Of a stretch of DNA of 64,000 bases, positions 1-64,000 are shown in pieces. The position numbers and the translations under genes were made by a program. Source of the DNA: Haliotis rufescens (lineage: Eukaryota); NCBI RefSeq assembly GCF_023055435.1, contig NW_025964002.1:3782001-3846000 (forward strand), in the 5' to 3' direction. How positions within the stretch are numbered: the stretch's first letter is position 1; every line of letters begins with the position of its first letter. The notes beneath the pieces were generated by a model. The model was not told the DNA's origin. It saw nothing but the letters and a program-made list of their open reading frames with translations, and did no database searches.

Positions 1-166
1 ATTTTGACACGATCGACGAATATCAAGGGTGACGCCATGTTTGTTTATAAACAATGAAAGTAGTCCCTACTTGACCTTTGATATTTGCATCTCTATCCGC
101 ATATGACCCCAACGGATATCATTTTTATCTGCTGGCTTTATCCTACCGAGAAACCTACCCATTATA
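1..166 (-). mobile_element. End of a dispersed non-autonomous element, same family as the copy starting near 27387
   Basis: 35-166 is the reverse complement of ~27387-27519 (TAATGGGTAGGTTTCTCGG...TCAAAGGTCAAGTAGG...GTTTATAAACAAACATGGC). Confidence 0.6.
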
Positions 167-689
167 TACATGTACATATATATGTACAACATAGTATCGT
201 GGAAGGCGTGTGCTTGAAGATATATTTACAGTATTAGAATTATCAATTACAAAAAGTAAACTGAATTTCTCAAAGACTGGTTGATGATAATAATACTCAT
301 TATGTATTTCGTAATGATGTACTTCATTTATCTGGAAATATAAGATCAATATTGAATTGATTGTTGAAGTAAATTCTCTTCCTAATATGTAATTGCGTTA
401 ATTCTTTATGCCTGAATTACTTTTGGAACTAATTGTCATAGATCACAAAGAAAATACATAATAAACACTCATGTCTTGACAAACCGTAACCGTTCCTCGA
501 TGAGATAAACATGGTTACAGAAATACAAAGGGGTATCGACTCATGGTAATGGAGGGATAAGAAGAAGGAGGAACTAGGTGTGATGGGATGATCATCAGGA
601 CGTGTTGGCTATGTATTGTAAGGATGCAAACAGCCAAGGAAGACGACAGGGACATGTGTATGAACGTTTTATATGTCTTGATCAATCAG

Positions 690-1230
690 CACTATTGGCG
701 TCTGGCTAGAATGAACCGAATAATTATCGGGGGTACCATCCGTGATCGTCAAACATGTATATTAGCTGCATACAGACATTTTCCAATCATCTGGTCTGTA
801 AGTTTGAACTCCGGTGGCCTGGCACAAGTGAAACAGCGGTTTTATTAGCTGCTTGGGCTCGATTTCTCTTTGAAGCCTTGTTTTTTATTAATCGATACTG
901 GACCTAGGGTGCCCTGTGCGGGATCGATCATAGACATTTTGTGTCTGTAAAAACCTGTTCTGACAGACAGACTGAGACACACTGAACATAGTGGCTACCT
1001 CTCGCTGAGTTCTACCAGTTTGAAGCACGCCAATGACACTAAGAGTCCATCGCGTTGTAGATGACGCATTCCCACCCTGATCACAAATACTGAATTAAAG
1101 CAAGAGTAGAGAGCTGACTTGTTTCTGTGGATAATGAGAATCAACAATACACATGGCTCAGAGCAGCTTGACGACCTTTAACGGAAGTGTCAAAATCAAG
1201 AACTACCCCTTCCCACGTGCACGGATGAAT
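690..1230 (-). pseudogene. Degenerate Tc1/mariner transposase N-terminal (HTH) remnant
   Basis: Minus-strand frameshifted translation gives VIGVLQTGRTQREVATMFSVSQSV / NRFLQTQNVYDRSRTGHPR, matching the Tc1 N-terminus at 30174-30428 (VIGMLEAGSSQRDVARQF...DRPR). Confidence 0.65.
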
Positions 1231-1842
1231 GATGCGGGTGTTTTGGGACGATAGGTTTTGGGTCCATCTGTTCTATCTGTGGAAGTCATTTTTCAAAGCT
1301 GATCATTCTGAAGGCCGATCATTCTATTTACATTTCACGATCGCCTGCTCGAGTTTGAGATTTTATAGAGAAATGCCATTTTCTTATGTTAAGGTATTAC
1401 TTTACGATATGCCCGTCTCTTTTATAAGTTTTAACTGTGCAGCAAATTATTCACATCATAAAGTGTTGGCTTGATGTGGAAGAGAAGACCAAAGTAGAGG
1501 CACGACATAAGCGTTTACGATTTTCAAGAACCCAGAAAAATTCGCATCATGCTGACCAATGACCATGATCCAGTAACTGGGATTTAAAACCAGACGAAAG
1601 GATCCATCTTAGGGATATAATTCAGAAAAGCGTGCTGAAGTGGCTTCTCAAACTAGTCCAAGCATGTGGTAAAATGCTTTATTCTCGATCTTTTGGTTTT
1701 ATTTGCCTCTGCTTACATGATAGTGCATTGTCCCCCAAAATGTTCTGAAAGTCCAAGAAAAAACGTTAAATGATTGAGTGTGTGATATCAGAAAGCAACA
1801 TATGGCCAACAAGAAGCCAGAAGAACAACAGTTAAAAGATTG

Positions 1843-2097
1843 TTGTTGTTGTTGGTTTCTTGTTTAACGCCGCACTCAGCAATATTCCAACTGTATGACG
1901 GTGGTCTGTAAATAATCGAGTCTGGACCAGACAATCCAGTGATTGATATCATGAGCATCGATCAACGCAATTGCATCAGCCAAGTCAGCGAGTCTGACCA
2001 CCCGATCCCGTTAATCGCCTTTTACGACAAGCATAGTCACGTTTTACGGCAAGCATGGGTTGCTGAAGACCTATTTTAACCCGGAATCTTCACGGGT
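1843..2097 (-). mobile_element. Short retroelement family A (no tRNA head)
   Basis: Minus strand reads GACCCGTGAAGA...CTTGTCGTAA(G/A)AGGCGA...GGAATATTGCTGAGTGCGGCGTTAAAC plus an (AAC)n tail. Flanked by a direct repeat AGTTAAA(A/T)GATTG; absent from repeat units 2-4. Confidence 0.85.
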
Positions 2098-2925
2098 CAG
2101 TTAAATGATTGAAAGTGTGAAATCAGAAAGCAACATATGGCCAACAAGAAGCCAGTCTGTCTACTTTAGGTACATGCGTCCTGTCAACTGTTTTCTGACT
2201 ACAGAATAAACAGCAAGACTTGTCTCTGATGTACAAAGTTTGTAATACACTCACCTATATTTCGGCAACTCATATCTGGGTCAACTGTTCTGCCATTGCG
2301 GGGTTCTAAAGTAAAGAAAACTGTGTACATTGAAAAAAGAAGACATGTTGATGCATGTTTACTGTATACACGTATATTTGTTTATGGATTGGAATCACAG
2401 ATTGGATTACGACGTCGACACATCCACGAGGTGGTAAAAACCTGCGTCAACTTAAGGCATCCTCTAACAAACAAAACGGAAAACAAACCACTTTGACTAT
2501 GTTCGATTCCTCTTGGTGTTCCCTTAACAATGACCCACAGATAATCCCAGGTCATGCATGCATTTGGGCCTGACCTATGTGGCCACCTTCAAACTGTAAC
2601 ACCATGATCTATCTTCCATCATTAAGCAAGTACACAATTTCAAGAATAATACACGTTTCCACGGGGTTCATGTGGCAAAGTGCTGTGTTATGTAGAGATA
2701 CGTCCCTTAACCGATCACTAATAATAATTAGAGCTCATACTGGATTCGAAACTGAGGCACTAGCAAAGGGGCACGCCTAAGGGACCCAACTCAGCAAAAC
2801 AAGCATGTGTGTCTATCATTTAACTTGAAAACATTGTTCATCCTATGCCTCGAAGTCATTCCTTATCGGTCACACTGCTCACTGGTCAATACCATTGTTT
2901 CACTTTTAGATGTTACTTACCAAAT

Positions 2926-3093
2926 GGGGCGGTCGGGTAGCCTTGTGGTTAAAGCGTTCGCTCGACACGCCGAAGACCCGGGTTCGATTCCCGACATGGG
3001 TTCAATGTGTGAAGCCCATTTCTGGTGTCCCCCGCCGTGATATTGCTGGAATATTGCTAAAAGCGGCGTAAAATGAAACTCACTCACTCACTC
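2926..3093 (+). mobile_element. tRNA-derived SINE family B inserted at the exon splice donor
   Basis: A-box-like TAGCCTTGTGG, B-box GGTTCGATTCC, (ACTC)n tail; target-site duplication ACTTAC(C/T)AAAT at 2915-2925 and 3094-3104. Confidence 0.9.
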
Positions 3094-3099
3094 ACTTAC

Positions 3100-3564
3100 T
3101 AAATCTATAATTCGCTTCTGTCGTCTTATTGTCAGCTCCCATCTTCACATAGTCGATATACGTGAACTGTGGATCACTGACTTCTTTCAATATGGCTTCT
3201 CTGACAGTGGTCCCCTTCCCCAGGGTGATGACGCCCCCAAACCAAGATATCCAGAACGGCGTCCACGTGGAACCATCACAGAAGACAAGTGGCGTGTTCT
3301 CGTGGCCGCTGGTGCTCATACCGTTATTCGAACAAAGTAGATGCGCGGCATCACACGATTTCCTAATTCCAACTTTATACTTCTCTAAGCTGTAACGATC
3401 GATGTAGATCTCGTATTTGGGTTCGGGGAGATCTTTGTCAGGGTACAGCTCCAGTTTGAAGGCTCCGCAATATGCCACAGAGAACGTGAAGGAACAGTGT
3501 CCCCTCATGTCCAATTCATAGTCATGTGACCACACCAAATTTGTTCCGACATTTTGGATTTTCG
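3100..3564 (-). CDS. Exon: FAMeT-like (Methyltransf_FA) domain, 4th in transcript order
   Basis: ttgcag| acceptor, |gtaagt donor, 465 nt, phase 1-1. Motifs YEIYI, IR, FWISWFGGVITLGKG, SDP..YIDYV resemble the FAMeT-like domain. Confidence 0.8.
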
Positions 3565-4509
3565 CTGCAACAACAACTATATGCATAAATATTCTTTTCA
3601 AATGCAAAGTCGATATTACCACAGAGCTTAAAAAACGGAAATGCTCACTTTTTCGGTAACACCTGTTATCAGCACTATTTCATAGTGATTTGTAAACATA
3701 CATTTACGATAATATAGTCGTGATCATTTCGAAATTATGTAAAATCAACATTACCACAGAGTTGAGTTTGTTATTGATGGAATCTTCCTGTTGAAATGTT
3801 AGTGATTGGCTGAAGGTAAAAACGATGTTGTTGCGGTCAGGAGTATTGTAATGCATCGTTTGGACAGGCAGGGTACAAAGACCTAGGCGCCTGTCTACGA
3901 ATCAAGTGCGTCGTCGACAAATGTCTCCCTCTTATTATTGTAGCAAAAGTCTATCAGTAACATTAATTCTTCACTTGACTGGCATCTATTTGAATATCCT
4001 CCCTGTAAGCAGCACGCGGGCCATTACAGGGCTGGTTACAACGTAATAAGGGAACAACAAATTATGTTTTACTGTTTTAATACGCTGCTATTTCTGTGAC
4101 AAAAGTACATTCTTTGACCTGATGTAGTTTGAACGGTCTACATCCAATGAGAAACAGGTTTTTTCGAATAACCTTGACCTAACGACCATTTTTTTAATTA
4201 CATAGAAAATCCTTCTTGAGTTTGGCTGTAAATAAAGTTGTTATGCAATAATCTGGACAATGACCATGCCCCTGATGAAATAACGATGTGCCAAAACGAT
4301 TTCCCGGGTGTATGAAGGAGATACACAATCATGATAGGATATCCCTGAGGTATTAAATCATCATGTGATTTGCAAAAATGAAATTGAACATGCTTCTTAT
4401 TAAACGTTGGTCGGAGCGTCCTATTATTAATTTATAAATTTTAATCTCAATGATCACCTAAGCTTAAGGTTGTTCTGTGCAAGGGTATTTGAACCTCAGT
4501 GCGACTCAC

Positions 4510-4638
4510 CTTGTGTAGTTGTTGTTTCAGCTGTTGTGGGACCACCTGTCTGAGTTGTAGCAGCTGGAGTTGTTGTTGTAGCAGCTGTTGTTGTACCATG
4601 CGTCGTAGCTGTAGCAACCGGAGCAACTAAAGTTGTCG
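4510..4638 (-). CDS. Exon: Thr/Ala-rich mucin-like linker
   Basis: ttcttacattag| acceptor, |gtgagt donor, 129 nt, phase 1-1; ATTLVAPVATATTHGTTTAATTTTPAATTQTGGPTTAETTTTQ. Confidence 0.8.
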
Positions 4639-5932
4639 CTAATGTAAGAAAGAGACACAGACATGCAGAACCTAGTTTAATGGAATGTCAGCACTAAGGG
4701 CGTTAATGAAGCATCACAAACAAAATTTTAATGTTTTAATCCTTTATCCATGTTTGGATGGAGGTTAGGATTCATCTTCTAAGTGTGCAGCAAATTACTC
4801 ACATCACAAGGTGTTGGCTTAATATGGAAGAGAAGACCAAAGTAGAGGCACGACATAAGCGTTTTCGATTTTCAAGAACCCAGAAAAATTCGCATCATGC
4901 TGACCAATGACCATGATCCAGTAACTGGGATTTAAAACCAGACGAAAGGGTCCATCTTAGGGATATAATTCAGAAAAGCGTGCTGAAGTGGCTTCTCAAA
5001 CTAGTCCAAGCATGTGGTAAAATGCTTTCTTCTCGATCTTTGGTTTGATTTGCCTCTGTTTACATGATAGTGCATTGTCCCCAAAAATGTTCTGAAAGTC
5101 CAAGAACAACAGTTAAATGATTGAGAGTGTGATATCAGAAAGCAACATATGGCCAACAAGAAGCCAGTCTGTCTACTTTAGCTACATACGTCCTGTCAAC
5201 TATTTTCTGGCTACAGAATAAACAGCCAGACTTGTGTCTGATCTACAATGTTTGTAAAACACTCACCTATATTTCGGCAACTCATATCTGGATCAACTGC
5301 TCTGCCACTGCGGGGTTCTAAAGTAAAGGAAACTGTATACAGTGAAAAAAGAAGACATGTCGATGCATGTTTAATGTATACACTTATATTTGTTTATGGA
5401 TTGGAATCACAGATTGGATCACGCCGTCGACACATCCACGAAGTGGTAAAACCCTGCGTCAACTTTAGGCATCCTCTAACAAACAAAACGGAAAACAAAC
5501 CACTTTCACTATGTTCGATTCCTCTTGGTGTTCCCCTAACAATGATCCACAGACAATCCCAGGTCATGCATGCATTTGGGCCTGACCTATGTGGCCACCT
5601 TCAAACTGTAACACCATGATCTATCTTCCATCATTAAGCAAGTACACAATTTCTAGAATATGACACGTTTCCACTGGGTTCATGTGGCAAAGTGCTGTGT
5701 TATGTAGAGATACGTCCCTTAACCGATAACTTATAATAATTAGAGCTCATACTGGATTCGAACCTAAGACACTAGCAAAGGGGCACGCCTAAGGGACCCA
5801 ACTCAGCAAAACAAGCATGTGTGTCTATCATTTAACTTGAAAACATTGTTCATCCTATGCCTCGACGTCATTCCTTATCGGTCACACTGCTCACTGGTCA
5901 ATACCATGGTTTCACTTTTAGATGTTACTTAC

Positions 5933-6397
5933 CAAATCTATAATTCGCTTCTGTCGTCTTATTGTCAGCTCCCATCTTCACATAGTCGATATACGTGAAC
6001 TGTGGATCACTGACTTCTTTCAATATGGCTTCTCTGACAGTGGTCCCCTTCCCCAGGGTGATGACGCCCCCAAACCAAGATATCCAGAACGGCGTCCACG
6101 TGGAACCATCACAGAAGACAAGTGGCGTGTTCTCGTGACCGCTGGTGCTCATACCGTTATTCGAACAAAGTAGATGCGCGGCATCACACGATTTCCTAAT
6201 TCCAACTTTATACTTCTCTAAGCTGTAACGATCAATGTAGATCTCGTATTTGGGTTCGGGGAGATCTTTGTCTGGGTACAGCTCCAGTTTGAAGGCTCCG
6301 CAATATGCCACAGAGAACGTGAAGGAACAGTGTCCCCTCATGTCCAATTCATAGTCATGTGACCACACCAAATTTGTTCCGACATTTTGGATTTTCG
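5933..6397 (-). CDS. Exon: FAMeT-like domain, 3rd
   Basis: 465 nt, AG/GT bounded, open frame, near-identical to 3100-3564. Confidence 0.8.
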
Positions 6398-7327
6398 CTG
6401 CAACAACAAATATATGCATAAATATTCTTTTCAAATGCAAAGTCGATATTACCACAGAGATTAAAAAACGGAAATGCTCACTTTTTCGGTAACACCTGTT
6501 ATCAGCACTATTTCATAGTGATTTGTAAACATACATTTACGATAATATAGTCGTGATCATTTCGAAATTATGTAAAATCAACATTACCACAGAGTTGAGT
6601 TTGTTATTGATGGAATCTTCCTGTTGAAATGTTAGTGATTGGCTGAAGGTAAAAACGATGTTGTTGCGGTCAGGAGTATTGTAATGCATCATTTGGACAG
6701 GCAGGGTACAAAGACCTAGGCGCCTGTCTACGAATCAAGTGCGTCGTCGAAAAATGTCTCCCTCTTATTATTGTAGCAAAAGTCTATCAGTAACATTAAT
6801 TCTTCACTTGACTGGCATCTATTTGAATATCCTCCCTGTAAGCAGCACGCGGGCCATTACAGGGCTGGCTGCAACGTAATAAGGAAACAACAAATTATGT
6901 TTTACTGTTTTAATCTGCTGCTATTTCTGTGACAAAAGTACATTCTTTGACCTGATGTAGTTTGAACGGTCTACATCCAATGAGAAACATGTTTTTCGAA
7001 TGACCTTGACCTAACGACCATTTTTTTAATTACATAGAAAATTCTTCTTGAGTTTGGTGGTAAATAAAGTTGTTATGCAATAATCTGGACAATGGCCATG
7101 CCCCTGATAAAATAACGATGATGCCAAAACGATTTCCCGTGTGTATGAAGGAGATACACCATCATGATAGGATATCCCTGCCTCTGGTTTCAAAAATGAA
7201 ATTGAACATGCTTCTTATTAAACGTTGGTCGGAGCGTCCTATTATTAATTTATAAATTTTAATCTCAATGATCACCTAAGCTTAAGGTTGTTCTGTGCAA
7301 GGGTATTTGAACCTCAGCGCGACTCAC

Positions 7328-7456
7328 CTTGTGTAGTTGTTGTTTCAGCTGTTGTGGGACCACCTGTCTGAGTTGTAGCAGCTGGAGTTGTGGTTGTAGC
7401 AGATGTTGTTGTACCATGCGTCGTAGCTGTAGCAACCGGAGCAACTGAAGTTGTCG
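7328..7456 (-). CDS. Exon: Thr-rich linker
   Basis: 129 nt, AG/GT bounded, phase 1-1. Confidence 0.8.
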
Positions 7457-8742
7457 CTAATGTAAGAAAGAGACACAGACATGCAGAACCTAGTTTAATG
7501 GAATGTCAGCACTAAGGGCATTAAGGAAGCATCACAAACAAATGTTTTAATCCTTTATCCATGCTTGGATGGAGGTTAGGATTCATCTTCTAAGTGTGCA
7601 GCAAATTACTCACATCACAAGGTGTTGGCTTAATGTGGAAGAGAAGACCAAAGTAGAGGCACGACATAAGCGTTTACGATTTTCAAGAACCCAGAAAAAT
7701 TCGCATCATGCTGACCAATGACCATGATCCAGTAACTGGGATTTAAAACCAGACGCAAGGATCCATCTTAGGGATATAATTCAGAAAAGCGTGCTGAAGT
7801 GACTTCTCAAACTAGTCCAAGCATGTGGTAAAATGCTTTCTTCTCGATCTTGGTTTGATTTGCCTCTGTTTACATGATAGTGCATTGTCCCAAAAAATGT
7901 TCTGTAAGTCCAAGAACAACAGTTAAATGATTGAGCGTGTGATATCAGAAAGCAACATATGGCCAACAAGAAGCCAGTCTGTCTACTTTAGCTACATACG
8001 TCCTGTCAACTGTTTTCTGGCTACAGAATAAACAGCCAGACTTGTCTCTGATGTACAATGTTTGTAAAACACTCACCTATATTTCGGCAACTCATATCTG
8101 GGTCAACTGTTCTGCCACTGCGGGGTTCTAAAGTAAAGGAAACTGTATACAGTGAAAAAAGAAGACATGTCGATGCATGTTTAATGCATACACTTATATT
8201 TGTTTATGGATTGGAATCACAGATTGGATTACGACGTCGACACATCCACGAAGTGGTAAAAACCTGCGTCAACTTTAGGCATCCTCTAACAATCAAAACG
8301 GAAAACAAACCACTTTGACTATGTTCGATTCCTCTTGGTGTTCCCCTAACAATGATCCACAGACAATCCCGGGTCATGCATGCACATGGGCCTGACCTAT
8401 GTGGCCACCTTCAAACTGTAACACCATGATCTATCTTCCATCATTAAGCAAGTACACAATTTCAAGAATATGACACGTTTCCACGGGGTTCATGTGGCAA
8501 AGTGCTGTGTTATGTAGAGATACGTCCCTTAACCAATAACTAATAATAATTAGAGCCCATACTGGATTCGAACGTAAGACACTAGCAAAGGGGTACGCCT
8601 GAGGGACCCAACTCAGCAAAACAAGCATGTGTGTCTATCATTTAACTTGAAAACATTGTTCATCCTATGCCTCGAAGTCATTCCTTATCGGTCACACTGC
8701 TCACTGGTCAATACCATGGTTTCACTTTTAGATGTTACTTAC

Positions 8743-9207
8743 CAAATCTATAATTCGCTTCTGTCGTCTTATTGTCAGCTCCCATCTTCACATAGTCGAT
8801 ATACGTGAACTGTGGATCACTGACTTCTTTCAATATGGCTTCTCTGACAGTGGTCCCCTTCCCCAGGGTGATGACGCCCCCAAACCAAGATATCCAGAAC
8901 GGCGTCCACGTGGAACCATCACAGAAGACAAGTGGCGTGTTCTCGTGACCGCTGGTGCTCATACCGTTATTCGAACAAAGTAGATGCGCGGCATCACACG
9001 ATTTCCTAATTCCAACTTTATACTTCTCTAAGCTGTAACGATCGATGTAGATCTCGTATTTGGGTTCGGGGAGATCTTTGTCAGGGTACAGCTCCAGTTT
9101 GAAGGCTCCGCAATATGCCACAGAGAATGTGAAGGAACAGTGTCCCCTCATGTCCAATTCATAGTCATGTGACCACACCAAATTTGTTCCGACATTTTGG
9201 ATTTTCG
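8743..9207 (-). CDS. Exon: FAMeT-like domain, 2nd
   Basis: 465 nt, ttgtag| acceptor, |gtaagt donor. Confidence 0.8.
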
Positions 9208-10152
9208 CTACAACAACAAATATATGCATAAATATTCTTTTCAAATGCAAAGTCGATATTACCACAGAGCTAAAAAACGGAAATGCTCACTTTTTCGGTA
9301 ACACCTGTTATCAGCACTATTTCATAGTGATTTGTAAACATACATTTACGATAATATAGTCGTGATCATTTCGAAATTATGTAAAATCAACATTACCACA
9401 GAATTGAGTTTGTTATTGATGGAATCTTCCTGTTGAAATTTTAGTGATTGGCTGAAGGTAAAAACGATGTTGTTGCGGTCAGGAGTATTGTAATGCATCG
9501 TTTGGACAGGCAGGGTACAAAGACCCAGGCGCCTGTCTACGAATCAAGTGCGTCGTCGAAAAATGTCTCCCTCTTATTATTGTAGCAAAAGTCTATCCGT
9601 AACATTAATTCTTCACTTGACTGGCATCTATTTTAATATCCTCCCTGTAAGCAGCACGTGGGCCATTACAGGGCTGGTTACAACGTAATAAGGGAACAAC
9701 AAATTATGTTTTACTGTTTTAATCTGCTGCTATTTCTGTGACAAAAGTACATTCTTTGACCTGATGTAGTTTGAACGGTCTACATCCAATGAGAAACATG
9801 TTTTTTCGAATGACCTTGACCTAACGACCATTTTTTTTAAATACAGAGAAAATCCTTCTTGAGTTTGGTGGTAAATAAAGTTGTTATGCAATAATCTGGA
9901 CAATGACCATGTCCCTGATGAAATAACGATGATGCCAAAACGATTTCCCGGTTGTATGAAGGAGATACACCATCATGATAGTATATCCCTGAGGTATTAA
10001 ATCATCATGTGGTTTCAAAAATGAAATTGAATATGCTTCTTATTAAACGTTTGTCGGAGCGTCCTATTATTAATTCATAAATTTTAATCTGAATGATCAC
10101 CTAAGCTTAAGGTTGTTCTGTGCAAGGGTATTTGAACCTCAGCGCGACTCAC

Positions 10153-10281
10153 CTTGTGTAGTTGTTGTTTCAGCTGTTGTGGGACCACCTGTCTGAGTTG
10201 TAGCAGCTGGAGTTGTGGTTGTAGCAGCTGTTGTTGTACCATGCGTCGTAGCTGTAGCAACCGGAGCAACTGAAGTTGTCG
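10153..10281 (-). CDS. Exon: Thr-rich linker
   Basis: 129 nt, AG/GT bounded, phase 1-1. Confidence 0.8.
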
Positions 10282-11569
10282 CTAATGTAAGAAAGAGACA
10301 CAGACATGCAGAACCTAGTTTAATTGAATGTCAGCACTAAGGGCGTTAATGAAGCATCACAAACAAATGTTTTAATCCTTTATCCATGCTTGGATGGAGG
10401 TTAGGATTCATCTTCTTAGTGTGCAGCAAATTACTCACATCACAAAGTGTTGGCTTAATGTGGAAGAGAAGACCAAAGTAGAGGCACGACACAAGCGTTT
10501 ACGATTATCAAGAACCCAGAAAAATTCGCATCATGCTGACCAATGACCATGATCCAGTAACTGGGATTTAAAACCAGACGAAAGGGTCCATCTTAGGGAT
10601 ATAATTCAGAAAAGCGTGCTGATGTGGCTTCTCAAACTAATCCAAGCATGTGGTAAAATGCTTTCTTCTCGATCTTTTGGTTTGATTTGCCTCTGTTTAC
10701 ATGATAGTGCATTGTCCCAAAAAATGTTCTGTAAGTCCAAGAACAACAGTTAAATGATTGAGCGTGTGATATCAGAAAGCAACATATGGCCAACAAGAAG
10801 CCAGTCTGTCTACTTTAGCTACATACGTCCTGTCAACTGTTTTCTGGCTACAGAATAAACAGCCAGACTTGTCTCTGATGTACAATGTTTGTAATACACT
10901 CACCTATATTTCGGCAACTCATATCTGGGTCAACTGTTCTGCCATTGCGGGGTTCTAAAGTAAAGAAAACTGTGTACATTGAAAAGGGAAGACATGTTGA
11001 TGCATGTTTACTGTATACACTTATATTTGTTTATGGATTGGAATCACAGATTGGATTACGACGTCGACACATCCACGAAGTGGTAAAAACCTGCGTCAAC
11101 TTTAGGCATCCTCTTACAAACAAAACGGAAAACAAACCACTTTTACTATGTCCGATTCCTCTTGGTGTTCCCCTAACAATGATCCACAGACAATCCCAGG
11201 TCTTGCATGCACATGGGCCTGACCTATATGGCCACCTTCAAACTGTAACACCATGATCTATCTTCCATCATTAAGCAAGTACACAATTTCTAGAATATGA
11301 CACGTTTCCACGGGGTTCAAGTGGCAAAGTGCTGTGTTGTGTAGAGATACGTCCCTTAACTGATCATTAATAATAATTAGAGCTCATACTGGATTCGAAC
11401 CTAAGACCCTAGCAAAGGGACACACCTAAGGGACGCAACTCAGCAAAACAAGCATGTGTGTATATCCTTTAACTTGAAAACATTGTTCATCCTATGCCTA
11501 GACGTCATTCCTTATCGGTCACACTGCTCACTGGTCAATACCATGGTTTCACTTTTAGATGTTACTTAC

Positions 11570-12034
11570 CAAATCTATAATTCGCTTCTGTCGTCTTATT
11601 GTCAGCTCCCATCTTCACATAATCGATGTGCTGGAACTGTGGATCACTGACTTCTTTCAATATGTTTTTTCCGACAGTGGTCCCCTTCCCCAGGGTGATG
11701 ACGCCCCCAAACCAAGATATCCAGAACGGTGTCCACGTGGAACCATCGCAGATGACAAGTGGCGTGTTCTCGTGACCGCTGGTGCTCATACCGTTATTCG
11801 AACAAAGTAGAAGCGCGGCATCACACGATTTCCTAATTCCAACTTTATACTTCTCTAAGCTGTAACGATCGATGTAGATCTCGTATTTGGGTTCGGGGAG
11901 ATCTTTGTCAGGGTACAGCTCCAGTTTGAAGGCTCCGCAATATGCCACAGAGAACGTGAAGGAACAGTGTCCCCTCATGTCCAATTCATAGTCATGTGAC
12001 CACACCAAATTTGTTCCGACATTTTGGATTTTCT
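11570..12034 (-). CDS. Exon: FAMeT-like domain, 1st (most diverged copy)
   Basis: 465 nt, ttgcag| acceptor, |gtaagt donor; about 7 amino-acid differences from the other three copies. Confidence 0.8.
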
Positions 12035-13275
12035 CTGCAACAACAAATATATGCATAAATATTCTTTTCAAATGCAAAGTCCATATTACCACAGAGCTTA
12101 AAAAACGGAAATGCTCACTTTTTCGGTAACACCTGTTATCAGCACTATTTCATAGTGATTTGTAAACATACATTTACGATAATATAGTCGTGATCATTTC
12201 GAAATTATGTAAAATCAACATTACCACAGAATTGAGTTTGTTATTGATGGAATCTTCCTGTTGAAATGTTAGTGATTGGCTGAAGGTAAAAACGATGTTG
12301 TTGCGGTCAGGAGTATTGTAATGCATCGCTTGGACAGGCAGGGTACAAAGACCCAGGCGCCTGTCTACGAATCAAGTGCGTCGTCGACAAATGTCTCCCT
12401 CTTATTATTGTAGCAAAAGTCTATCCGTAACATTAATTCTTCACTTGACTGGCATCTATTTGAATATCCTCCCTGTAAGCAGCACGCAACAACAAATTAT
12501 GTTTTACTGTTTTAATCTGCTGCTATTTCTGTGACAAAAGTACATTCTTTGACCTGATGCTATTTACCAAACTTACTAGTCGCAGTTTCAACGATCTACA
12601 TCCAGTGGGAAACTTGTCTTTCAAATAACGTTGACCTTGACCATACGATGAGTTAGGTGGTAAATTAAGTTTTTATGTTATAATCTGGATGATGACCTTG
12701 ACCCCTGATGACATAACAATGTGCCGAAAAGATTGATATATGATATCCCTGAGGTATAAATCACCTTGTGCTTTCAGAAATTAAATTGCATATGCAACTC
12801 ATTAAAAGTTGGTCGGAGTGACCTTTGTTTGATACAACAGAATGTGGCATTACTTGTCACACGTAATTATGCCAACATTATAATCACCATAAGGCCAGAT
12901 TAAAGGTATTATAGTGAACATGTCCTTTACTAATGACCTTCACTGTGACCTTGTCCTTACACATAGGTCAGTTCTGGGCCCCGATCAAAGGATGAAAGGT
13001 GCTAAGATCCTTCTTTAGTGTAAAAGTACTGCTAACAGCTTCAGTAGCAGACCCTTTAGTGATGTCAATTGATTGTGACGTCATAGTAACCAATGACGTC
13101 CCAATGGTCTGCAAAGCATTATGATTCAATTTCATTGCAGCGACATCTACATAGATCTTAAGTTAGGCAGTATACATAACTGTCTTAACTCGGATTCGAA
13201 TCTCTTGAACACATTCAGGTTTCACCAGTGATGAGAACACTCGTTTGAAAGGTCATTGGCCCAAATGGTGTCTGA

Positions 13276-13626
13276 GGTGAGGTGAAATTGGGTTTAACGT
13301 CGCGTCCAAGATTATTGCACTTATATAGCGACGTGCATGCACGTGTATGTGTGTGTGTGGCTGCTTGTACTAGTCCGGACTGATGCCGATTTATAGTGCT
13401 AGCTCACTGAGATACCATGCCGCAGTTTAACATGAATACCCCACTCAGACACAGTATACTGACTCCGAGCCGACCAGTCCTTGTTTTAGCCCCTTAATGC
13501 CGAGCGCCAGACAGGGTTACAACAAGTACAATCTTTTAACGTCTTTTTGTATGACGCGGCCCGGGATCGAACCCTGGACCTTCCGCTCTCCGGGCGGACG
13601 CTCTACCACAAGACCACGGAGGCGGT
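13276..13626 (-). mobile_element. tRNA-derived SINE family C (Meta-SINE-like), full length
   Basis: tRNA-like head with GGTTCGATCCC, body GTCATAC.AAAAGACGTTAAAAGAT...GAGCTAGCACTATAAAT, tail GCGACGTTAAACCCAATTTCACCTCACC; TSD AAATGGTGTCTGA (13263-13275 / 13627-13639). The Meta assignment is from memory of molluscan SINEs. Confidence 0.85.
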
Positions 13627-14181
13627 AAATGGTGTCTGAAGAGAAGTTGTTTAAGACGAATAATGTTTTTGCATTTTCGATTTTGAATTTTCTATCAATA
13701 TGTCTTCCACCAAGTTTTATATGACCCTTACATTGTTTTGAGAAGATGTTTTGAATTCTTTTTAATCCAATGTGACTGGCTGCCTGGTGGGTAGAGTGAA
13801 ATTGCAATATTGATTTTTTTAAATAAACTTGAACCCCTTATGGTAACACACATCAACGCACATTTAAAGAAAAAAAAACATGAAACAAATTATGGAAAAT
13901 GAGGGGGGGGGGGGGCTTGTGACGATATTAGCTCGCCCGGCCTTTCAGGCCAAACGAGTTGAAAGAATTTTCATCAACAAATATTTCGTAGTCACTCCGC
14001 TGGATCCACCACCGTGGCAAATGATCCCACGGCTACATCCGATTCGCCGCACATAGTGTTGACGTAGTGTTTAGGAGTCAGAGGTTTCACATATAATATT
14101 TGAATATGTTTAATTTGATAAGTCTCTTGTTGCTCTTTGCTGCTTTTTTTTTACTTTCCAGTTTTGTGATTTCCAATGTGA

Positions 14182-16773
14182 ATTATGCTACAAAAATTGT
14201 ACTCAAGAAGCTGGTCGTACATAGGATATTGAGATCGGTGGTATTATGCTACTAAAATTGTACTAAAGAAGCTGCTCCTACATAGCATATTGACATCGGT
14301 GGTATTATGCTACTAAAATTGTACTCAAGAAGCTTGTCGTACATAGCATATTGACATCGGTGGTATTATGCTACTAAAATTGTACTGCAGAAGCTGGTCG
14401 TACATATCATGTTGAGATCGGTGGTATAATGGTAATAAAATTGTACTCAAGAAGCTGGTCGTACATATCATGTTGAGATCGGTGGTATTATGTTACTAAA
14501 ATTGTACTCCAGAAGCTAGTTGTACATAGCATGTTGAGATCGGTGGTATTAAGTTGCTAAAATTCTACTCAAGAAGCTGGTCGTACATATCATGTTGAGA
14601 TCGGTGGTATTATGTTACTAACATTGTACTCAAGAAGCTGGTCGTACATGTCATGTTGAGATCGGTGGTATTATGCTCCTAAAATTGTACTCAAGAAGCT
14701 GATCGTACATATCATGTTGACATCGGTGGTATTGTGCTACTAAAATTGCACTCAAGAAGCTGGTCGTACATGTCATGTTGAGATCGTTGGTATGATGCTA
14801 CTAAAATTGTACTCAAGAAGGTGGTCGTACATGTCATTTTGAGATCGGTGGTATTATGTCACTAAAATTGCACTCCAGAAGCTGGTCGTAGATGTCATGT
14901 TGAGATCGGTGGTATTATGCTACTAAAATTGTACTCAAGAAGCTTGTCGTACATAGCATGTTGAGATCGGTTGTATTATGTTACTAAAATTGTACTCAAG
15001 AAGCTGGTCGTACATAGCATGTTGAGGTCGGTGGTATTTTGTCACTAAAATTGTACTCAAGAAGCTGGTCGTACATAGCATGTTGAGATCGGTGGTATTA
15101 TGTCACTAAAATTGTACTCAAGAAGCTGGTCGTACATAGCATGTTCAAATCGGTGGTATTAAGTTACTAAAATTCTACTCAAGAAGCTGGTCGTAGATAG
15201 CATATTGAGATCGGTGGTATTAAGTTACTAACATTGTACTCAAGAAGCTGGTTGTACATAGCATGTTGAGATCGGAGGTATAATGTTACTAAAATTCTAC
15301 TCAAGAAGCTGGTCGTACATAGCATGTTGAGATCGGTGGTATTTAGTTACTAAAATTGTACTCAAGAAGCTGGTCGTACATAGCATGTTGAGATCGGAGG
15401 TATAATGTTACTAACATTGTACTCAATAAGCTGGTCGTACATATAATTTTGAGATCGAAGGTATTATGTTACTAAAATTGTACTCAAGAAGCTGGTCGTA
15501 CATAGCATGTTGAGATCGGTGGTATTAAGTTACTAAAATTGTACTCAAGAAGCTGGTCGTACATAGCATGTTGAGATCGGTGGCATTATCTCACTAAAAT
15601 TGTACTCAAGAAGCTGGTCGTACATAGCATATTGACATCGGTGGTATTATGCTACTAAAATTGTACTCAAGAAGGTGGTCGTACATAGCATGTTGAGGTC
15701 GTTGGTATTTTGTCACTAAAACTGTACTCAAGAAGCTAATCGTACATAGCATGTTGAGATCGGTGGTATTATGCTACTAAAATTGTACTCAAGAAGCTGG
15801 TCGTACATAGGATGTTGAGATCGGTGGTATTATGTTACTAAAATTGTACTCAAGAAGCTGGTCGTACATAGGATGTTGAGATCGGTGGTATAATGTCACT
15901 AAAATTGTACTCAAGAAGCTGGTCGTACATAGCATGTTGAGATCGGTGGTATTAAGTTACTAAAATTGTACTCAAGAAGCTGGTCGTACATGGCATATTG
16001 AGATGGGTGGTATTAAGTTACTAAAATTTTACTCAAGAAGCTGGTTGTTCATAGCATGTTGAGATCGGAGGTATAATGTTACTAACATTGTACTCAAGAA
16101 GCTGGTCGTACATAGCATGTTGAGATCGAAGGTATTATGTTACTAAAATTGTACTCAAGAAGCTGGTCGTACCTAGCATGTTGAGATCGGAGGTATAATG
16201 TTACTTACATTGCACTCAAGAAGCTGGTCGTACATATAATTTTGAGATCGAAGGTATTATGTTACTAAAATTGTACTCAAGAAGGTGGTCGTACATAGCA
16301 CGTTGAGATCGGTGGTATTAAGTTAGTAAAATTGTACTCAAGAAGCTGGTCGTACATAGCATGTTGAGATCGGTGGTATTTAGTTACTAACATTGTACTC
16401 AAAAAGCTGGTCGTACATAGCATGTTGAGATCGGAGGTATAATTTTACTAACATTGTACTCAAGAAGCTGGTCGTACATATAATGTTGAGATCGGAGGTA
16501 TTATGTTACTAAAATTCTACTCAAGAAGCTGGTCGTACATAGCATGTTGAGATCGGAGGTATAATGTAACTAACATTGCACTCAAGAAGCTGGTCGTACA
16601 TATAATGTTGAGATCGGTGGTATTATGTCACTAAAATTCTACTCAAGAAGCTGGTCGTACATAGCATGTTGAGATCGGAGGTATTTAGTTACAAAAATTG
16701 TACATAAGAAGCTGGTCGTACATAGCATGTTGAGATCGGAGGTATAATGTTACTAAAATTGTACTCAAGAAGG
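14182..16773. repeat. 61-bp tandem satellite, ~42 copies, intronic
   Basis: Unit AAAATTGTACTCAAGAAGCTGGTCGTACATAGCATGTTGAGATCGGTGGTATTATGTTACT; register shifts by 1 per 60-nt line. Confidence 0.97.
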
Positions 16774-17334
16774 TGTAAATTAAGAGTAGGCTGTACCGAT
16801 CTTAACAAACAGAGGTTTTACAGATTTATTCATGATGATCCTACCAGCAGCTGTAGTTATCATAACGAAGGCAGTCTTCATGATTTATTCCAATATTTCA
16901 ATTCATGCGACATTAGATGAACATGCTTTGTCAAGAGCATTAATATCAAGCCCGTGTTGTTTTGAAATACTAATCTACAAGATGATAGATATTGATATTA
17001 AAACGACTGGATCTGTTCACGACAATATTACCCTCACAAATAGATTTTGCTAAGACTAATTCAATATTATAATGTATTGTACCATGACATTGATGAATGC
17101 TTGATTCTGATAAGTTAAAAAGAGGTTTCCTTTTTGTTACGGAAACCCCTTTCAAACAGTTTAAACCTTTCCCCCAAAATACGTGCACGGGAATACCTCG
17201 ATAGCCTTCATATCGATTAATAAAAATAGGTTTATCTCCTTAGTCCGTTATTAATGTTTGTTACATGTACATTTTGCTTATCTTCGGGACTGCTGTAGTG
17301 TTTTTTATGAAAAAGTAAAGATGCCTCAACTTAC

Positions 17335-17401
17335 CACCAGCTACCATAAGTGTGGTCCCTAGCAGAATACACAGGTCCAGCGAATACATACTCAATGACA
17401 T
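17335..17401 (-). CDS. Probable first coding exon (signal peptide) of the multi-FAMeT-domain gene
   Basis: ATG at 17401 gives MSLSMYSLDLCILLGTTLMVAG followed by a G|gtaag phase-1 donor, in phase with the acceptor at 12034. Confidence 0.65.
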
Positions 17402-17782
17402 CTCAAAGAGGGATGTTCTTCACACCAAGAGCAGCAAGTCAAGTCATCGTTGGTGTCCTAACAGATCCGTTGTGAGCGCGCCCTCTGAAAGGAGCCCTAG
17501 TCTGATATTATCGATGAAACCTAAACGCTCCGTGACGCCAACGACAGTGTGTCCCATGATGCCACACAAGGAGAGCGTGACCTTGTGGACGAGTGTAGTG
17601 CCTGTCAGGTGATGGCATTGTTTACTTTCATATGTGTACTGACAGTTAATTAGCTACAATGTAGATATCGCTCGATCTCACACAAGCGATATCTCCTGTG
17701 GGAGCCAGTTTTGGATGATAAATGTAAGCAGAGACCATATAATAGATGGTCGCTGATGTAAGCAATACAGATCTGAGTATAA

Positions 17783-19715
17783 TAGTCAGTTGGCCACCAT
17801 CAGAAAAGAGGCTTAGTTTAGATTTTCGTTCCCACATTTTCCCGTATACCTTAAACCTTTTCTATTGCATAAAGAAGGCAAATGTACGCTATGTTCTTTT
17901 GGTGGTAAGCTTGCAAGTGTGTGCGTGAATTTTCAAGGGGTCAAAATTGCTTAATTGGAAGGTTAAAATGCATACTTTGACAAAATTGGCTGTAACATTT
18001 TGAGTATTGCCTCCTGCAATGGATACGACCGTATTGTCATTCACAGCCGAGACACTGATGTTAGTACTGTTGATACATCATAAACATCGGTTTTCTGCTC
18101 TGATATGGATGAGTGCAGGTGCTGCAAAGGACCTTCGATTCATACCAGTTGATGCTGTACATCACTCCAGATGTTGTAGCTGCTCTACCAACATTCCGCG
18201 CGGTCACAGGTTGTAACACAACAAGCCAGTTCAGAAGTAATAGGAAGAGGTCGACCTGGAACATATTTATCGCACAACCAGATTTGTTGCAACAAACAGA
18301 AGAAAGTGGTGCCTTCGACATGAATAAGGCAGAATCATTTGTCATCAAAGTGTACAATCCAGCATCTACTGCAGTTAGCATTAATACACTAAGCGCTGAC
18401 ATGTTGGAGACCTAGAGAAACTCCTACAGACACAAGAGTATATGTGGACGTCTACTAAGGATGTCATGGTCCCCATGTTCAGGAACGAATGCTGTAAACT
18501 AGATTTGTTCACCTGTAAATGCACAATAAGCAGATGCTCCTCACCCAGGTGGAGTTGCGCCAAGAACAGCTTCGGATGTTCCCTTGGATGCAATTATGCT
18601 ATGTCATGCCTAAACAGAAGCAACTTACCAACCTCCCAGAAAAGATGGACTCTGAAGGTGACTAGAGGTGACATTATTTCACAGCCCTTGACACTGTGAT
18701 TTACTTTTTATATACTTCATAATACTACACGTATTCACGTGTTGTTTCATCCAATTGTTAAACTAGTGAAATGCTCCGGCAAAAGTGCAGTATATCTACA
18801 TATTTGAGTGAAACTATGTCCATTTTAATTGAAATCTGACTTTGGGTTTGGGTTGGTGTCGCTAGAGAAATTAGCTTTCAATATATCATTTGTTTTATTG
18901 TTAGGGATGAATTTACCACAGAAGTCAGTTAATACCATACATAATTGAAAAGACAATGTAAAAAGCTTTCATGTGAGATATTACCATGTTGAAGAACTAT
19001 ATTAGATCTTGATTTTGAAAACAGGTCCAAACGGCAGCCATCTTGAAATTCACTATGGCCAACATCGATGTTCATAGAAAAACTTGAAACATCATTTTTC
19101 TTTATGATTTTATTATTTTTGTGGTTTTTTTCAGCATTGTTGCAACTATCCCACTCATCCACTACATTAACATAATCAACCACCATGTCTCAAAAAGCAG
19201 TTTTCGTCAACATTGATTTTTGGTGGGTGGGGTAACATTGTATATAATATTTCAGCCCCTATATTATATATTCATTTTGTTTTCTGTATAGGATAGCACA
19301 ATGGTTAAGGCAGATTTCGATATGAAGTTATAGTGATTTTATTGCCAAAATTCAATGGAATTAGTGTTTAACCTACTCACAAGATTTGGAAAAGAAGGAG
19401 AAAAACATGACTTTTATCAATGTTTTCACTGAGAATTAGAATAACAGTTCATTGAAACAAAGTGTTTGCCAAATTCATATATCCGAACATATAACATGTA
19501 CTCATAGCCATAATTTGGATAGTTTAATGACTTAATAAAAATGATACAGCAAATTTTGTCAATTTATGCATTTTTCATGCAATTTATGCAATTATGACCC
19601 CGTGAAAATTCACGCACACACTTGCAAGCTTACCACCAAATGAAAACTGCGTACAGATACCTTCTTTATGCAGTGAGAATGAAAATCTTGTTTTTCACCC
19701 CTGGCCAACAGACTA
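17783..19715 (+). mobile_element. Academ-type DNA transposon, internally deleted remnant
   Basis: Imperfect long TIRs (TAGTCAGTTGGCCA...TGGCCAACAGACTA; GCTTGCAAGTGTGTGCGTGAATTTTCA inverted at ~17910 and ~19605). Flanks TAA/TGA. Decayed ORF has XPG/H3TH-like ALPTFRAVTGCNTTSQF and Cys-rich CKCTISRCSS..SCAKNSFGCSLGC. Confidence 0.7.
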
Positions 19716-20005
19716 TGATGTATATCATTATATATTGACTGTCAGCCAACCTGGGCTACTATATCACTTCCCGTTAATTACTGTTATTTATAGTATGACA
19801 TTTATTGCCTTAACTGTTCATCCCCTGAACTATGTCGGTTCATCACCCACAGAAGTCCAACGTCCAGAGCAACATCATTGCTGTAAACGGCGACAGAGGT
19901 TGTGGTGAACTGGGCTAGGTCAACGTACACCGACATGTGACGGGTATGTGCAAGCTAAAGAAATTCCGGTACAAACAATTGACGCGGAATGTACGACTTA
20001 CACAA

Positions 20006-20125
20006 GTGAGTGTGAATGAGTTGAGTTTTACGCCGCTTCCAGCAATATTCCAGCAATACCACGGCGGGAGACAACACAAATGGGCTTCACGCGTTGTACC
20101 AATGCAGAGAATCGAACCCAGGACG
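20006..20125 (-). mobile_element. SINE family B, 5'-truncated
   Basis: Matches the 3' part of 2926-3093 on the minus strand. Confidence 0.75.
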
Positions 20126-20286
20126 GTACTTAGTATCTTGAAATTTCAACTTAGTATTGAAAAAAAATAATTAAAAAATGGCCCTAAAAGGGTTCCGTAT
20201 CTTCCACATTACTCATCCATTTTTTTATTCTGATCGAGACTCGATTATTCACTGCCCGCCATATCTGAATAGTGCCGAGTGAGCCG

Positions 20287-20620
20287 AGCACAACACATAA
20301 ACAATCAAGGCACCAAGACAGCAGTCATACATTGTCGTGTTACAGTTACCCTAGCACAACACATAAACAATCAAGGCACCAAGACAGCAGTCATACATTG
20401 TCGTGTTACAGTTACCCTAGCACAACACATAAACAATCAAGGCACCAAGACAGCAGTCATACATTGTCGTGTTACAGTTACCCTAGCACAACACATCAAC
20501 AATCAAGGCACCAAGACAGCAGTCATACATTGTCGTCTTACAGTTACTCGAGCACAACACATAAACAATCAAGGCACCAAGACAGCAGTCATACATTGTC
20601 GTGTTACAGTTACCCTAGCT
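20287..20620. repeat. 66-bp minisatellite, ~5 copies
   Basis: Unit AGCACAACACATAAACAATCAAGGCACCAAGACAGCAGTCATACATTGTCGTGTTACAGTTACCCT. Confidence 0.95.
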
Positions 20621-22429
20621 GCTCATCACGGACGACACACTTGTATTTGTTCTATAGTGAAAACAATCAATCATTCTGTACCCGTGATGCCAGTCGTAAA
20701 ACAGTTTGGCCGAATGTGATGGGGTGGCATGGTGTGACGCTTCATCAACGCACTAGCATCAGTACCGAAACGTCGCTAGGAAAGAATATGAAGTTGAAAT
20801 CATTTTTCTCATTGATACTAAAGTCTGTTAAATGCCACCTGAAGATATTGTTTCTGGTGTAATGTACTACTAGTGTTATCGATCGACTAGCTATACATAC
20901 CATAAGGTTATTTGAGTATTGTAATTATCAGGGAACGATCGACACAGATGGAGACCCTCTCACGAGGGTGAGTATCGAATGTCGATTGTGTAAAACAATT
21001 TTTGCAATTTTACCATGGAGGACATTTAAGCTCTAGATTAAATCGACTTGTGATTACAATGGTCGTATTTTTAAATAAGCAGACTGCAACGGTGGAAGTT
21101 TCATATGTTTCTAAACTCCACGTGGCCGGAAACGCATCAACTGTTGCTATAGTTACAGAAGGTGTATGTTACACAGACAGGTCGTGTTGTTAACCACGGT
21201 GTTGAAATCAAAACGCAACATAGGCAATATGTATGACACACAACCAGTGGTTAATGAAACGCGAGCCGTGGTTCATGCTCTTAAAACATGGCAGCGTGTT
21301 GCCAGCAGTACATTATCACTGCCTACTATGTAATATTCGACTTTCGCACTGTGTTACCCTCTACTGCTAACATGACCCTGATCTACCAAGACCATTCCAG
21401 GACCTTTAAAGAGGAGTCAAATGCAAGGGGTGTTAAAGGGGGTGTCCATTTACGACTTGAGAGTGAGGGCTCCGACGTTCATATAATTCGGTCCTCACTC
21501 TATAAAGGTTCATACTCCAATAAACTTATATAATGTGACAGTAAATTCTTATAAGGTTTTTTTATCACTATCCTATATATCGAGGGGTGTAGCGCTCGAT
21601 CTGAACGTGTGACTTCATGTTTACACTGACAGCTATACAACAACCAGCTGTATCGAGGAAAATAGATCCCCAAAAGAGAGGTGACATGAGCGTATGTATG
21701 CTCATCTTGCTTTAAAAGAACATCTATTGTGGTTTGTTTACAAGAAATGTATTAAAAAAATATCATCATTGGTCGGGATAGGTTACGAACTACCTCGGTA
21801 AGTCATTCACAATGACAGCGCGTCGTAATACATTTACATCAAATACCATTCGTCACCACTCGCCCCTTTCCGTAACCTGCAAGAAGACTCGTCCCCCTCT
21901 CGATGAATGTTATGTGCGAAAATACGACAAACCAATCAGAATGCGCGTATGATTTCGAGTTCTTTGTCAAATAATCCCTCAGAAATAATGTTTGATTTTA
22001 CATATGACTTGCACCTAAAAATATACCCAAGACACAGTTAAATGTGTTTAATCATACTGTATAATTCCGCACGTCCCGATGTCCTTTAGATTGCATCAGA
22101 AATATATATAATATATGGGGAAATATATGTGAACCATTACGCAACGAGTTGACAATTGTTTTAGGTATGCCCGTTTGCGCTAAGACGGAACCTAGTCGCA
22201 AAAATGGCCATGAGAGGGGCACGAGTCGCTATTCGGCTTGTCCCGGAATAACACGAGTTGGTCACGATTGATCAAGTACAAGACGTAAAAAAAATGGAAG
22301 ATACAGTAAACGTGACGGAAGAGATTTCCGAAGTTGGTAATGAACCTGTGACGGTTACATGTGTTTATCATCACCGATCAGTTGGCCAATCACTGAAAGG
22401 TGATTGTAAAGATGTGTCAAATAGATCCT

Positions 22430-22800
22430 AAGGTAAATTCGTAGACTGGTGCAGACTGCCACTGTCTCAGTCTAGCCACTGATCGAGTCGATACTACGAT
22501 GGTTTGGATGTGCATTTCTTCGATTTGTTCACTAGGATTGGTGGTAGCGAGGATATTCGTGAACGATCATGCATACAAACTCTCTTACGTTGCGCAATGT
22601 ATGCGGAAACGCTGAGTTCGAGATTAAAGTGTCTACATGAGCAGAAACAAAGCTTTTTGTATGTATTCGTGCTTGGGGTTCCCAGGGATCTCCCCAGGAG
22701 AGTGGAAGAAGACGTCAGTGTTGAGTCATTCCAAGAATACAGTCTCATGAAAAACGTATGAAGGTCAAATTGTGTCGTTCATACGCTTATGAACGTCAGT
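22430..22800 (+). repeat. Unclassified dispersed repeat; diverged inverted copy at ~61635-61985
   Basis: Segments such as GTGCTTGGGGTTCCCAGGG and GTGTCGTTCATACGCTT match the reverse complement of 61635-61930. Confidence 0.5.
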
Positions 22801-23149
22801 TACGCGGTCAAGTGACCGGCCTCTCTTCCAATGAAAACGCTTAATATCGTGTAAACTTCAAATTAAAAAAATATTTCACAATCAATCTAGGGTGTGGACG
22901 CTTATTTAAAATTTGGTGTCATGCATTGAGGTTCTTGTGACATTTTCAGAAGAATTACCAAGATTTTTAGGAGGGTTTCAGGTCCAATTTACCATGACTT
23001 TGGGAATTAGTCGATTCTGATTGGTCAACCAGAGGTAATAAATCACAATAACCATCTCTGATTGGCTGAATTGATGACCGCATCACCGCGGAAGATGATA
23101 CTAACAGGCGAGTACAAAGCTATTAAGTATGTGCGTGAGTTGGTGAGTG

Positions 23150-23310
23150 AAGGAGTTGGGTTTAAAGATGTTTTTACAACATCCGAGTGATATCACCTTC
23201 ATCTCGGACGAACGCCAGAAATGAAGCAGGTCTCAGACTTTAAGACATTGGTAACGACAACTGAACAATCTAGAAACATAATCGGGGCGAACCGGGATTC
23301 GAACCTACTA
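23150..23310 (-). mobile_element. SINE family D fragment
   Basis: GCAGGTCTCAGAC...TAGAAACATAATCGGGGCGAACCGGGATTCGAACC is shared with 59498-59765. Confidence 0.65.
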
Positions 23311-23439
23311 TATAGTTATATGATGATAATGAAAGACAATAGTGGTAACACATACTACAACCGGTGTGACATCAGATGTCATGACCGCCAACGAATGACG
23401 ATGGTGGTAAGATGGGAAACTGAGGTTTGTGAATAATAC

Positions 23440-24190
23440 CGCCACGATTTGTAAAAAAACATTCATTCACGCGACGAGGCATACTGCGTATGAGTCTCCC
23501 AAAGACGATTTGAGGAAGTCTGGCCCACTCCTCTTGAAGCGCCTCGCCAAGTTCAGCCAACGTGGCACATCAAGCTTTCATTTCCCAGACGTGTTCAATA
23601 TGAGAACGGTCTTGGTTCATTGCTGGCCATGGCATTCTATTATGGTTGTGCTGCTCGAGAAACGACTTAACGCTTCGTGCACGGTGAGCACGGGCGTTGT
23701 CGTCCCGAAAGACAAAACGTCGACTCACGCGCCTTGCAGAACGGGACAGCAAGGGGTGTCAGTATGGTGTCCCGACAGCACTGCACAGTGTCCCTTCCTT
23801 GCACAATATGGAGTGGGTTTCGATCAGGCATAGTGACACAATAACCGATCCATCGCCAAATATGTCACGAGGTCTTTGGTTGACGTTGGCTTGGCGCACA
23901 TTCCATGGTAATCACAGACTGTGAAACATTGAACGTATTGGCCACTGCACGCTGACTTCTTCCAGTTTCGAACATGCCAATAGCCGAGCGGGCGCGGCAC
24001 CGCTAGTTCTTACACAAACTGTGAATAAAATCATGTTAATCACAACTGTATGATAAGCAGAATCAATGCGATTGACAGACATAATGGTCAACAACAATTA
24101 ATCGATTTTCCTTGAAAGTGTCAAAACCAGGAATGACACTCTACGCATGTCTGTGACGACTGTGTGAGGCACGTGCAAACTATATGCTGT
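23440..24190 (-). pseudogene. Degenerate Tc1-family transposase remnant
   Basis: Minus-strand fragments FVFRDDNARAHRA, WPAMNQDRSHIEHVW, ALQEEWARLPQ...LIRSMPRRV are Tc1 DD34E C-terminal motifs. Confidence 0.8.
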
Positions 24191-25039
24191 ATTTTTGTGT
24201 TACGTTTTACAGATATATACGTTCTTTCATAGCATGTTGATCGTCAACACTTATCTTTCTTCTCATACTCGGTGTGAACATTTTATTTCGAGATCCCCTA
24301 CTTTTTTTAAGAGTATAAAATTCAGTGATCTGGAACATATGCAACCTTTTCAGAACCCATTTCTCACAGGATATCACAATACCCAACAGACATTTGCTGT
24401 GATGGATGTGCATATATAATTGTGCTCAGAGGGATGTTGATCTCACGTGATGTGACAAAACCCAAACAAAAATACTATGAAGCGTTTCAACATACAATTG
24501 GCATCATAAAAAGGTCTCTTTGTCTTACTGGGTGTTCCAGTAGATCGCAACCACATGTGCTACAAAGCATGACCATATATTATTGATGCCATAAGAGTTT
24601 GGTCTTGTGGGACAAACCCAGGACAAGTACCGTTCGTGCCACCTTGACTTTCATGTAGGTGTTGCGTTTCATGTTGACATTGGTTATGCCAAGTGGGGAA
24701 TTGATACATGTACTTGTTTAGCTGAAGCTACCGACAGGCATTGAGATGAGCTTCATGCCCTAGCTGTAACGTGGCACTGTGGCTGTGTCTCTTTGACTGC
24801 CCTACTGGGAGACAGAGCTAAGGTACACAGACACTCAGAAGAGTTTGCTCTGATAATAGATCACTCACTGTCCAAGACTCAAAGCACCGATTTCAATTTT
24901 CTGAGAAACATGGTCAAAGTTAATGAGATAGGAAGTTGCAATTTCAAAATTATTTTGGATATATAAGCGACACAACCATACTCACAAGAAATCTCTGCCG
25001 AGAGGACAGACCTCTCTATGATTCCGACTATATCATGTA

Positions 25040-26386
25040 CAGTCGTCCCTGGTTATAATGCCATCTTACATTCAGGGTGGCATTATGATAAGGGAAGTGA
25101 AACACAGACCAATTTAATTCAGTGACGTTATAACCAGGGTGGCATTATAACCGGGCAGGCATTATATAGGAGGTGGCATAACAACCAGGGTGGCATTATA
25201 ACTGGGGTGGCATTACAACCAGGGTGGCATTATAACCGGATGGCATTACAACCAGGATTGCATTATAACAAGGGTGGCATTATAACCTGGGTGGCATTAT
25301 AACCAGGGTGGCATTATAACCGGGGTGGCATTATAACCAGGGTGGCATTACAACCAGGGTGGCATTATAACCGGAGTGGCATTACAACCAGGGTGGCATT
25401 ATAACCAGGGTGGCGTTTTAACCGGGGTGGCGTTATAACCGGGGTGGCATTATAACCGGGTTGGCATTATAACCAGGGTTGCATTATAACCGGGGTGGTA
25501 TTATAACCTGGGTGACATTATAACCAGGGTGGCATTATACCATTATTGGCATTATAACCGGGTGGCATTATAACCAGGGTGACATTCTAACCAGGGTGGC
25601 ATTATAACCAGGGTGGCAATGTAACAAGGGTGTCATTATAACTAGGGTGGCATTATAACCTGGGTGGCATTATAATCGGGGTGGCATTATAACTAGGGTG
25701 GCATTATAACCAGGGTGGCAATGTAACAAGGGTGGCATTATAACTAGGGTGGCATTATAACTGGGGTTGCATTATAACCTTGGTGGCATTGTAACCCGGT
25801 TGGCATTATAACTAGGGTGGTATTATAACAAGGGTGGCATTATAACTAGGGTGGCATTATAACCTGGGTGGCACTATAACTAGGGTGGCATTATAACTGG
25901 GGTGGCATTATAACTAGGTCGGCATTATAACCAGGCTGGCATTATAACCTGGCTGGCATTATAACCAGGGTGGCATTATAACCTGGCTGGCATTATAACC
26001 GGATGGCATTATAACTAGGGTGACATTATAACCAGGGTGGCATTATAACCAAGGTGGCATTATAACTAGGGTGGCATTATAACTAGGGTGGCATTATAAC
26101 CTGGGTGGCATTATAACTAGGGTGGCATTATAACTGGGGTGGCATTATAACCTTGATGGCATTGTAACCCGGGTGGCATTATAACTAGGGTGGCATTATA
26201 ACCTGGGTGGCATTATAACCTTGGTGGCATTATAACCAGGGTGGTATTATAACCTGGGTGGCATTATAACAAGGGTGGCATTATAACGAGGTTGGCATTA
26301 TAACCAGGGAATGTTGTACTGAGAAATTCGTTCTTGAAAAAAACTGGCATTATAACCAGGGGCAGCATAACTTCCAGACAGAACTG
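25040..26386. mobile_element. TA-flanked pogo/Tc1-type MITE with an expanded internal 17-bp tandem array (~25075-26310)
   Basis: TA|CAGTCGTCCCTGGTTATAATGCC ... AGAACTG|TA. The internal unit GGCATTATAACCAGGGT (~70 copies) is the reverse complement of the left terminal sequence. Confidence 0.7.
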
Positions 26387-26819
26387 TATTGATGAATCAT
26401 AATAAGATAGTATTGATACCAGGTTTTCAGGAAAACCTAAGCATATTCTGTCCCACCAGTGGTAACTGTCACAAACACATGCAAAGCCAAGTCAAGTGTA
26501 CACATGCAACAACACGGGGACATATGATACAAGTAAAAAACAAGCACAACAAGCTATGTACACTTATTGATAAGGCAGAATTGACGATAAATACATGAGA
26601 GATACCTGAATGTAGATATAAATTCCCCTAATGTTTGCAAATTATAAATACAAGGACATTTTCAGAATATTATAGCGACCATATGAGAGACAAAATAATC
26701 CAGTCATTACATGGTTTGAGTGTGTCATTAGATTACAAGAGAGAGATATAGTTGAGCCACTGATTCTCTAACACCAAATGATCACACGCTGTAAGAGAGT
26801 GACCACCGGAGATTACCGG

Positions 26820-27126
26820 ACCGCCTCTGTGGTCTAGTGGTAGAGCGTCCGATCGGAGAGCGGAAGGCGGGGGGTTCGATCCCCGACCGCGTCATACCAA
26901 AAGACGTTAAAAGATGGTACTTGTTGTTACCGGAGTCAGTATACTGTGTCTGAGTGGGGTATTCATATTAAACTGCGGCATGGTATCTCAGTGAGCTAGC
27001 ACTATAAATCGGCATCAGTCCGGACTAGTAAAAGCAGCCACACAAACACATACACGTACATGCACGTCGCTATATAAGTGCAATAATCTTGGACGCGACG
27101 TTAAACCCAATTTCACCTCACCTCAC
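26820..27126 (+). mobile_element. SINE family C with internal deletion
   Basis: Same family as 13276-13626; TSD CCGGAGATTACCG on both sides. Confidence 0.85.
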
Positions 27127-28140
27127 CCGGAGATTACCGAAATGTGCCGGAAATAAAGTCGGGTAACATAGCGGCACTGGACCATGACATGGGTAAAATA
27201 GATCCACGGTGACAACCGTAACGGTATTTTGTGACAGCAATAATGTAAATTATGCTCGGTGGCTTTCAACCAAAATCCCTTAACCAAAATCATTCACAGT
27301 GGCAAGAGAGTTTCATGGCGGAAACTTCACAGTGGATGAATCGGTATGTGAGTCCGTGCTACACATGCCCAAACTAACCTTTTATCATATAATGGGTAGG
27401 TTTCTCGGCAGTATAAAGCCAACGGATAAAAACAATTTTCGTTGGGGTCATAGGCTGATAGAGATGCAAATATCAAAGGTCAAGTAGGACTACTTTCACT
27501 GTTTATAAACAAACATGGCAGAATTAACCATCGGGAATCTGGATAAACTACAGGGATAATTGCTATCATTACCAAAAGAACATTCTAATATACTGAAAAT
27601 CAGTGTCTAACTGTGACGTGGCTAAGGCATTTGCCAACTTTGGAGATATCTATAAATTTCGAAACAATTTTGCGAGGGCACAAGGCCTAGTCGGATCAGT
27701 AGCCGTATGTGTGCTTGTAGACCTCTGCGGTTTGAAACCTTCTCAACAAAACAAAATAGTTGGATTTGGCCGAAATATGTTTGAATTGTTACCTTGTTTC
27801 GTTTTGTCGCTGTGTATACATCTGATTGCACTTCTTAACGTTATTACAGGACAGACCGACTGTCAACAACGTCTGACCGTGGCCGTGACGTCGCATAGAC
27901 TAGGGTTAGAGTAGCTTCCCATTGACAAAGGGCAGTTACTCTAGCGGAACCGATGGATTGCCGCGAAAGGCAATTAAAAACAAGTGTTGTATTGCGCATA
28001 TGTTGCTTCGCCACTGTATAAGAAACAGATTTCAGTAATAGTAATGCGCGCATTCCAGGAAACTCGCTGTTTCGGTAATGTTTGTGAGAGAGGGAAAGCG
28101 ATTTTAAAGCACAGAATTAAAGAATGACATCATATGATAA

Positions 28141-28292
28141 AGAGGTTATCACGCTTGTGTGTTTGTGGATGGTAAATATCCTATATTAGGAATAAACACT
28201 ATGTATTTAGCTCGCCAAGGCTCGCTAAATACAATGTTTATTCCTAATGCAGGATATTTACCATCCCCAAACACACTCGCGTGATAACCTCT
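28141..28292. repeat. ~152-bp near-perfect inverted repeat (hairpin)
   Basis: AGAGGTTATCACGC...GTATTTAGC-[TCGCCAAGGCTC]-GCTAAATAC...GCGTGATAACCTCT. Confidence 0.9.
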
Positions 28293-29875
28293 ATATATTA
28301 GGACAGAAAAAAATAAAACATGCAATGTTTTGTTGATTGCATTACGTATTGCAGTTCGTTTCATACCTCCAGTGCATTCCGGTTAAAGCACTTGCAGTAC
28401 ATTGGCATGTTTCCCAAACAATACTGACACTCATTGAATAAGGTGTTTTAGAGAAACAAACTTTGCATAACCAGTGTCTGCACAATAAAAAAACTATGCA
28501 TAACCACGTCTATCTATCCTTCAAATTGGATATCTGTAAGTTCACAATGCATTGTCATAAAATTATTTTGTCTGACATTGCACGTTCAACCTACTGTGAG
28601 GCTTTGTGCACGCTTTTGCATAATGTGAGAAATAAATCTGGGAGCTATTGAGCGGTCCTACTATATAACCCCCAGGGGCGTACGGAAAAGTCCGGGGCGT
28701 ATTTTAAAACAGTCCCAACCGCCAAGTTTCATAATAGACTCATTGATGTTAGAAACAGCCCCCGGGTAACGTTGGTTCAATGCAGATGACACGACTCAAG
28801 CGGGTGTATAAATCTAGGCCAGTCTTCACGTGATTCGTATGGCCTAACCGCAGGGACTGTACGTATGATATAGCTTCAAGGTCCGAGCTACAGCGTCAGC
28901 TGGTTGATTGACCTTTGTGACGCGTGACTGGCAGACAACAGTGTCGGAGCTAACCCGGCAATCCTGGTGGACCTAAAGCTGCCTTGGAGACAGTGTGATC
29001 ACAGGTTATACAGGTAAGTGCTGTTCCACAGTACAGGGGTACGAGCACCTGTGAACGTGTTGAAATATAGCGATTTGACTGCGGGATATTGGTATGCTTG
29101 GTGGTTGGGTATATATAAACGTAAACCAACGAATAGGCCGAGTCTAACAGAAGTAACACTGACAGAGGCAGTCAAGTCGATACCTTCCATAAAATGGGAT
29201 CTGAACGAGTTCGTGAAAACCGGAGAAAAATCAACGTTCCGGTTGAGTGATCCACAGCTTCGTTTAATCGAGGATTGGATAACGGGAGCTCAAGACCTTA
29301 ACGCTCGTGATGGGCGGTAACCTACATGTACACATGACAGCGGACCAGCACAAGGCCCCAAGTTTGCAGCTAGGGTAGATAAGGGCGACTTCCTGGGTCG
29401 GGTAGTCAGGCTGACTGTTGCGTGAAACAAATTGGCTGATCCACTGAGACAATTTAAAAAATGCCTAAATATTGCAGTCATTTTAGAAGTTTATTGAAAA
29501 AGCTATCTCCTTAATTGACAAAGCTATTGATTAGAAGTCAGGCAAAAGTGGCCATTGTTGATCTAATCATGGAAATCACTGTAAACACATATTGTGTTGA
29601 TAACTAACTGTAATCTATCTGATGTTGCAACAACTCACAGACACTGCAATACACGAACTGCACAGCAGAAATAAAATCAGTAAAAAGTTCATCGAGATAC
29701 AATAGTTTAATTAGACAGTCTAACGATGTGGAAGTTTAACTGGCGATAGCGCTACAACGTAAAAATGTGTACACTACTACTACTAACACTACTACTACTT
29801 ATAATAATAATGATAATGATGATGATAACAACAAACACAGTATCTAAAGCGATATGATGGAGTGGCTCGATTATA

Positions 29876-31172
29876 TACTCAACCACAAAAGTTCCCGTGA
29901 CACCAATATTTTAGTGTATTTTTCAAACAAGTAAAGTTTGGTTTTCTATATTGCAGTACATGTATGGAATCGAGTCACAAAACCCATTTGCTACAGAAAA
30001 GCATGCATTCCATGCAAAAGTTGACTTTTATGCAAGCCCCATGCATTTTACTACCCAAGAATGGGTATAAAAAACACGTGCGTTAACGGGATTCCGTATG
30101 CATTGTTTAGCATCGTGCTGACAACAACCGCTCAGAAAAACAACAAAATTACGCAATTATTCAACATTACGAAATGAGACGCCTGTCCGAAAATGAGCAT
30201 CTGCGAGTCATTGGTATGCTTGAAGCAGGATCGAGTCAACGTGATGTTGCAAGACAATTTAACGTCCACAGAAACACCATTTGGTGTTTATGGCAACGTT
30301 GGCAACAGACGAATGCAGTCAGAGACAGGCCACGCGTTACCAATAATCGACAAGACAACTGGATTCGAACAACACACCTACGGAATCGTTTCAAGCCAGC
30401 AACAGTGACTGCAAGAAGCATACACTGACGAGTCTCGTTTTCACCTCAGTCACAGCGATGGACGGGTTCAAGTGTACCGACGTCGAGGTGAACGTTACGT
30501 CAATCATTGTGTCATGGAAGAAGATCGGTTCGGGGGCGGCAGCGTTATGGTATGGGGTGGGATTACAGCAAGACAGAGGACCCGTTTGATAGTGGTAGAG
30601 GGAAATCTCAATGGACAGCGCTACCGCGACGAGATCATCGGCCCTGTTGTTCTACCGCTTTTGCGTCATCATGGCCAGGCATTACCTTTCAACATAACAA
30701 CGCCCGGCCTCATATTGCTCGACTTGTGCAGGATTCTCTTCAACAAAACAACGTGAATGTCATCCCCTGGTCGGCCCGCTCCCCTAATCTCTTACCAATC
30801 GAGCACATGTGGGAAGAGATGGATCGGCGCCTTCGACGGCAACCACGTGTTCCACAGACACTGCGAAACATGGTCCAGTAGATATGGACAGATATCCCAC
30901 AGGACTTTGTGCGACGCCTGGTCCATTCCATGAGACGATAATGTGTTGCTTGCATCTCAACCAGAGCTGGACACACACGCTATTGATTTGTAAATGACAT
31001 TTTGGCATGTTCATGTTTTTTTATGAAATTTTCTGAAGTCAGTATGGCAAATTAAACCATTTGAAGACTTACAGGATTCTTTTATCTGTTGCAAACCGAA
31101 ATTGTTTCAGATTTTGTAAAAAAACAACAACTTTGCATTAAATCTTATTCAATGTGACAGGAACTTCTGTTG
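29876..31172 (+). mobile_element. Tc1-family DNA transposon, non-autonomous copy 1
   Basis: TA|TACTCAACCACAAAAGTTCC left TIR and degenerate right TIR. Frameshifted transposase: HTH at 30174, TDESRF, GGGSVMVWGGI, NNARPH, SPNLLPIEHMW. Confidence 0.92.
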
Positions 31173-31429
31173 GGTCTATCCATGGTACGACTCAGAATAT
31201 GTAGAGGGCGTCATGGAAAAAGATAAACACAAATTCTTTGGAAAAGGCCCGTATACAGTCTCAGACATATCCAGAACAACAAACCAGATCTTGTACTTTT
31301 TTATAAATCCAATGAAATCATTTGTATCATTCAATTTTCTGTCCCTTTTGACACTAATGTGATTGACAAGATTCAGGAAAAACATAGCAACTATGCAGAC
31401 CTCGTTTTCGAAATGTCACGCTTTCATCC

Positions 31430-31810
31430 AAGAACCAAGTTGTCCGACTCCACACTGTTCTCGCCTTAGATTTGGTACCACCCAATCTGTTGACTGACAC
31501 TGGGAGAGTAACCGGGTTTGCTACCAGGAATACCACCCTACTGGCATTCTGGGTAATGCAGAAGGCTGCAGTGTTGGGGAGTCTATAGATTCTCTGAAAC
31601 GTTCTGCTTGGATTCGGCTAGGCAGCTCATTCCGGGAGAAGACCCATTTGCTGTCTGGGCTGCGTGAAGAGGGGGCAAGGGCCCTCAGCTGATGATGAGC
31701 CTCACCAGTTTGCCTGTGCCAGGATCACGCAAACCCTTTTCGCTGCATTTTTAATTGTAATCTTACATAATAACAAGAAGAATATCAGCAACAGCAACAA
31801 CAACAATATT
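31430..31810 (+). mobile_element. Possible 3' fragment of an RLE-type (R4/Dong-like) non-LTR retrotransposon
   Basis: Decayed frame ...VLALDLVPPNL...MQKAAVLGSL*IL*NVL resembles the R4-clade C-terminus QKAxxLGTxxILRxVL; followed by an (AAC/AAT)-rich tail. Confidence 0.4.
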
Positions 31811-31824
31811 GGGTGTTTGACATT

Positions 31825-32070
31825 TTTTAACGCCGCACTCAGCAACATTCAGCTATGTGATGGTGGTCTGTAAATCATCTAGTCTGGACCAGACAATCCA
31901 ATGATTGACATCATGCTCGTCGATCTACGTAATTGGGATACGATGACATGCATTAATCAAGTCAGCGAACCTGACCACCCGATCCCATTAGCCTCTTACG
32001 ACAAAGATAGTTGCTTCTTACCACAAGCATAGGTTTCTGAAGACCAATTCTAACCCGGAATCTTTACGGG
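31825..32070 (-). mobile_element. Short retroelement family A
   Basis: Colinear with 1843-2097. Confidence 0.8.
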
Positions 32071-32791
32071 AATAATAATAATGATAATGAAAATAATAAT
32101 ATTTATAACAACCATAGTAATAAAGAGTACAACCCACTGGGTATGGTACTGACAGAATTAGAAATATAATAAGGGCAAACCAGGATTCGAACCCACAATC
32201 CTAGTCTCTGGTATGTCTGCACGAAGAATTGTTGTGTCTGGGCCAACTGTGTCCCTATGACATTAAGAATGCGACATGAGCGGCGAATGTTAACAACACC
32301 AATGACCTTCGTAGACTCAGAAAACAGTCCAACATGTTTGGGTATTCTCTGGGCAGAGTCACTCATTGATAATTATCTTCAGTTGGTCACGAAAGTGAGT
32401 TTTCGACTAAGTAATGTCTGTTGCTTGATAAATTAAGTCATACTGGTACCACTTTGTTGCGGGGATGTTGTTGACAAAAAAATATCACAGTAATCAGAGT
32501 ACGGGATTCGAACCAACGATCTGCGGATCCTGGTATGTCCGAGAGATGCAACCGACGCCTTAGATGACTTGATGATACAGGAACGAATTTAATAATGGAT
32601 TAAGAAACACAATTATGTGTGTTAAGTGAATTAGTCTTCTCAAAAGGGAACCGCAAAGTGCTAGTTTGCATATTTCACACTTCTTGAAAAAGTAATGTAG
32701 ATATATGATACGAGAGAGCAATAAGTACGTTTGTTAAAAACATGAGAGTATCAAACATTCTAAACCTAAATTATTTTTTCAGGTCAGTAAG

Positions 32792-35700
32792 ATGTCCGCT
32801 GGCAAAGACTGTTCAGTGATTCCCGTCGTGGTCGGTGTCGACGTGGGTGGAACCAACACCGATGCAGTTGTTCTCACCAAAGGCAAGATAAAATCCACAG
32901 TGATTGCCGCAGTGAAGGAGCTGACGTCAGCGGATGTCACTACCGGTGTCCGAACTGCCATTCATGCCGTTCTCCAACAGGCCACAGACAATGGACATAG
33001 GGTAGCTGTGGTGCAGGTCAACATTGGAACCACGCACTTCGTAAATGCTGTTGTACAGGGTAGAGGACTTGCACGGGTCTCTGTGATACGTCTTTGTGGA
33101 ACTGCGTCACACGATCTGCCACCTTTCAGCGATTTTCCCTTGGATCTCAAAGAAACCATATATGGCAGCGTTCACCTTGTTGATGGTGGGTACAGGTTTG
33201 ATGGCAGGGAAATTGACCCTGTTGATGAGAAACAAATAACTGATACCCTTTGTCAAATAAAGGAAAAGAAGATAAGAAACATTGTTGTGTCAGGAATATT
33301 CTCTCCTGTCAAAACCGACCAAGAAGATGCTGTTTTACAGTTAATCGCAAGCAAGTATCCTGAAGCAACAGTTACACTGTCGCACATGATTGGACATTTT
33401 GGATTACTGGAAAGAGAGAATGCTGCAATACTAAACGAATGTCTGAAACCACTTTGCAAGAAAACAGTTGAAGGTTTTCAAACTGCACTATCAAGTGTTG
33501 GTCTGTCCTGTCCAATGTATTTCACACAGAACGATGGCACCATCATCAGCTCTGATGAAGCTGTGTTGTATCCAGTGTACACCTTTGCATCAGGACCCAC
33601 AAACAGCATGCGAGGGGCAGCTTTCTTATCGGATGTCAAGGATGCCATCGTTCTTGATATTGGCGGCACAACCACAGATGTAGGCGTTCTGAAGAACAAG
33701 TTTCCAAGAGAAGCTTCCACCCAAGTAAAGATTGGAGGGATCAGGACAAACTTTCGAATGCCAGATGTTCTCAGTTTTGGCCTTGGTGGTGGGTCCTATG
33801 TCACAGAAAACACAGACGCCTCAGTTACTATTGGACCGCTCAGCGCAGGGTTCAACCTAAAGAATGAAGCTTTCATATTTAGTAACGGCGACACCGATTC
33901 TGGACGAAGCTTAACTACGTCTGATGTTGCTGTTGCAGCTGGATTGATGAAACTTGGAGATGCAAAATATGTTCAACATTTATCAAAGGAATTGGTTGAG
34001 AAAGTGCTTGCAAAGATAGTTATCATGATTGAAGATGCAATCGATGTGGTCAAGCTGAGTGCGGAAACACTACCCGTCCTTCTTGTTGGTGGTGGAAGTG
34101 TTCTGGTTGACAGGAATCAGGAAATTAAAGGTGCCTCAGAAGTCATTATCCCTGAGTATTCAGGAGTTGCCAATGCCATTGGTGCTGCACTGAGTCAGGT
34201 GTCTGGCAGTTCTGATAGTATTGTATGTCTTCAGGATATGGTGGATCAAGAACGGATGGATCAAGCTGTTGGAGCCGCTGTGGCAGCAGTGGATGATAAA
34301 GATGAAAAGAAAGTCGAGCTCGCTGCAGAACAAGCTCGAAAGCCATTTTTTGTCAATGCCAGAGACACAGCTTTAGAAAGTGCAGAACGTAAAGCTAAGC
34401 AAATAGCAGTAGATTGTGGTGCTGACCCAACATCTGTTGAAATTACACAGAAGGAGGACATGACTCTGTCCTATATCCCAGGTCAAGCAGTGAGAATAAA
34501 GATAAAGGCTGTTGGCAATTTGGAAAATTTACAATCAGCAAATGCAAAAGAGTGGATCCCAAGCCCTTTGAAAAAAGATGAATCAATGTCTGGTGGCAAA
34601 CTTGAAAAACAAACAGGGACCTCAACTGGGAAAACACTTGCAGTTGGCAATGAGGCAGGAGATGCAACAAAACACCCAGTGGATCCTCAGATCGACCCTC
34701 ATACTGGAGAGTGGATTCTCTCGGAATGGGATTTAGAGGCAATTGTGATTGGTGCAGGCATATTTGGGTGTGGCGGTGGTGGAAATCCTCATATTGGCAG
34801 ACTCAGGGCTCTTGCGGATATACGAAAAGGCAAGAAAATACGTATAATTTCCCCAGAGAAACTGTATGAAAAGGCAGATCCAGACAATGATCTCGTGGCT
34901 ATAGTAGCATTCATGGGGGCCCCATTGATTATGTATGAGCAGTTGGTGTCCTCAAAAGAAACAACTGGAGCGTTGAGATGTTTGGATGATCTGTACACCA
35001 TTGGTGGCTACAAGGATGGCATGTTGCAGAACACAGAGGGAGTTGAAATCAAGACGAAAGATGGGATGGTATATATAGAGAATTACCAGACCAGGGTATC
35101 AATGGATAAACCTAAACGGATAATTGCTTTGATGTCTGGTGAGATCGGAGGAATGAATGCGATTGAACCTCTTCTTGTGTCAGCTGACCTGGGCCTGCCT
35201 GTTGTTGATTCTGATGGAATGGGACGGGCATTTCCTGAGTTGCAGATGTTTTGTCCATATATGTATGGAGTGTCTGCTCATCCTGCAGCTTTAGTAGACG
35301 ACAGAGGCACACGAGCTGTAATGCTGCAAACACCTTCACCAAAACATCTTGAAAATCACTTCAGAGATACAGTTATTGGGATGGGATGTTCTGCTGGACT
35401 CTCATTCAATCCTCTCACCAAACCTGTGTTAATGGATAAGACAGTTCTATATTCCGTCAGCCACGTGTGGAAGGTCGGAGATGCTGTTCTAAAGGCCAGA
35501 ATAGAAAAGACGTCCCCCATTGAGGCCATTTTGAAAACAGAAAAATCTGTCCACATCATCACTGGCAAAATCAGGGACGTGCAGAGGGAAACAAGTGGAG
35601 GATTCAACAGAGGGAAGGTTATCATTGAAGGTCTTGACAGTTTTTCTGGACAAACCATACTGGTTGAATTTCAGAATGAAAACTTGATTATTTTCCCCTT

Positions 35701-35971
35701 GGATGCCGAGAAGAAAGCTGGGAAGCCAGTTGCATGTGTCCCAGATCTCATCACCATCATTGATGCAGACACAGCTGAGCCTATTCCGACAGAAGAGGTG
35801 AAATATGGAATTCGAGTCGCTGTCCTTGTACTGGCCTCTCCAGATATACTGCGAACCGATCAGGCTTTGCGATTTGTTGGCCCTAAAGCTTTCCATTATG
35901 ACAACGTTGAGTTCAGACCAATCGGAGACGCGTATCCTGTTCAACCAATACCACCAAGGGACTCTCTTTAA
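32792..35971 (+). CDS. Hydantoinase/oxoprolinase-A (HyuA-like ASKHA ATPase)-DUF917 fusion, paralog 1, 1059 aa, single coding exon
   Basis: 3180-nt ORF. HyuA motifs GVDVGGTNTDAV, GTTHFVNA, LERENAAILN, QNDG, SGPTNSMRGAA, DIGGTTTDVG, GLGGGS, VANAIGAA. DUF917 motifs GCGGGGNP, MGAP, EIGGMN, DSDGMGRAFPELQM, FQNENL, VPDLI, TEEVKYG. Splice acceptor 9 nt upstream of the ATG. Confidence 0.93.
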   Translation: MSAGKDCSVIPVVVGVDVGGTNTDAVVLTKGKIKSTVIAAVKELTSADVTTGVRTAIHAVLQQATDNGHRVAVVQVNIGTTHFVNAVVQGRGLARVSVIRLCGTASHDLPPFSDFPLDLKETIYGSVHLVDGGYRFDGREIDPVDEKQITDTLCQIKEKKIRNIVVSGIFSPVKTDQEDAVLQLIASKYPEATVTLSHMIGHFGLLERENAAILNECLKPLCKKTVEGFQTALSSVGLSCPMYFTQNDGTIISSDEAVLYPVYTFASGPTNSMRGAAFLSDVKDAIVLDIGGTTTDVGVLKNKFPREASTQVKIGGIRTNFRMPDVLSFGLGGGSYVTENTDASVTIGPLSAGFNLKNEAFIFSNGDTDSGRSLTTSDVAVAAGLMKLGDAKYVQHLSKELVEKVLAKIVIMIEDAIDVVKLSAETLPVLLVGGGSVLVDRNQEIKGASEVIIPEYSGVANAIGAALSQVSGSSDSIVCLQDMVDQERMDQAVGAAVAAVDDKDEKKVELAAEQARKPFFVNARDTALESAERKAKQIAVDCGADPTSVEITQKEDMTLSYIPGQAVRIKIKAVGNLENLQSANAKEWIPSPLKKDESMSGGKLEKQTGTSTGKTLAVGNEAGDATKHPVDPQIDPHTGEWILSEWDLEAIVIGAGIFGCGGGGNPHIGRLRALADIRKGKKIRIISPEKLYEKADPDNDLVAIVAFMGAPLIMYEQLVSSKETTGALRCLDDLYTIGGYKDGMLQNTEGVEIKTKDGMVYIENYQTRVSMDKPKRIIALMSGEIGGMNAIEPLLVSADLGLPVVDSDGMGRAFPELQMFCPYMYGVSAHPAALVDDRGTRAVMLQTPSPKHLENHFRDTVIGMGCSAGLSFNPLTKPVLMDKTVLYSVSHVWKVGDAVLKARIEKTSPIEAILKTEKSVHIITGKIRDVQRETSGGFNRGKVIIEGLDSFSGQTILVEFQNENLIIFPLDAEKKAGKPVACVPDLITIIDADTAEPIPTEEVKYGIRVAVLVLASPDILRTDQALRFVGPKAFHYDNVEFRPIGDAYPVQPIPPRDSL

Positions 35972-37298
35972 CGCAGACGCTCTATAACTGGGATGCTCTC
36001 TCACTTGGACTCTCTACTGCGGACATTCAGATGCTCTCTAACGCAGATGCTCTATTACTGGGATGCTCTCTCACTTGGACTCTCTACTGCGGACATTCAG
36101 ACGCTCTCTAACGCAGACGCTCTATAACTGGGATGCTCTCTCACTTGGACTCTCTACTGCGGACATTCAGACGCTCTCTATAGCAGATGCTCTATGACTG
36201 GGATGCTCTCTCACTTGGACTCTCTACTGCGGGCATTCAGACGCTCTCTAACGCAAATGCTCTATTACTGGGATGCTCTCTCACTTGGACTCTCTACTGC
36301 GGACATTCAGACGCTCTCTAACGCAGACGCTCTATAACTGGGATGCTCTCTCACTTGGACTCTCTACTGCGGGCATTCAGACGCTATCTATAGCCGATGC
36401 TCTATTACTGGGATGCTCTCTCATTTGGACTCTCTACCGCGGACATTCAGACGCTCTCTAACGCAGATGCTCTATTACTGGGATGCTCTCTCACTTGGAC
36501 TCTCTACCGCGGACATTCAGACTCTCTCTAACGCAGACGCTCTATTACTGGGATGCTCTCTCACTTGGACTCTCTACTGCGGACATTCAGACACTCTCTA
36601 ACGCAGACGCTCTATAACTGGGATGCTCTCTCACTTGGACTCTCTACCGCGGACATTCAGACGCTCTCTAACACAGACGCTCTATAACTGGGATGCTCTC
36701 TCACTTGGACTCTCTACCGCGGACATTCAGACTCTCTCTAACGCAGATGCTCTATTACTGGGATGCTCTCTCACTTGGACTCTCTACCGCGGACATTCAG
36801 ACTCTCTCTAACGCAGACGCTCTATTACTGGGATGCTCTCTCACTTGGACTCTCTACTGCGGACATTCAGACACTCTCTAACGCAGACGCTCTATAACTG
36901 GGATGCTCTCTCACTTGGACTCTCTACCGCGGACATTCAGACGCTCTCTAACACAGACGCTCTATAACTGGGATGCTCTCTCACTTGGACTCTCTACCGC
37001 GGACATTCAGACGCTCTCTAACGCAGACGGTCTATTACTGGGATGCTCTGTCACTTGGAGTCTCTACCGCGGACATTCAGACGCTCTCTAACGCAGACGC
37101 TCTATAACTGGGATGCTCTCTCACTTGGACTCTCTACTGCGGACATTCAGACGCTCTCTATCGCAGACGCTCTATTACTGGGATGCTCTCTCACTTGGAC
37201 TCTCTACTGCGGACATTCAGACACTCTCTATAGCAGACGCTCTATTACTGGGATGCTCTCTCACTTGGTCTCTCTACTGCGGGCATTCAGACGCTCCT
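35960..37298. repeat. 70-bp minisatellite, ~19 copies, overlapping the stop codon and 3' region of paralog 1
   Basis: Unit GACGCTCTCTAACGCAGACGCTCTATAACTGGGATGCTCTCTCACTTGGACTCTCTACTGCGGACATTCA; TCACTTGGAC recurs at 36001, 36071, 36141. Confidence 0.97.
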
Positions 37299-38014
37299 TA
37301 AACAGCTCCGACACAGGATGACACAGGGCGACATGCAGATTGTGAGGATGTAGGTCACTGACATTGTATGTAAATGGTACAGAAAAACATAGTGACTGTA
37401 GCAATACATTTGTACATAAGACTTTATAAAACTCAATTTAAATGGTTTTCCAAAGGTTTTGAAGAAAAATACATGGACACATTTAACTTTGGTGCTTCTC
37501 TATCTGTGAAGTATGACATCCTAAATATTCCTTCAGCAGGAGACGCCATCATTGTGATTTGACGAGGAACTAAACCTTGTGTGGTTTACTTTATTCTAAT
37601 TGTGGTTCCACTCAATAATCTATGCTTCATATGTTACCCAAAGATTAGTGTTAATTTGACCATGGTAGAATTAAGAGATACACCTACTGTATTTTCAATG
37701 CAGAGCTATGCTGCCTGTTGATTGACGGTACTTCATTTCACATTTTAAACCTCACGTTGCACACTTCGTCACAAATTCAATTTTTTTATAGTCGAACCTA
37801 CAGGTAACATATATGAAGCTTAGTAAGTTTATATCCAAATTAGACCACTGTGAAATTCAACTGACTGTAACTGAAGAAATATGTTTGGAACACAAATATA
37901 GAATATTGCTAAAAGCGGCGTAAAACCATATTCACTCCCTCACTAATGACCTGGTACTTCGATCTGAATCGCCCAATAACTTACAGGAATTTCATGGGTA
38001 CATATTGAAGTGGT

Positions 38015-38149
38015 CAACATGCATTAACCAAGTCAGCGAGTCTGACCACCCGATCCCGTTAGTCGACCCTTACGACAAGCACAGTCGCCTTTTACGGCAA
38101 GTATGGGTTGCTGAAGACCTATATATTCTACCCCGGATCTTCATGGGTC
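38015..38149 (-). mobile_element. Short retroelement family A, 5' half
   Basis: CCAAGTCAGCGAGTCTGACCACCCGATCCCGTTAGTCG...CCCGGATCTTCATGGGTC. Confidence 0.75.
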
Positions 38150-38600
38150 ACTCAGAGGCCGAGATATCTTAGAAACCCTAAAGGAGCACTTACAAGTAAC
38201 CATGGCTCCTGTGTAATTAGAATCTGGAGACACGTACTGATGTCAAGCGTAGGGAATTGGTTAGAACTGTAGCATCTATCATTTGTCAGGATTAAAAATT
38301 TCTGTTAGTCATTCATTACCACCTTTTTGACTTTTTGACAATGTTTCAAGATACAAGATAAAGCCCGATTGTTTTGAATTAATGAATTTAATAGGTTCAT
38401 TTCAATAGGTTCTACCTTGGAGTCTCAGCAGACGAATGTTACAAATCAATCAAAGCTCTTAATTTCATATACTTAGCATCAATGATAATTTCTGTTGGAA
38501 ATGGAACCAGTACATATGTAATCAAACATTTTGATTTAGCATAGGAACAAAGAAGGAAACTCCATCAAAGTCTTGTGGGTATCAAACGTCTGTGACATGT

Positions 38601-41600
38601 TCACTCAGTTGGTGGAATTGGAACGGTTACTTTGCTTTGCCCAAATGGTTGAAATTTGACACTCTCTGGATACTGAAAAGCCTGCGGGCTGACATACTTC
38701 AAGGCAGTGTCAGTTCTAAGTATGTCCGCAGACGCTATCACAATAACGGAAACCCTCATGCCGTACCGGACCTCCTCCGTTGTGATTGGCTCAGCAGTAT
38801 CAGCGTCAATGATAGCAATGAGGTCAGGGACGCACGCAATGACGTCACCTTCGTCATTGTTCTCACCTAGAGGTATTATTACTAAATTCTCGTTTTGGAA
38901 ATTGATGAGTACCTTTTGTCCAGAATACTTCTCTAACCCCTCGATGATGACACGACCTTTGTTGTAGCCACCTCTGGTCTCCCTTTGAACATCTCTGATC
39001 TTCCCAATCATGACATGAATAGATGTCTCTGTTTTAAGAATTGCTTCAATGGGCGACGTCTTCTCTATTCTTGAACGGAGGATGGCGTTTCCCAGTCTCC
39101 AAGCGCGACTGATGGTGTGCTGGACACATTTCGTCAGAACATCCTCTTTGACAAGAGGAGAGAAAGAACAGCCAGCTGAACATCCCATTTCGGTCACAAC
39201 ATCCCGGAAGTGATGTTCAACAAGAGTTGCGGTAGGAGCTTCTAGCATCACAGCCCGACGGTTTCTGTCGTCCACCAGTGCTGTAGGATATGCAGGAAGG
39301 CCATACATGTACGGGCACATCATGCTGAGCTTCGGGAATGCTCTCCCCATTGTGTCAGCATCCACAACGGGAAGATTAAGATCGGCAGCGACTAGGTATG
39401 GTTCAATGGCATTCATTCCTCCAATTTCAACAGCCATTAAAGCTTTGATTTGTTTTCCTTTGACTGAAGGGGAACCTGAGTTGTGACTGCCCGTTTGTTG
39501 GTAATCACTTATGAACCGCATGCCAGCTTTCTCTTCAATCGTGACTCCTGACTTGTTGTCTAGTGTCCCGTTTTGGAACCGGCCAATGTTAAATACATCC
39601 TCTATACATCTCAGCGCTGCAGATGTTTCTTTAGATGACACAAGCTGTTCATACATTATCAGTGGCGCTCCATAAAAACAGACAATGCTAACGAGATCGT
39701 TTTCGGGATCTGCATTCATCAGCAGACGTTCTGGGGTTATGATTTTAATTTCTTTCCCACTCCGAACAGCTTCTAAAGCGCGGAGCCTCCCAAGGTGGGG
39801 ATTTCCTCCGCCTCCACATCCGAAAATACCAGCTCCAACAACAATACATTCGATGTCCCATTCTGATAAACTCCACGCCCCAGTTTCAGGGTCAATTGTG
39901 GGATCCATGGGAACCTTGGTTGCATCGTTTCCATCATCCTTTCCGGACAGTTTAGTTCCCCCAGCAGACACCTCTTGTTTTGAATGCATAGTTTTCAGTG
40001 ATAGAGATCCCAAATTTTCATCTTCAGGAGCAAGCCATTTTTCAACCTTGACATTTCTCTGCACATGGTCCGCGAGATCGCCAACTACCTTCACCTTGAT
40101 TCTTGTCGCTTGACCCGGCATGTAGGACAACGTCATATCTTGTTTTTCTGCAACGTGTACAGTGGACGAATCAGCCCCTGCCTCAACTGCTACAGCTGTA
40201 GCTCTTGTTATAGCTGAGGCTAAGGCTTCATCTCTTGCCTTAACGATGAATGGTTTTCTTGCAAGCTCTTCTGCCATTTCGCTTTCCTTTCCATCAGGAT
40301 CTTCTGTTACCCTGCCAAGAGCCTCCTCCACACATTTGTCCATGGCTGTCCTGTCTATCATGTCTAATATACTGACGACGTAATCAATACTACCTGACAC
40401 CTGACTAAGAGCAGCCCCAATAGCGTTTGCGACACCATAATGTTGCGGCATTAAGACTTCAGAGGCACCAGTTAGATTTCGCTTCAGGTCCACAAGGATA
40501 CTGCCACCTCCCACGAGGATTACAGGCAGTGATTGATCACTCAGTTTAACCTTGTCAATAGATGCCTCAATCATTTCATGCATCCGGTCCAGCGCCATCG
40601 TTACAACAGTTTCTGAAATGCCTTGTATGAAGTCCTTGTTGCCAAGCTCAACTAAACCTGCAGCAACAGCTATGTCTGTTGTTGTGATGGATCTCCCTTC
40701 CTCTCCAGCCTCGCTGCTGAAGACCAGTGCCTCGTTCTTTAAGTTGAACCCAGCACTCAATGGTCCCACGGCAATGCTTGAGATCCCATCTGACTCGTTT
40801 GTTCGAGGAATTACATACGAACCTCCTCCAAGACCAATACTTAGAACATCGGGCATGCGGAAATTGGTCCTGACGCCACCTATCTTGACCTGAGTTGATG
40901 CTTCTCGTGGGAAGCCATTCTTCAAAACACCAACATCGGTCGTTGTACCTCCGATGTCAACCACTATTGCATCCTCTATCGCTGACAGGAATGCTGCTCC
41001 TCGCATGCTGTTGGTAGGCCCGGAAGCGAATGTAAAGACCGGATATTGTCTAGCCTTGTCTGAACTGATGATGGTTCCGTCATTCTGCGTGAGGTAGATA
41101 GGACAGTCCAGGCCAATATTTCCTAAGGCGTCTCTGAAACCATCGATTGTTCGTTGACAAAGTGGCTTGAGGCATTCGTTCAGAATTGCAGCATTTTCTC
41201 TTTCAAGCAACCCAAGATGACCAATGTCGTGTGATAGCGTCACGCTGGCATCTGGCGTTATTTCCCTGAGGATTTTCTCCACTTCAAGTTCCTGATCATA
41301 TCTAATGGGGGAGAAAACCCCACAAACAACAAACCCTATGTCTCCTGATGCTTTCACAATCTTCTCAATCTCGTCCCTTTTGACATCATCAATCGCCCTT
41401 CCATCAAATCGGTACCCACCAGCAACAAGATGCGTCGTATGACAAATGATATCCTTCAAATGCTTTGGAAAGTCGCTAAATGGCGGAAGAGCTTCTGACA
41501 CTGAACCACAGAGACGGATAACTGACACCTTCGCTAAATCCCTCCCCTGTACTGCAGCGTTTACGAAGTGGGTGGTTCCTATGTTGACTTGGACAACACC

Positions 41601-41804
41601 GACAGACGTCCCAGACCTGCACGCTTCACTCAGGACCTTGCTGACCGCTCTCTGCACCCCGGTAGTCACGTCACTGGTGGTAAGCTCCTTCACACCAGCA
41701 ATGACCACGGGCTTGTCGACGTCCTTCGTTATGACAACGGCATCAGTGTTGGTCCCTCCTACATCTACGCCTACGACGACTGGAATCACGGGCTTGTCGC
41801 TCAT
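38601..41804 (-). CDS. HyuA-like-DUF917 fusion, paralog 2, 1067 aa, single coding exon
   Basis: Same motif set as paralog 1. Start placed at the ATG at 41804 (MSDKPVIPVVVGVDVGG) by alignment to paralog 1; the ORF-track extension to 41906 runs through a tttcag acceptor at 41814-41815. Confidence 0.93.
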   Translation of the reverse strand: MSDKPVIPVVVGVDVGGTNTDAVVITKDVDKPVVIAGVKELTTSDVTTGVQRAVSKVLSEACRSGTSVGVVQVNIGTTHFVNAAVQGRDLAKVSVIRLCGSVSEALPPFSDFPKHLKDIICHTTHLVAGGYRFDGRAIDDVKRDEIEKIVKASGDIGFVVCGVFSPIRYDQELEVEKILREITPDASVTLSHDIGHLGLLERENAAILNECLKPLCQRTIDGFRDALGNIGLDCPIYLTQNDGTIISSDKARQYPVFTFASGPTNSMRGAAFLSAIEDAIVVDIGGTTTDVGVLKNGFPREASTQVKIGGVRTNFRMPDVLSIGLGGGSYVIPRTNESDGISSIAVGPLSAGFNLKNEALVFSSEAGEEGRSITTTDIAVAAGLVELGNKDFIQGISETVVTMALDRMHEMIEASIDKVKLSDQSLPVILVGGGSILVDLKRNLTGASEVLMPQHYGVANAIGAALSQVSGSIDYVVSILDMIDRTAMDKCVEEALGRVTEDPDGKESEMAEELARKPFIVKARDEALASAITRATAVAVEAGADSSTVHVAEKQDMTLSYMPGQATRIKVKVVGDLADHVQRNVKVEKWLAPEDENLGSLSLKTMHSKQEVSAGGTKLSGKDDGNDATKVPMDPTIDPETGAWSLSEWDIECIVVGAGIFGCGGGGNPHLGRLRALEAVRSGKEIKIITPERLLMNADPENDLVSIVCFYGAPLIMYEQLVSSKETSAALRCIEDVFNIGRFQNGTLDNKSGVTIEEKAGMRFISDYQQTGSHNSGSPSVKGKQIKALMAVEIGGMNAIEPYLVAADLNLPVVDADTMGRAFPKLSMMCPYMYGLPAYPTALVDDRNRRAVMLEAPTATLVEHHFRDVVTEMGCSAGCSFSPLVKEDVLTKCVQHTISRAWRLGNAILRSRIEKTSPIEAILKTETSIHVMIGKIRDVQRETRGGYNKGRVIIEGLEKYSGQKVLINFQNENLVIIPLGENNDEGDVIACVPDLIAIIDADTAEPITTEEVRYGMRVSVIVIASADILRTDTALKYVSPQAFQYPESVKFQPFGQSKVTVPIPPTE

Positions 41805-42008
41805 ATTTCTGTACTGAAATACAAACACGTCATGTGTCAAAATGAACTGCATAGAACACATATGAATCTGTATATTACCTAATGATATTGCTCCAATAAC
41901 GAGCACAAATGGTATGTGATGACAAATTTAAGCTTCCTAATCAGGTCTATAACTCAGCCACGTTTTAGTGACGTTTCCAATGTATTAAAGCTGTTCGTAT
42001 TAGCATTC

Positions 42009-42157
42009 TGAGTGAGTGAGTATGGCTTTACGCCGCTTTTAGCAATATTCCAGCAATATCACCACCAGAAATGGGCTTCACACATTGTACCCATGTAGGG
42101 AATCGAACCCGGCTCTTCGGCAAGAACGGTTAAACAACCAGGCTACCCGACCGCCCC
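42009..42157 (-). mobile_element. SINE family B
   Basis: Colinear with 2926-3093; flanking direct repeat TTAGCATTC. Confidence 0.8.
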
Positions 42158-42784
42158 ATTTTAGCATTCCGAAGTGCCATGATATGCTTGATACACCCAT
42201 GATTGGGTGTTTGTAACATGATATTTGATTTGTAAAGACAAAACCATTATCGAAAACACACATACTACACCCTATATAGGTTTACAGACACTGTGATTTA
42301 CCTTGACGTCCAGCTGAGGAAAGATTCTGAGTTGAATATTGAAGCAATGTATGAGTGAGCACGTATAACACCTAGCTGGTGTAAGCTCTTTAATCCAGGT
42401 CACCAGCTACGTGTATTGTTATCACTTTGGGAAACTAGGCCAAAGTCTAATGGACATTATATTGTCCGGTCACAGGCTTGTTAAGGTCCTTCGTTATAAC
42501 AACGACTTCGGTGTCCATGACGACTGGACGGCGAGAGCTTGTCAGTCATATTTCTATGCTAAAATGTAACCAAAGTTCGCTATCGTGCGATAGGCAACGT
42601 GATTAATGAATCATTGCTAATGAGTGTATAGCTGTCCCCTTCAAACTATCACCCACGCTTAACATCGTTTATCAATATTTTAGATTTCAATCAGGGCTAT
42701 TCTTACATTTCATTTCATCATCCTCATAAAATAATACCCCTTGAATATTTATGTTTACATCTTGGTAACTCATACCAAATGTTT

Positions 42785-43045
42785 AGCGCAGTGGGTTTTA
42801 TTTGTGGTTAAATGATTCGCTCGTCCCGCCGAAGACCCAGGTTCTGAACCCAGTTCGCCCAGATTATATTTTGTTTGGTTTGTCAGTACCGTAAATATAT
42901 ACCTACACCGTGGGTTTCACCCAAGTGGAAAATCTTTATTATATACAACACTTCGGGCTTTCCTGCCACATCACGTTGACACGCCGTTATATAACTGAAA
43001 TACTGTTCAAATCGGCGTAAAATCATCTTCACTTACTGACTCACT
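42785..43045 (+). mobile_element. Degenerate tRNA-headed SINE (B-like head, D-like 3' part)
   Basis: GTGGTTAAA..TTCGCTCG..CGCCGAAGACCCAGGTTC head; CTTCGGGCTTTCCT...GGCGTAAAATC...CACT tail. Confidence 0.55.
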
Positions 43046-43157
43046 TGTGAGTCGGCTTCACTTAACTTGTCACACATGCCACATATAAGTAAAATCGATT
43101 TCATGTTGGGAAAGATCACATTCACATTATTGAAGTAGAGGCTCGATTTCGGTAAAC

Positions 43158-43472
43158 GACCGCCTCCGATGTACCAGAGAGAGGAAGGTCGGTGGTTCGA
43201 TTCCCGGCCGCGTCGTTCGCGACGTTAAAAAAATGTACTTGTTGTTACCCTGCCTGGTGTTCGGTATTAAGGGAATAAAACAAGGACAGGTCGGTTCGGA
43301 CCAGTATGCTGTGTCTGAGTGGAATATCCATACTAAACGACATCATGGTACATGTATCTCCTTGGTCTAGCCCTGTAACATTGGACTAGTACAGACAGCC
43401 ACAGACACACGTGCATACGTCGCTAAAACGTGCAAAGACGTTGAACGCGACATTAAACTCAATGTCACCCTT
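43158..43472 (+). mobile_element. SINE family C, diverged
   Basis: ACCGCCTC...GGTTCGATTCCCGGCCGCGTC...GACGTTAAAA...CGCGACATTAAACTCAATGTCACC. Confidence 0.75.
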
Positions 43473-43674
43473 ACCTTCTTGTTTGAAATATACCAGCTGC
43501 GTTCCCCATATTCGTTAGCCGTAACAAGGAGTACAAGTACAAGTACAAGGAGTTTGGGGAATTCATTGTTGTGTCTGTATTGTCTTTAAGTTTCCTGTTG
43601 TGTGATGCACCTTGGTTGACGATACCTACAGAACCGAGCAGCGGGCAGTATGATCCTTCATTGGGGCTATAAGA

Positions 43675-43845
43675 GAGTGAGTGAGAAACTATGGTTTTAC
43701 GCCGCTTTGATCAATATTTCCGCAATATCACAACGGGTGACACTAGAAATGGGCTTCACACATTGTTCCCATGTAGGGAATCGAACCCGGGTCTTTTGGC
43801 CTTAGGGGTGAACGTTCTAACTACTTGGCTACCCCACAGCCCCCG
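43675..43845 (-). mobile_element. SINE family B
   Basis: AGAAATGGGCTTCACACATTG...GGAATCGAACCCGGGTC...GGCTACCC. Confidence 0.8.
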
Positions 43846-44187
43846 CTTTTGGAGAAAAACGTTTTGATTAGCGAGTGAGTGTTTTTCCGCCTCGGGTATT
43901 TGCTGCGATGAACAGTACAGTGAATATTACGCCGATGAATTGATCTCCATCAGAGACTAACACGAAGACTGGGTGGTTTGTAATGGCTGAATGTGTGCCA
44001 TTCGTGCTCATGCTATCAACCATTGGTTAACCTGGTACAGACTCGATTATTCACGGGCCCCAGTGATATGATTATGTATTGTTTATATATTTGAAAAGCT
44101 GGTGGCAAGGAATCCCTTTTCGAATTGTACCAGGTGAAAGGCCAGTTTTTGTTTCTGCCTGATAGATGCGCCAACATTATCAATATA

Positions 44188-45569
44188 TACTCAACAACAA
44201 AAGTTCCTGTGACACCAATATTTTAGTGGATTTTTCAAACAAGTAAAGTTTGGTTTTCAATATTGTAGTAGATGTATGGAATCAAGTCACAAAACGCAAC
44301 TGCTACAGGAAAGCATGCATTCCATGCAAAAGTTGACTTTTATGCAAGCCCAATGCATTTCACTACCCAAGAATGGGTATAAAAACATGTGCGTTAACGG
44401 GATTCCACATGTATTGTTGAGCATCGTGCTGACAACAACCACTCAGAAAAACAACAAAATTACGCAATTATTCAACATTACGCCTGTCCAAAAATGAGCG
44501 TCTGCAAGCCATTGGTATGCTCAAAGCAGGATCGAGTCAACGTCATGTTGCAAAACAATTTAACGTCCACAGAAACACCATTTGGTGTTTATGGCAACGT
44601 TGGTAACAGACGAATGCAGTCAGAGACCATCCTCGGAGTAGCAGGCAACGCGTAACCAATAATCGACAAGACAACTGGATTCGAACAACACACCTACGAA
44701 ATGGATTCCAGCCAGCAACAGTGACTGCAAGAAGCATCCCTTGCCTTCGACGAATATCTTCACAAACCGTACGTCGCCGCCTCAGATGTGCAGGGATTGT
44801 CGCCAGAAGACCCGCCAGACGTCCCATTTTGACAGGAAACCACCGTCAAACAGGTCTACAGTGGTGCAGACAGCGTTTACGCTGGACGGCCATGCAGTGG
44901 GGACAAGTTCTATTCACCTCAGCCACAGCGATGGACGGATTCGAGTGTACCGACGTCGAGGTGAACGTTACGTCAATCATTGTGAAATGGAAGAAGATCG
45001 GTTTGGGGGCGGCAGCGTTATGGTATGGGGTGGGATTACAGCAAGACAGAGGACCCGTTTGATAGTGTTAGAGGGAAATCTCGATGGACAGCGCTACCGC
45101 GACGAAATCATCGGCCCTGTTGTTCTACCGTTTTTGCGTCGTCATGGCCCAGGCATTACCTTTCAACATGACAACGCCCGGCCTCATATTGCTCGACTTG
45201 TTCAGGTTTCTCTTAAAAAAAACGACGTGAATGTCATCCCCGGGCCGGCTCGGTCCCCTGATCTCTCACCAATCGAGCACATGTGGGATGAGATGGATCA
45301 GCGCCTTCGACGTCAACCACGTGTTCCACAGACACTCCAGGAATTTCAACCAGAGGTGGACACACACGCTATTGATTTGTAAATTGACATTTTGTCAGTT
45401 TCATGGGGTTTTTTTATGAAATCGCGCATTTTCTGAAGTCATTATAGCAAATTAAACCATTTACAGGAGTCTTTTATCGGGTGCAAACCGAAATTGTTTC
45501 AGATTTGGTAAAAAACATAACTTTTTATTAAATCTTATTCAATGTCTCAGGAACTTTTGTTGTTCAGTA
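44188..45569 (+). mobile_element. Tc1-family DNA transposon, non-autonomous copy 2 (same family as 29876-31172)
   Basis: TA-flanked TIRs TACTCAACAACAAAAGTTCCTGTGACA / TGTCTCAGGAACTTTTGTTGTTCAGTA. Transposase motifs GGGSVMVWGGI, QHDNARPH, SPDLSPIEHMW; stops, frameshifts and loss of the first catalytic Asp (TDESRF). Confidence 0.93.
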
Positions 45570-46717
45570 TATACATGTATATATACATGAGTCCAAGCAT
45601 ATCAGCTTCACCAGCCACCTCATCCGTCCATAGCCTTCGACACGTGATATGATAACGACATAGGTCAAAGTATAGATAAGATCACGCACGTATTCCACAA
45701 GAAGAGATATAGTGGGATTTGAAATCAGATATATCTACGCTTGCTACAACCTTGTATTAGTGTCAGAGCATCTTGGGATATGTATTACAAATGTATTGTT
45801 AGATATGATAAGTATACGATATTCTTTGCTAAATTATTAATGAATAATATCTTACGCTAAGTCTAAATAATATTAAAACCAAATGATATACTAGTCTTAC
45901 ACATAATCAATGTATCTCAACAAAACACATTCATTTCAGAGAGTGTTATGATATTTGTGTGAAATCTAGGCTTCGAACCCACCATCATCGATTTCTAGCA
46001 TAGCTAAGGTACTTAACTCTGCACGACGAAGCACTACAGTACAGTTCAAAGACCATCATTTTACAGTGGAATGTGGAACGCTGTGTATGTTGAGTATAAC
46101 TGTAATTTTATTACGATTAGATCGACCTTTGTGATGTTAGAAATAACAAAGCGCGTGATGCATGTATAAAGGTTATCGGTCTGGTCGCCTTGTCGGAACA
46201 AAAGAAGTTTATTGTGATTACAAACGTTTGGGTAAATACAAACTAGGGAATGAAAAATAGATGAAATCGACGCATCTCATGTTTATTCGCATATAATCTT
46301 TAACAATTTGTATCACAGTTTGAAATCATTTTAGTACTGTTGTCACAGCTCCCGATGATGTAAGCAGGTGGGAGGCAGCACCTGCAGTATGGAAGACATC
46401 CATGTCAGCAGTCTGCAGTCTGTGTTTAAGTAGCTTCGGGCTTCTGGTAATGACTGTGTATGTCTATTCTTCTGTTGATTTGCCATAGTAATAGCGTCTC
46501 AAAACTATTTCGGCATTTATACCCTAACAACCATAGTGTTATCACATTAGCACATCTTTATATGAGGAACTATGTGAGTGAATTCATATCATATTATAAC
46601 TAGCCATCTTCCCGGGGAACGTGTCTGTATAAGTCCAATTTCCACCCTTGACGAACTAGGCTGGAAGTTTTGCGCTCCATCGTAGCGTCAACAGTGACTA
46701 ATACGAGTTATGTCCCT

Positions 46718-46986
46718 TTGTTTGTTTGTTTGTTGTTTAACGCCACACTCAGCGATATTCCAGCTATATAACGGCGGTCTGTAAATAATCGAGTCTGAAC
46801 CAGACAATCCAGTGGTTGACATCATGAGCATCAATTCACGCAATTGGGATACGATGACATGCATCAACCAAGTCAGCGAGCCTGACCACCCACTCCCGTT
46901 AGTAGCCTCTTACGACAAGCATAGTCGCTTTTTACGGCAAGCATGGGTTGCTGAAGCTCTATTCTCTTACCGGGTCTTCACGGGTC
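46718..46986 (-). mobile_element. Short retroelement family A, full length
   Basis: Colinear with 1843-2097, with an (AAAC)n tail. Confidence 0.85.
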
Positions 46987-47554
46987 CCTTCAGATTCCAT
47001 CTCTCATATAACTTTCATTTGGTTCAAATAAAACGGCGTCGCCCAGTGAAGACGATCTGATCGATGATCAAGATCTATATTGTAATAACACGGTCATACT
47101 TCGCTAAGTGCATCAAATCACATTAGCGCCTTTATTAGAAACATGAAAAGATATGGAAAATATCCCATGAACGCTAAGTTGTCGGTACACATGCTTTGGA
47201 AATCCTGCAAACGACCGAAATCTGCATGACATTTTAGGAACCGGATGTCGATTTCCTTACGCGATTTGGATTGGACTATACATAGACTCGTTAGTACAGC
47301 CAAACTAAAACTCATTATTCCAGCCTTGTGCGGCAAGTGTGGAAACTGAACTTTTAGTAAGTTAACTCCCCTGCCTCGGGAAGATGATGACTATCTGGTT
47401 AGGTAGCATTATTATTTATCACCTTTGTACGCATCTCCAGCCAATGCAGATATATGTATCCTAGCACATAAACTCACAATGATGGTTGCTATGTTCATTT
47501 TCTCGCCCAACAAATTATATTGTGACACGGAAATGATACCAATACATGCATTTC

Positions 47555-49170
47555 CTAAGTTCCATCACTGATGTCGTGTGTGTGGATGTACCTATCATCC
47601 ACAGACACGTACATCACATTATCCTCATCCACATACACAGCTCGTGGATCGGACACCTCATCAGCAAAGGTGAGTATATCTCTCACAAACCCCCCTGTTG
47701 GGCTCAGCTGAATCACCTTATGGTTGTTCCTGTCTGCTATGTAGATGCCTCCTGCCCCGCCCTGACACACCCCGAGCGGACGACTCATCATAAAGCTCTC
47801 CCCGGGCTGGTACTCAAACTCCAGTGATCCGTCAATATTCACACACACAACCTTGTTACATTTCCAGTCCGACACGAGGAGCTTGTTGTCCAGTGTTGCA
47901 TGCAAGAACAGAGGTTTAACAAACATGTCAACACCAAAACATCGGAGTCTCGTCCCTGAGAGATCGATGACGTCAATGACGCCTACCTCCTCCCCACTTG
48001 CTGCCAGTGTTGTAGAGTCCAAGCAGGCCAACCCGATATAGCGTAGCTGGGTTTTGATTATCGAGTCTTTTTGCAGTTTGGGACTTACAGAAAGAACCAC
48101 TAATTGTTTCTTCTTTGGAACTGCGGTGACAGCCTTTGGCGAGTCTAAGTTTGTAATACCGTATGGGTGACTGTCCAATTTTAGATAACTGCTGCTGGAT
48201 TTTCCCGTTGATATATGAAACAAATGCACCATTCTATCTTCAGGTTGTGTTACAACGATAGTTTTAGTGCCCTCAAACGAGACCACTGTTAGGTCATGCA
48301 ATCCTGTCCTCCCGATATCAAACCGTTTCACGTCACTGCACTTGTTCTTATTGTCTGTCGCCCCGGTTATGTGGCCAACTGTCACCCTTCGCAAAGACGT
48401 CATCAATGAGCTTTTGTTGTCCATAAACTTAACATCCACAATACCTTTGGTGTCCAGTTTATCAGCTTCTCTCGACTTGTCATTGTCGTCAGCAGCTGAG
48501 AATATCTTGTAAACTTCATAATGGTCCATTGTGGTTGCAGATGACAAGGCTTTGTTGGCAAACATTATCCTTTGATGGGCATCCTTCAGCTGCATCTCGT
48601 TATGTCTGACATCCTTCATCAGGACCAGATCAGCCTCATCCTTCCTCTGCTTCAGTCGCCCTTTCAACTGGCTCTGCTGATGTCGTATTTCGGCGACAAG
48701 TTCGTCGCATGTGTCGTCGATCCCTTTTTCTGCCGCTTCATAAGTGCTAGCATATTGTTCAACCTTTTCATTCCAAACAGCGATGCGTTCTTCCAGTTTA
48801 GGGATCTTGGTTTTCAGGTCATATTTCAGCTTCTGCAAAAGGGCATCTATTCTTAAAGCTGATTCTGCTAGTGGTACCACCTTATTACATCCTCTATGGT
48901 CCAGGATGCAACATCGGGAACACACGGCTTCATCGCAGTCCTCACACAGGAGGTCAATGACCTCATCTTCATGCTTGTCACATCTTGCACGTCTTGGTAC
49001 TGTTTTTATCACGTCCCCCGTGACATCAGATGCTGTGTGGGATGTATGAAGTTTTCTATGTACCCTTTCACAGTCCGAGCACATCGACTCTCCGCATTCC
49101 GGACACCAGACAGCGGCATTCTTTGTTTTTTCCTCATCCGCACAGATGCTGCAGTCTGTGTGTTCAGCCA
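47555..49170 (-). CDS. TRIM-NHL gene exon 3: B-box1, B-box2, coiled coil, NHL-type beta-propeller
   Basis: CSIC...WCPECGESMCSDCERVH, CDKH..CEDCDEAVCSRCCILDHRGC, heptad region, NHL-like repeats (PYGI, LLVSDW, PLGV, IYIADRNNHKV, PRAVYVD). ttacag| acceptor in phase 1. Confidence 0.85.
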
Positions 49171-49197
49171 CTGTAACATGAGCACATGACTCTGGAT

Positions 49198-49358
49198 GAG
49201 TGAGTGAGTTGAACTTTATGCCGCTTTTAGCACACAAGCAATATCACAGCAGGGGACACCAGAAATGGGCTTCACACATTGTACCCATATGGGGAATCGA
49301 ACCAGGGCCTTCAGCGTAACGAGAAAACGATTTAACCACAAGGCTACCCCACTGCCCC
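49198..49358 (-). mobile_element. SINE family B in TRIM intron 2
   Basis: TSD GACTC(T/C)GGATGA at 49188 and 49359. Confidence 0.85.
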
Positions 49359-49662
49359 GACTCCGGATGACAAGCCGGATGTCACATAAGCCTATCTGAA
49401 CCTTTTAACCAATTTATATCATAATGGTTGATATGTTTTATAGGATCCTTGAATCATATTACATATTATGGTTTTAAACGAAATTAGTATTTCTTATGAT
49501 TTTACTTCTGAAAATGATACCTGGGTCAGTTATTATAAGAGTGTGAAAATGAAGCTTCCTATTTGCAAAGAGCATGTTTACAGCCCAGTTAAAAGAAAAT
49601 CTTTCACCCTTGTGTGAAGATTATTTATTCCGTTAACAAACCTCCATCTTCTGCAACGGTAC

Positions 49663-49782
49663 CAACGAGATTCTTGACAGAGGTGACCCCTCTCACCTGC
49701 CCCACCCATTCCTCAAGGGGTCGCTGGGGGTGAGGCACTCTTGTCTCCCCCTCACACAGGGGGCAACAGAGAACGTCTCCAG
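49663..49782 (-). CDS. TRIM-NHL gene exon 2 (end of RING: CCPLC)
   Basis: ctttcag| acceptor; GDVLCCPLCEGETRVP..WVGQVRGVTSVKNLV; the G|gtacc donor keeps phase with exon 3. Confidence 0.7.
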
Positions 49783-50070
49783 CTGAAAGGTACAAAGAAA
49801 ACATGTGGGCGAGATGTTTCAAATACATGTTTCCGAGTTAATGCATGAACTACATTGTGCAACATACACTTCGAGCTTTCAAGCCTTGTTGGTATAAATG
49901 CATTCAAACTATTGCGTCTTATAATGTACAGGTATTTGAAATCTGAGAGAATTCAGAGATCGCTGACAAAAAGATATACTGTGTCTTAAATATTAATACA
50001 TTAAGTTGAATATTGCACATGACGACTTGCAAAATTATCAGGTGGAGTGAGTTGAAATAGGGTTAAACGT

Positions 50071-50281
50071 NNNNNNNNNNNNNNNNNNNNNNNNNNNNNN
50101 NNNNNNNNNNNNNNNNNNNNNNNNNNNNNNNNNNNNNNNNNNNNNNNNNNNNNNNNNNNNNNNNNNNNNNNNNNNNNNNNNNNNNNNNNNNNNNNNNNNN
50201 NNNNNNNNNNNNNNNNNNNNNNNNNNNNNNNNNNNNNNNNNNNNNNNNNNNNNNNNNNNNNNNNNNNNNNNNNNNNNNNNN
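50071..50281. other. Assembly gap (211 N)
   Basis: Run of n. Confidence 1.
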
Positions 50282-50289
50282 TAGTTCAA

Positions 50290-50478
50290 GCCCACTGAGA
50301 TACCATCCCGCAGTTTAACATGAATACCCCACTCAGACACAGTGTACTGACTCAGAGCCCACCAGTCCTTGTTTAGCCCCTTAATGCCGAGCGCCAGGCA
50401 GGGCAACAAAAAGTTCCATCTTTTAACGTATTTTGGTATGACGCGGTCAGGGGATCGAACCACCGGCCTTCCGCTAAT
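50290..50478 (-). mobile_element. SINE family C, partial
   Basis: Matches ~13405-13590. Confidence 0.8.
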
Positions 50479-50780
50479 CGGGTGATTATATATACCAAGT
50501 AGTGTACTTCCAATACATTCTCTTTACAGTCTCAAACCAATACACGAACTTCAATGTAGTATGATGTGTTCAGAATTTGCACAAACACAAACAAACTCCG
50601 ACAATAGCATTGTCCCGAGACAGAAGATGACGTTATTCATTGATGACGTCACTGCATAAGTGGCCTCAATTATCAGTGTTGATATCAGTTTCCAGACAGT
50701 CGTTTATGTCGCATGGCGCCTCTCACTAGTTGACTACGGTGTGACTTCTAGTAATATATGTATGATAGCAATATAGTTAC

Positions 50781-50931
50781 GTGTGGCGTCCTGCTGTTGC
50801 TGGGTGTGGTGGGTGTGGTTGGTGACACACGACCCACAAAAGCTGTGGCCGCAGTGGAGTGTCACGGGGACTGTGATTACATCGTCACAACTTATACAGG
50901 TGAGAACTGTCTGGGAATCATCAGTAGCCAT
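50781..50931 (-). CDS. TRIM-NHL gene exon 1 (C3HC4 RING N-part)
   Basis: MATDDSQTVLTCISCDD...LHCGHSFCGSC; C|gtaact phase-1 donor. The joined model is 628 aa. Confidence 0.8.
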
Positions 50932-53369
50932 GGTAACACAGGTGGAACGAAACTGAAAACGGCATGAGTTACAATTTACTACACAGTAGGCATGAAAACT
51001 CTCATTGTTTTGCCAGGCTATTTTTTTATCTCCTTATATACCCTTGCTGAATACTCCAATGTACACGTGGCTTATATAACTGAATCCAAAACAGAAATAT
51101 ATTCATGTATTTGCAGTGATATTTCTATCACACGTACAGAGATATGGGCACGCTGTAAAAGTGCATCTTTTAGGCCTGACAGAAACGTATGATCGTGGAT
51201 GAGAATCTCAGACTCTCCATTGTTATGAATCTTGGAGTGGCAGCAATATAACTGTGGTCGTTGGTTTCAGCAGAGTGGGAAACATCTTAAGATAACTTCA
51301 CTTCTGGGCCGTGATATAAATGAAATACTGTTTAAGAACACGTACAATGACAGAAATTTAACGGTTATAATATACCCAGTAAGGATATCGGCAAGTGTGT
51401 AAGCCTGGCGTTTATGACGATGAGACGTACTTCCATATAGCCTTTATATAGATGTTTGCAGCTACCTTCCGCGACTTACAAATCATCCCTACAAAACACC
51501 CTCTCGTACTTGTCGCACACTATGCTTTGTTAGGTGCGACATATGCTTTACAAACCTCGGTTACCTGTCCCATTCACATACAAACATACATACCTCACAT
51601 AAATATGTTAATAGATAAATGTATTCACTACAGGCAATAGTTAACAATTCGCAATATACGTGTCTTCAATGATAGACATATGTTGGTGAAAGCAGTCTAT
51701 GGCGGCTCATTCATTGCAGAGGGTTACTGATTTATCCCAAGCCTTGATTCGTGTTTTGAAAACCCAAGTCAACCCTACAAATGGATAACCCTGGAATGTG
51801 TCACTCGCTTGATCAGCCATGATCTCAATTCAAGACACATTATTCTTTTCATATAAAAAATAAATGCCAGTGTTATCACATTCTAATAATGACTTTACAC
51901 ACATCAACATATGTTGACTTACCTAAGTGATAGAATTAGGGATTAGGCGGGATTACCGGATTCATGGTTCTAACGATCCTGAAAATTCAGAAATGTGGGG
52001 AAATCAAATTCCATTTTATTGTTTGTTTTTATAAATGCCAAGGCTGATAATTACACTGTTTTTGTTCATGGCCCAGACAAGTAGTACACACTTAATGCAC
52101 TGTTCCCTCTAATACTTGACGTGGGTTCATCGGTACTTCAATCTGTCTATGACTTTGTTCTCACAAAAACGTGGAAATGGAAGGTGGAAAATTCAAAATA
52201 AAAACTTATCCTACCGACCTATATTTTCGCAAAAGGAATAAAAATAAACTCACTGAAGGTCTAATTATATTCTTATTTCAGTCTCGACCATCGGCCAAAT
52301 GTTTCTCATACCACAATCCGTCAGACAACCAATAAAGGCCTTGATTTATTACAAATATAAACTGTGCAGTATTCACGTTATATATACCTGCTTTAAGATT
52401 TAACGGCACACGTTTTCAAACACAAATTTACGTATGGTAAATAGGTAAGTTTATACATTAAACATCCACGATTAATGTTTAACCTGCGAGCAAATATCCG
52501 CATTGCTTCACTGCTACGGGTGGAGCAGGACATGCTTACCCTTTTCGCGAACACCTGGTGTCATCACTGATTCAGTGATCAGTTCACGTCATTTTCACCA
52601 CTATTTGCCTTCTGTGCCCAATGGAATCTGTGTCCGCGCATATTGGAGACTTATCCTTCACTACCGTTGACGTCTTGTATCAAATCTTTTCCTGATCATC
52701 AGTAAATTATTTTACAGCATCGGTTGGGATCAAATAACCATTGTCTACCTTTCTTAATCCCTCTTACCTTGATTGGATCGGCGACCTGTGTTATGTTCCG
52801 CCATGGAGTGCGTTTACCTGGTTGCCATGGGTAACGGCTGGAAGAGGGTTGCCCAGTGCGTCCATAACACCTTGAAGAACGCCAGGCCGAAATAGGTGTT
52901 ATAACATAGATACAATGAGCAACGTCAGTGATAGATAGGGACTAGGGTAATATTCTAACTTCTATATGAATTCAGATATAGTGCAGCAAGGTTCTTTAAA
53001 CGCTTTAAACGTTAACCGCTGTCTGTGTACAATGGGTGTCGGGTCATGTTGACATACATACACTGTACACCTGGGTCCCGTTTACACGAAGCGATCTCCT
53101 CGTTACGACTGTCGTTAAGTATGGGACTTGCGACCACATTGGCTCTAGTGTCGCTTTGTGAACGAGGCCTTTGGTGTCGTTGTACAAATCAATCTTAGCG
53201 CTACGACTATCGTAAGTCTATGTTGAAGAATGGGAGTTGCGACCACCTTAGCGTTAAGGTTGCTTTGTACAACAGCAACCAGACCCTCGCTCTACGAAAC
53301 GATTTTAGAGCTAGTCGATTGTAACTCCCTTACACGCGACCAGCTGGTGAAACATACAGTGATCTGGTA

Positions 53370-55354
53370 TATCATCCCGCACCACTCTCCATTCATCAAC
53401 TTATCACCCCGCCCCCACTCTCAACTTATCACCCTGCACCCACTCTCCACTTATCACCCCGCCCCCACTCTCCACTTATCAGCCCGCACCACTCTCCACT
53501 TATCACCCCGCACCACTCTCCACTTATCACCCCGCACCACTCTCCACTTATCCACTAATAACCCCGCACCACTCTCCACTTATCACCCCGCACCACTCTC
53601 CACTTATCACCCCGCCCCCACTCTCCACTTATCACCCCGCCCCCACTCTCCACTTATCACCCCGCACCACTCTCCACTTATCCACTTATCACCCTGCCCC
53701 CACTCTCCACTTATCACCCCGCACCACTCTCCACTTATCCACTAATAACCCCGCACCACTCTCCACTTATCACCCCGCACCACTCTCCACTTATCACCCC
53801 GCCCCCACTCTCCACTTATCACCCCGCCCCCACTCTTCACTTATCACCCCGCACCACTCTTCACTTATCCACTTATCACCCCGCCCCCACTCTCCACTTA
53901 TCATCCCGCCCCAACTCTCCACTTATCACCCGGCACCACTCTTCACTTATCCACCTATCACCCCGCACCACTCTCCACTTATCCACTTATAACCCCGCAC
54001 CACTCTCCACTTATCACCCTGCCCCCACTCTCCACTTATCACCCCGCCCCCACTCTCCACTTATCACCCCGCACCACTCTTCACTTATCCACTTATCACC
54101 CCGCCCCCACTCTCCACTAACCACCCCGCCCCAACTCTCCACTTATCACCCCGCACCACTCTTCACTTATCCACTTATCACCCCGCACCACTCTCCACTT
54201 ATCCACTTTTAACCCCGCACCACTCTCCACTTATCACCCCGCCCCCACTCTCCACTTATCACCCCGCCCCCACTCTCCACTTATCGCCCCGCCCCCACTC
54301 TCCACTTATCACCCCGCACCACTCTTCACTTATCCACTTATCACCCCGCCCCCACTCTCCACTTATCACCCCGCCCCCACTCTCCACTTATCACCCCGCA
54401 CCACTCTTCACTTATCCACTTATCACCCCGCACCACTCGTCACTTATCCACTTATAACCCCGCACCACTCTCCACTTATCACCCCGCACCACTCTCCACT
54501 TATCACCCCGCACCACTCTCCACTTATCACCCCGCACCACTCTCCACCCCGACCCACTCTCCACTTATCACCCCGCACCACTCTCCACTTATCACCCCGC
54601 ACCACTCTCCACTTATCACCCCGCCCCCACTCTCCACTTATCACCCCGCACCACTCTCCACTTATCACCCCGCACCACTCTCCACTTATCACCCCGCACC
54701 ACTCTCCACTTATCACCCCGCACCACTCTCCACTTATCACCCCGCACCACTCTCCACCCCGACCCACTCTCCACTTATCACCCCGCCCCCACTCTCCACT
54801 TATCACCCCGCACCACTCTCCACTTATCACCCCGCACCACTCTCCACCCCGACCCACTCTCCACTTATCACCCCGCACCACTCTCCACTTATCACCCCGC
54901 CCCCACTCTCCACTTATCACCCCGACCCACTCTCCACTTATCACCCCGCACCACTCTCCACTTATCACCCCGCACCACTCTCCACTTATCACCCCGCACC
55001 ACTCTCCACTTATCACCCCGCACCACTCTCCACTTATCACCCCGCACCACTCTCCACCCCGACCCACTCTCCACTTATCACCCCGCACCACTCTCCACTT
55101 ATCACCCCGCACCACTCTCCACTTATCACCCCGCACCACTCTCCACCCCGACCCACTCTCCACTTATCACCCCGCACCACTCTCCACTTATCACCCCGCA
55201 CCACTCTCCACTTATCACCCCGCACCACTCTCCACCCCGACCCACTCTCCACTTATCACCCCGCACCACTCTCCACTTATCACCCCGCACCACTCTCCAC
55301 TTATCACCCCGCCCCCACTCTCCACTTATCACCCCGCACCACTCTCCACTTATC
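53370..55354. repeat. 24-bp C-rich minisatellite, ~80 units with variants
   Basis: Unit TTATCACCCCGCACCACTCTCCAC (CTTATC at 54661 and 54685). Confidence 0.97.
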
Positions 55355-56316
55355 CTTTTCTCGCTCCGCACCTCCGCCTTCAAGTCAGCCCAGTGTGCGT
55401 GAGGTGCATCCCCTGAAGTCCCCTGTCAGCTGCCAGAATAGACAAAACAGTAAATGACTATGACTAAAACTGTCCTCAGAGTTTTTCGTTGATACGAGTG
55501 CGCGCAGTCATAATGTATGCCATTTTTGTCAATGTTTGTCAAAATCCTGTCTTCTGTACACAATCACTCTGGCTGCATACGTTACAAAAACATTTCTTGC
55601 AATTAAAATGATCAAATGTTTTTCGCTCTCTCAATATACAACTATTTAATACAGCTAGATTGCATCCGTATTTCGTATTCACGTAAATGTTTAATTTCGA
55701 TTTGGGTATACCAAAACCCTACCCAGATACGTTGTTTACCAACCCTATATAATCTGTCGTTACGTTCACAAAGTTCCGTCTCTCTGTGTGACACAATAGA
55801 TCTGAAGCAGTGCATAATGATGGGTTGTTGGATTTAACACCATCCGCCATCACTGGATGACCACGTTTGTTAGCGCCGGGTAAACAGTATAGCAATGGAG
55901 GTCGCCACTTGTGAAGAGCAGCCCGCGAAACACGTCGTGTTTCCAGCGTCTGCCCTTCCTTGTACATCTTCCCATCCCAATATTGGTGACAGGGCTGTGG
56001 TTGTGAAACATGGGCCCCAAATGGGTATTACGGATACTCCTTATTCATTGAACCAGGAGACGCAATGAGACTCATTTAAAGTGTAGCTTGCTGTAAAACG
56101 TTGCTCTATCGTTTGTGTCTGCAGTTAGACTGGGTGATGAAGACACAATTCTCTCTCAGTTAACACTGAATAGGAACCCTGTTTGAGTTGTATTAACTCT
56201 TTTGACTACAAATGCAAGATACGGTGAAAGATGAGCTGGAGATTTGACAGATTGTAGTCCTGGCGTCGGATTTGAAGGGTCAACTCTCTTCACATACCCG
56301 GACAAGCCCGTATTTA

Positions 56317-58176
56317 ATGACAATGGCGTCATCGTACTATTGGCCCCCGTTCATCAAGGCAAATGGCAGCCAAGTGTTGTTATTATACATTGTAACAGTC
56401 TATGCTATAGCTGGTATCAAAACCGAAAATTCTTCAACAAGTTCCATCAGACTGATTCCACCAAATTGGAGCTCCGTGTGTTCTCTGATACTCAACAACA
56501 CCACCGTGGTTGACTGTGACATAGGACACGATGTGGCCATCAAATGGAAGTTTGACGATCTGAGAAATTGGACACTTAGCAACAGTGTGAATGTGACTTA
56601 CCATCTAAATATCCGCTGTGTAGATGGTGTTAATATATCGCTTCCCTGGCCGTTCAAATCACCAGGTCTGATTGGATTAAAAGTCTCAAATTGCGGCATT
56701 GAAAATTATTACAAAAACTATCTGCGTAATTTTGAAGATTATCCGGACGAACTTGAGATGTTTGTAATCGAGCAATGCGTATTTATTGAAAACCCGTTGG
56801 ATATTCTTAAGGTTTTCAATGGACCTGCAACGAAATCCTTTGTATGTGGACAGAGCGACAGCATAAAGAGGTACGTTTATAGAAACAACACAATAGTACT
56901 AAGAGGAAACCTTTCAGACATTAACGAGTACAATATAACCGAAGTGAATGATAACCTAAATACGGTGGGGATTCAGTGTAAGTTCTGGCACCTTCATGAC
57001 ATAGAGAACACGCAAAATGGATACTTATCAGAAAGTCACTTTCAAGTGTTCACTAAGGACAGCAACTACCCGTCTCTTACACACTGCAATTACTCGCATA
57101 ACTTGATCAACAAACTGCCTTTGGTCTTTCAAAACTTCAGGACTTCGTTTCCGAAGCTGGAGGTTTTAGACCTATCTCATAATGTTATAACGCTTTGGGA
57201 TTTTTCGTATCATGTCACTACATTAGTTGAGTCTACATACGTAGACCTTCGCTACAACAACATCACACATATAACGCTGGATGATATGGAGACACTTTCA
57301 GGTCTGGAGCCAGCCTTTGTTGATATCCGGGACAATCCGATATCTTGTGATTGCGCCATGAAGAAGTTTATGACTGAACTGAAATTTGGTTCTGTGTTTA
57401 AACCAAATATGGTGAAATATAAATATATTGAAAATATGACGTGTGTCACCCCTGAATCATTTAAAGGGATTCGTCTGAAAGAGTTCAACTTGGATGAACT
57501 TCCTTGTGAGGTGGACGATTCCCATTGGGCGTATCCCACTGTGATTTGTGCTGCTGTCACCTTGATCATCCTGTCCGTGATTCTCTTCTGCATATTATTC
57601 CCCAATCGGGAGTTGATTCAGATTCTGTGTTTGACAAGATGTAACATCCTTCTTCCAATGGCTACCCGGGACACCACCGTCAAGAACTATGACGTATTCA
57701 TCGCCGCCTCTGAAGAAGACGAGGACTGGGTTGTGGACAATCTTCTATACAAGTTAGAAGACATCGATGTCTTTGACGTTACTGAGCATGCTTCGCAAAC
57801 CCGGAAGTTAAATGTGTGTGTTCCAGGGCGTGACTTCCGGCCGGGGGCCTTCACCATCGACGAAATTATTGACAAAACAGAAAAGAGCAGAAGAACTCTG
57901 GTGGTTCTGTCCAAATCTTTTGTGGAGTCTCGAATGTGCGGGGAGATGTTACGACAAGCCTATTTTCAGAGTATTGTTGAAAGGAGATGTCATTTGGTGT
58001 TTGTGAAACTTGAACAAATTGATTTAAATGGTATCGACTCTACCCTGAAGAGGAGTTTAAAACTGTTCACTGTACTGAATGTCGCGGACAGATACTTTTG
58101 GGATATGATCCAGTTTCTTCTAAAGACCACGTCAAAGAAAAGCCGTGCCAAGAATTCAACAACTCCGGATGCTTAA
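56317..58176 (+). CDS. Toll-like receptor, single coding exon, few LRRs
   Basis: Hydrophobic N-terminal segment VLLLYIVTVYAIA; LRRs LTHCNYSHNLI, LEVLDLSHNVI, VDLRYNNI; LRR-CT DNPISCDC...CVTP...C; TM VICAAVTLIILSVILFCILF; TIR YDVFIA, RDFRPG, SRRTLVVLSKSF, FW. Start is the ATG at 56317 or 56323. Confidence 0.9.
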   Translation: MTMASSYYWPPFIKANGSQVLLLYIVTVYAIAGIKTENSSTSSIRLIPPNWSSVCSLILNNTTVVDCDIGHDVAIKWKFDDLRNWTLSNSVNVTYHLNIRCVDGVNISLPWPFKSPGLIGLKVSNCGIENYYKNYLRNFEDYPDELEMFVIEQCVFIENPLDILKVFNGPATKSFVCGQSDSIKRYVYRNNTIVLRGNLSDINEYNITEVNDNLNTVGIQCKFWHLHDIENTQNGYLSESHFQVFTKDSNYPSLTHCNYSHNLINKLPLVFQNFRTSFPKLEVLDLSHNVITLWDFSYHVTTLVESTYVDLRYNNITHITLDDMETLSGLEPAFVDIRDNPISCDCAMKKFMTELKFGSVFKPNMVKYKYIENMTCVTPESFKGIRLKEFNLDELPCEVDDSHWAYPTVICAAVTLIILSVILFCILFPNRELIQILCLTRCNILLPMATRDTTVKNYDVFIAASEEDEDWVVDNLLYKLEDIDVFDVTEHASQTRKLNVCVPGRDFRPGAFTIDEIIDKTEKSRRTLVVLSKSFVESRMCGEMLRQAYFQSIVERRCHLVFVKLEQIDLNGIDSTLKRSLKLFTVLNVADRYFWDMIQFLLKTTSKKSRAKNSTTPDA

Positions 58177-59497
58177 AAGAACACCACCTTCGCATTAAGC
58201 TACTGACAATGGTGCCATTGGGGTGTAGAAAATAGTATCCTAGAAATAGCGTGAATCTGTTGGGTACAACCTTCAACACTATTTAGGATATAACTCGTCA
58301 TTTCTTCTTAATGTATGAAAAACGCCCAAAGGACTTTTGACTTTATAACGACCACATTCACAGATTGCAATTATCTCCATATATGTTCGCAGTGCATTTC
58401 AAGTGCCAGGCTTTTAGGATCGACGTATTTCAGAGAATTTTAGCAGAATAAGAAATCACACGTAGGATTGGTAAGTTTTGTAAGTGTTGAACTCGATTTA
58501 GAAATAATATATTGACAGCGACCTGATATGGAGTGGAAGTATACGGGTTACCTATTCATAGTGGGGTTTGGTACATGCCTGGTTGGACGTGGTTGATTGA
58601 ACGTTGTAACAGTGTACAGATAGACAGAGTCACCTTCGATATGTTCACTGTATATGCGAAGATGAACTGAATTCATTTTTGCAATTGTGATGCGCCTGTC
58701 AATAAAGTATGATTACTGCACAATTTGTGATATTTTTATATTATATTCTGTAAGTTTCCTATTAGTATTCTATGTTTAGTTATATTCAGTACAGGAAGAT
58801 CATCGTGGCGTTAATTTGTCCATGTTAGGCTGGGACTGTAGTTGTGGTTTTGATACCTTTGATAGTTAACAACTGCAGCTTTCTGTTGCGTAATTGAGTA
58901 GGGCTTTACCCCGCTTTTCTCAGTGTCCCAGACAGTCTCTCTATTGTGTAGTTATAAAAATTAATTAATGATATTGTTTGGGATGTATTTTAGAAACAAA
59001 CTGTTTTCTGTACACACCTGTCTAGTTAGTAGATTGATCTTTTAAATGTTTTTTGTATGTTACAGTATAAACTTCAGTTCCGTCTCTTTACAATGGTAAA
59101 TATAAATTGTCAGTGCATGAGAATAACCAGTCTAGATTATCCACCGATAGATTCCACTTGGCGTAAAAGGTAAAATAGCTGTGAAAATTATATGAATGGA
59201 CCACTGAAATCAGTGATGACGCCAGGTGTTCGCGAAGATGGAGCACCCGCCATTCATACAACTTACATAAAAAAGTAAATGTTTTTTGCCTGACGCAGCA
59301 CAGCACTACTCCTGCCATGCGACCTCACTCTGTATACACACCAGACAATCAAGTGATCGATGAACCAGAACATCCAGTGACATGATAGTGTATTTACTGA
59401 TTTTGTTGAGACAAATGATAATATGTTCATTTTGAATTACAACTGTTGTGTACAAGTGCAGAGACTCTGTCGCTTATAAGTAACGAAAAAACGTTCA

Positions 59498-59765
59498 AGT
59501 GAGTGAGTTGGGTTTAACACCGCTTTTAACGCTTATATCACGGCGTGTCAGCTTAGTGTGGGAGGAAAGCCCGAAGTGATGCAGGTCTCAGACGTTTACC
59601 ACTTTGGTGAAACCCACGAGCACGGGTATGGTCTTGACAAACCTAGAAACATAATCGGGGCGAACCGGGATTCGAACCCACAATCATGGGTTTCTGGCGT
59701 ACCCAAGGGACGCAACTCTGCACAGCGAATCGCGACGCCTCAGACGACTGGGCCACCCGTGCCCC
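59498..59765 (-). mobile_element. tRNA-derived SINE family D
   Basis: Minus strand GGGGCACGGGTGGCCCAGTCG...GGGTTCGAATCCC...GCGGTGTTAAACCCAACTCACTCAC; related fragments at 23150 and ~32130. Confidence 0.75.
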
Positions 59766-59821
59766 CTAAAAACGTTCAAGGAATATATTCGTTTTGCAAC
59801 ACAGTAACTTCCGTGTCGCAT

Positions 59822-60240
59822 CTAATCTCATTAAAAATCAGATCTTAGACTACCGCTAAACAAAGATATGAGGACAGAACGACCATTCGCAAACTTTGAC
59901 CGACCAATGAAATGACTGACAAGAAATCGACATTAGCCAATCAGAAGGCAGCTTTCTCGAGCTTTATGACACTAGTTTCAAACTGGCGACTACACTTCAA
60001 AACATATTTTGACGTATTCTCGATTAAAAATCCTGGAATGGCTACAGATGGCCTAGATTGTATGGGTATAGCTATAAAACCTGTAACAGTCGTTCGGAAT
60101 ACCCTCTATTAAATATTTCGAGGATGCATGATTAGAAAACACATTCCGACTGCAACTTTCGGGATATGGTAAGCGACGCTCTGATTGGTCGGATGAATTT
60201 AGCGGTAGCGAGAACTGAGATCTGATTTTAATGAGATTGG
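59822..60240. mobile_element. MITE with long imperfect TIRs
   Basis: AATCTCATTAAAAATCAGATCT..CTACCGCTAAA vs TTTAGCGGTAG..AGATCTGATTTTAATGAGATT; flanking direct repeat GTCGCATC (8-10 bp TSD). Confidence 0.7.
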
Positions 60241-60911
60241 AGTCGCATCTTCCATACTTGCAGGTCAAACACGTTTGTTTTCCCGATCATTAAATCTGTG
60301 TTCACCAGTTACCTCAGTCTTAACGTCACATCATGAACAGATTGTCAACCAATGGAATGAAAAGATGCTACACTTCCATCAACTGCAGACGGATTCGGTC
60401 AGTTCATACCGAGTTGCCTCCCTTACATCAGCAGTTCTCGGCGCGTGGCTGAAGATTTCACGAAGCGCACGTACAATACAGCTACAATCATAGTTTTCGT
60501 TTTTCCGCAACTTGAGACATTATGCGCGCTTTGTAAATGAAAACAATGTATATAGTTTACTCATGTTACATTTTAAACAATAAGTGATCAGGTATATTGT
60601 CTTTGAGTGGTATGTTGTGATCTATATCGTCAGGCCATCAACAAGGCCTTCTGTTGGGATTGCTAAGGGTCGACTAGAGTATAATCGGTTGACCTGGTTG
60701 TAGCTCATCAATTTGCTGGTGCTATCAACGACCGGATAGATTTTTCACAGGCTGCTCTGCTATAACAAAAGCAGTGCTGTCAGAAGCGTTAAAGAGCATT
60801 CGCGCACAAACTCACTTTGCTCATTAGACGTGCATACCACATGCCGCTACTGAGAACATCGATGTTGCGGTGGGTACGATGACACACTAGATCAGCCAGG
60901 CCGCAACTAAG

Positions 60912-61101
60912 ATTTGTTTGTATCTAACGCCGCTTTTGGCAATATTAAAGCTATATGACGGAAGTTTGTAAATAATCAAATCTGGACCAGACACTCCAGT
61001 GATTGACATCATGATCATCGATCCGAGCAATTGGCTTACGTTGACATGCATCAAACAAGTCAGGGAGCCTGGCCACCCGATCCCGTTAGTCGCTTCTTAC
61101 A
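60912..61101 (-). mobile_element. Short retroelement family A, 5'-truncated
   Basis: Colinear with family A. Confidence 0.75.
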
Positions 61102-61414
61102 CCACTAAGAACGGATTTAGTCAGTCACGTGACCGAGTGAATCACTTTACTGTCACACGTACAGTGTGTTAAGTCTTGACCCAGGCTCTCCTGGAATATG
61201 TTTTCTTGTACCACGTGATGTTCAACCAGAACAAACTGAGAAAGAGGCTTTTATCCGAAAGACAACATATGAATAAAATGTAGGAACTTGTTATTTACAC
61301 TAAGCTTATTATTTAATCATTGTTCATGTGACATTTACAAGAAATACTTTTCCACTGGACGCGTGTCCGGTCGCATGACCGGGAAAATGAAGTTCATTTA
61401 TGACGCGTTTGATT

Positions 61415-61625
61415 TTGGTTTGTCAGCAATATTCCAGCTATATGACGCCGGTCTGTAAATAATCGAGTCTGGACCAGACAATCCAGTGATTGACACCGTG
61501 AACAACACAATGGGGAAACGATGCATCAACCAAGTCAGCTAGTCTGACCATCCGATCCCGTTAGTCGCCTCTTACGGCAAGCATGGGTTACTGAAGACCT
61601 ATTCTACCCCGGATCTTAACGGGTC
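61415..61625 (-). mobile_element. Short retroelement family A
   Basis: Colinear with family A; ends CCCGGATCTTAACGGGTC. Confidence 0.8.
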
Positions 61626-62070
61626 CCTTCTTATATGAAGCGTAGGAACGACACATTTTGACGTCAATACTTTTTTTCACGTATTCTTGAATCTTGAAAA
61701 GACGTAAATACCGATGGACATCTTCTACATCTTTGGGGAACCCCCTGGGAATTCCCTAGCACGAAGAAATACAGCCTTGCTTCTGATCATATAGACACTT
61801 GAACTTAGCCTTGTTGCATACACTGGAAATAGTCAGGGTGTTTGACTGCATGTTCATGATTGAATATCCTCCCTACAACATATCCCAGTGAACAAGACGA
61901 AGACATGAACACCTAAACTATCGACTCGGCCCGCGCCTAGACCGACAGGGAGTCATCAGCATTCTACATCAATCTATGAACTTACATCAGCATCTATGTG
62001 CCATCTTTATACTCACCTGAATGATTGAAGTTGTTGAATGAAGACTAACACCTGACCGCCACATGCCTTC

Positions 62071-63262
62071 TTAGGTTTTAATGAAGTTTCAAACTTTTGA
62101 ACAAATAGCTTCATAGGTTTTAATGAAGTTTCAAACTTTTGAACAAACAGCTTCACGGGATTTATTAAGTTTCAAACTCTTGAACAAATAGCTTCACGGG
62201 TTTCATGAAGTTTCAAACTTTTGAACAAATAGCTTCAAGGGTTTAATTAGGTTTCAAATTCTTGAACAAAGAGCTTCACAGGTTTTAGTAAGTTTCAAAC
62301 TTTTGAACAAATAGCTTCACAGGTTTTAATGAAGTTTCAAACTTTTGAACAAATAGCTTCATAGGTTTTAATGAAGTTTCAAACTTTTGAACAATTAGCC
62401 TCACGGATTTCATGAAGTATCAAACTTTTGAACAAATAGCTTCAAGGGTTTTATTAAGTTTCAAATTCTTGAACAAATAGCTTCACAGGTTTTAATGAAG
62501 TTTTAAACTTTTGAACAAACAGCTTCACGGGATTTATTAAGTTTCAAACTCTTGAACAAATAGCTTCACAGGTTTTAGTAAGTTTCAAACTTTTGAACAA
62601 ATAGCTTCACAGGTTTTAATGAAGTTTCAAACTTTTGAACAAATAGCTTCACAGGTTTTTATGAAGTTTCAGACTTTTGAACAAACAGCTTCACGGGATT
62701 TATTAAGTTTCAAACTCTTGAACAAATAGCTTCACGGGATTTATTAAGTTTCAAACTTTTGAATAAACAGCTTCACGGGTTTTAGTAAGTTTCAAACTTT
62801 TGAACAAATAGCTTCATAGGTTTTAATGAGGTTTCAAACTTTTTAACAAACAGCTTCACAGGTTTTATTGAAGTTTCAAACTTTTGAACAAATAGCTTCA
62901 CGGGATTTATTAAGTTTCAAACTTTTGAATAAACAGCTTCACGGGTTTTAGTAAGTTTCAAACTTTTGAACAAATAGCTTCACAGGTTTTAATGAAGTTT
63001 CAAACTTTTGAACAAATAGCTTCACAGGTTTTAGTAAGTTTCAAACTCTTGAACAAATAGCTTCACAGGTTTTAGTAAGTTTCAAACTTTTGAACAAATA
63101 GCTTCACAGGTTTTAGTAAGTTTCAAACTTTTGAACAAATAGCTTCACAGGTTTTATTGAAGTTACAAACTTTTGAACAAATAGCTTCACAGGATTTAGT
63201 AAGTTTCAAACTTTTGAACAAAGAGCTTCACGGGATTTATTAAGTTTCAAACTTTTGAACAG
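62071..63262. repeat. 41-42-bp AT-rich minisatellite, ~28 copies
   Basis: Unit AGGTTTTA(ATG/GT)AAGTTTCAAACTTTTGAACAAATAGCTTCAC. Confidence 0.96.
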
Positions 63263-63684
63263 CTAAACTCCAAACAGCAAGAAAAAAAAATAACTCTCAC
63301 ATCAACACAAGAGAATATTCCAAACAAATCTGACATGACCTGCACACATAACAATGATCAGCAAATTGTTTTCAGATAGGTAGGACGAATTAAACATACA
63401 GACTACAAACTGACGAAATCGTCATCAAACAGCAATAGGGTCCTTTTCTGGTGTCTGCTAAATAATAAGTTTCTTTTAACTTTTTCCCAGCAAGCAGAAC
63501 ACTTTCCCTCGCCGCGCTGTTCGCAACCAGCATCTGATGTTGAGTTTCTCAATGACTTTCTTTCTATGGAACCAGTGACATTTTGTTTCCACGGCAACGA
63601 GACTTGGGGCATGCGGGACCTCATTGAAAGAAAAGGGATGTACTGTCTTGTGGTTGAGACGATTGTAGCGTAGTAACGGACCTG

Positions 63685-64000
63685 TGTTTGATTGTATTGT
63701 GTGGTGTTGTGTGATGTGTTATGAGGTTGTGAAGTTGTACCTTGTGTTGTCTTGTGTTGTGTGATAAGCTACTATAAGTGTACTATATGTACTAAGATAT
63801 GGTTATTGGACATATACGCCCACTGGGATTTTGTTCTTGAGTGTGTTTTATCGTGTTGTGTTGCGAATTTTTTGTGATGAGCTGTGTTGTGCGACGTGTT
63901 GTTGTGCGTTGAATGAGGTTGTGTTGAGGTGGTAGTAGTTGTTGTAGTAGTAGTAGTTAGTAGTAGTATAGCAGTTGTTGTAGTTGTTGTATAATAGTTC
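63685..64000. repeat. Low-complexity (TGTGT)n / (TAG)n / (TTG)n tract
   Basis: Direct inspection. Confidence 0.8.

Follow-up and report, generated by a model that had tools for sequence, protein, structure and literature searches.

A tandem family of HyuA-DUF917 fusion genes in the abalone Haliotis rufescens: probable vertical descent and a putative cyclic amide or ureide substrate

Two fusion genes and a third copy

The window, a stretch of 64,000 nucleotides of the Haliotis rufescens genome, harbors two genes that encode fusions of a HyuA-like protein with a DUF917 module, arranged tail-to-tail. Paralog A1 (ORF1; 32792..35971, plus strand) encodes 1059 aa and paralog B (ORF2; 38601..41804, minus strand) encodes 1067 aa, each in a single coding exon. 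The length of B is counted from the ATG; the longest ORF call reaches a GTG at 41906. Both ORFs were found intact where a first-pass annotation of this DNA had placed them. The Pfam profile search detected Hydant_A_N, Hydantoinase_A, S-Me-THD_N, and S-Me-THD_C in A1 and B, all above the curated cut-offs, and no match to Hydantoinase_B (HyuB) in either, in agreement with the architecture proposed earlier (HyuA-like ASKHA ATPase plus DUF917, no HyuB).

In A1, the HyuA-like ASKHA ATPase module (32831..34033, plus strand) consists of Hydant_A_N (aa 14-185) and Hydantoinase_A (aa 208-414), and the DUF917 module (34730..35923, plus strand) consists of S-Me-THD_N (aa 647-844) and S-Me-THD_C (aa 850-1044). 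The linker between the modules (34262..34729, plus strand; about aa 491-646) has no Pfam match and is weakly conserved, with a dN between A1 and B of 0.47 versus 0.28 in the domains. The conserved phosphate-binding motifs of the HyuA module, at aa 17-24 and 289-296, are both intact, and the conserved columns include D17, G19, T21, T23, and D24; D289, G291, G292, and D296; and G433-G435. Of 124 family columns with conservation of at least 95%, A1 departed from none and B from one; across the abalone copies there were 0-2 deviations per 124 columns, among which are the ASKHA phosphate motifs. A1 is 96% identical to its H. cracherodii orthologue, and B is 97.6% identical to the B copy of that species.

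A third intact copy, A2 (G000:C224:3769823-3772978; 1052 aa), lies 45 kb upstream of A1, outside the window. It is 91% identical to A1 and 100% identical to H. rufescens LOC124147265. The three copies are all the DUF917 copies of the genome and sit in one cluster within 55 kb of one contig; the pair described previously is real, and A2 had been missed. A1 and B share 61% identity over the full length. Three peptide blocks singled out earlier are all identical in A1 and B despite 7-10 third-position differences per block. Synonymous sites between A and B are saturated (pS about 0.8) with a dN of 0.31; both copies are under purifying selection, as had been suggested, and A1/A2 gave a dS of 0.17 and a dN/dS of 0.29. 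The family would have been duplicated in the abalone lineage, with an old A/B split (saturated synonymous sites) and a recent A1/A2 split (dS 0.17). A2, A1, and B are best read as a three-member tandem family of ordinary abalone nuclear genes.

Host setting, 5' ends, and expression

A SINE-like interspersed host repeat of about 133 bp (38017..38150) lies in the spacer between A1 and B. A first look gave over 2400 candidate copies, scattered across many contigs of this genome, and 40 scored copies had 90-93% identity. Animal-type ORFs (B-box/NHL and LRR-TIR) flank the genes on both sides within the window. CpG observed/expected (0.5-0.7) and GC3 (0.37-0.45) are near or below those of two neighboring host ORFs. 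Mis-joining of a contig from a microbe or fungus during assembly of the abalone genome might account for the microbial-looking architecture and the coding regions without introns, but the host repeat and the flanking animal genes contradict this, as do the presence of three copies within 55 kb of one contig, the location of A and B orthologues on 3-59 Mb contigs in three other Haliotis species (H. cracherodii, H. rubra, H. asinina), and the closest relatives, which are gastropod and not microbial. We regard contamination, which had already been argued against, as effectively refuted.

A pyrimidine tract followed by CAG ends 9 nt upstream of the ATG of both A1 (32770..32782, plus strand) and B (41814..41826, minus strand), a probable splice acceptor in each case, and A2 carries the same motif at -8. 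Since every copy has this acceptor-like motif 8-9 nt before its ATG, all three probably contain an intron in the 5'UTR. The earlier description of the genes as intronless therefore holds for the coding regions but probably not for the whole genes.

In the contigs of four runs from four studies, presumed to be RNA and each far smaller than the genome, A1 was covered in four of four and B in three of four. The A1:B depth ratio differed among the runs, as expected if they are indeed RNA. A1 and B are real and intact, and both are probably expressed. A stretch of the spacer (37226..37926) had contig coverage in every one of the four runs, and its depth tracked A1, not B; it possibly belongs to a long 3'UTR of A1, although this is uncertain. 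Contig depth over the spacer repeat at 38017-38150 was extreme in all four runs.

Phyletic distribution and descent

Full-length fusion orthologues were found in nine or more phyla of animals and in several further eukaryotic supergroups. The animals comprise molluscs, Lingula (brachiopod), Lineus (nemertean), Priapulus (priapulid), Nymphon, Branchiostoma (amphioxus), hemichordates, echinoderms, cnidarians, and Trichoplax (placozoan), and the non-animals comprise Balamuthia (amoeba), Naegleria/Willaertia (heteroloboseans), Anaeramoeba, Coccomyxa/Myrmecia (green algae), and basidiomycetes (fungi). These proteins share the four-domain architecture and length of the window genes at 40-96% identity, and are annotated as 'uncharacterized protein', 'Hydantoinase', or 'Hydantoin utilization protein A' (for example, H. 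rufescens LOC124147265, Trichoplax TRIADDRAFT_26861, and Branchiostoma LOC109483812). The literature searched gave no experimentally known function for this eukaryotic family.

In the full-length tree, Metazoa were separated from other eukaryotes with a support of 96, and echinoderms (99), hemichordates (99), bivalves plus gastropods (100), and gastropods (99) were recovered; the nearest relatives of the window genes were other gastropods, among whose members they were nested. Support for eukaryotes and Metazoa was 99 and 97, respectively, in the HyuA-domain tree and 96 and 99 in the DUF917-domain tree. No prokaryotic sequence fell inside the eukaryotic clade in these trees, which were broadly species-tree-like. 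Fungi were not sister to animals, and deep eukaryotic branching departed from the species tree in the full-length and HyuA trees; ancient transfers between eukaryotes are therefore possible. Nymphon was placed with Trichoplax, and Lineus near cnidarians, both on long branches.

The first-pass annotation had proposed that the genes entered the abalone or mollusc lineage from a microbe and encode a two-step thiohydantoin/thiohistidine enzyme, with desulfuration by DUF917 followed by ATP-dependent ring opening by HyuA. The coding regions without introns and the architecture, which mirrors a prokaryotic gene pair, would fit such a transfer. So would a contrast within this genome: its canonical HyuA+HyuB gene, a separate gene on contig C79, is multi-exon, unlike the window genes. 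Acquisition by an animal is nevertheless contradicted by the spread of full-length orthologues, which reach nine or more animal phyla as well as several lineages of protists, algae, and fungi; by the monophyly of Metazoa (96-99); and by both domain trees, in which eukaryotes group together to the exclusion of prokaryotes (96-99). The acceptor-like motif before all three ATGs, suggestive of a spliced 5'UTR, also speaks against it. Because the family is widely shared among eukaryotes, the best reading is vertical inheritance of the abalone genes within an old eukaryotic HyuA-DUF917 family, not recent microbial gain.

A variant of this history accepts the old animal family but supposes that in gastropods a retroposed copy of a processed mRNA took the place of an intron-containing ancestor before tandem duplication produced the present genes. 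In its favor, the coding exon of each of the three abalone copies runs without interruption for about 3.2 kb. The Branchiostoma isoforms X1/X2 are one internal 4-aa indel apart, in the linker region; this is typical of alternative splice-site use and therefore points to a coding-region intron in at least one lineage, and isoforms are annotated in several other animals. On the other hand, the acceptor site shared by A and B in the 5'UTR is unlike a fresh retrocopy, although it could have been gained before duplication, and a family poor in introns ever since its origin in prokaryotes is an equal possibility. We regard retroposition as a plausible but doubtful addition to vertical descent.

Partnership of the modules and candidate chemistry

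At 77 of 80 prokaryotic loci, a HyuA-like gene lies directly beside at least one DUF917 gene on the same strand, so the bacterial gene pairing invoked earlier does exist. The paired loci span many phyla and two different gene orders, and many combine a single HyuA-like gene with two to six DUF917 paralogs; HyuB was not found in the paired loci examined. The C. difficile operon has the order permease-DUF917-hydantoinase (PMC12915319). In the pairs (for example, C. difficile CDR20291_1616/1617 and Eubacterium, Paenibacillus, Chloroflexi, actinobacterial, and haloarchaeal loci), the modules are homologous to those of the fusion over their full lengths, with 40-45% identity in the HyuA half, but are separate polypeptides of about 515 aa (HyuA-like) and 365 aa (DUF917). 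The group with the HyuA-then-DUF917 order, which is that of the fusion, was the nearest prokaryotic group to eukaryotes in the HyuA-domain tree. The fusion may have arisen once from such a gene pair, no later than the base of the eukaryotes sampled, and animals would have inherited it vertically.

The AlphaFold2 model of the DUF917 module (pLDDT 87.4, pTM 0.88) had a single fold match, PDB 2o3i (Foldseek E 1.5e-19; VIA Z 39.6, rmsd 2.4, 342 residues aligned). This structural genomics protein, CV_3147 of Chromobacterium violaceum, has the same fold over the whole module but is stand-alone, with 21-25% identity and no known function or ligand, and the fold search gave no catalytic clue beyond this uncharacterised match. 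The nearest solved relatives of the HyuA half were N-methylhydantoinase 7hk5 (E 1.9e-17), followed by 6yra and 5l9w. The N-terminal half is thus homologous to HyuA of 5-oxoprolinase, N-methylhydantoinase, and caprolactamase (6yra), and also to acetophenone/acetone carboxylases (5l9w), which are related to the HyuA/HyuB enzymes. In place of the HyuB of those enzymes, the window proteins have DUF917.

We predicted the complex of A1 aa 1-500 with aa 640-1059 alongside three controls. It scored 0.67 (best control, 0.00), a value that is the model's own confidence, and domains of one chain may pack without a common active site. Among solved complexes, 51 of 78 scored this high, versus 2 of 108 mismatched pairs; in a eukaryotic benchmark, the figures were 39 of 65 for solved pairs without a similar older complex and 2 of 126 for unrelated pairs. 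Contact agreement among runs was at least 73%, and partner pLDDT was at least 83. Invariant residues from both halves contribute to the predicted interface, which is centered on E716, a residue invariant in eukaryotic as well as prokaryotic DUF917 sequences; the E716 loop (aa 712-721; 34925..34954, plus strand) is predicted to contact HyuA residues 104-109, 169-170, and 203-206. The prediction supports contact between the two halves.

Alternatively, the modules might be independent enzymes that the fusion merely co-expresses, namely an ATP-independent DUF917 hydrolase and a HyuA ATPase with another partner. Going by their NCBIfam names, stand-alone DUF917 families act without a HyuA partner, and the several DUF917 paralogs per HyuA-like gene and the long, weakly conserved linker point the same way. 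We consider independence unlikely in view of the near-obligate neighborhood across many phyla and both gene orders, the retention of one fusion event across eukaryotes, the predicted interface, and the lack of HyuB in the paired loci and the window genes.

We favor, with somewhat better than even confidence, a vertically inherited, tandemly triplicated host enzyme whose ATP-binding HyuA-like module works with DUF917 on a small cyclic amide or ureide. By analogy with HyuA of 5-oxoprolinase, N-methylhydantoinase, and caprolactamase, the ASKHA module would bind ATP and activate a small cyclic amide, ureide, or hydantoin-like substrate by phosphorylating its carbonyl. DUF917, docked on the HyuA module, would replace HyuB and carry out hydrolytic displacement at the activated carbon. 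The type of chemistry would be that by which distant stand-alone DUF917 relatives remove sulfide or methanethiol from (S-methyl)thiohydantoins. The architecture and intactness of the genes, the selection on them, their integration in host DNA, the phyletic spread, the tree topology, and the prokaryotic pairing are observations, whereas we infer the ATP coupling, the composite active site, and the substrate class.

Among named families, those closest to the DUF917 half are indeed the NCBIfam thiohydantoin desulfurase (NF058529) and S-methyl thiohydantoin desulfurase (NF058532), of the same Pfam superfamily (S-Me-THD_N/C = DUF917), and hydrolytic displacement at C2 of an imidazolone/hydantoin ring may be common to them and the window genes. 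These desulfurases stand alone, with no ATPase partner, and are about 350-360 aa long. The window proteins scored only 55-65 bits, far below the equivalog cut-offs (440 and 450), and were rejected as members, leaving the thiohydantoin/ergothioneine function unsupported at the family level; bacterial HyuA-paired DUF917 proteins scored 83-120 bits on the same models. The NCBIfam caprolactamase alpha model gave 71 bits against a cut-off of 1000. The literature searched held no biochemical data on any HyuA-paired DUF917 protein. In 5-oxoprolinase and hydantoinase A/B systems, ring opening by HyuA is not known in the absence of a partner subunit, which counts against the two-step scheme. Two sequential steps are conceivable, but the obligate pairing and the predicted interface are more easily reconciled with a single coupled enzyme, and microbial transfer combined with the thiohydantoin pathway appears very improbable.

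A hint to the substrate class comes from operon neighbors. Unlike the abalone genes, the prokaryotic pairs belong to uptake operons, which in Firmicutes include a PucR regulator and an NCS1 permease and in Proteobacteria and Chloroflexi an Opp/Dpp-type ABC transporter.

Nothing essential distinguishes the abalone proteins from other eukaryotic fusions, apart from the three tandem copies and a change in B after GRAFP. In the GRAFPE-L-Q motif, K and S replace E and Q in the B copies of three Haliotis species. With these two near-invariant positions altered, B may have shifted in specificity.

A three-gene HyuA-DUF917 cluster in host DNA

The window carries two long, intact open reading frames arranged tail to tail, namely ORF1 (paralog A1; 32792–35971, forward strand, 1059 aa) and ORF2 (paralog B; 38601–41804, reverse strand, 1067 aa from the ATG, with the mechanical ORF extending to a GTG at 41906). 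Their proteins share 61% identity over the full length. Both matched the Pfam profiles Hydant_A_N and Hydantoinase_A of the hydantoinase-A-type ASKHA ATPase (HyuA) and S-Me-THD_N and S-Me-THD_C of DUF917, far over the curated cut-offs. PF05378 and PF01968 scored 112.0 and 112.2 bits in ORF1 and 91.2 and 110.3 bits in ORF2 (gathering cut-offs, 25.2 and 22.9), and the DUF917 profiles PF06032 and PF20906 scored 144–186 bits (cut-off, 27). Hydantoinase_B (HyuB; PF02538) had no Pfam match in either ORF. The first-pass annotation, made from the sequence, had described the pair as two intact ORFs with HyuA and DUF917 but without HyuB; the ORF calls, full-length identity and profile scores bear this out, and the three peptide blocks it quoted are indeed identical between the copies, with 7–10 third codon positions differing per block. 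All PF02538 matches of the genome lie at C79:6750500-6766100 (forward strand), in at least seven exon-sized pieces over 16 kb. This multi-exon gene is separate from ORF1 and ORF2 and presumably encodes the canonical 5-oxoprolinase, with an intron structure normal for animals.

One further intact copy, named A2 and 1052 aa long, was found on the same contig at G000:C224:3769823-3772978 (L002:1501-4659), ~45 kb upstream of ORF1 and ~12 kb ahead of the window start. A2 shares 91% identity with ORF1 and 100% with LOC124147265 of H. rufescens at NCBI, where the genes are annotated as 'uncharacterized protein'. DUF917 matches in the whole 1.33-Gb assembly were these three copies only. The abalone family is a three-gene cluster rather than a pair.

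The 2.6-kb spacer between ORF1 and ORF2 contains a 133-bp interspersed repeat (38017–38150) whose candidate copies, spread over many contigs, number more than 2400. The neighbors include a TRIM-like ORF with B-box zinc fingers and an NHL repeat (47555–49237, reverse strand, 560 aa) and a single-exon ORF of the Toll-like-receptor type with LRR and TIR domains (56272–58176, forward strand, 634 aa). Just past the 5' side of paralog B is a DDE_3 transposase ORF (44741–45382, forward strand, 213 aa), which is probably a transposon remnant. GC3 and CpG depletion of the genes were near or under the values of two adjacent host ORFs; sigma-70 promoter-like and terminator-like sites were at or under shuffled expectation, giving no bacterial signals, and an Rfam search of 30000–44500 yielded no match. 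Contamination is ruled out by the host repeat between the genes, the animal-type neighbors and the third copy on the same contig. Integration in host DNA is confirmed, yet it is equally expected of a native gene.

A1 and A2 differ with a dS of 0.17 and a dN/dS of 0.29. Between A and B, dN is 0.31 and synonymous sites are saturated (pS about 0.8), so that dN/dS is not computable. At 124 columns conserved in at least 95% of 70 non-Haliotis family members, ORF1 has no departure, ORF2 one and A2 two.

At least half of the sampled words of ORF1 were present in 19 public runs from six studies. Contigs from four of these runs (four studies, 50–110 Mb each) were placed on 34500–40499 of the window. 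Coverage by these contigs included the 3' half of ORF1 in every run and ORF2 in three, with a single 3329-nt contig spanning the 3' 1.9 kb of ORF2. The ORF1:ORF2 contig depth ratio varied among runs, and the spacer had holes. Expression of both genes is probable, and the coverage pattern fits RNA, though the assignment of these runs as RNA is a guess. In all four runs, contig depth over several short spacer stretches (35900–37300 and 37900–38300) exceeded that of the genes by factors of tens to thousands, a sign of repeats that are transcribed or abundant. The long ORF1 contigs all end at 35998, 27 nt past the stop codon; this is probably the edge of a repeat.

In all three copies, a pyrimidine tract followed by CAG ends 8–9 nt upstream of the ATG. 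This motif is kept between A and B although silent sites are saturated, and we therefore read it as a probable shared splice acceptor in the 5'UTR. The term 'intronless' holds for the coding region only.

Phyletic distribution and origin of the fusion

ORF1 and ORF2 group with animal HyuA-DUF917 fusions, in which one polypeptide has a HyuA-like N-terminal half and a DUF917 C-terminal half. Full-length four-domain matches were found in molluscs (gastropods, bivalves and one chiton), other protostomes (Lingula, Lineus, Priapulus and Nymphon), three Branchiostoma species, three hemichordates, echinoderms (crinoids, sea stars, a brittle star, urchins and sea cucumbers), cnidarians (anthozoans, an octocoral and a hydrozoan) and the placozoan Trichoplax. 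Outside animals, they were found in Balamuthia, Naegleria, Willaertia, two Anaeramoeba species, Coccomyxa, Myrmecia and basidiomycetes. Vertebrate, insect and nematode proteins were absent among the matches listed, and Nymphon was the only arthropod among the named ones.

The full-length tree (79 rows; IQ-TREE, LG+C20 PMSF) was, like all trees here, a quick search with SH-aLRT as the only support. It separated animals from other eukaryotes (96) and recovered echinoderms (99), hemichordates (99), bivalves plus gastropods (100), gastropods (99), the Haliotis A clade (100) and Haliotis B with Gigantopelta (97). In domain trees that included 30–39 prokaryotic rows, eukaryotes formed one clade (99 for HyuA, 96 for DUF917), as did Metazoa (97 and 99, respectively). 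Closest to the eukaryotic clade was the group of prokaryotes in which HyuA precedes DUF917, as it does in the fusion. There were odd long branches in the full-length tree: Lineus fell near cnidarians, and the chiton was unresolved. Nymphon (P0108) joined Trichoplax (P0088/P0104) with support of 94 on a long branch within the protostome part, which may reflect long-branch attraction or a contaminated assembly.

The first-pass annotation had proposed horizontal transfer of a microbial gene into the animal. It argued from the uninterrupted ORFs and from a domain pairing known in bacterial gene clusters, and bacterial-looking domains and a coding region without introns are insufficient to call a transfer. 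Orthologues span at least nine animal phyla together with Amoebozoa, Heterolobosea, Metamonada, Chlorophyta and Fungi; Metazoa are one clade in all three trees rather than nested in a donor clade, and eukaryotes stand apart from prokaryotes in both domain trees. The pattern named beforehand as speaking against transfer, in which orthologues are spread across opisthokonts and their phylogeny resembles the species tree, is what we found. The phylogeny thus rules out an acquisition in abalones, in molluscs or in animals, and an attractive but mistaken case of microbe-to-animal transfer is removed. Because eukaryotes and Metazoa are monophyletic and the nearest prokaryotes share the gene order, the trees argue instead for a single origin of the fusion from a pair of prokaryotic genes, early in the history of eukaryotes, followed by vertical inheritance in animals. 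The deep branching of eukaryotes departs from the species tree, so that there may have been old transfers between eukaryotes.

Within abalones, ORF1 is 96% identical to the A copy of H. cracherodii and 91% identical to A2 of its own genome. The A1/A2 duplication is therefore older than the split of H. rufescens and H. cracherodii. The A/B duplication is also old within Haliotis, and B groups with Gigantopelta. ORF1 and ORF2 are new, unremarkable members of a known, functionally uncharacterised eukaryotic family.

Prokaryotic gene pairs and family assignment

Scanning genome contigs with the abalone protein as query detected no prokaryotic relative. A HMMER scan of 1.84 billion representatives detected stand-alone HyuA-like proteins of ~515 aa with 40–45% identity, which a cluster look-up named as Eubacterium, Spirochaetia and Gammaproteobacteria. 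When an alignment of stand-alone bacterial HyuA-like proteins was used for the contig scan, 80 loci were obtained from many phyla, including haloarchaea. The HyuA-like gene directly adjoins at least one DUF917 gene on the same strand in 77 of these 80. Firmicute loci have the order PucR regulator, NCS1 permease, DUF917 and HyuA, and loci of Proteobacteria and Chloroflexi have an Opp/Dpp-type ABC transporter followed by HyuA and one or more copies of DUF917. In C. difficile, a permease, DUF917 and a hydantoinase are arranged in this order (PMC12915319), and in cyclodipeptide-oxidase clusters DUF917, termed an uncharacterised family, is enriched beside hydantoin racemases (10.1101/2023.09.25.559410, preprint). 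Such gene neighborhoods suggest that, in prokaryotes, a small nitrogen compound is taken up and catabolised. In the loci L053 (Phototrophicaceae), L060, L068, L059 and L067, a single HyuA-like gene is accompanied by four to six DUF917 paralogs in tandem, hinting at one ATPase for several DUF917 partners or at several substrates.

The nucleotide-binding motifs of the ASKHA fold (D17, G19, T21, T23 and D24; D289, G291, G292 and D296; G433–435; ORF1 numbering) are present in all three abalone copies, and conservation of these positions across the family is at least 95%. The closest solved relatives of the HyuA half are N-methylhydantoinase 7hk5, then 6yra and acetophenone carboxylase 5l9w. ORF1 and ORF2 differ from 5-oxoprolinase and N-methylhydantoinase, which combine HyuA with HyuB, in being without the PF02538 domain. 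The AlphaFold2 model of the DUF917 module (pLDDT 87.4, pTM 0.88) resembled 2o3i, an uncharacterised structural-genomics protein, with a Foldseek E of 1.5e-19 and a VIA Z of 39.6 (rmsd 2.4 over 342 residues). All other hits of a wide fold search had a Z of at most 6.1, confined to the C-terminal beta-barrel, and this search found no structural link between DUF917 and HyuB.

It had been stated in the first-pass annotation that characterised DUF917 enzymes act on thiohydantoins, in agreement with two NCBIfam desulfurase equivalog models. The thiohydantoin pathway suggested from this for abalone was unsupported at the family level, as ORF1 and ORF2 scored 65.0 and 57.2 bits with the thiohydantoin desulfurase model NF058529 (cut-off, 440) and 54.6 and 57.9 bits with the S-methyl thiohydantoin desulfurase model NF058532 (cut-off, 450). 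Bacterial HyuA-paired DUF917 proteins scored 83–120 bits with the thiohydantoin desulfurase model. Given these low scores in both abalone and bacterial proteins, the HyuA-paired branch of DUF917 is a different subfamily, whose tie to thiohydantoin enzymes is one of resemblance, not membership. The caprolactamase alpha subunit model NF050156 gave 71.2 and 58.6 bits for ORF1 and ORF2 (cut-off, 1000). The literature search returned incidental mentions only and no paper on the eukaryotic fusion or the paired bacterial enzymes.

A coupled-enzyme model and the divergence of paralog B

HyuA-type ATPases require a partner subunit, with substrate phosphorylation leading to ring cleavage, as in 5-oxoprolinase and hydantoinase A/B systems. 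In the fusion, the ASKHA module would phosphorylate a ring carbonyl and DUF917 would remove the phosphate by hydrolytic displacement, in formal terms the reaction that its distant relatives carry out on a C-S leaving group. We favor one such coupled enzyme over two sequential ones because the genes are near-obligate neighbors in prokaryotes, the fusion is single and lasting, and HyuA needs a partner.

Complex prediction of residues 1–500 with 640–1059 gave a score of 0.67, against 0.00 for the best of three controls. Of solved complexes, 51 of 78 attain this mark, compared with 2 of 108 mismatched pairs; for eukaryotes, the figures are 39 of 65 solved pairs that have no similar older complex and 2 of 126 unrelated pairs. 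Contacts agreed by at least 73% between runs, and the partner pLDDT was at least 83. The best-defined predicted contacts connect the invariant E716, which sits in one of the blocks identical between the paralogs, to HyuA residues 169–170 and 203–206, which adjoin the invariant R208-E209-N210. The prediction, whose score expresses model confidence, supports contact between the HyuA and DUF917 modules.

It is possible, though we consider it rather unlikely in its entirety, that HyuA-like and DUF917 proteins constitute an unrecognised class of ATP-dependent ring-cleaving or ring-substituting enzymes, in which DUF917 replaces HyuB on an O-phosphorylated cyclic amide or ureide. Such a system would have persisted from prokaryotic uptake operons into one eukaryotic fusion, then been retained and triplicated in abalone for a nitrogen heterocycle of the marine diet or of endogenous origin, possibly thiohistidine-derived (ovothiol or ergothioneine type) or of the hydantoin or diketopiperazine type, with B retuned to a second substrate. 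The family itself and the coupled-enzyme model remain of modest but real interest. Conservation of this functionally uncharacterised enzyme of ~1000 residues extends from amoebae and algae to amphioxus, with many marine invertebrates having it, and the only characterised members of the DUF917 family are distant stand-alone desulfurases. Gene pairing and the predicted interface of invariant residues provide a concrete, testable mechanism for DUF917.

Paralog B reads GRAFPK-L-S (39318–39440 of the window, about residues 819–827 of ORF2). At its K and S positions, directly after the invariant R-A-x-P, family members carry E in 68 of 80 and Q in 73 of 80, respectively. The change is common to the B copies of three Haliotis species, including H. 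cracherodii and H. rubra; the E position also varies in Nucella, Batillaria, fungi, Anaeramoeba and Balamuthia. Since B departs at just one other conserved column, the substitutions suggest altered specificity rather than decay.

Elsewhere in the window, four ORFs of exactly 176 aa each lie ~2.8 kb apart on the reverse strand of 3092–12092 (at 3092, 5925, 8735 and 11562); the one that was scanned had no Pfam match at E 0.001. The stretch 52001–56000, whose ORFs at 53230–53745 and 54444–55163 had no Pfam match, is strongly C-rich, with a GC skew of −0.36 to −0.67 and a GC content of up to 0.54 versus ~0.42 nearby.
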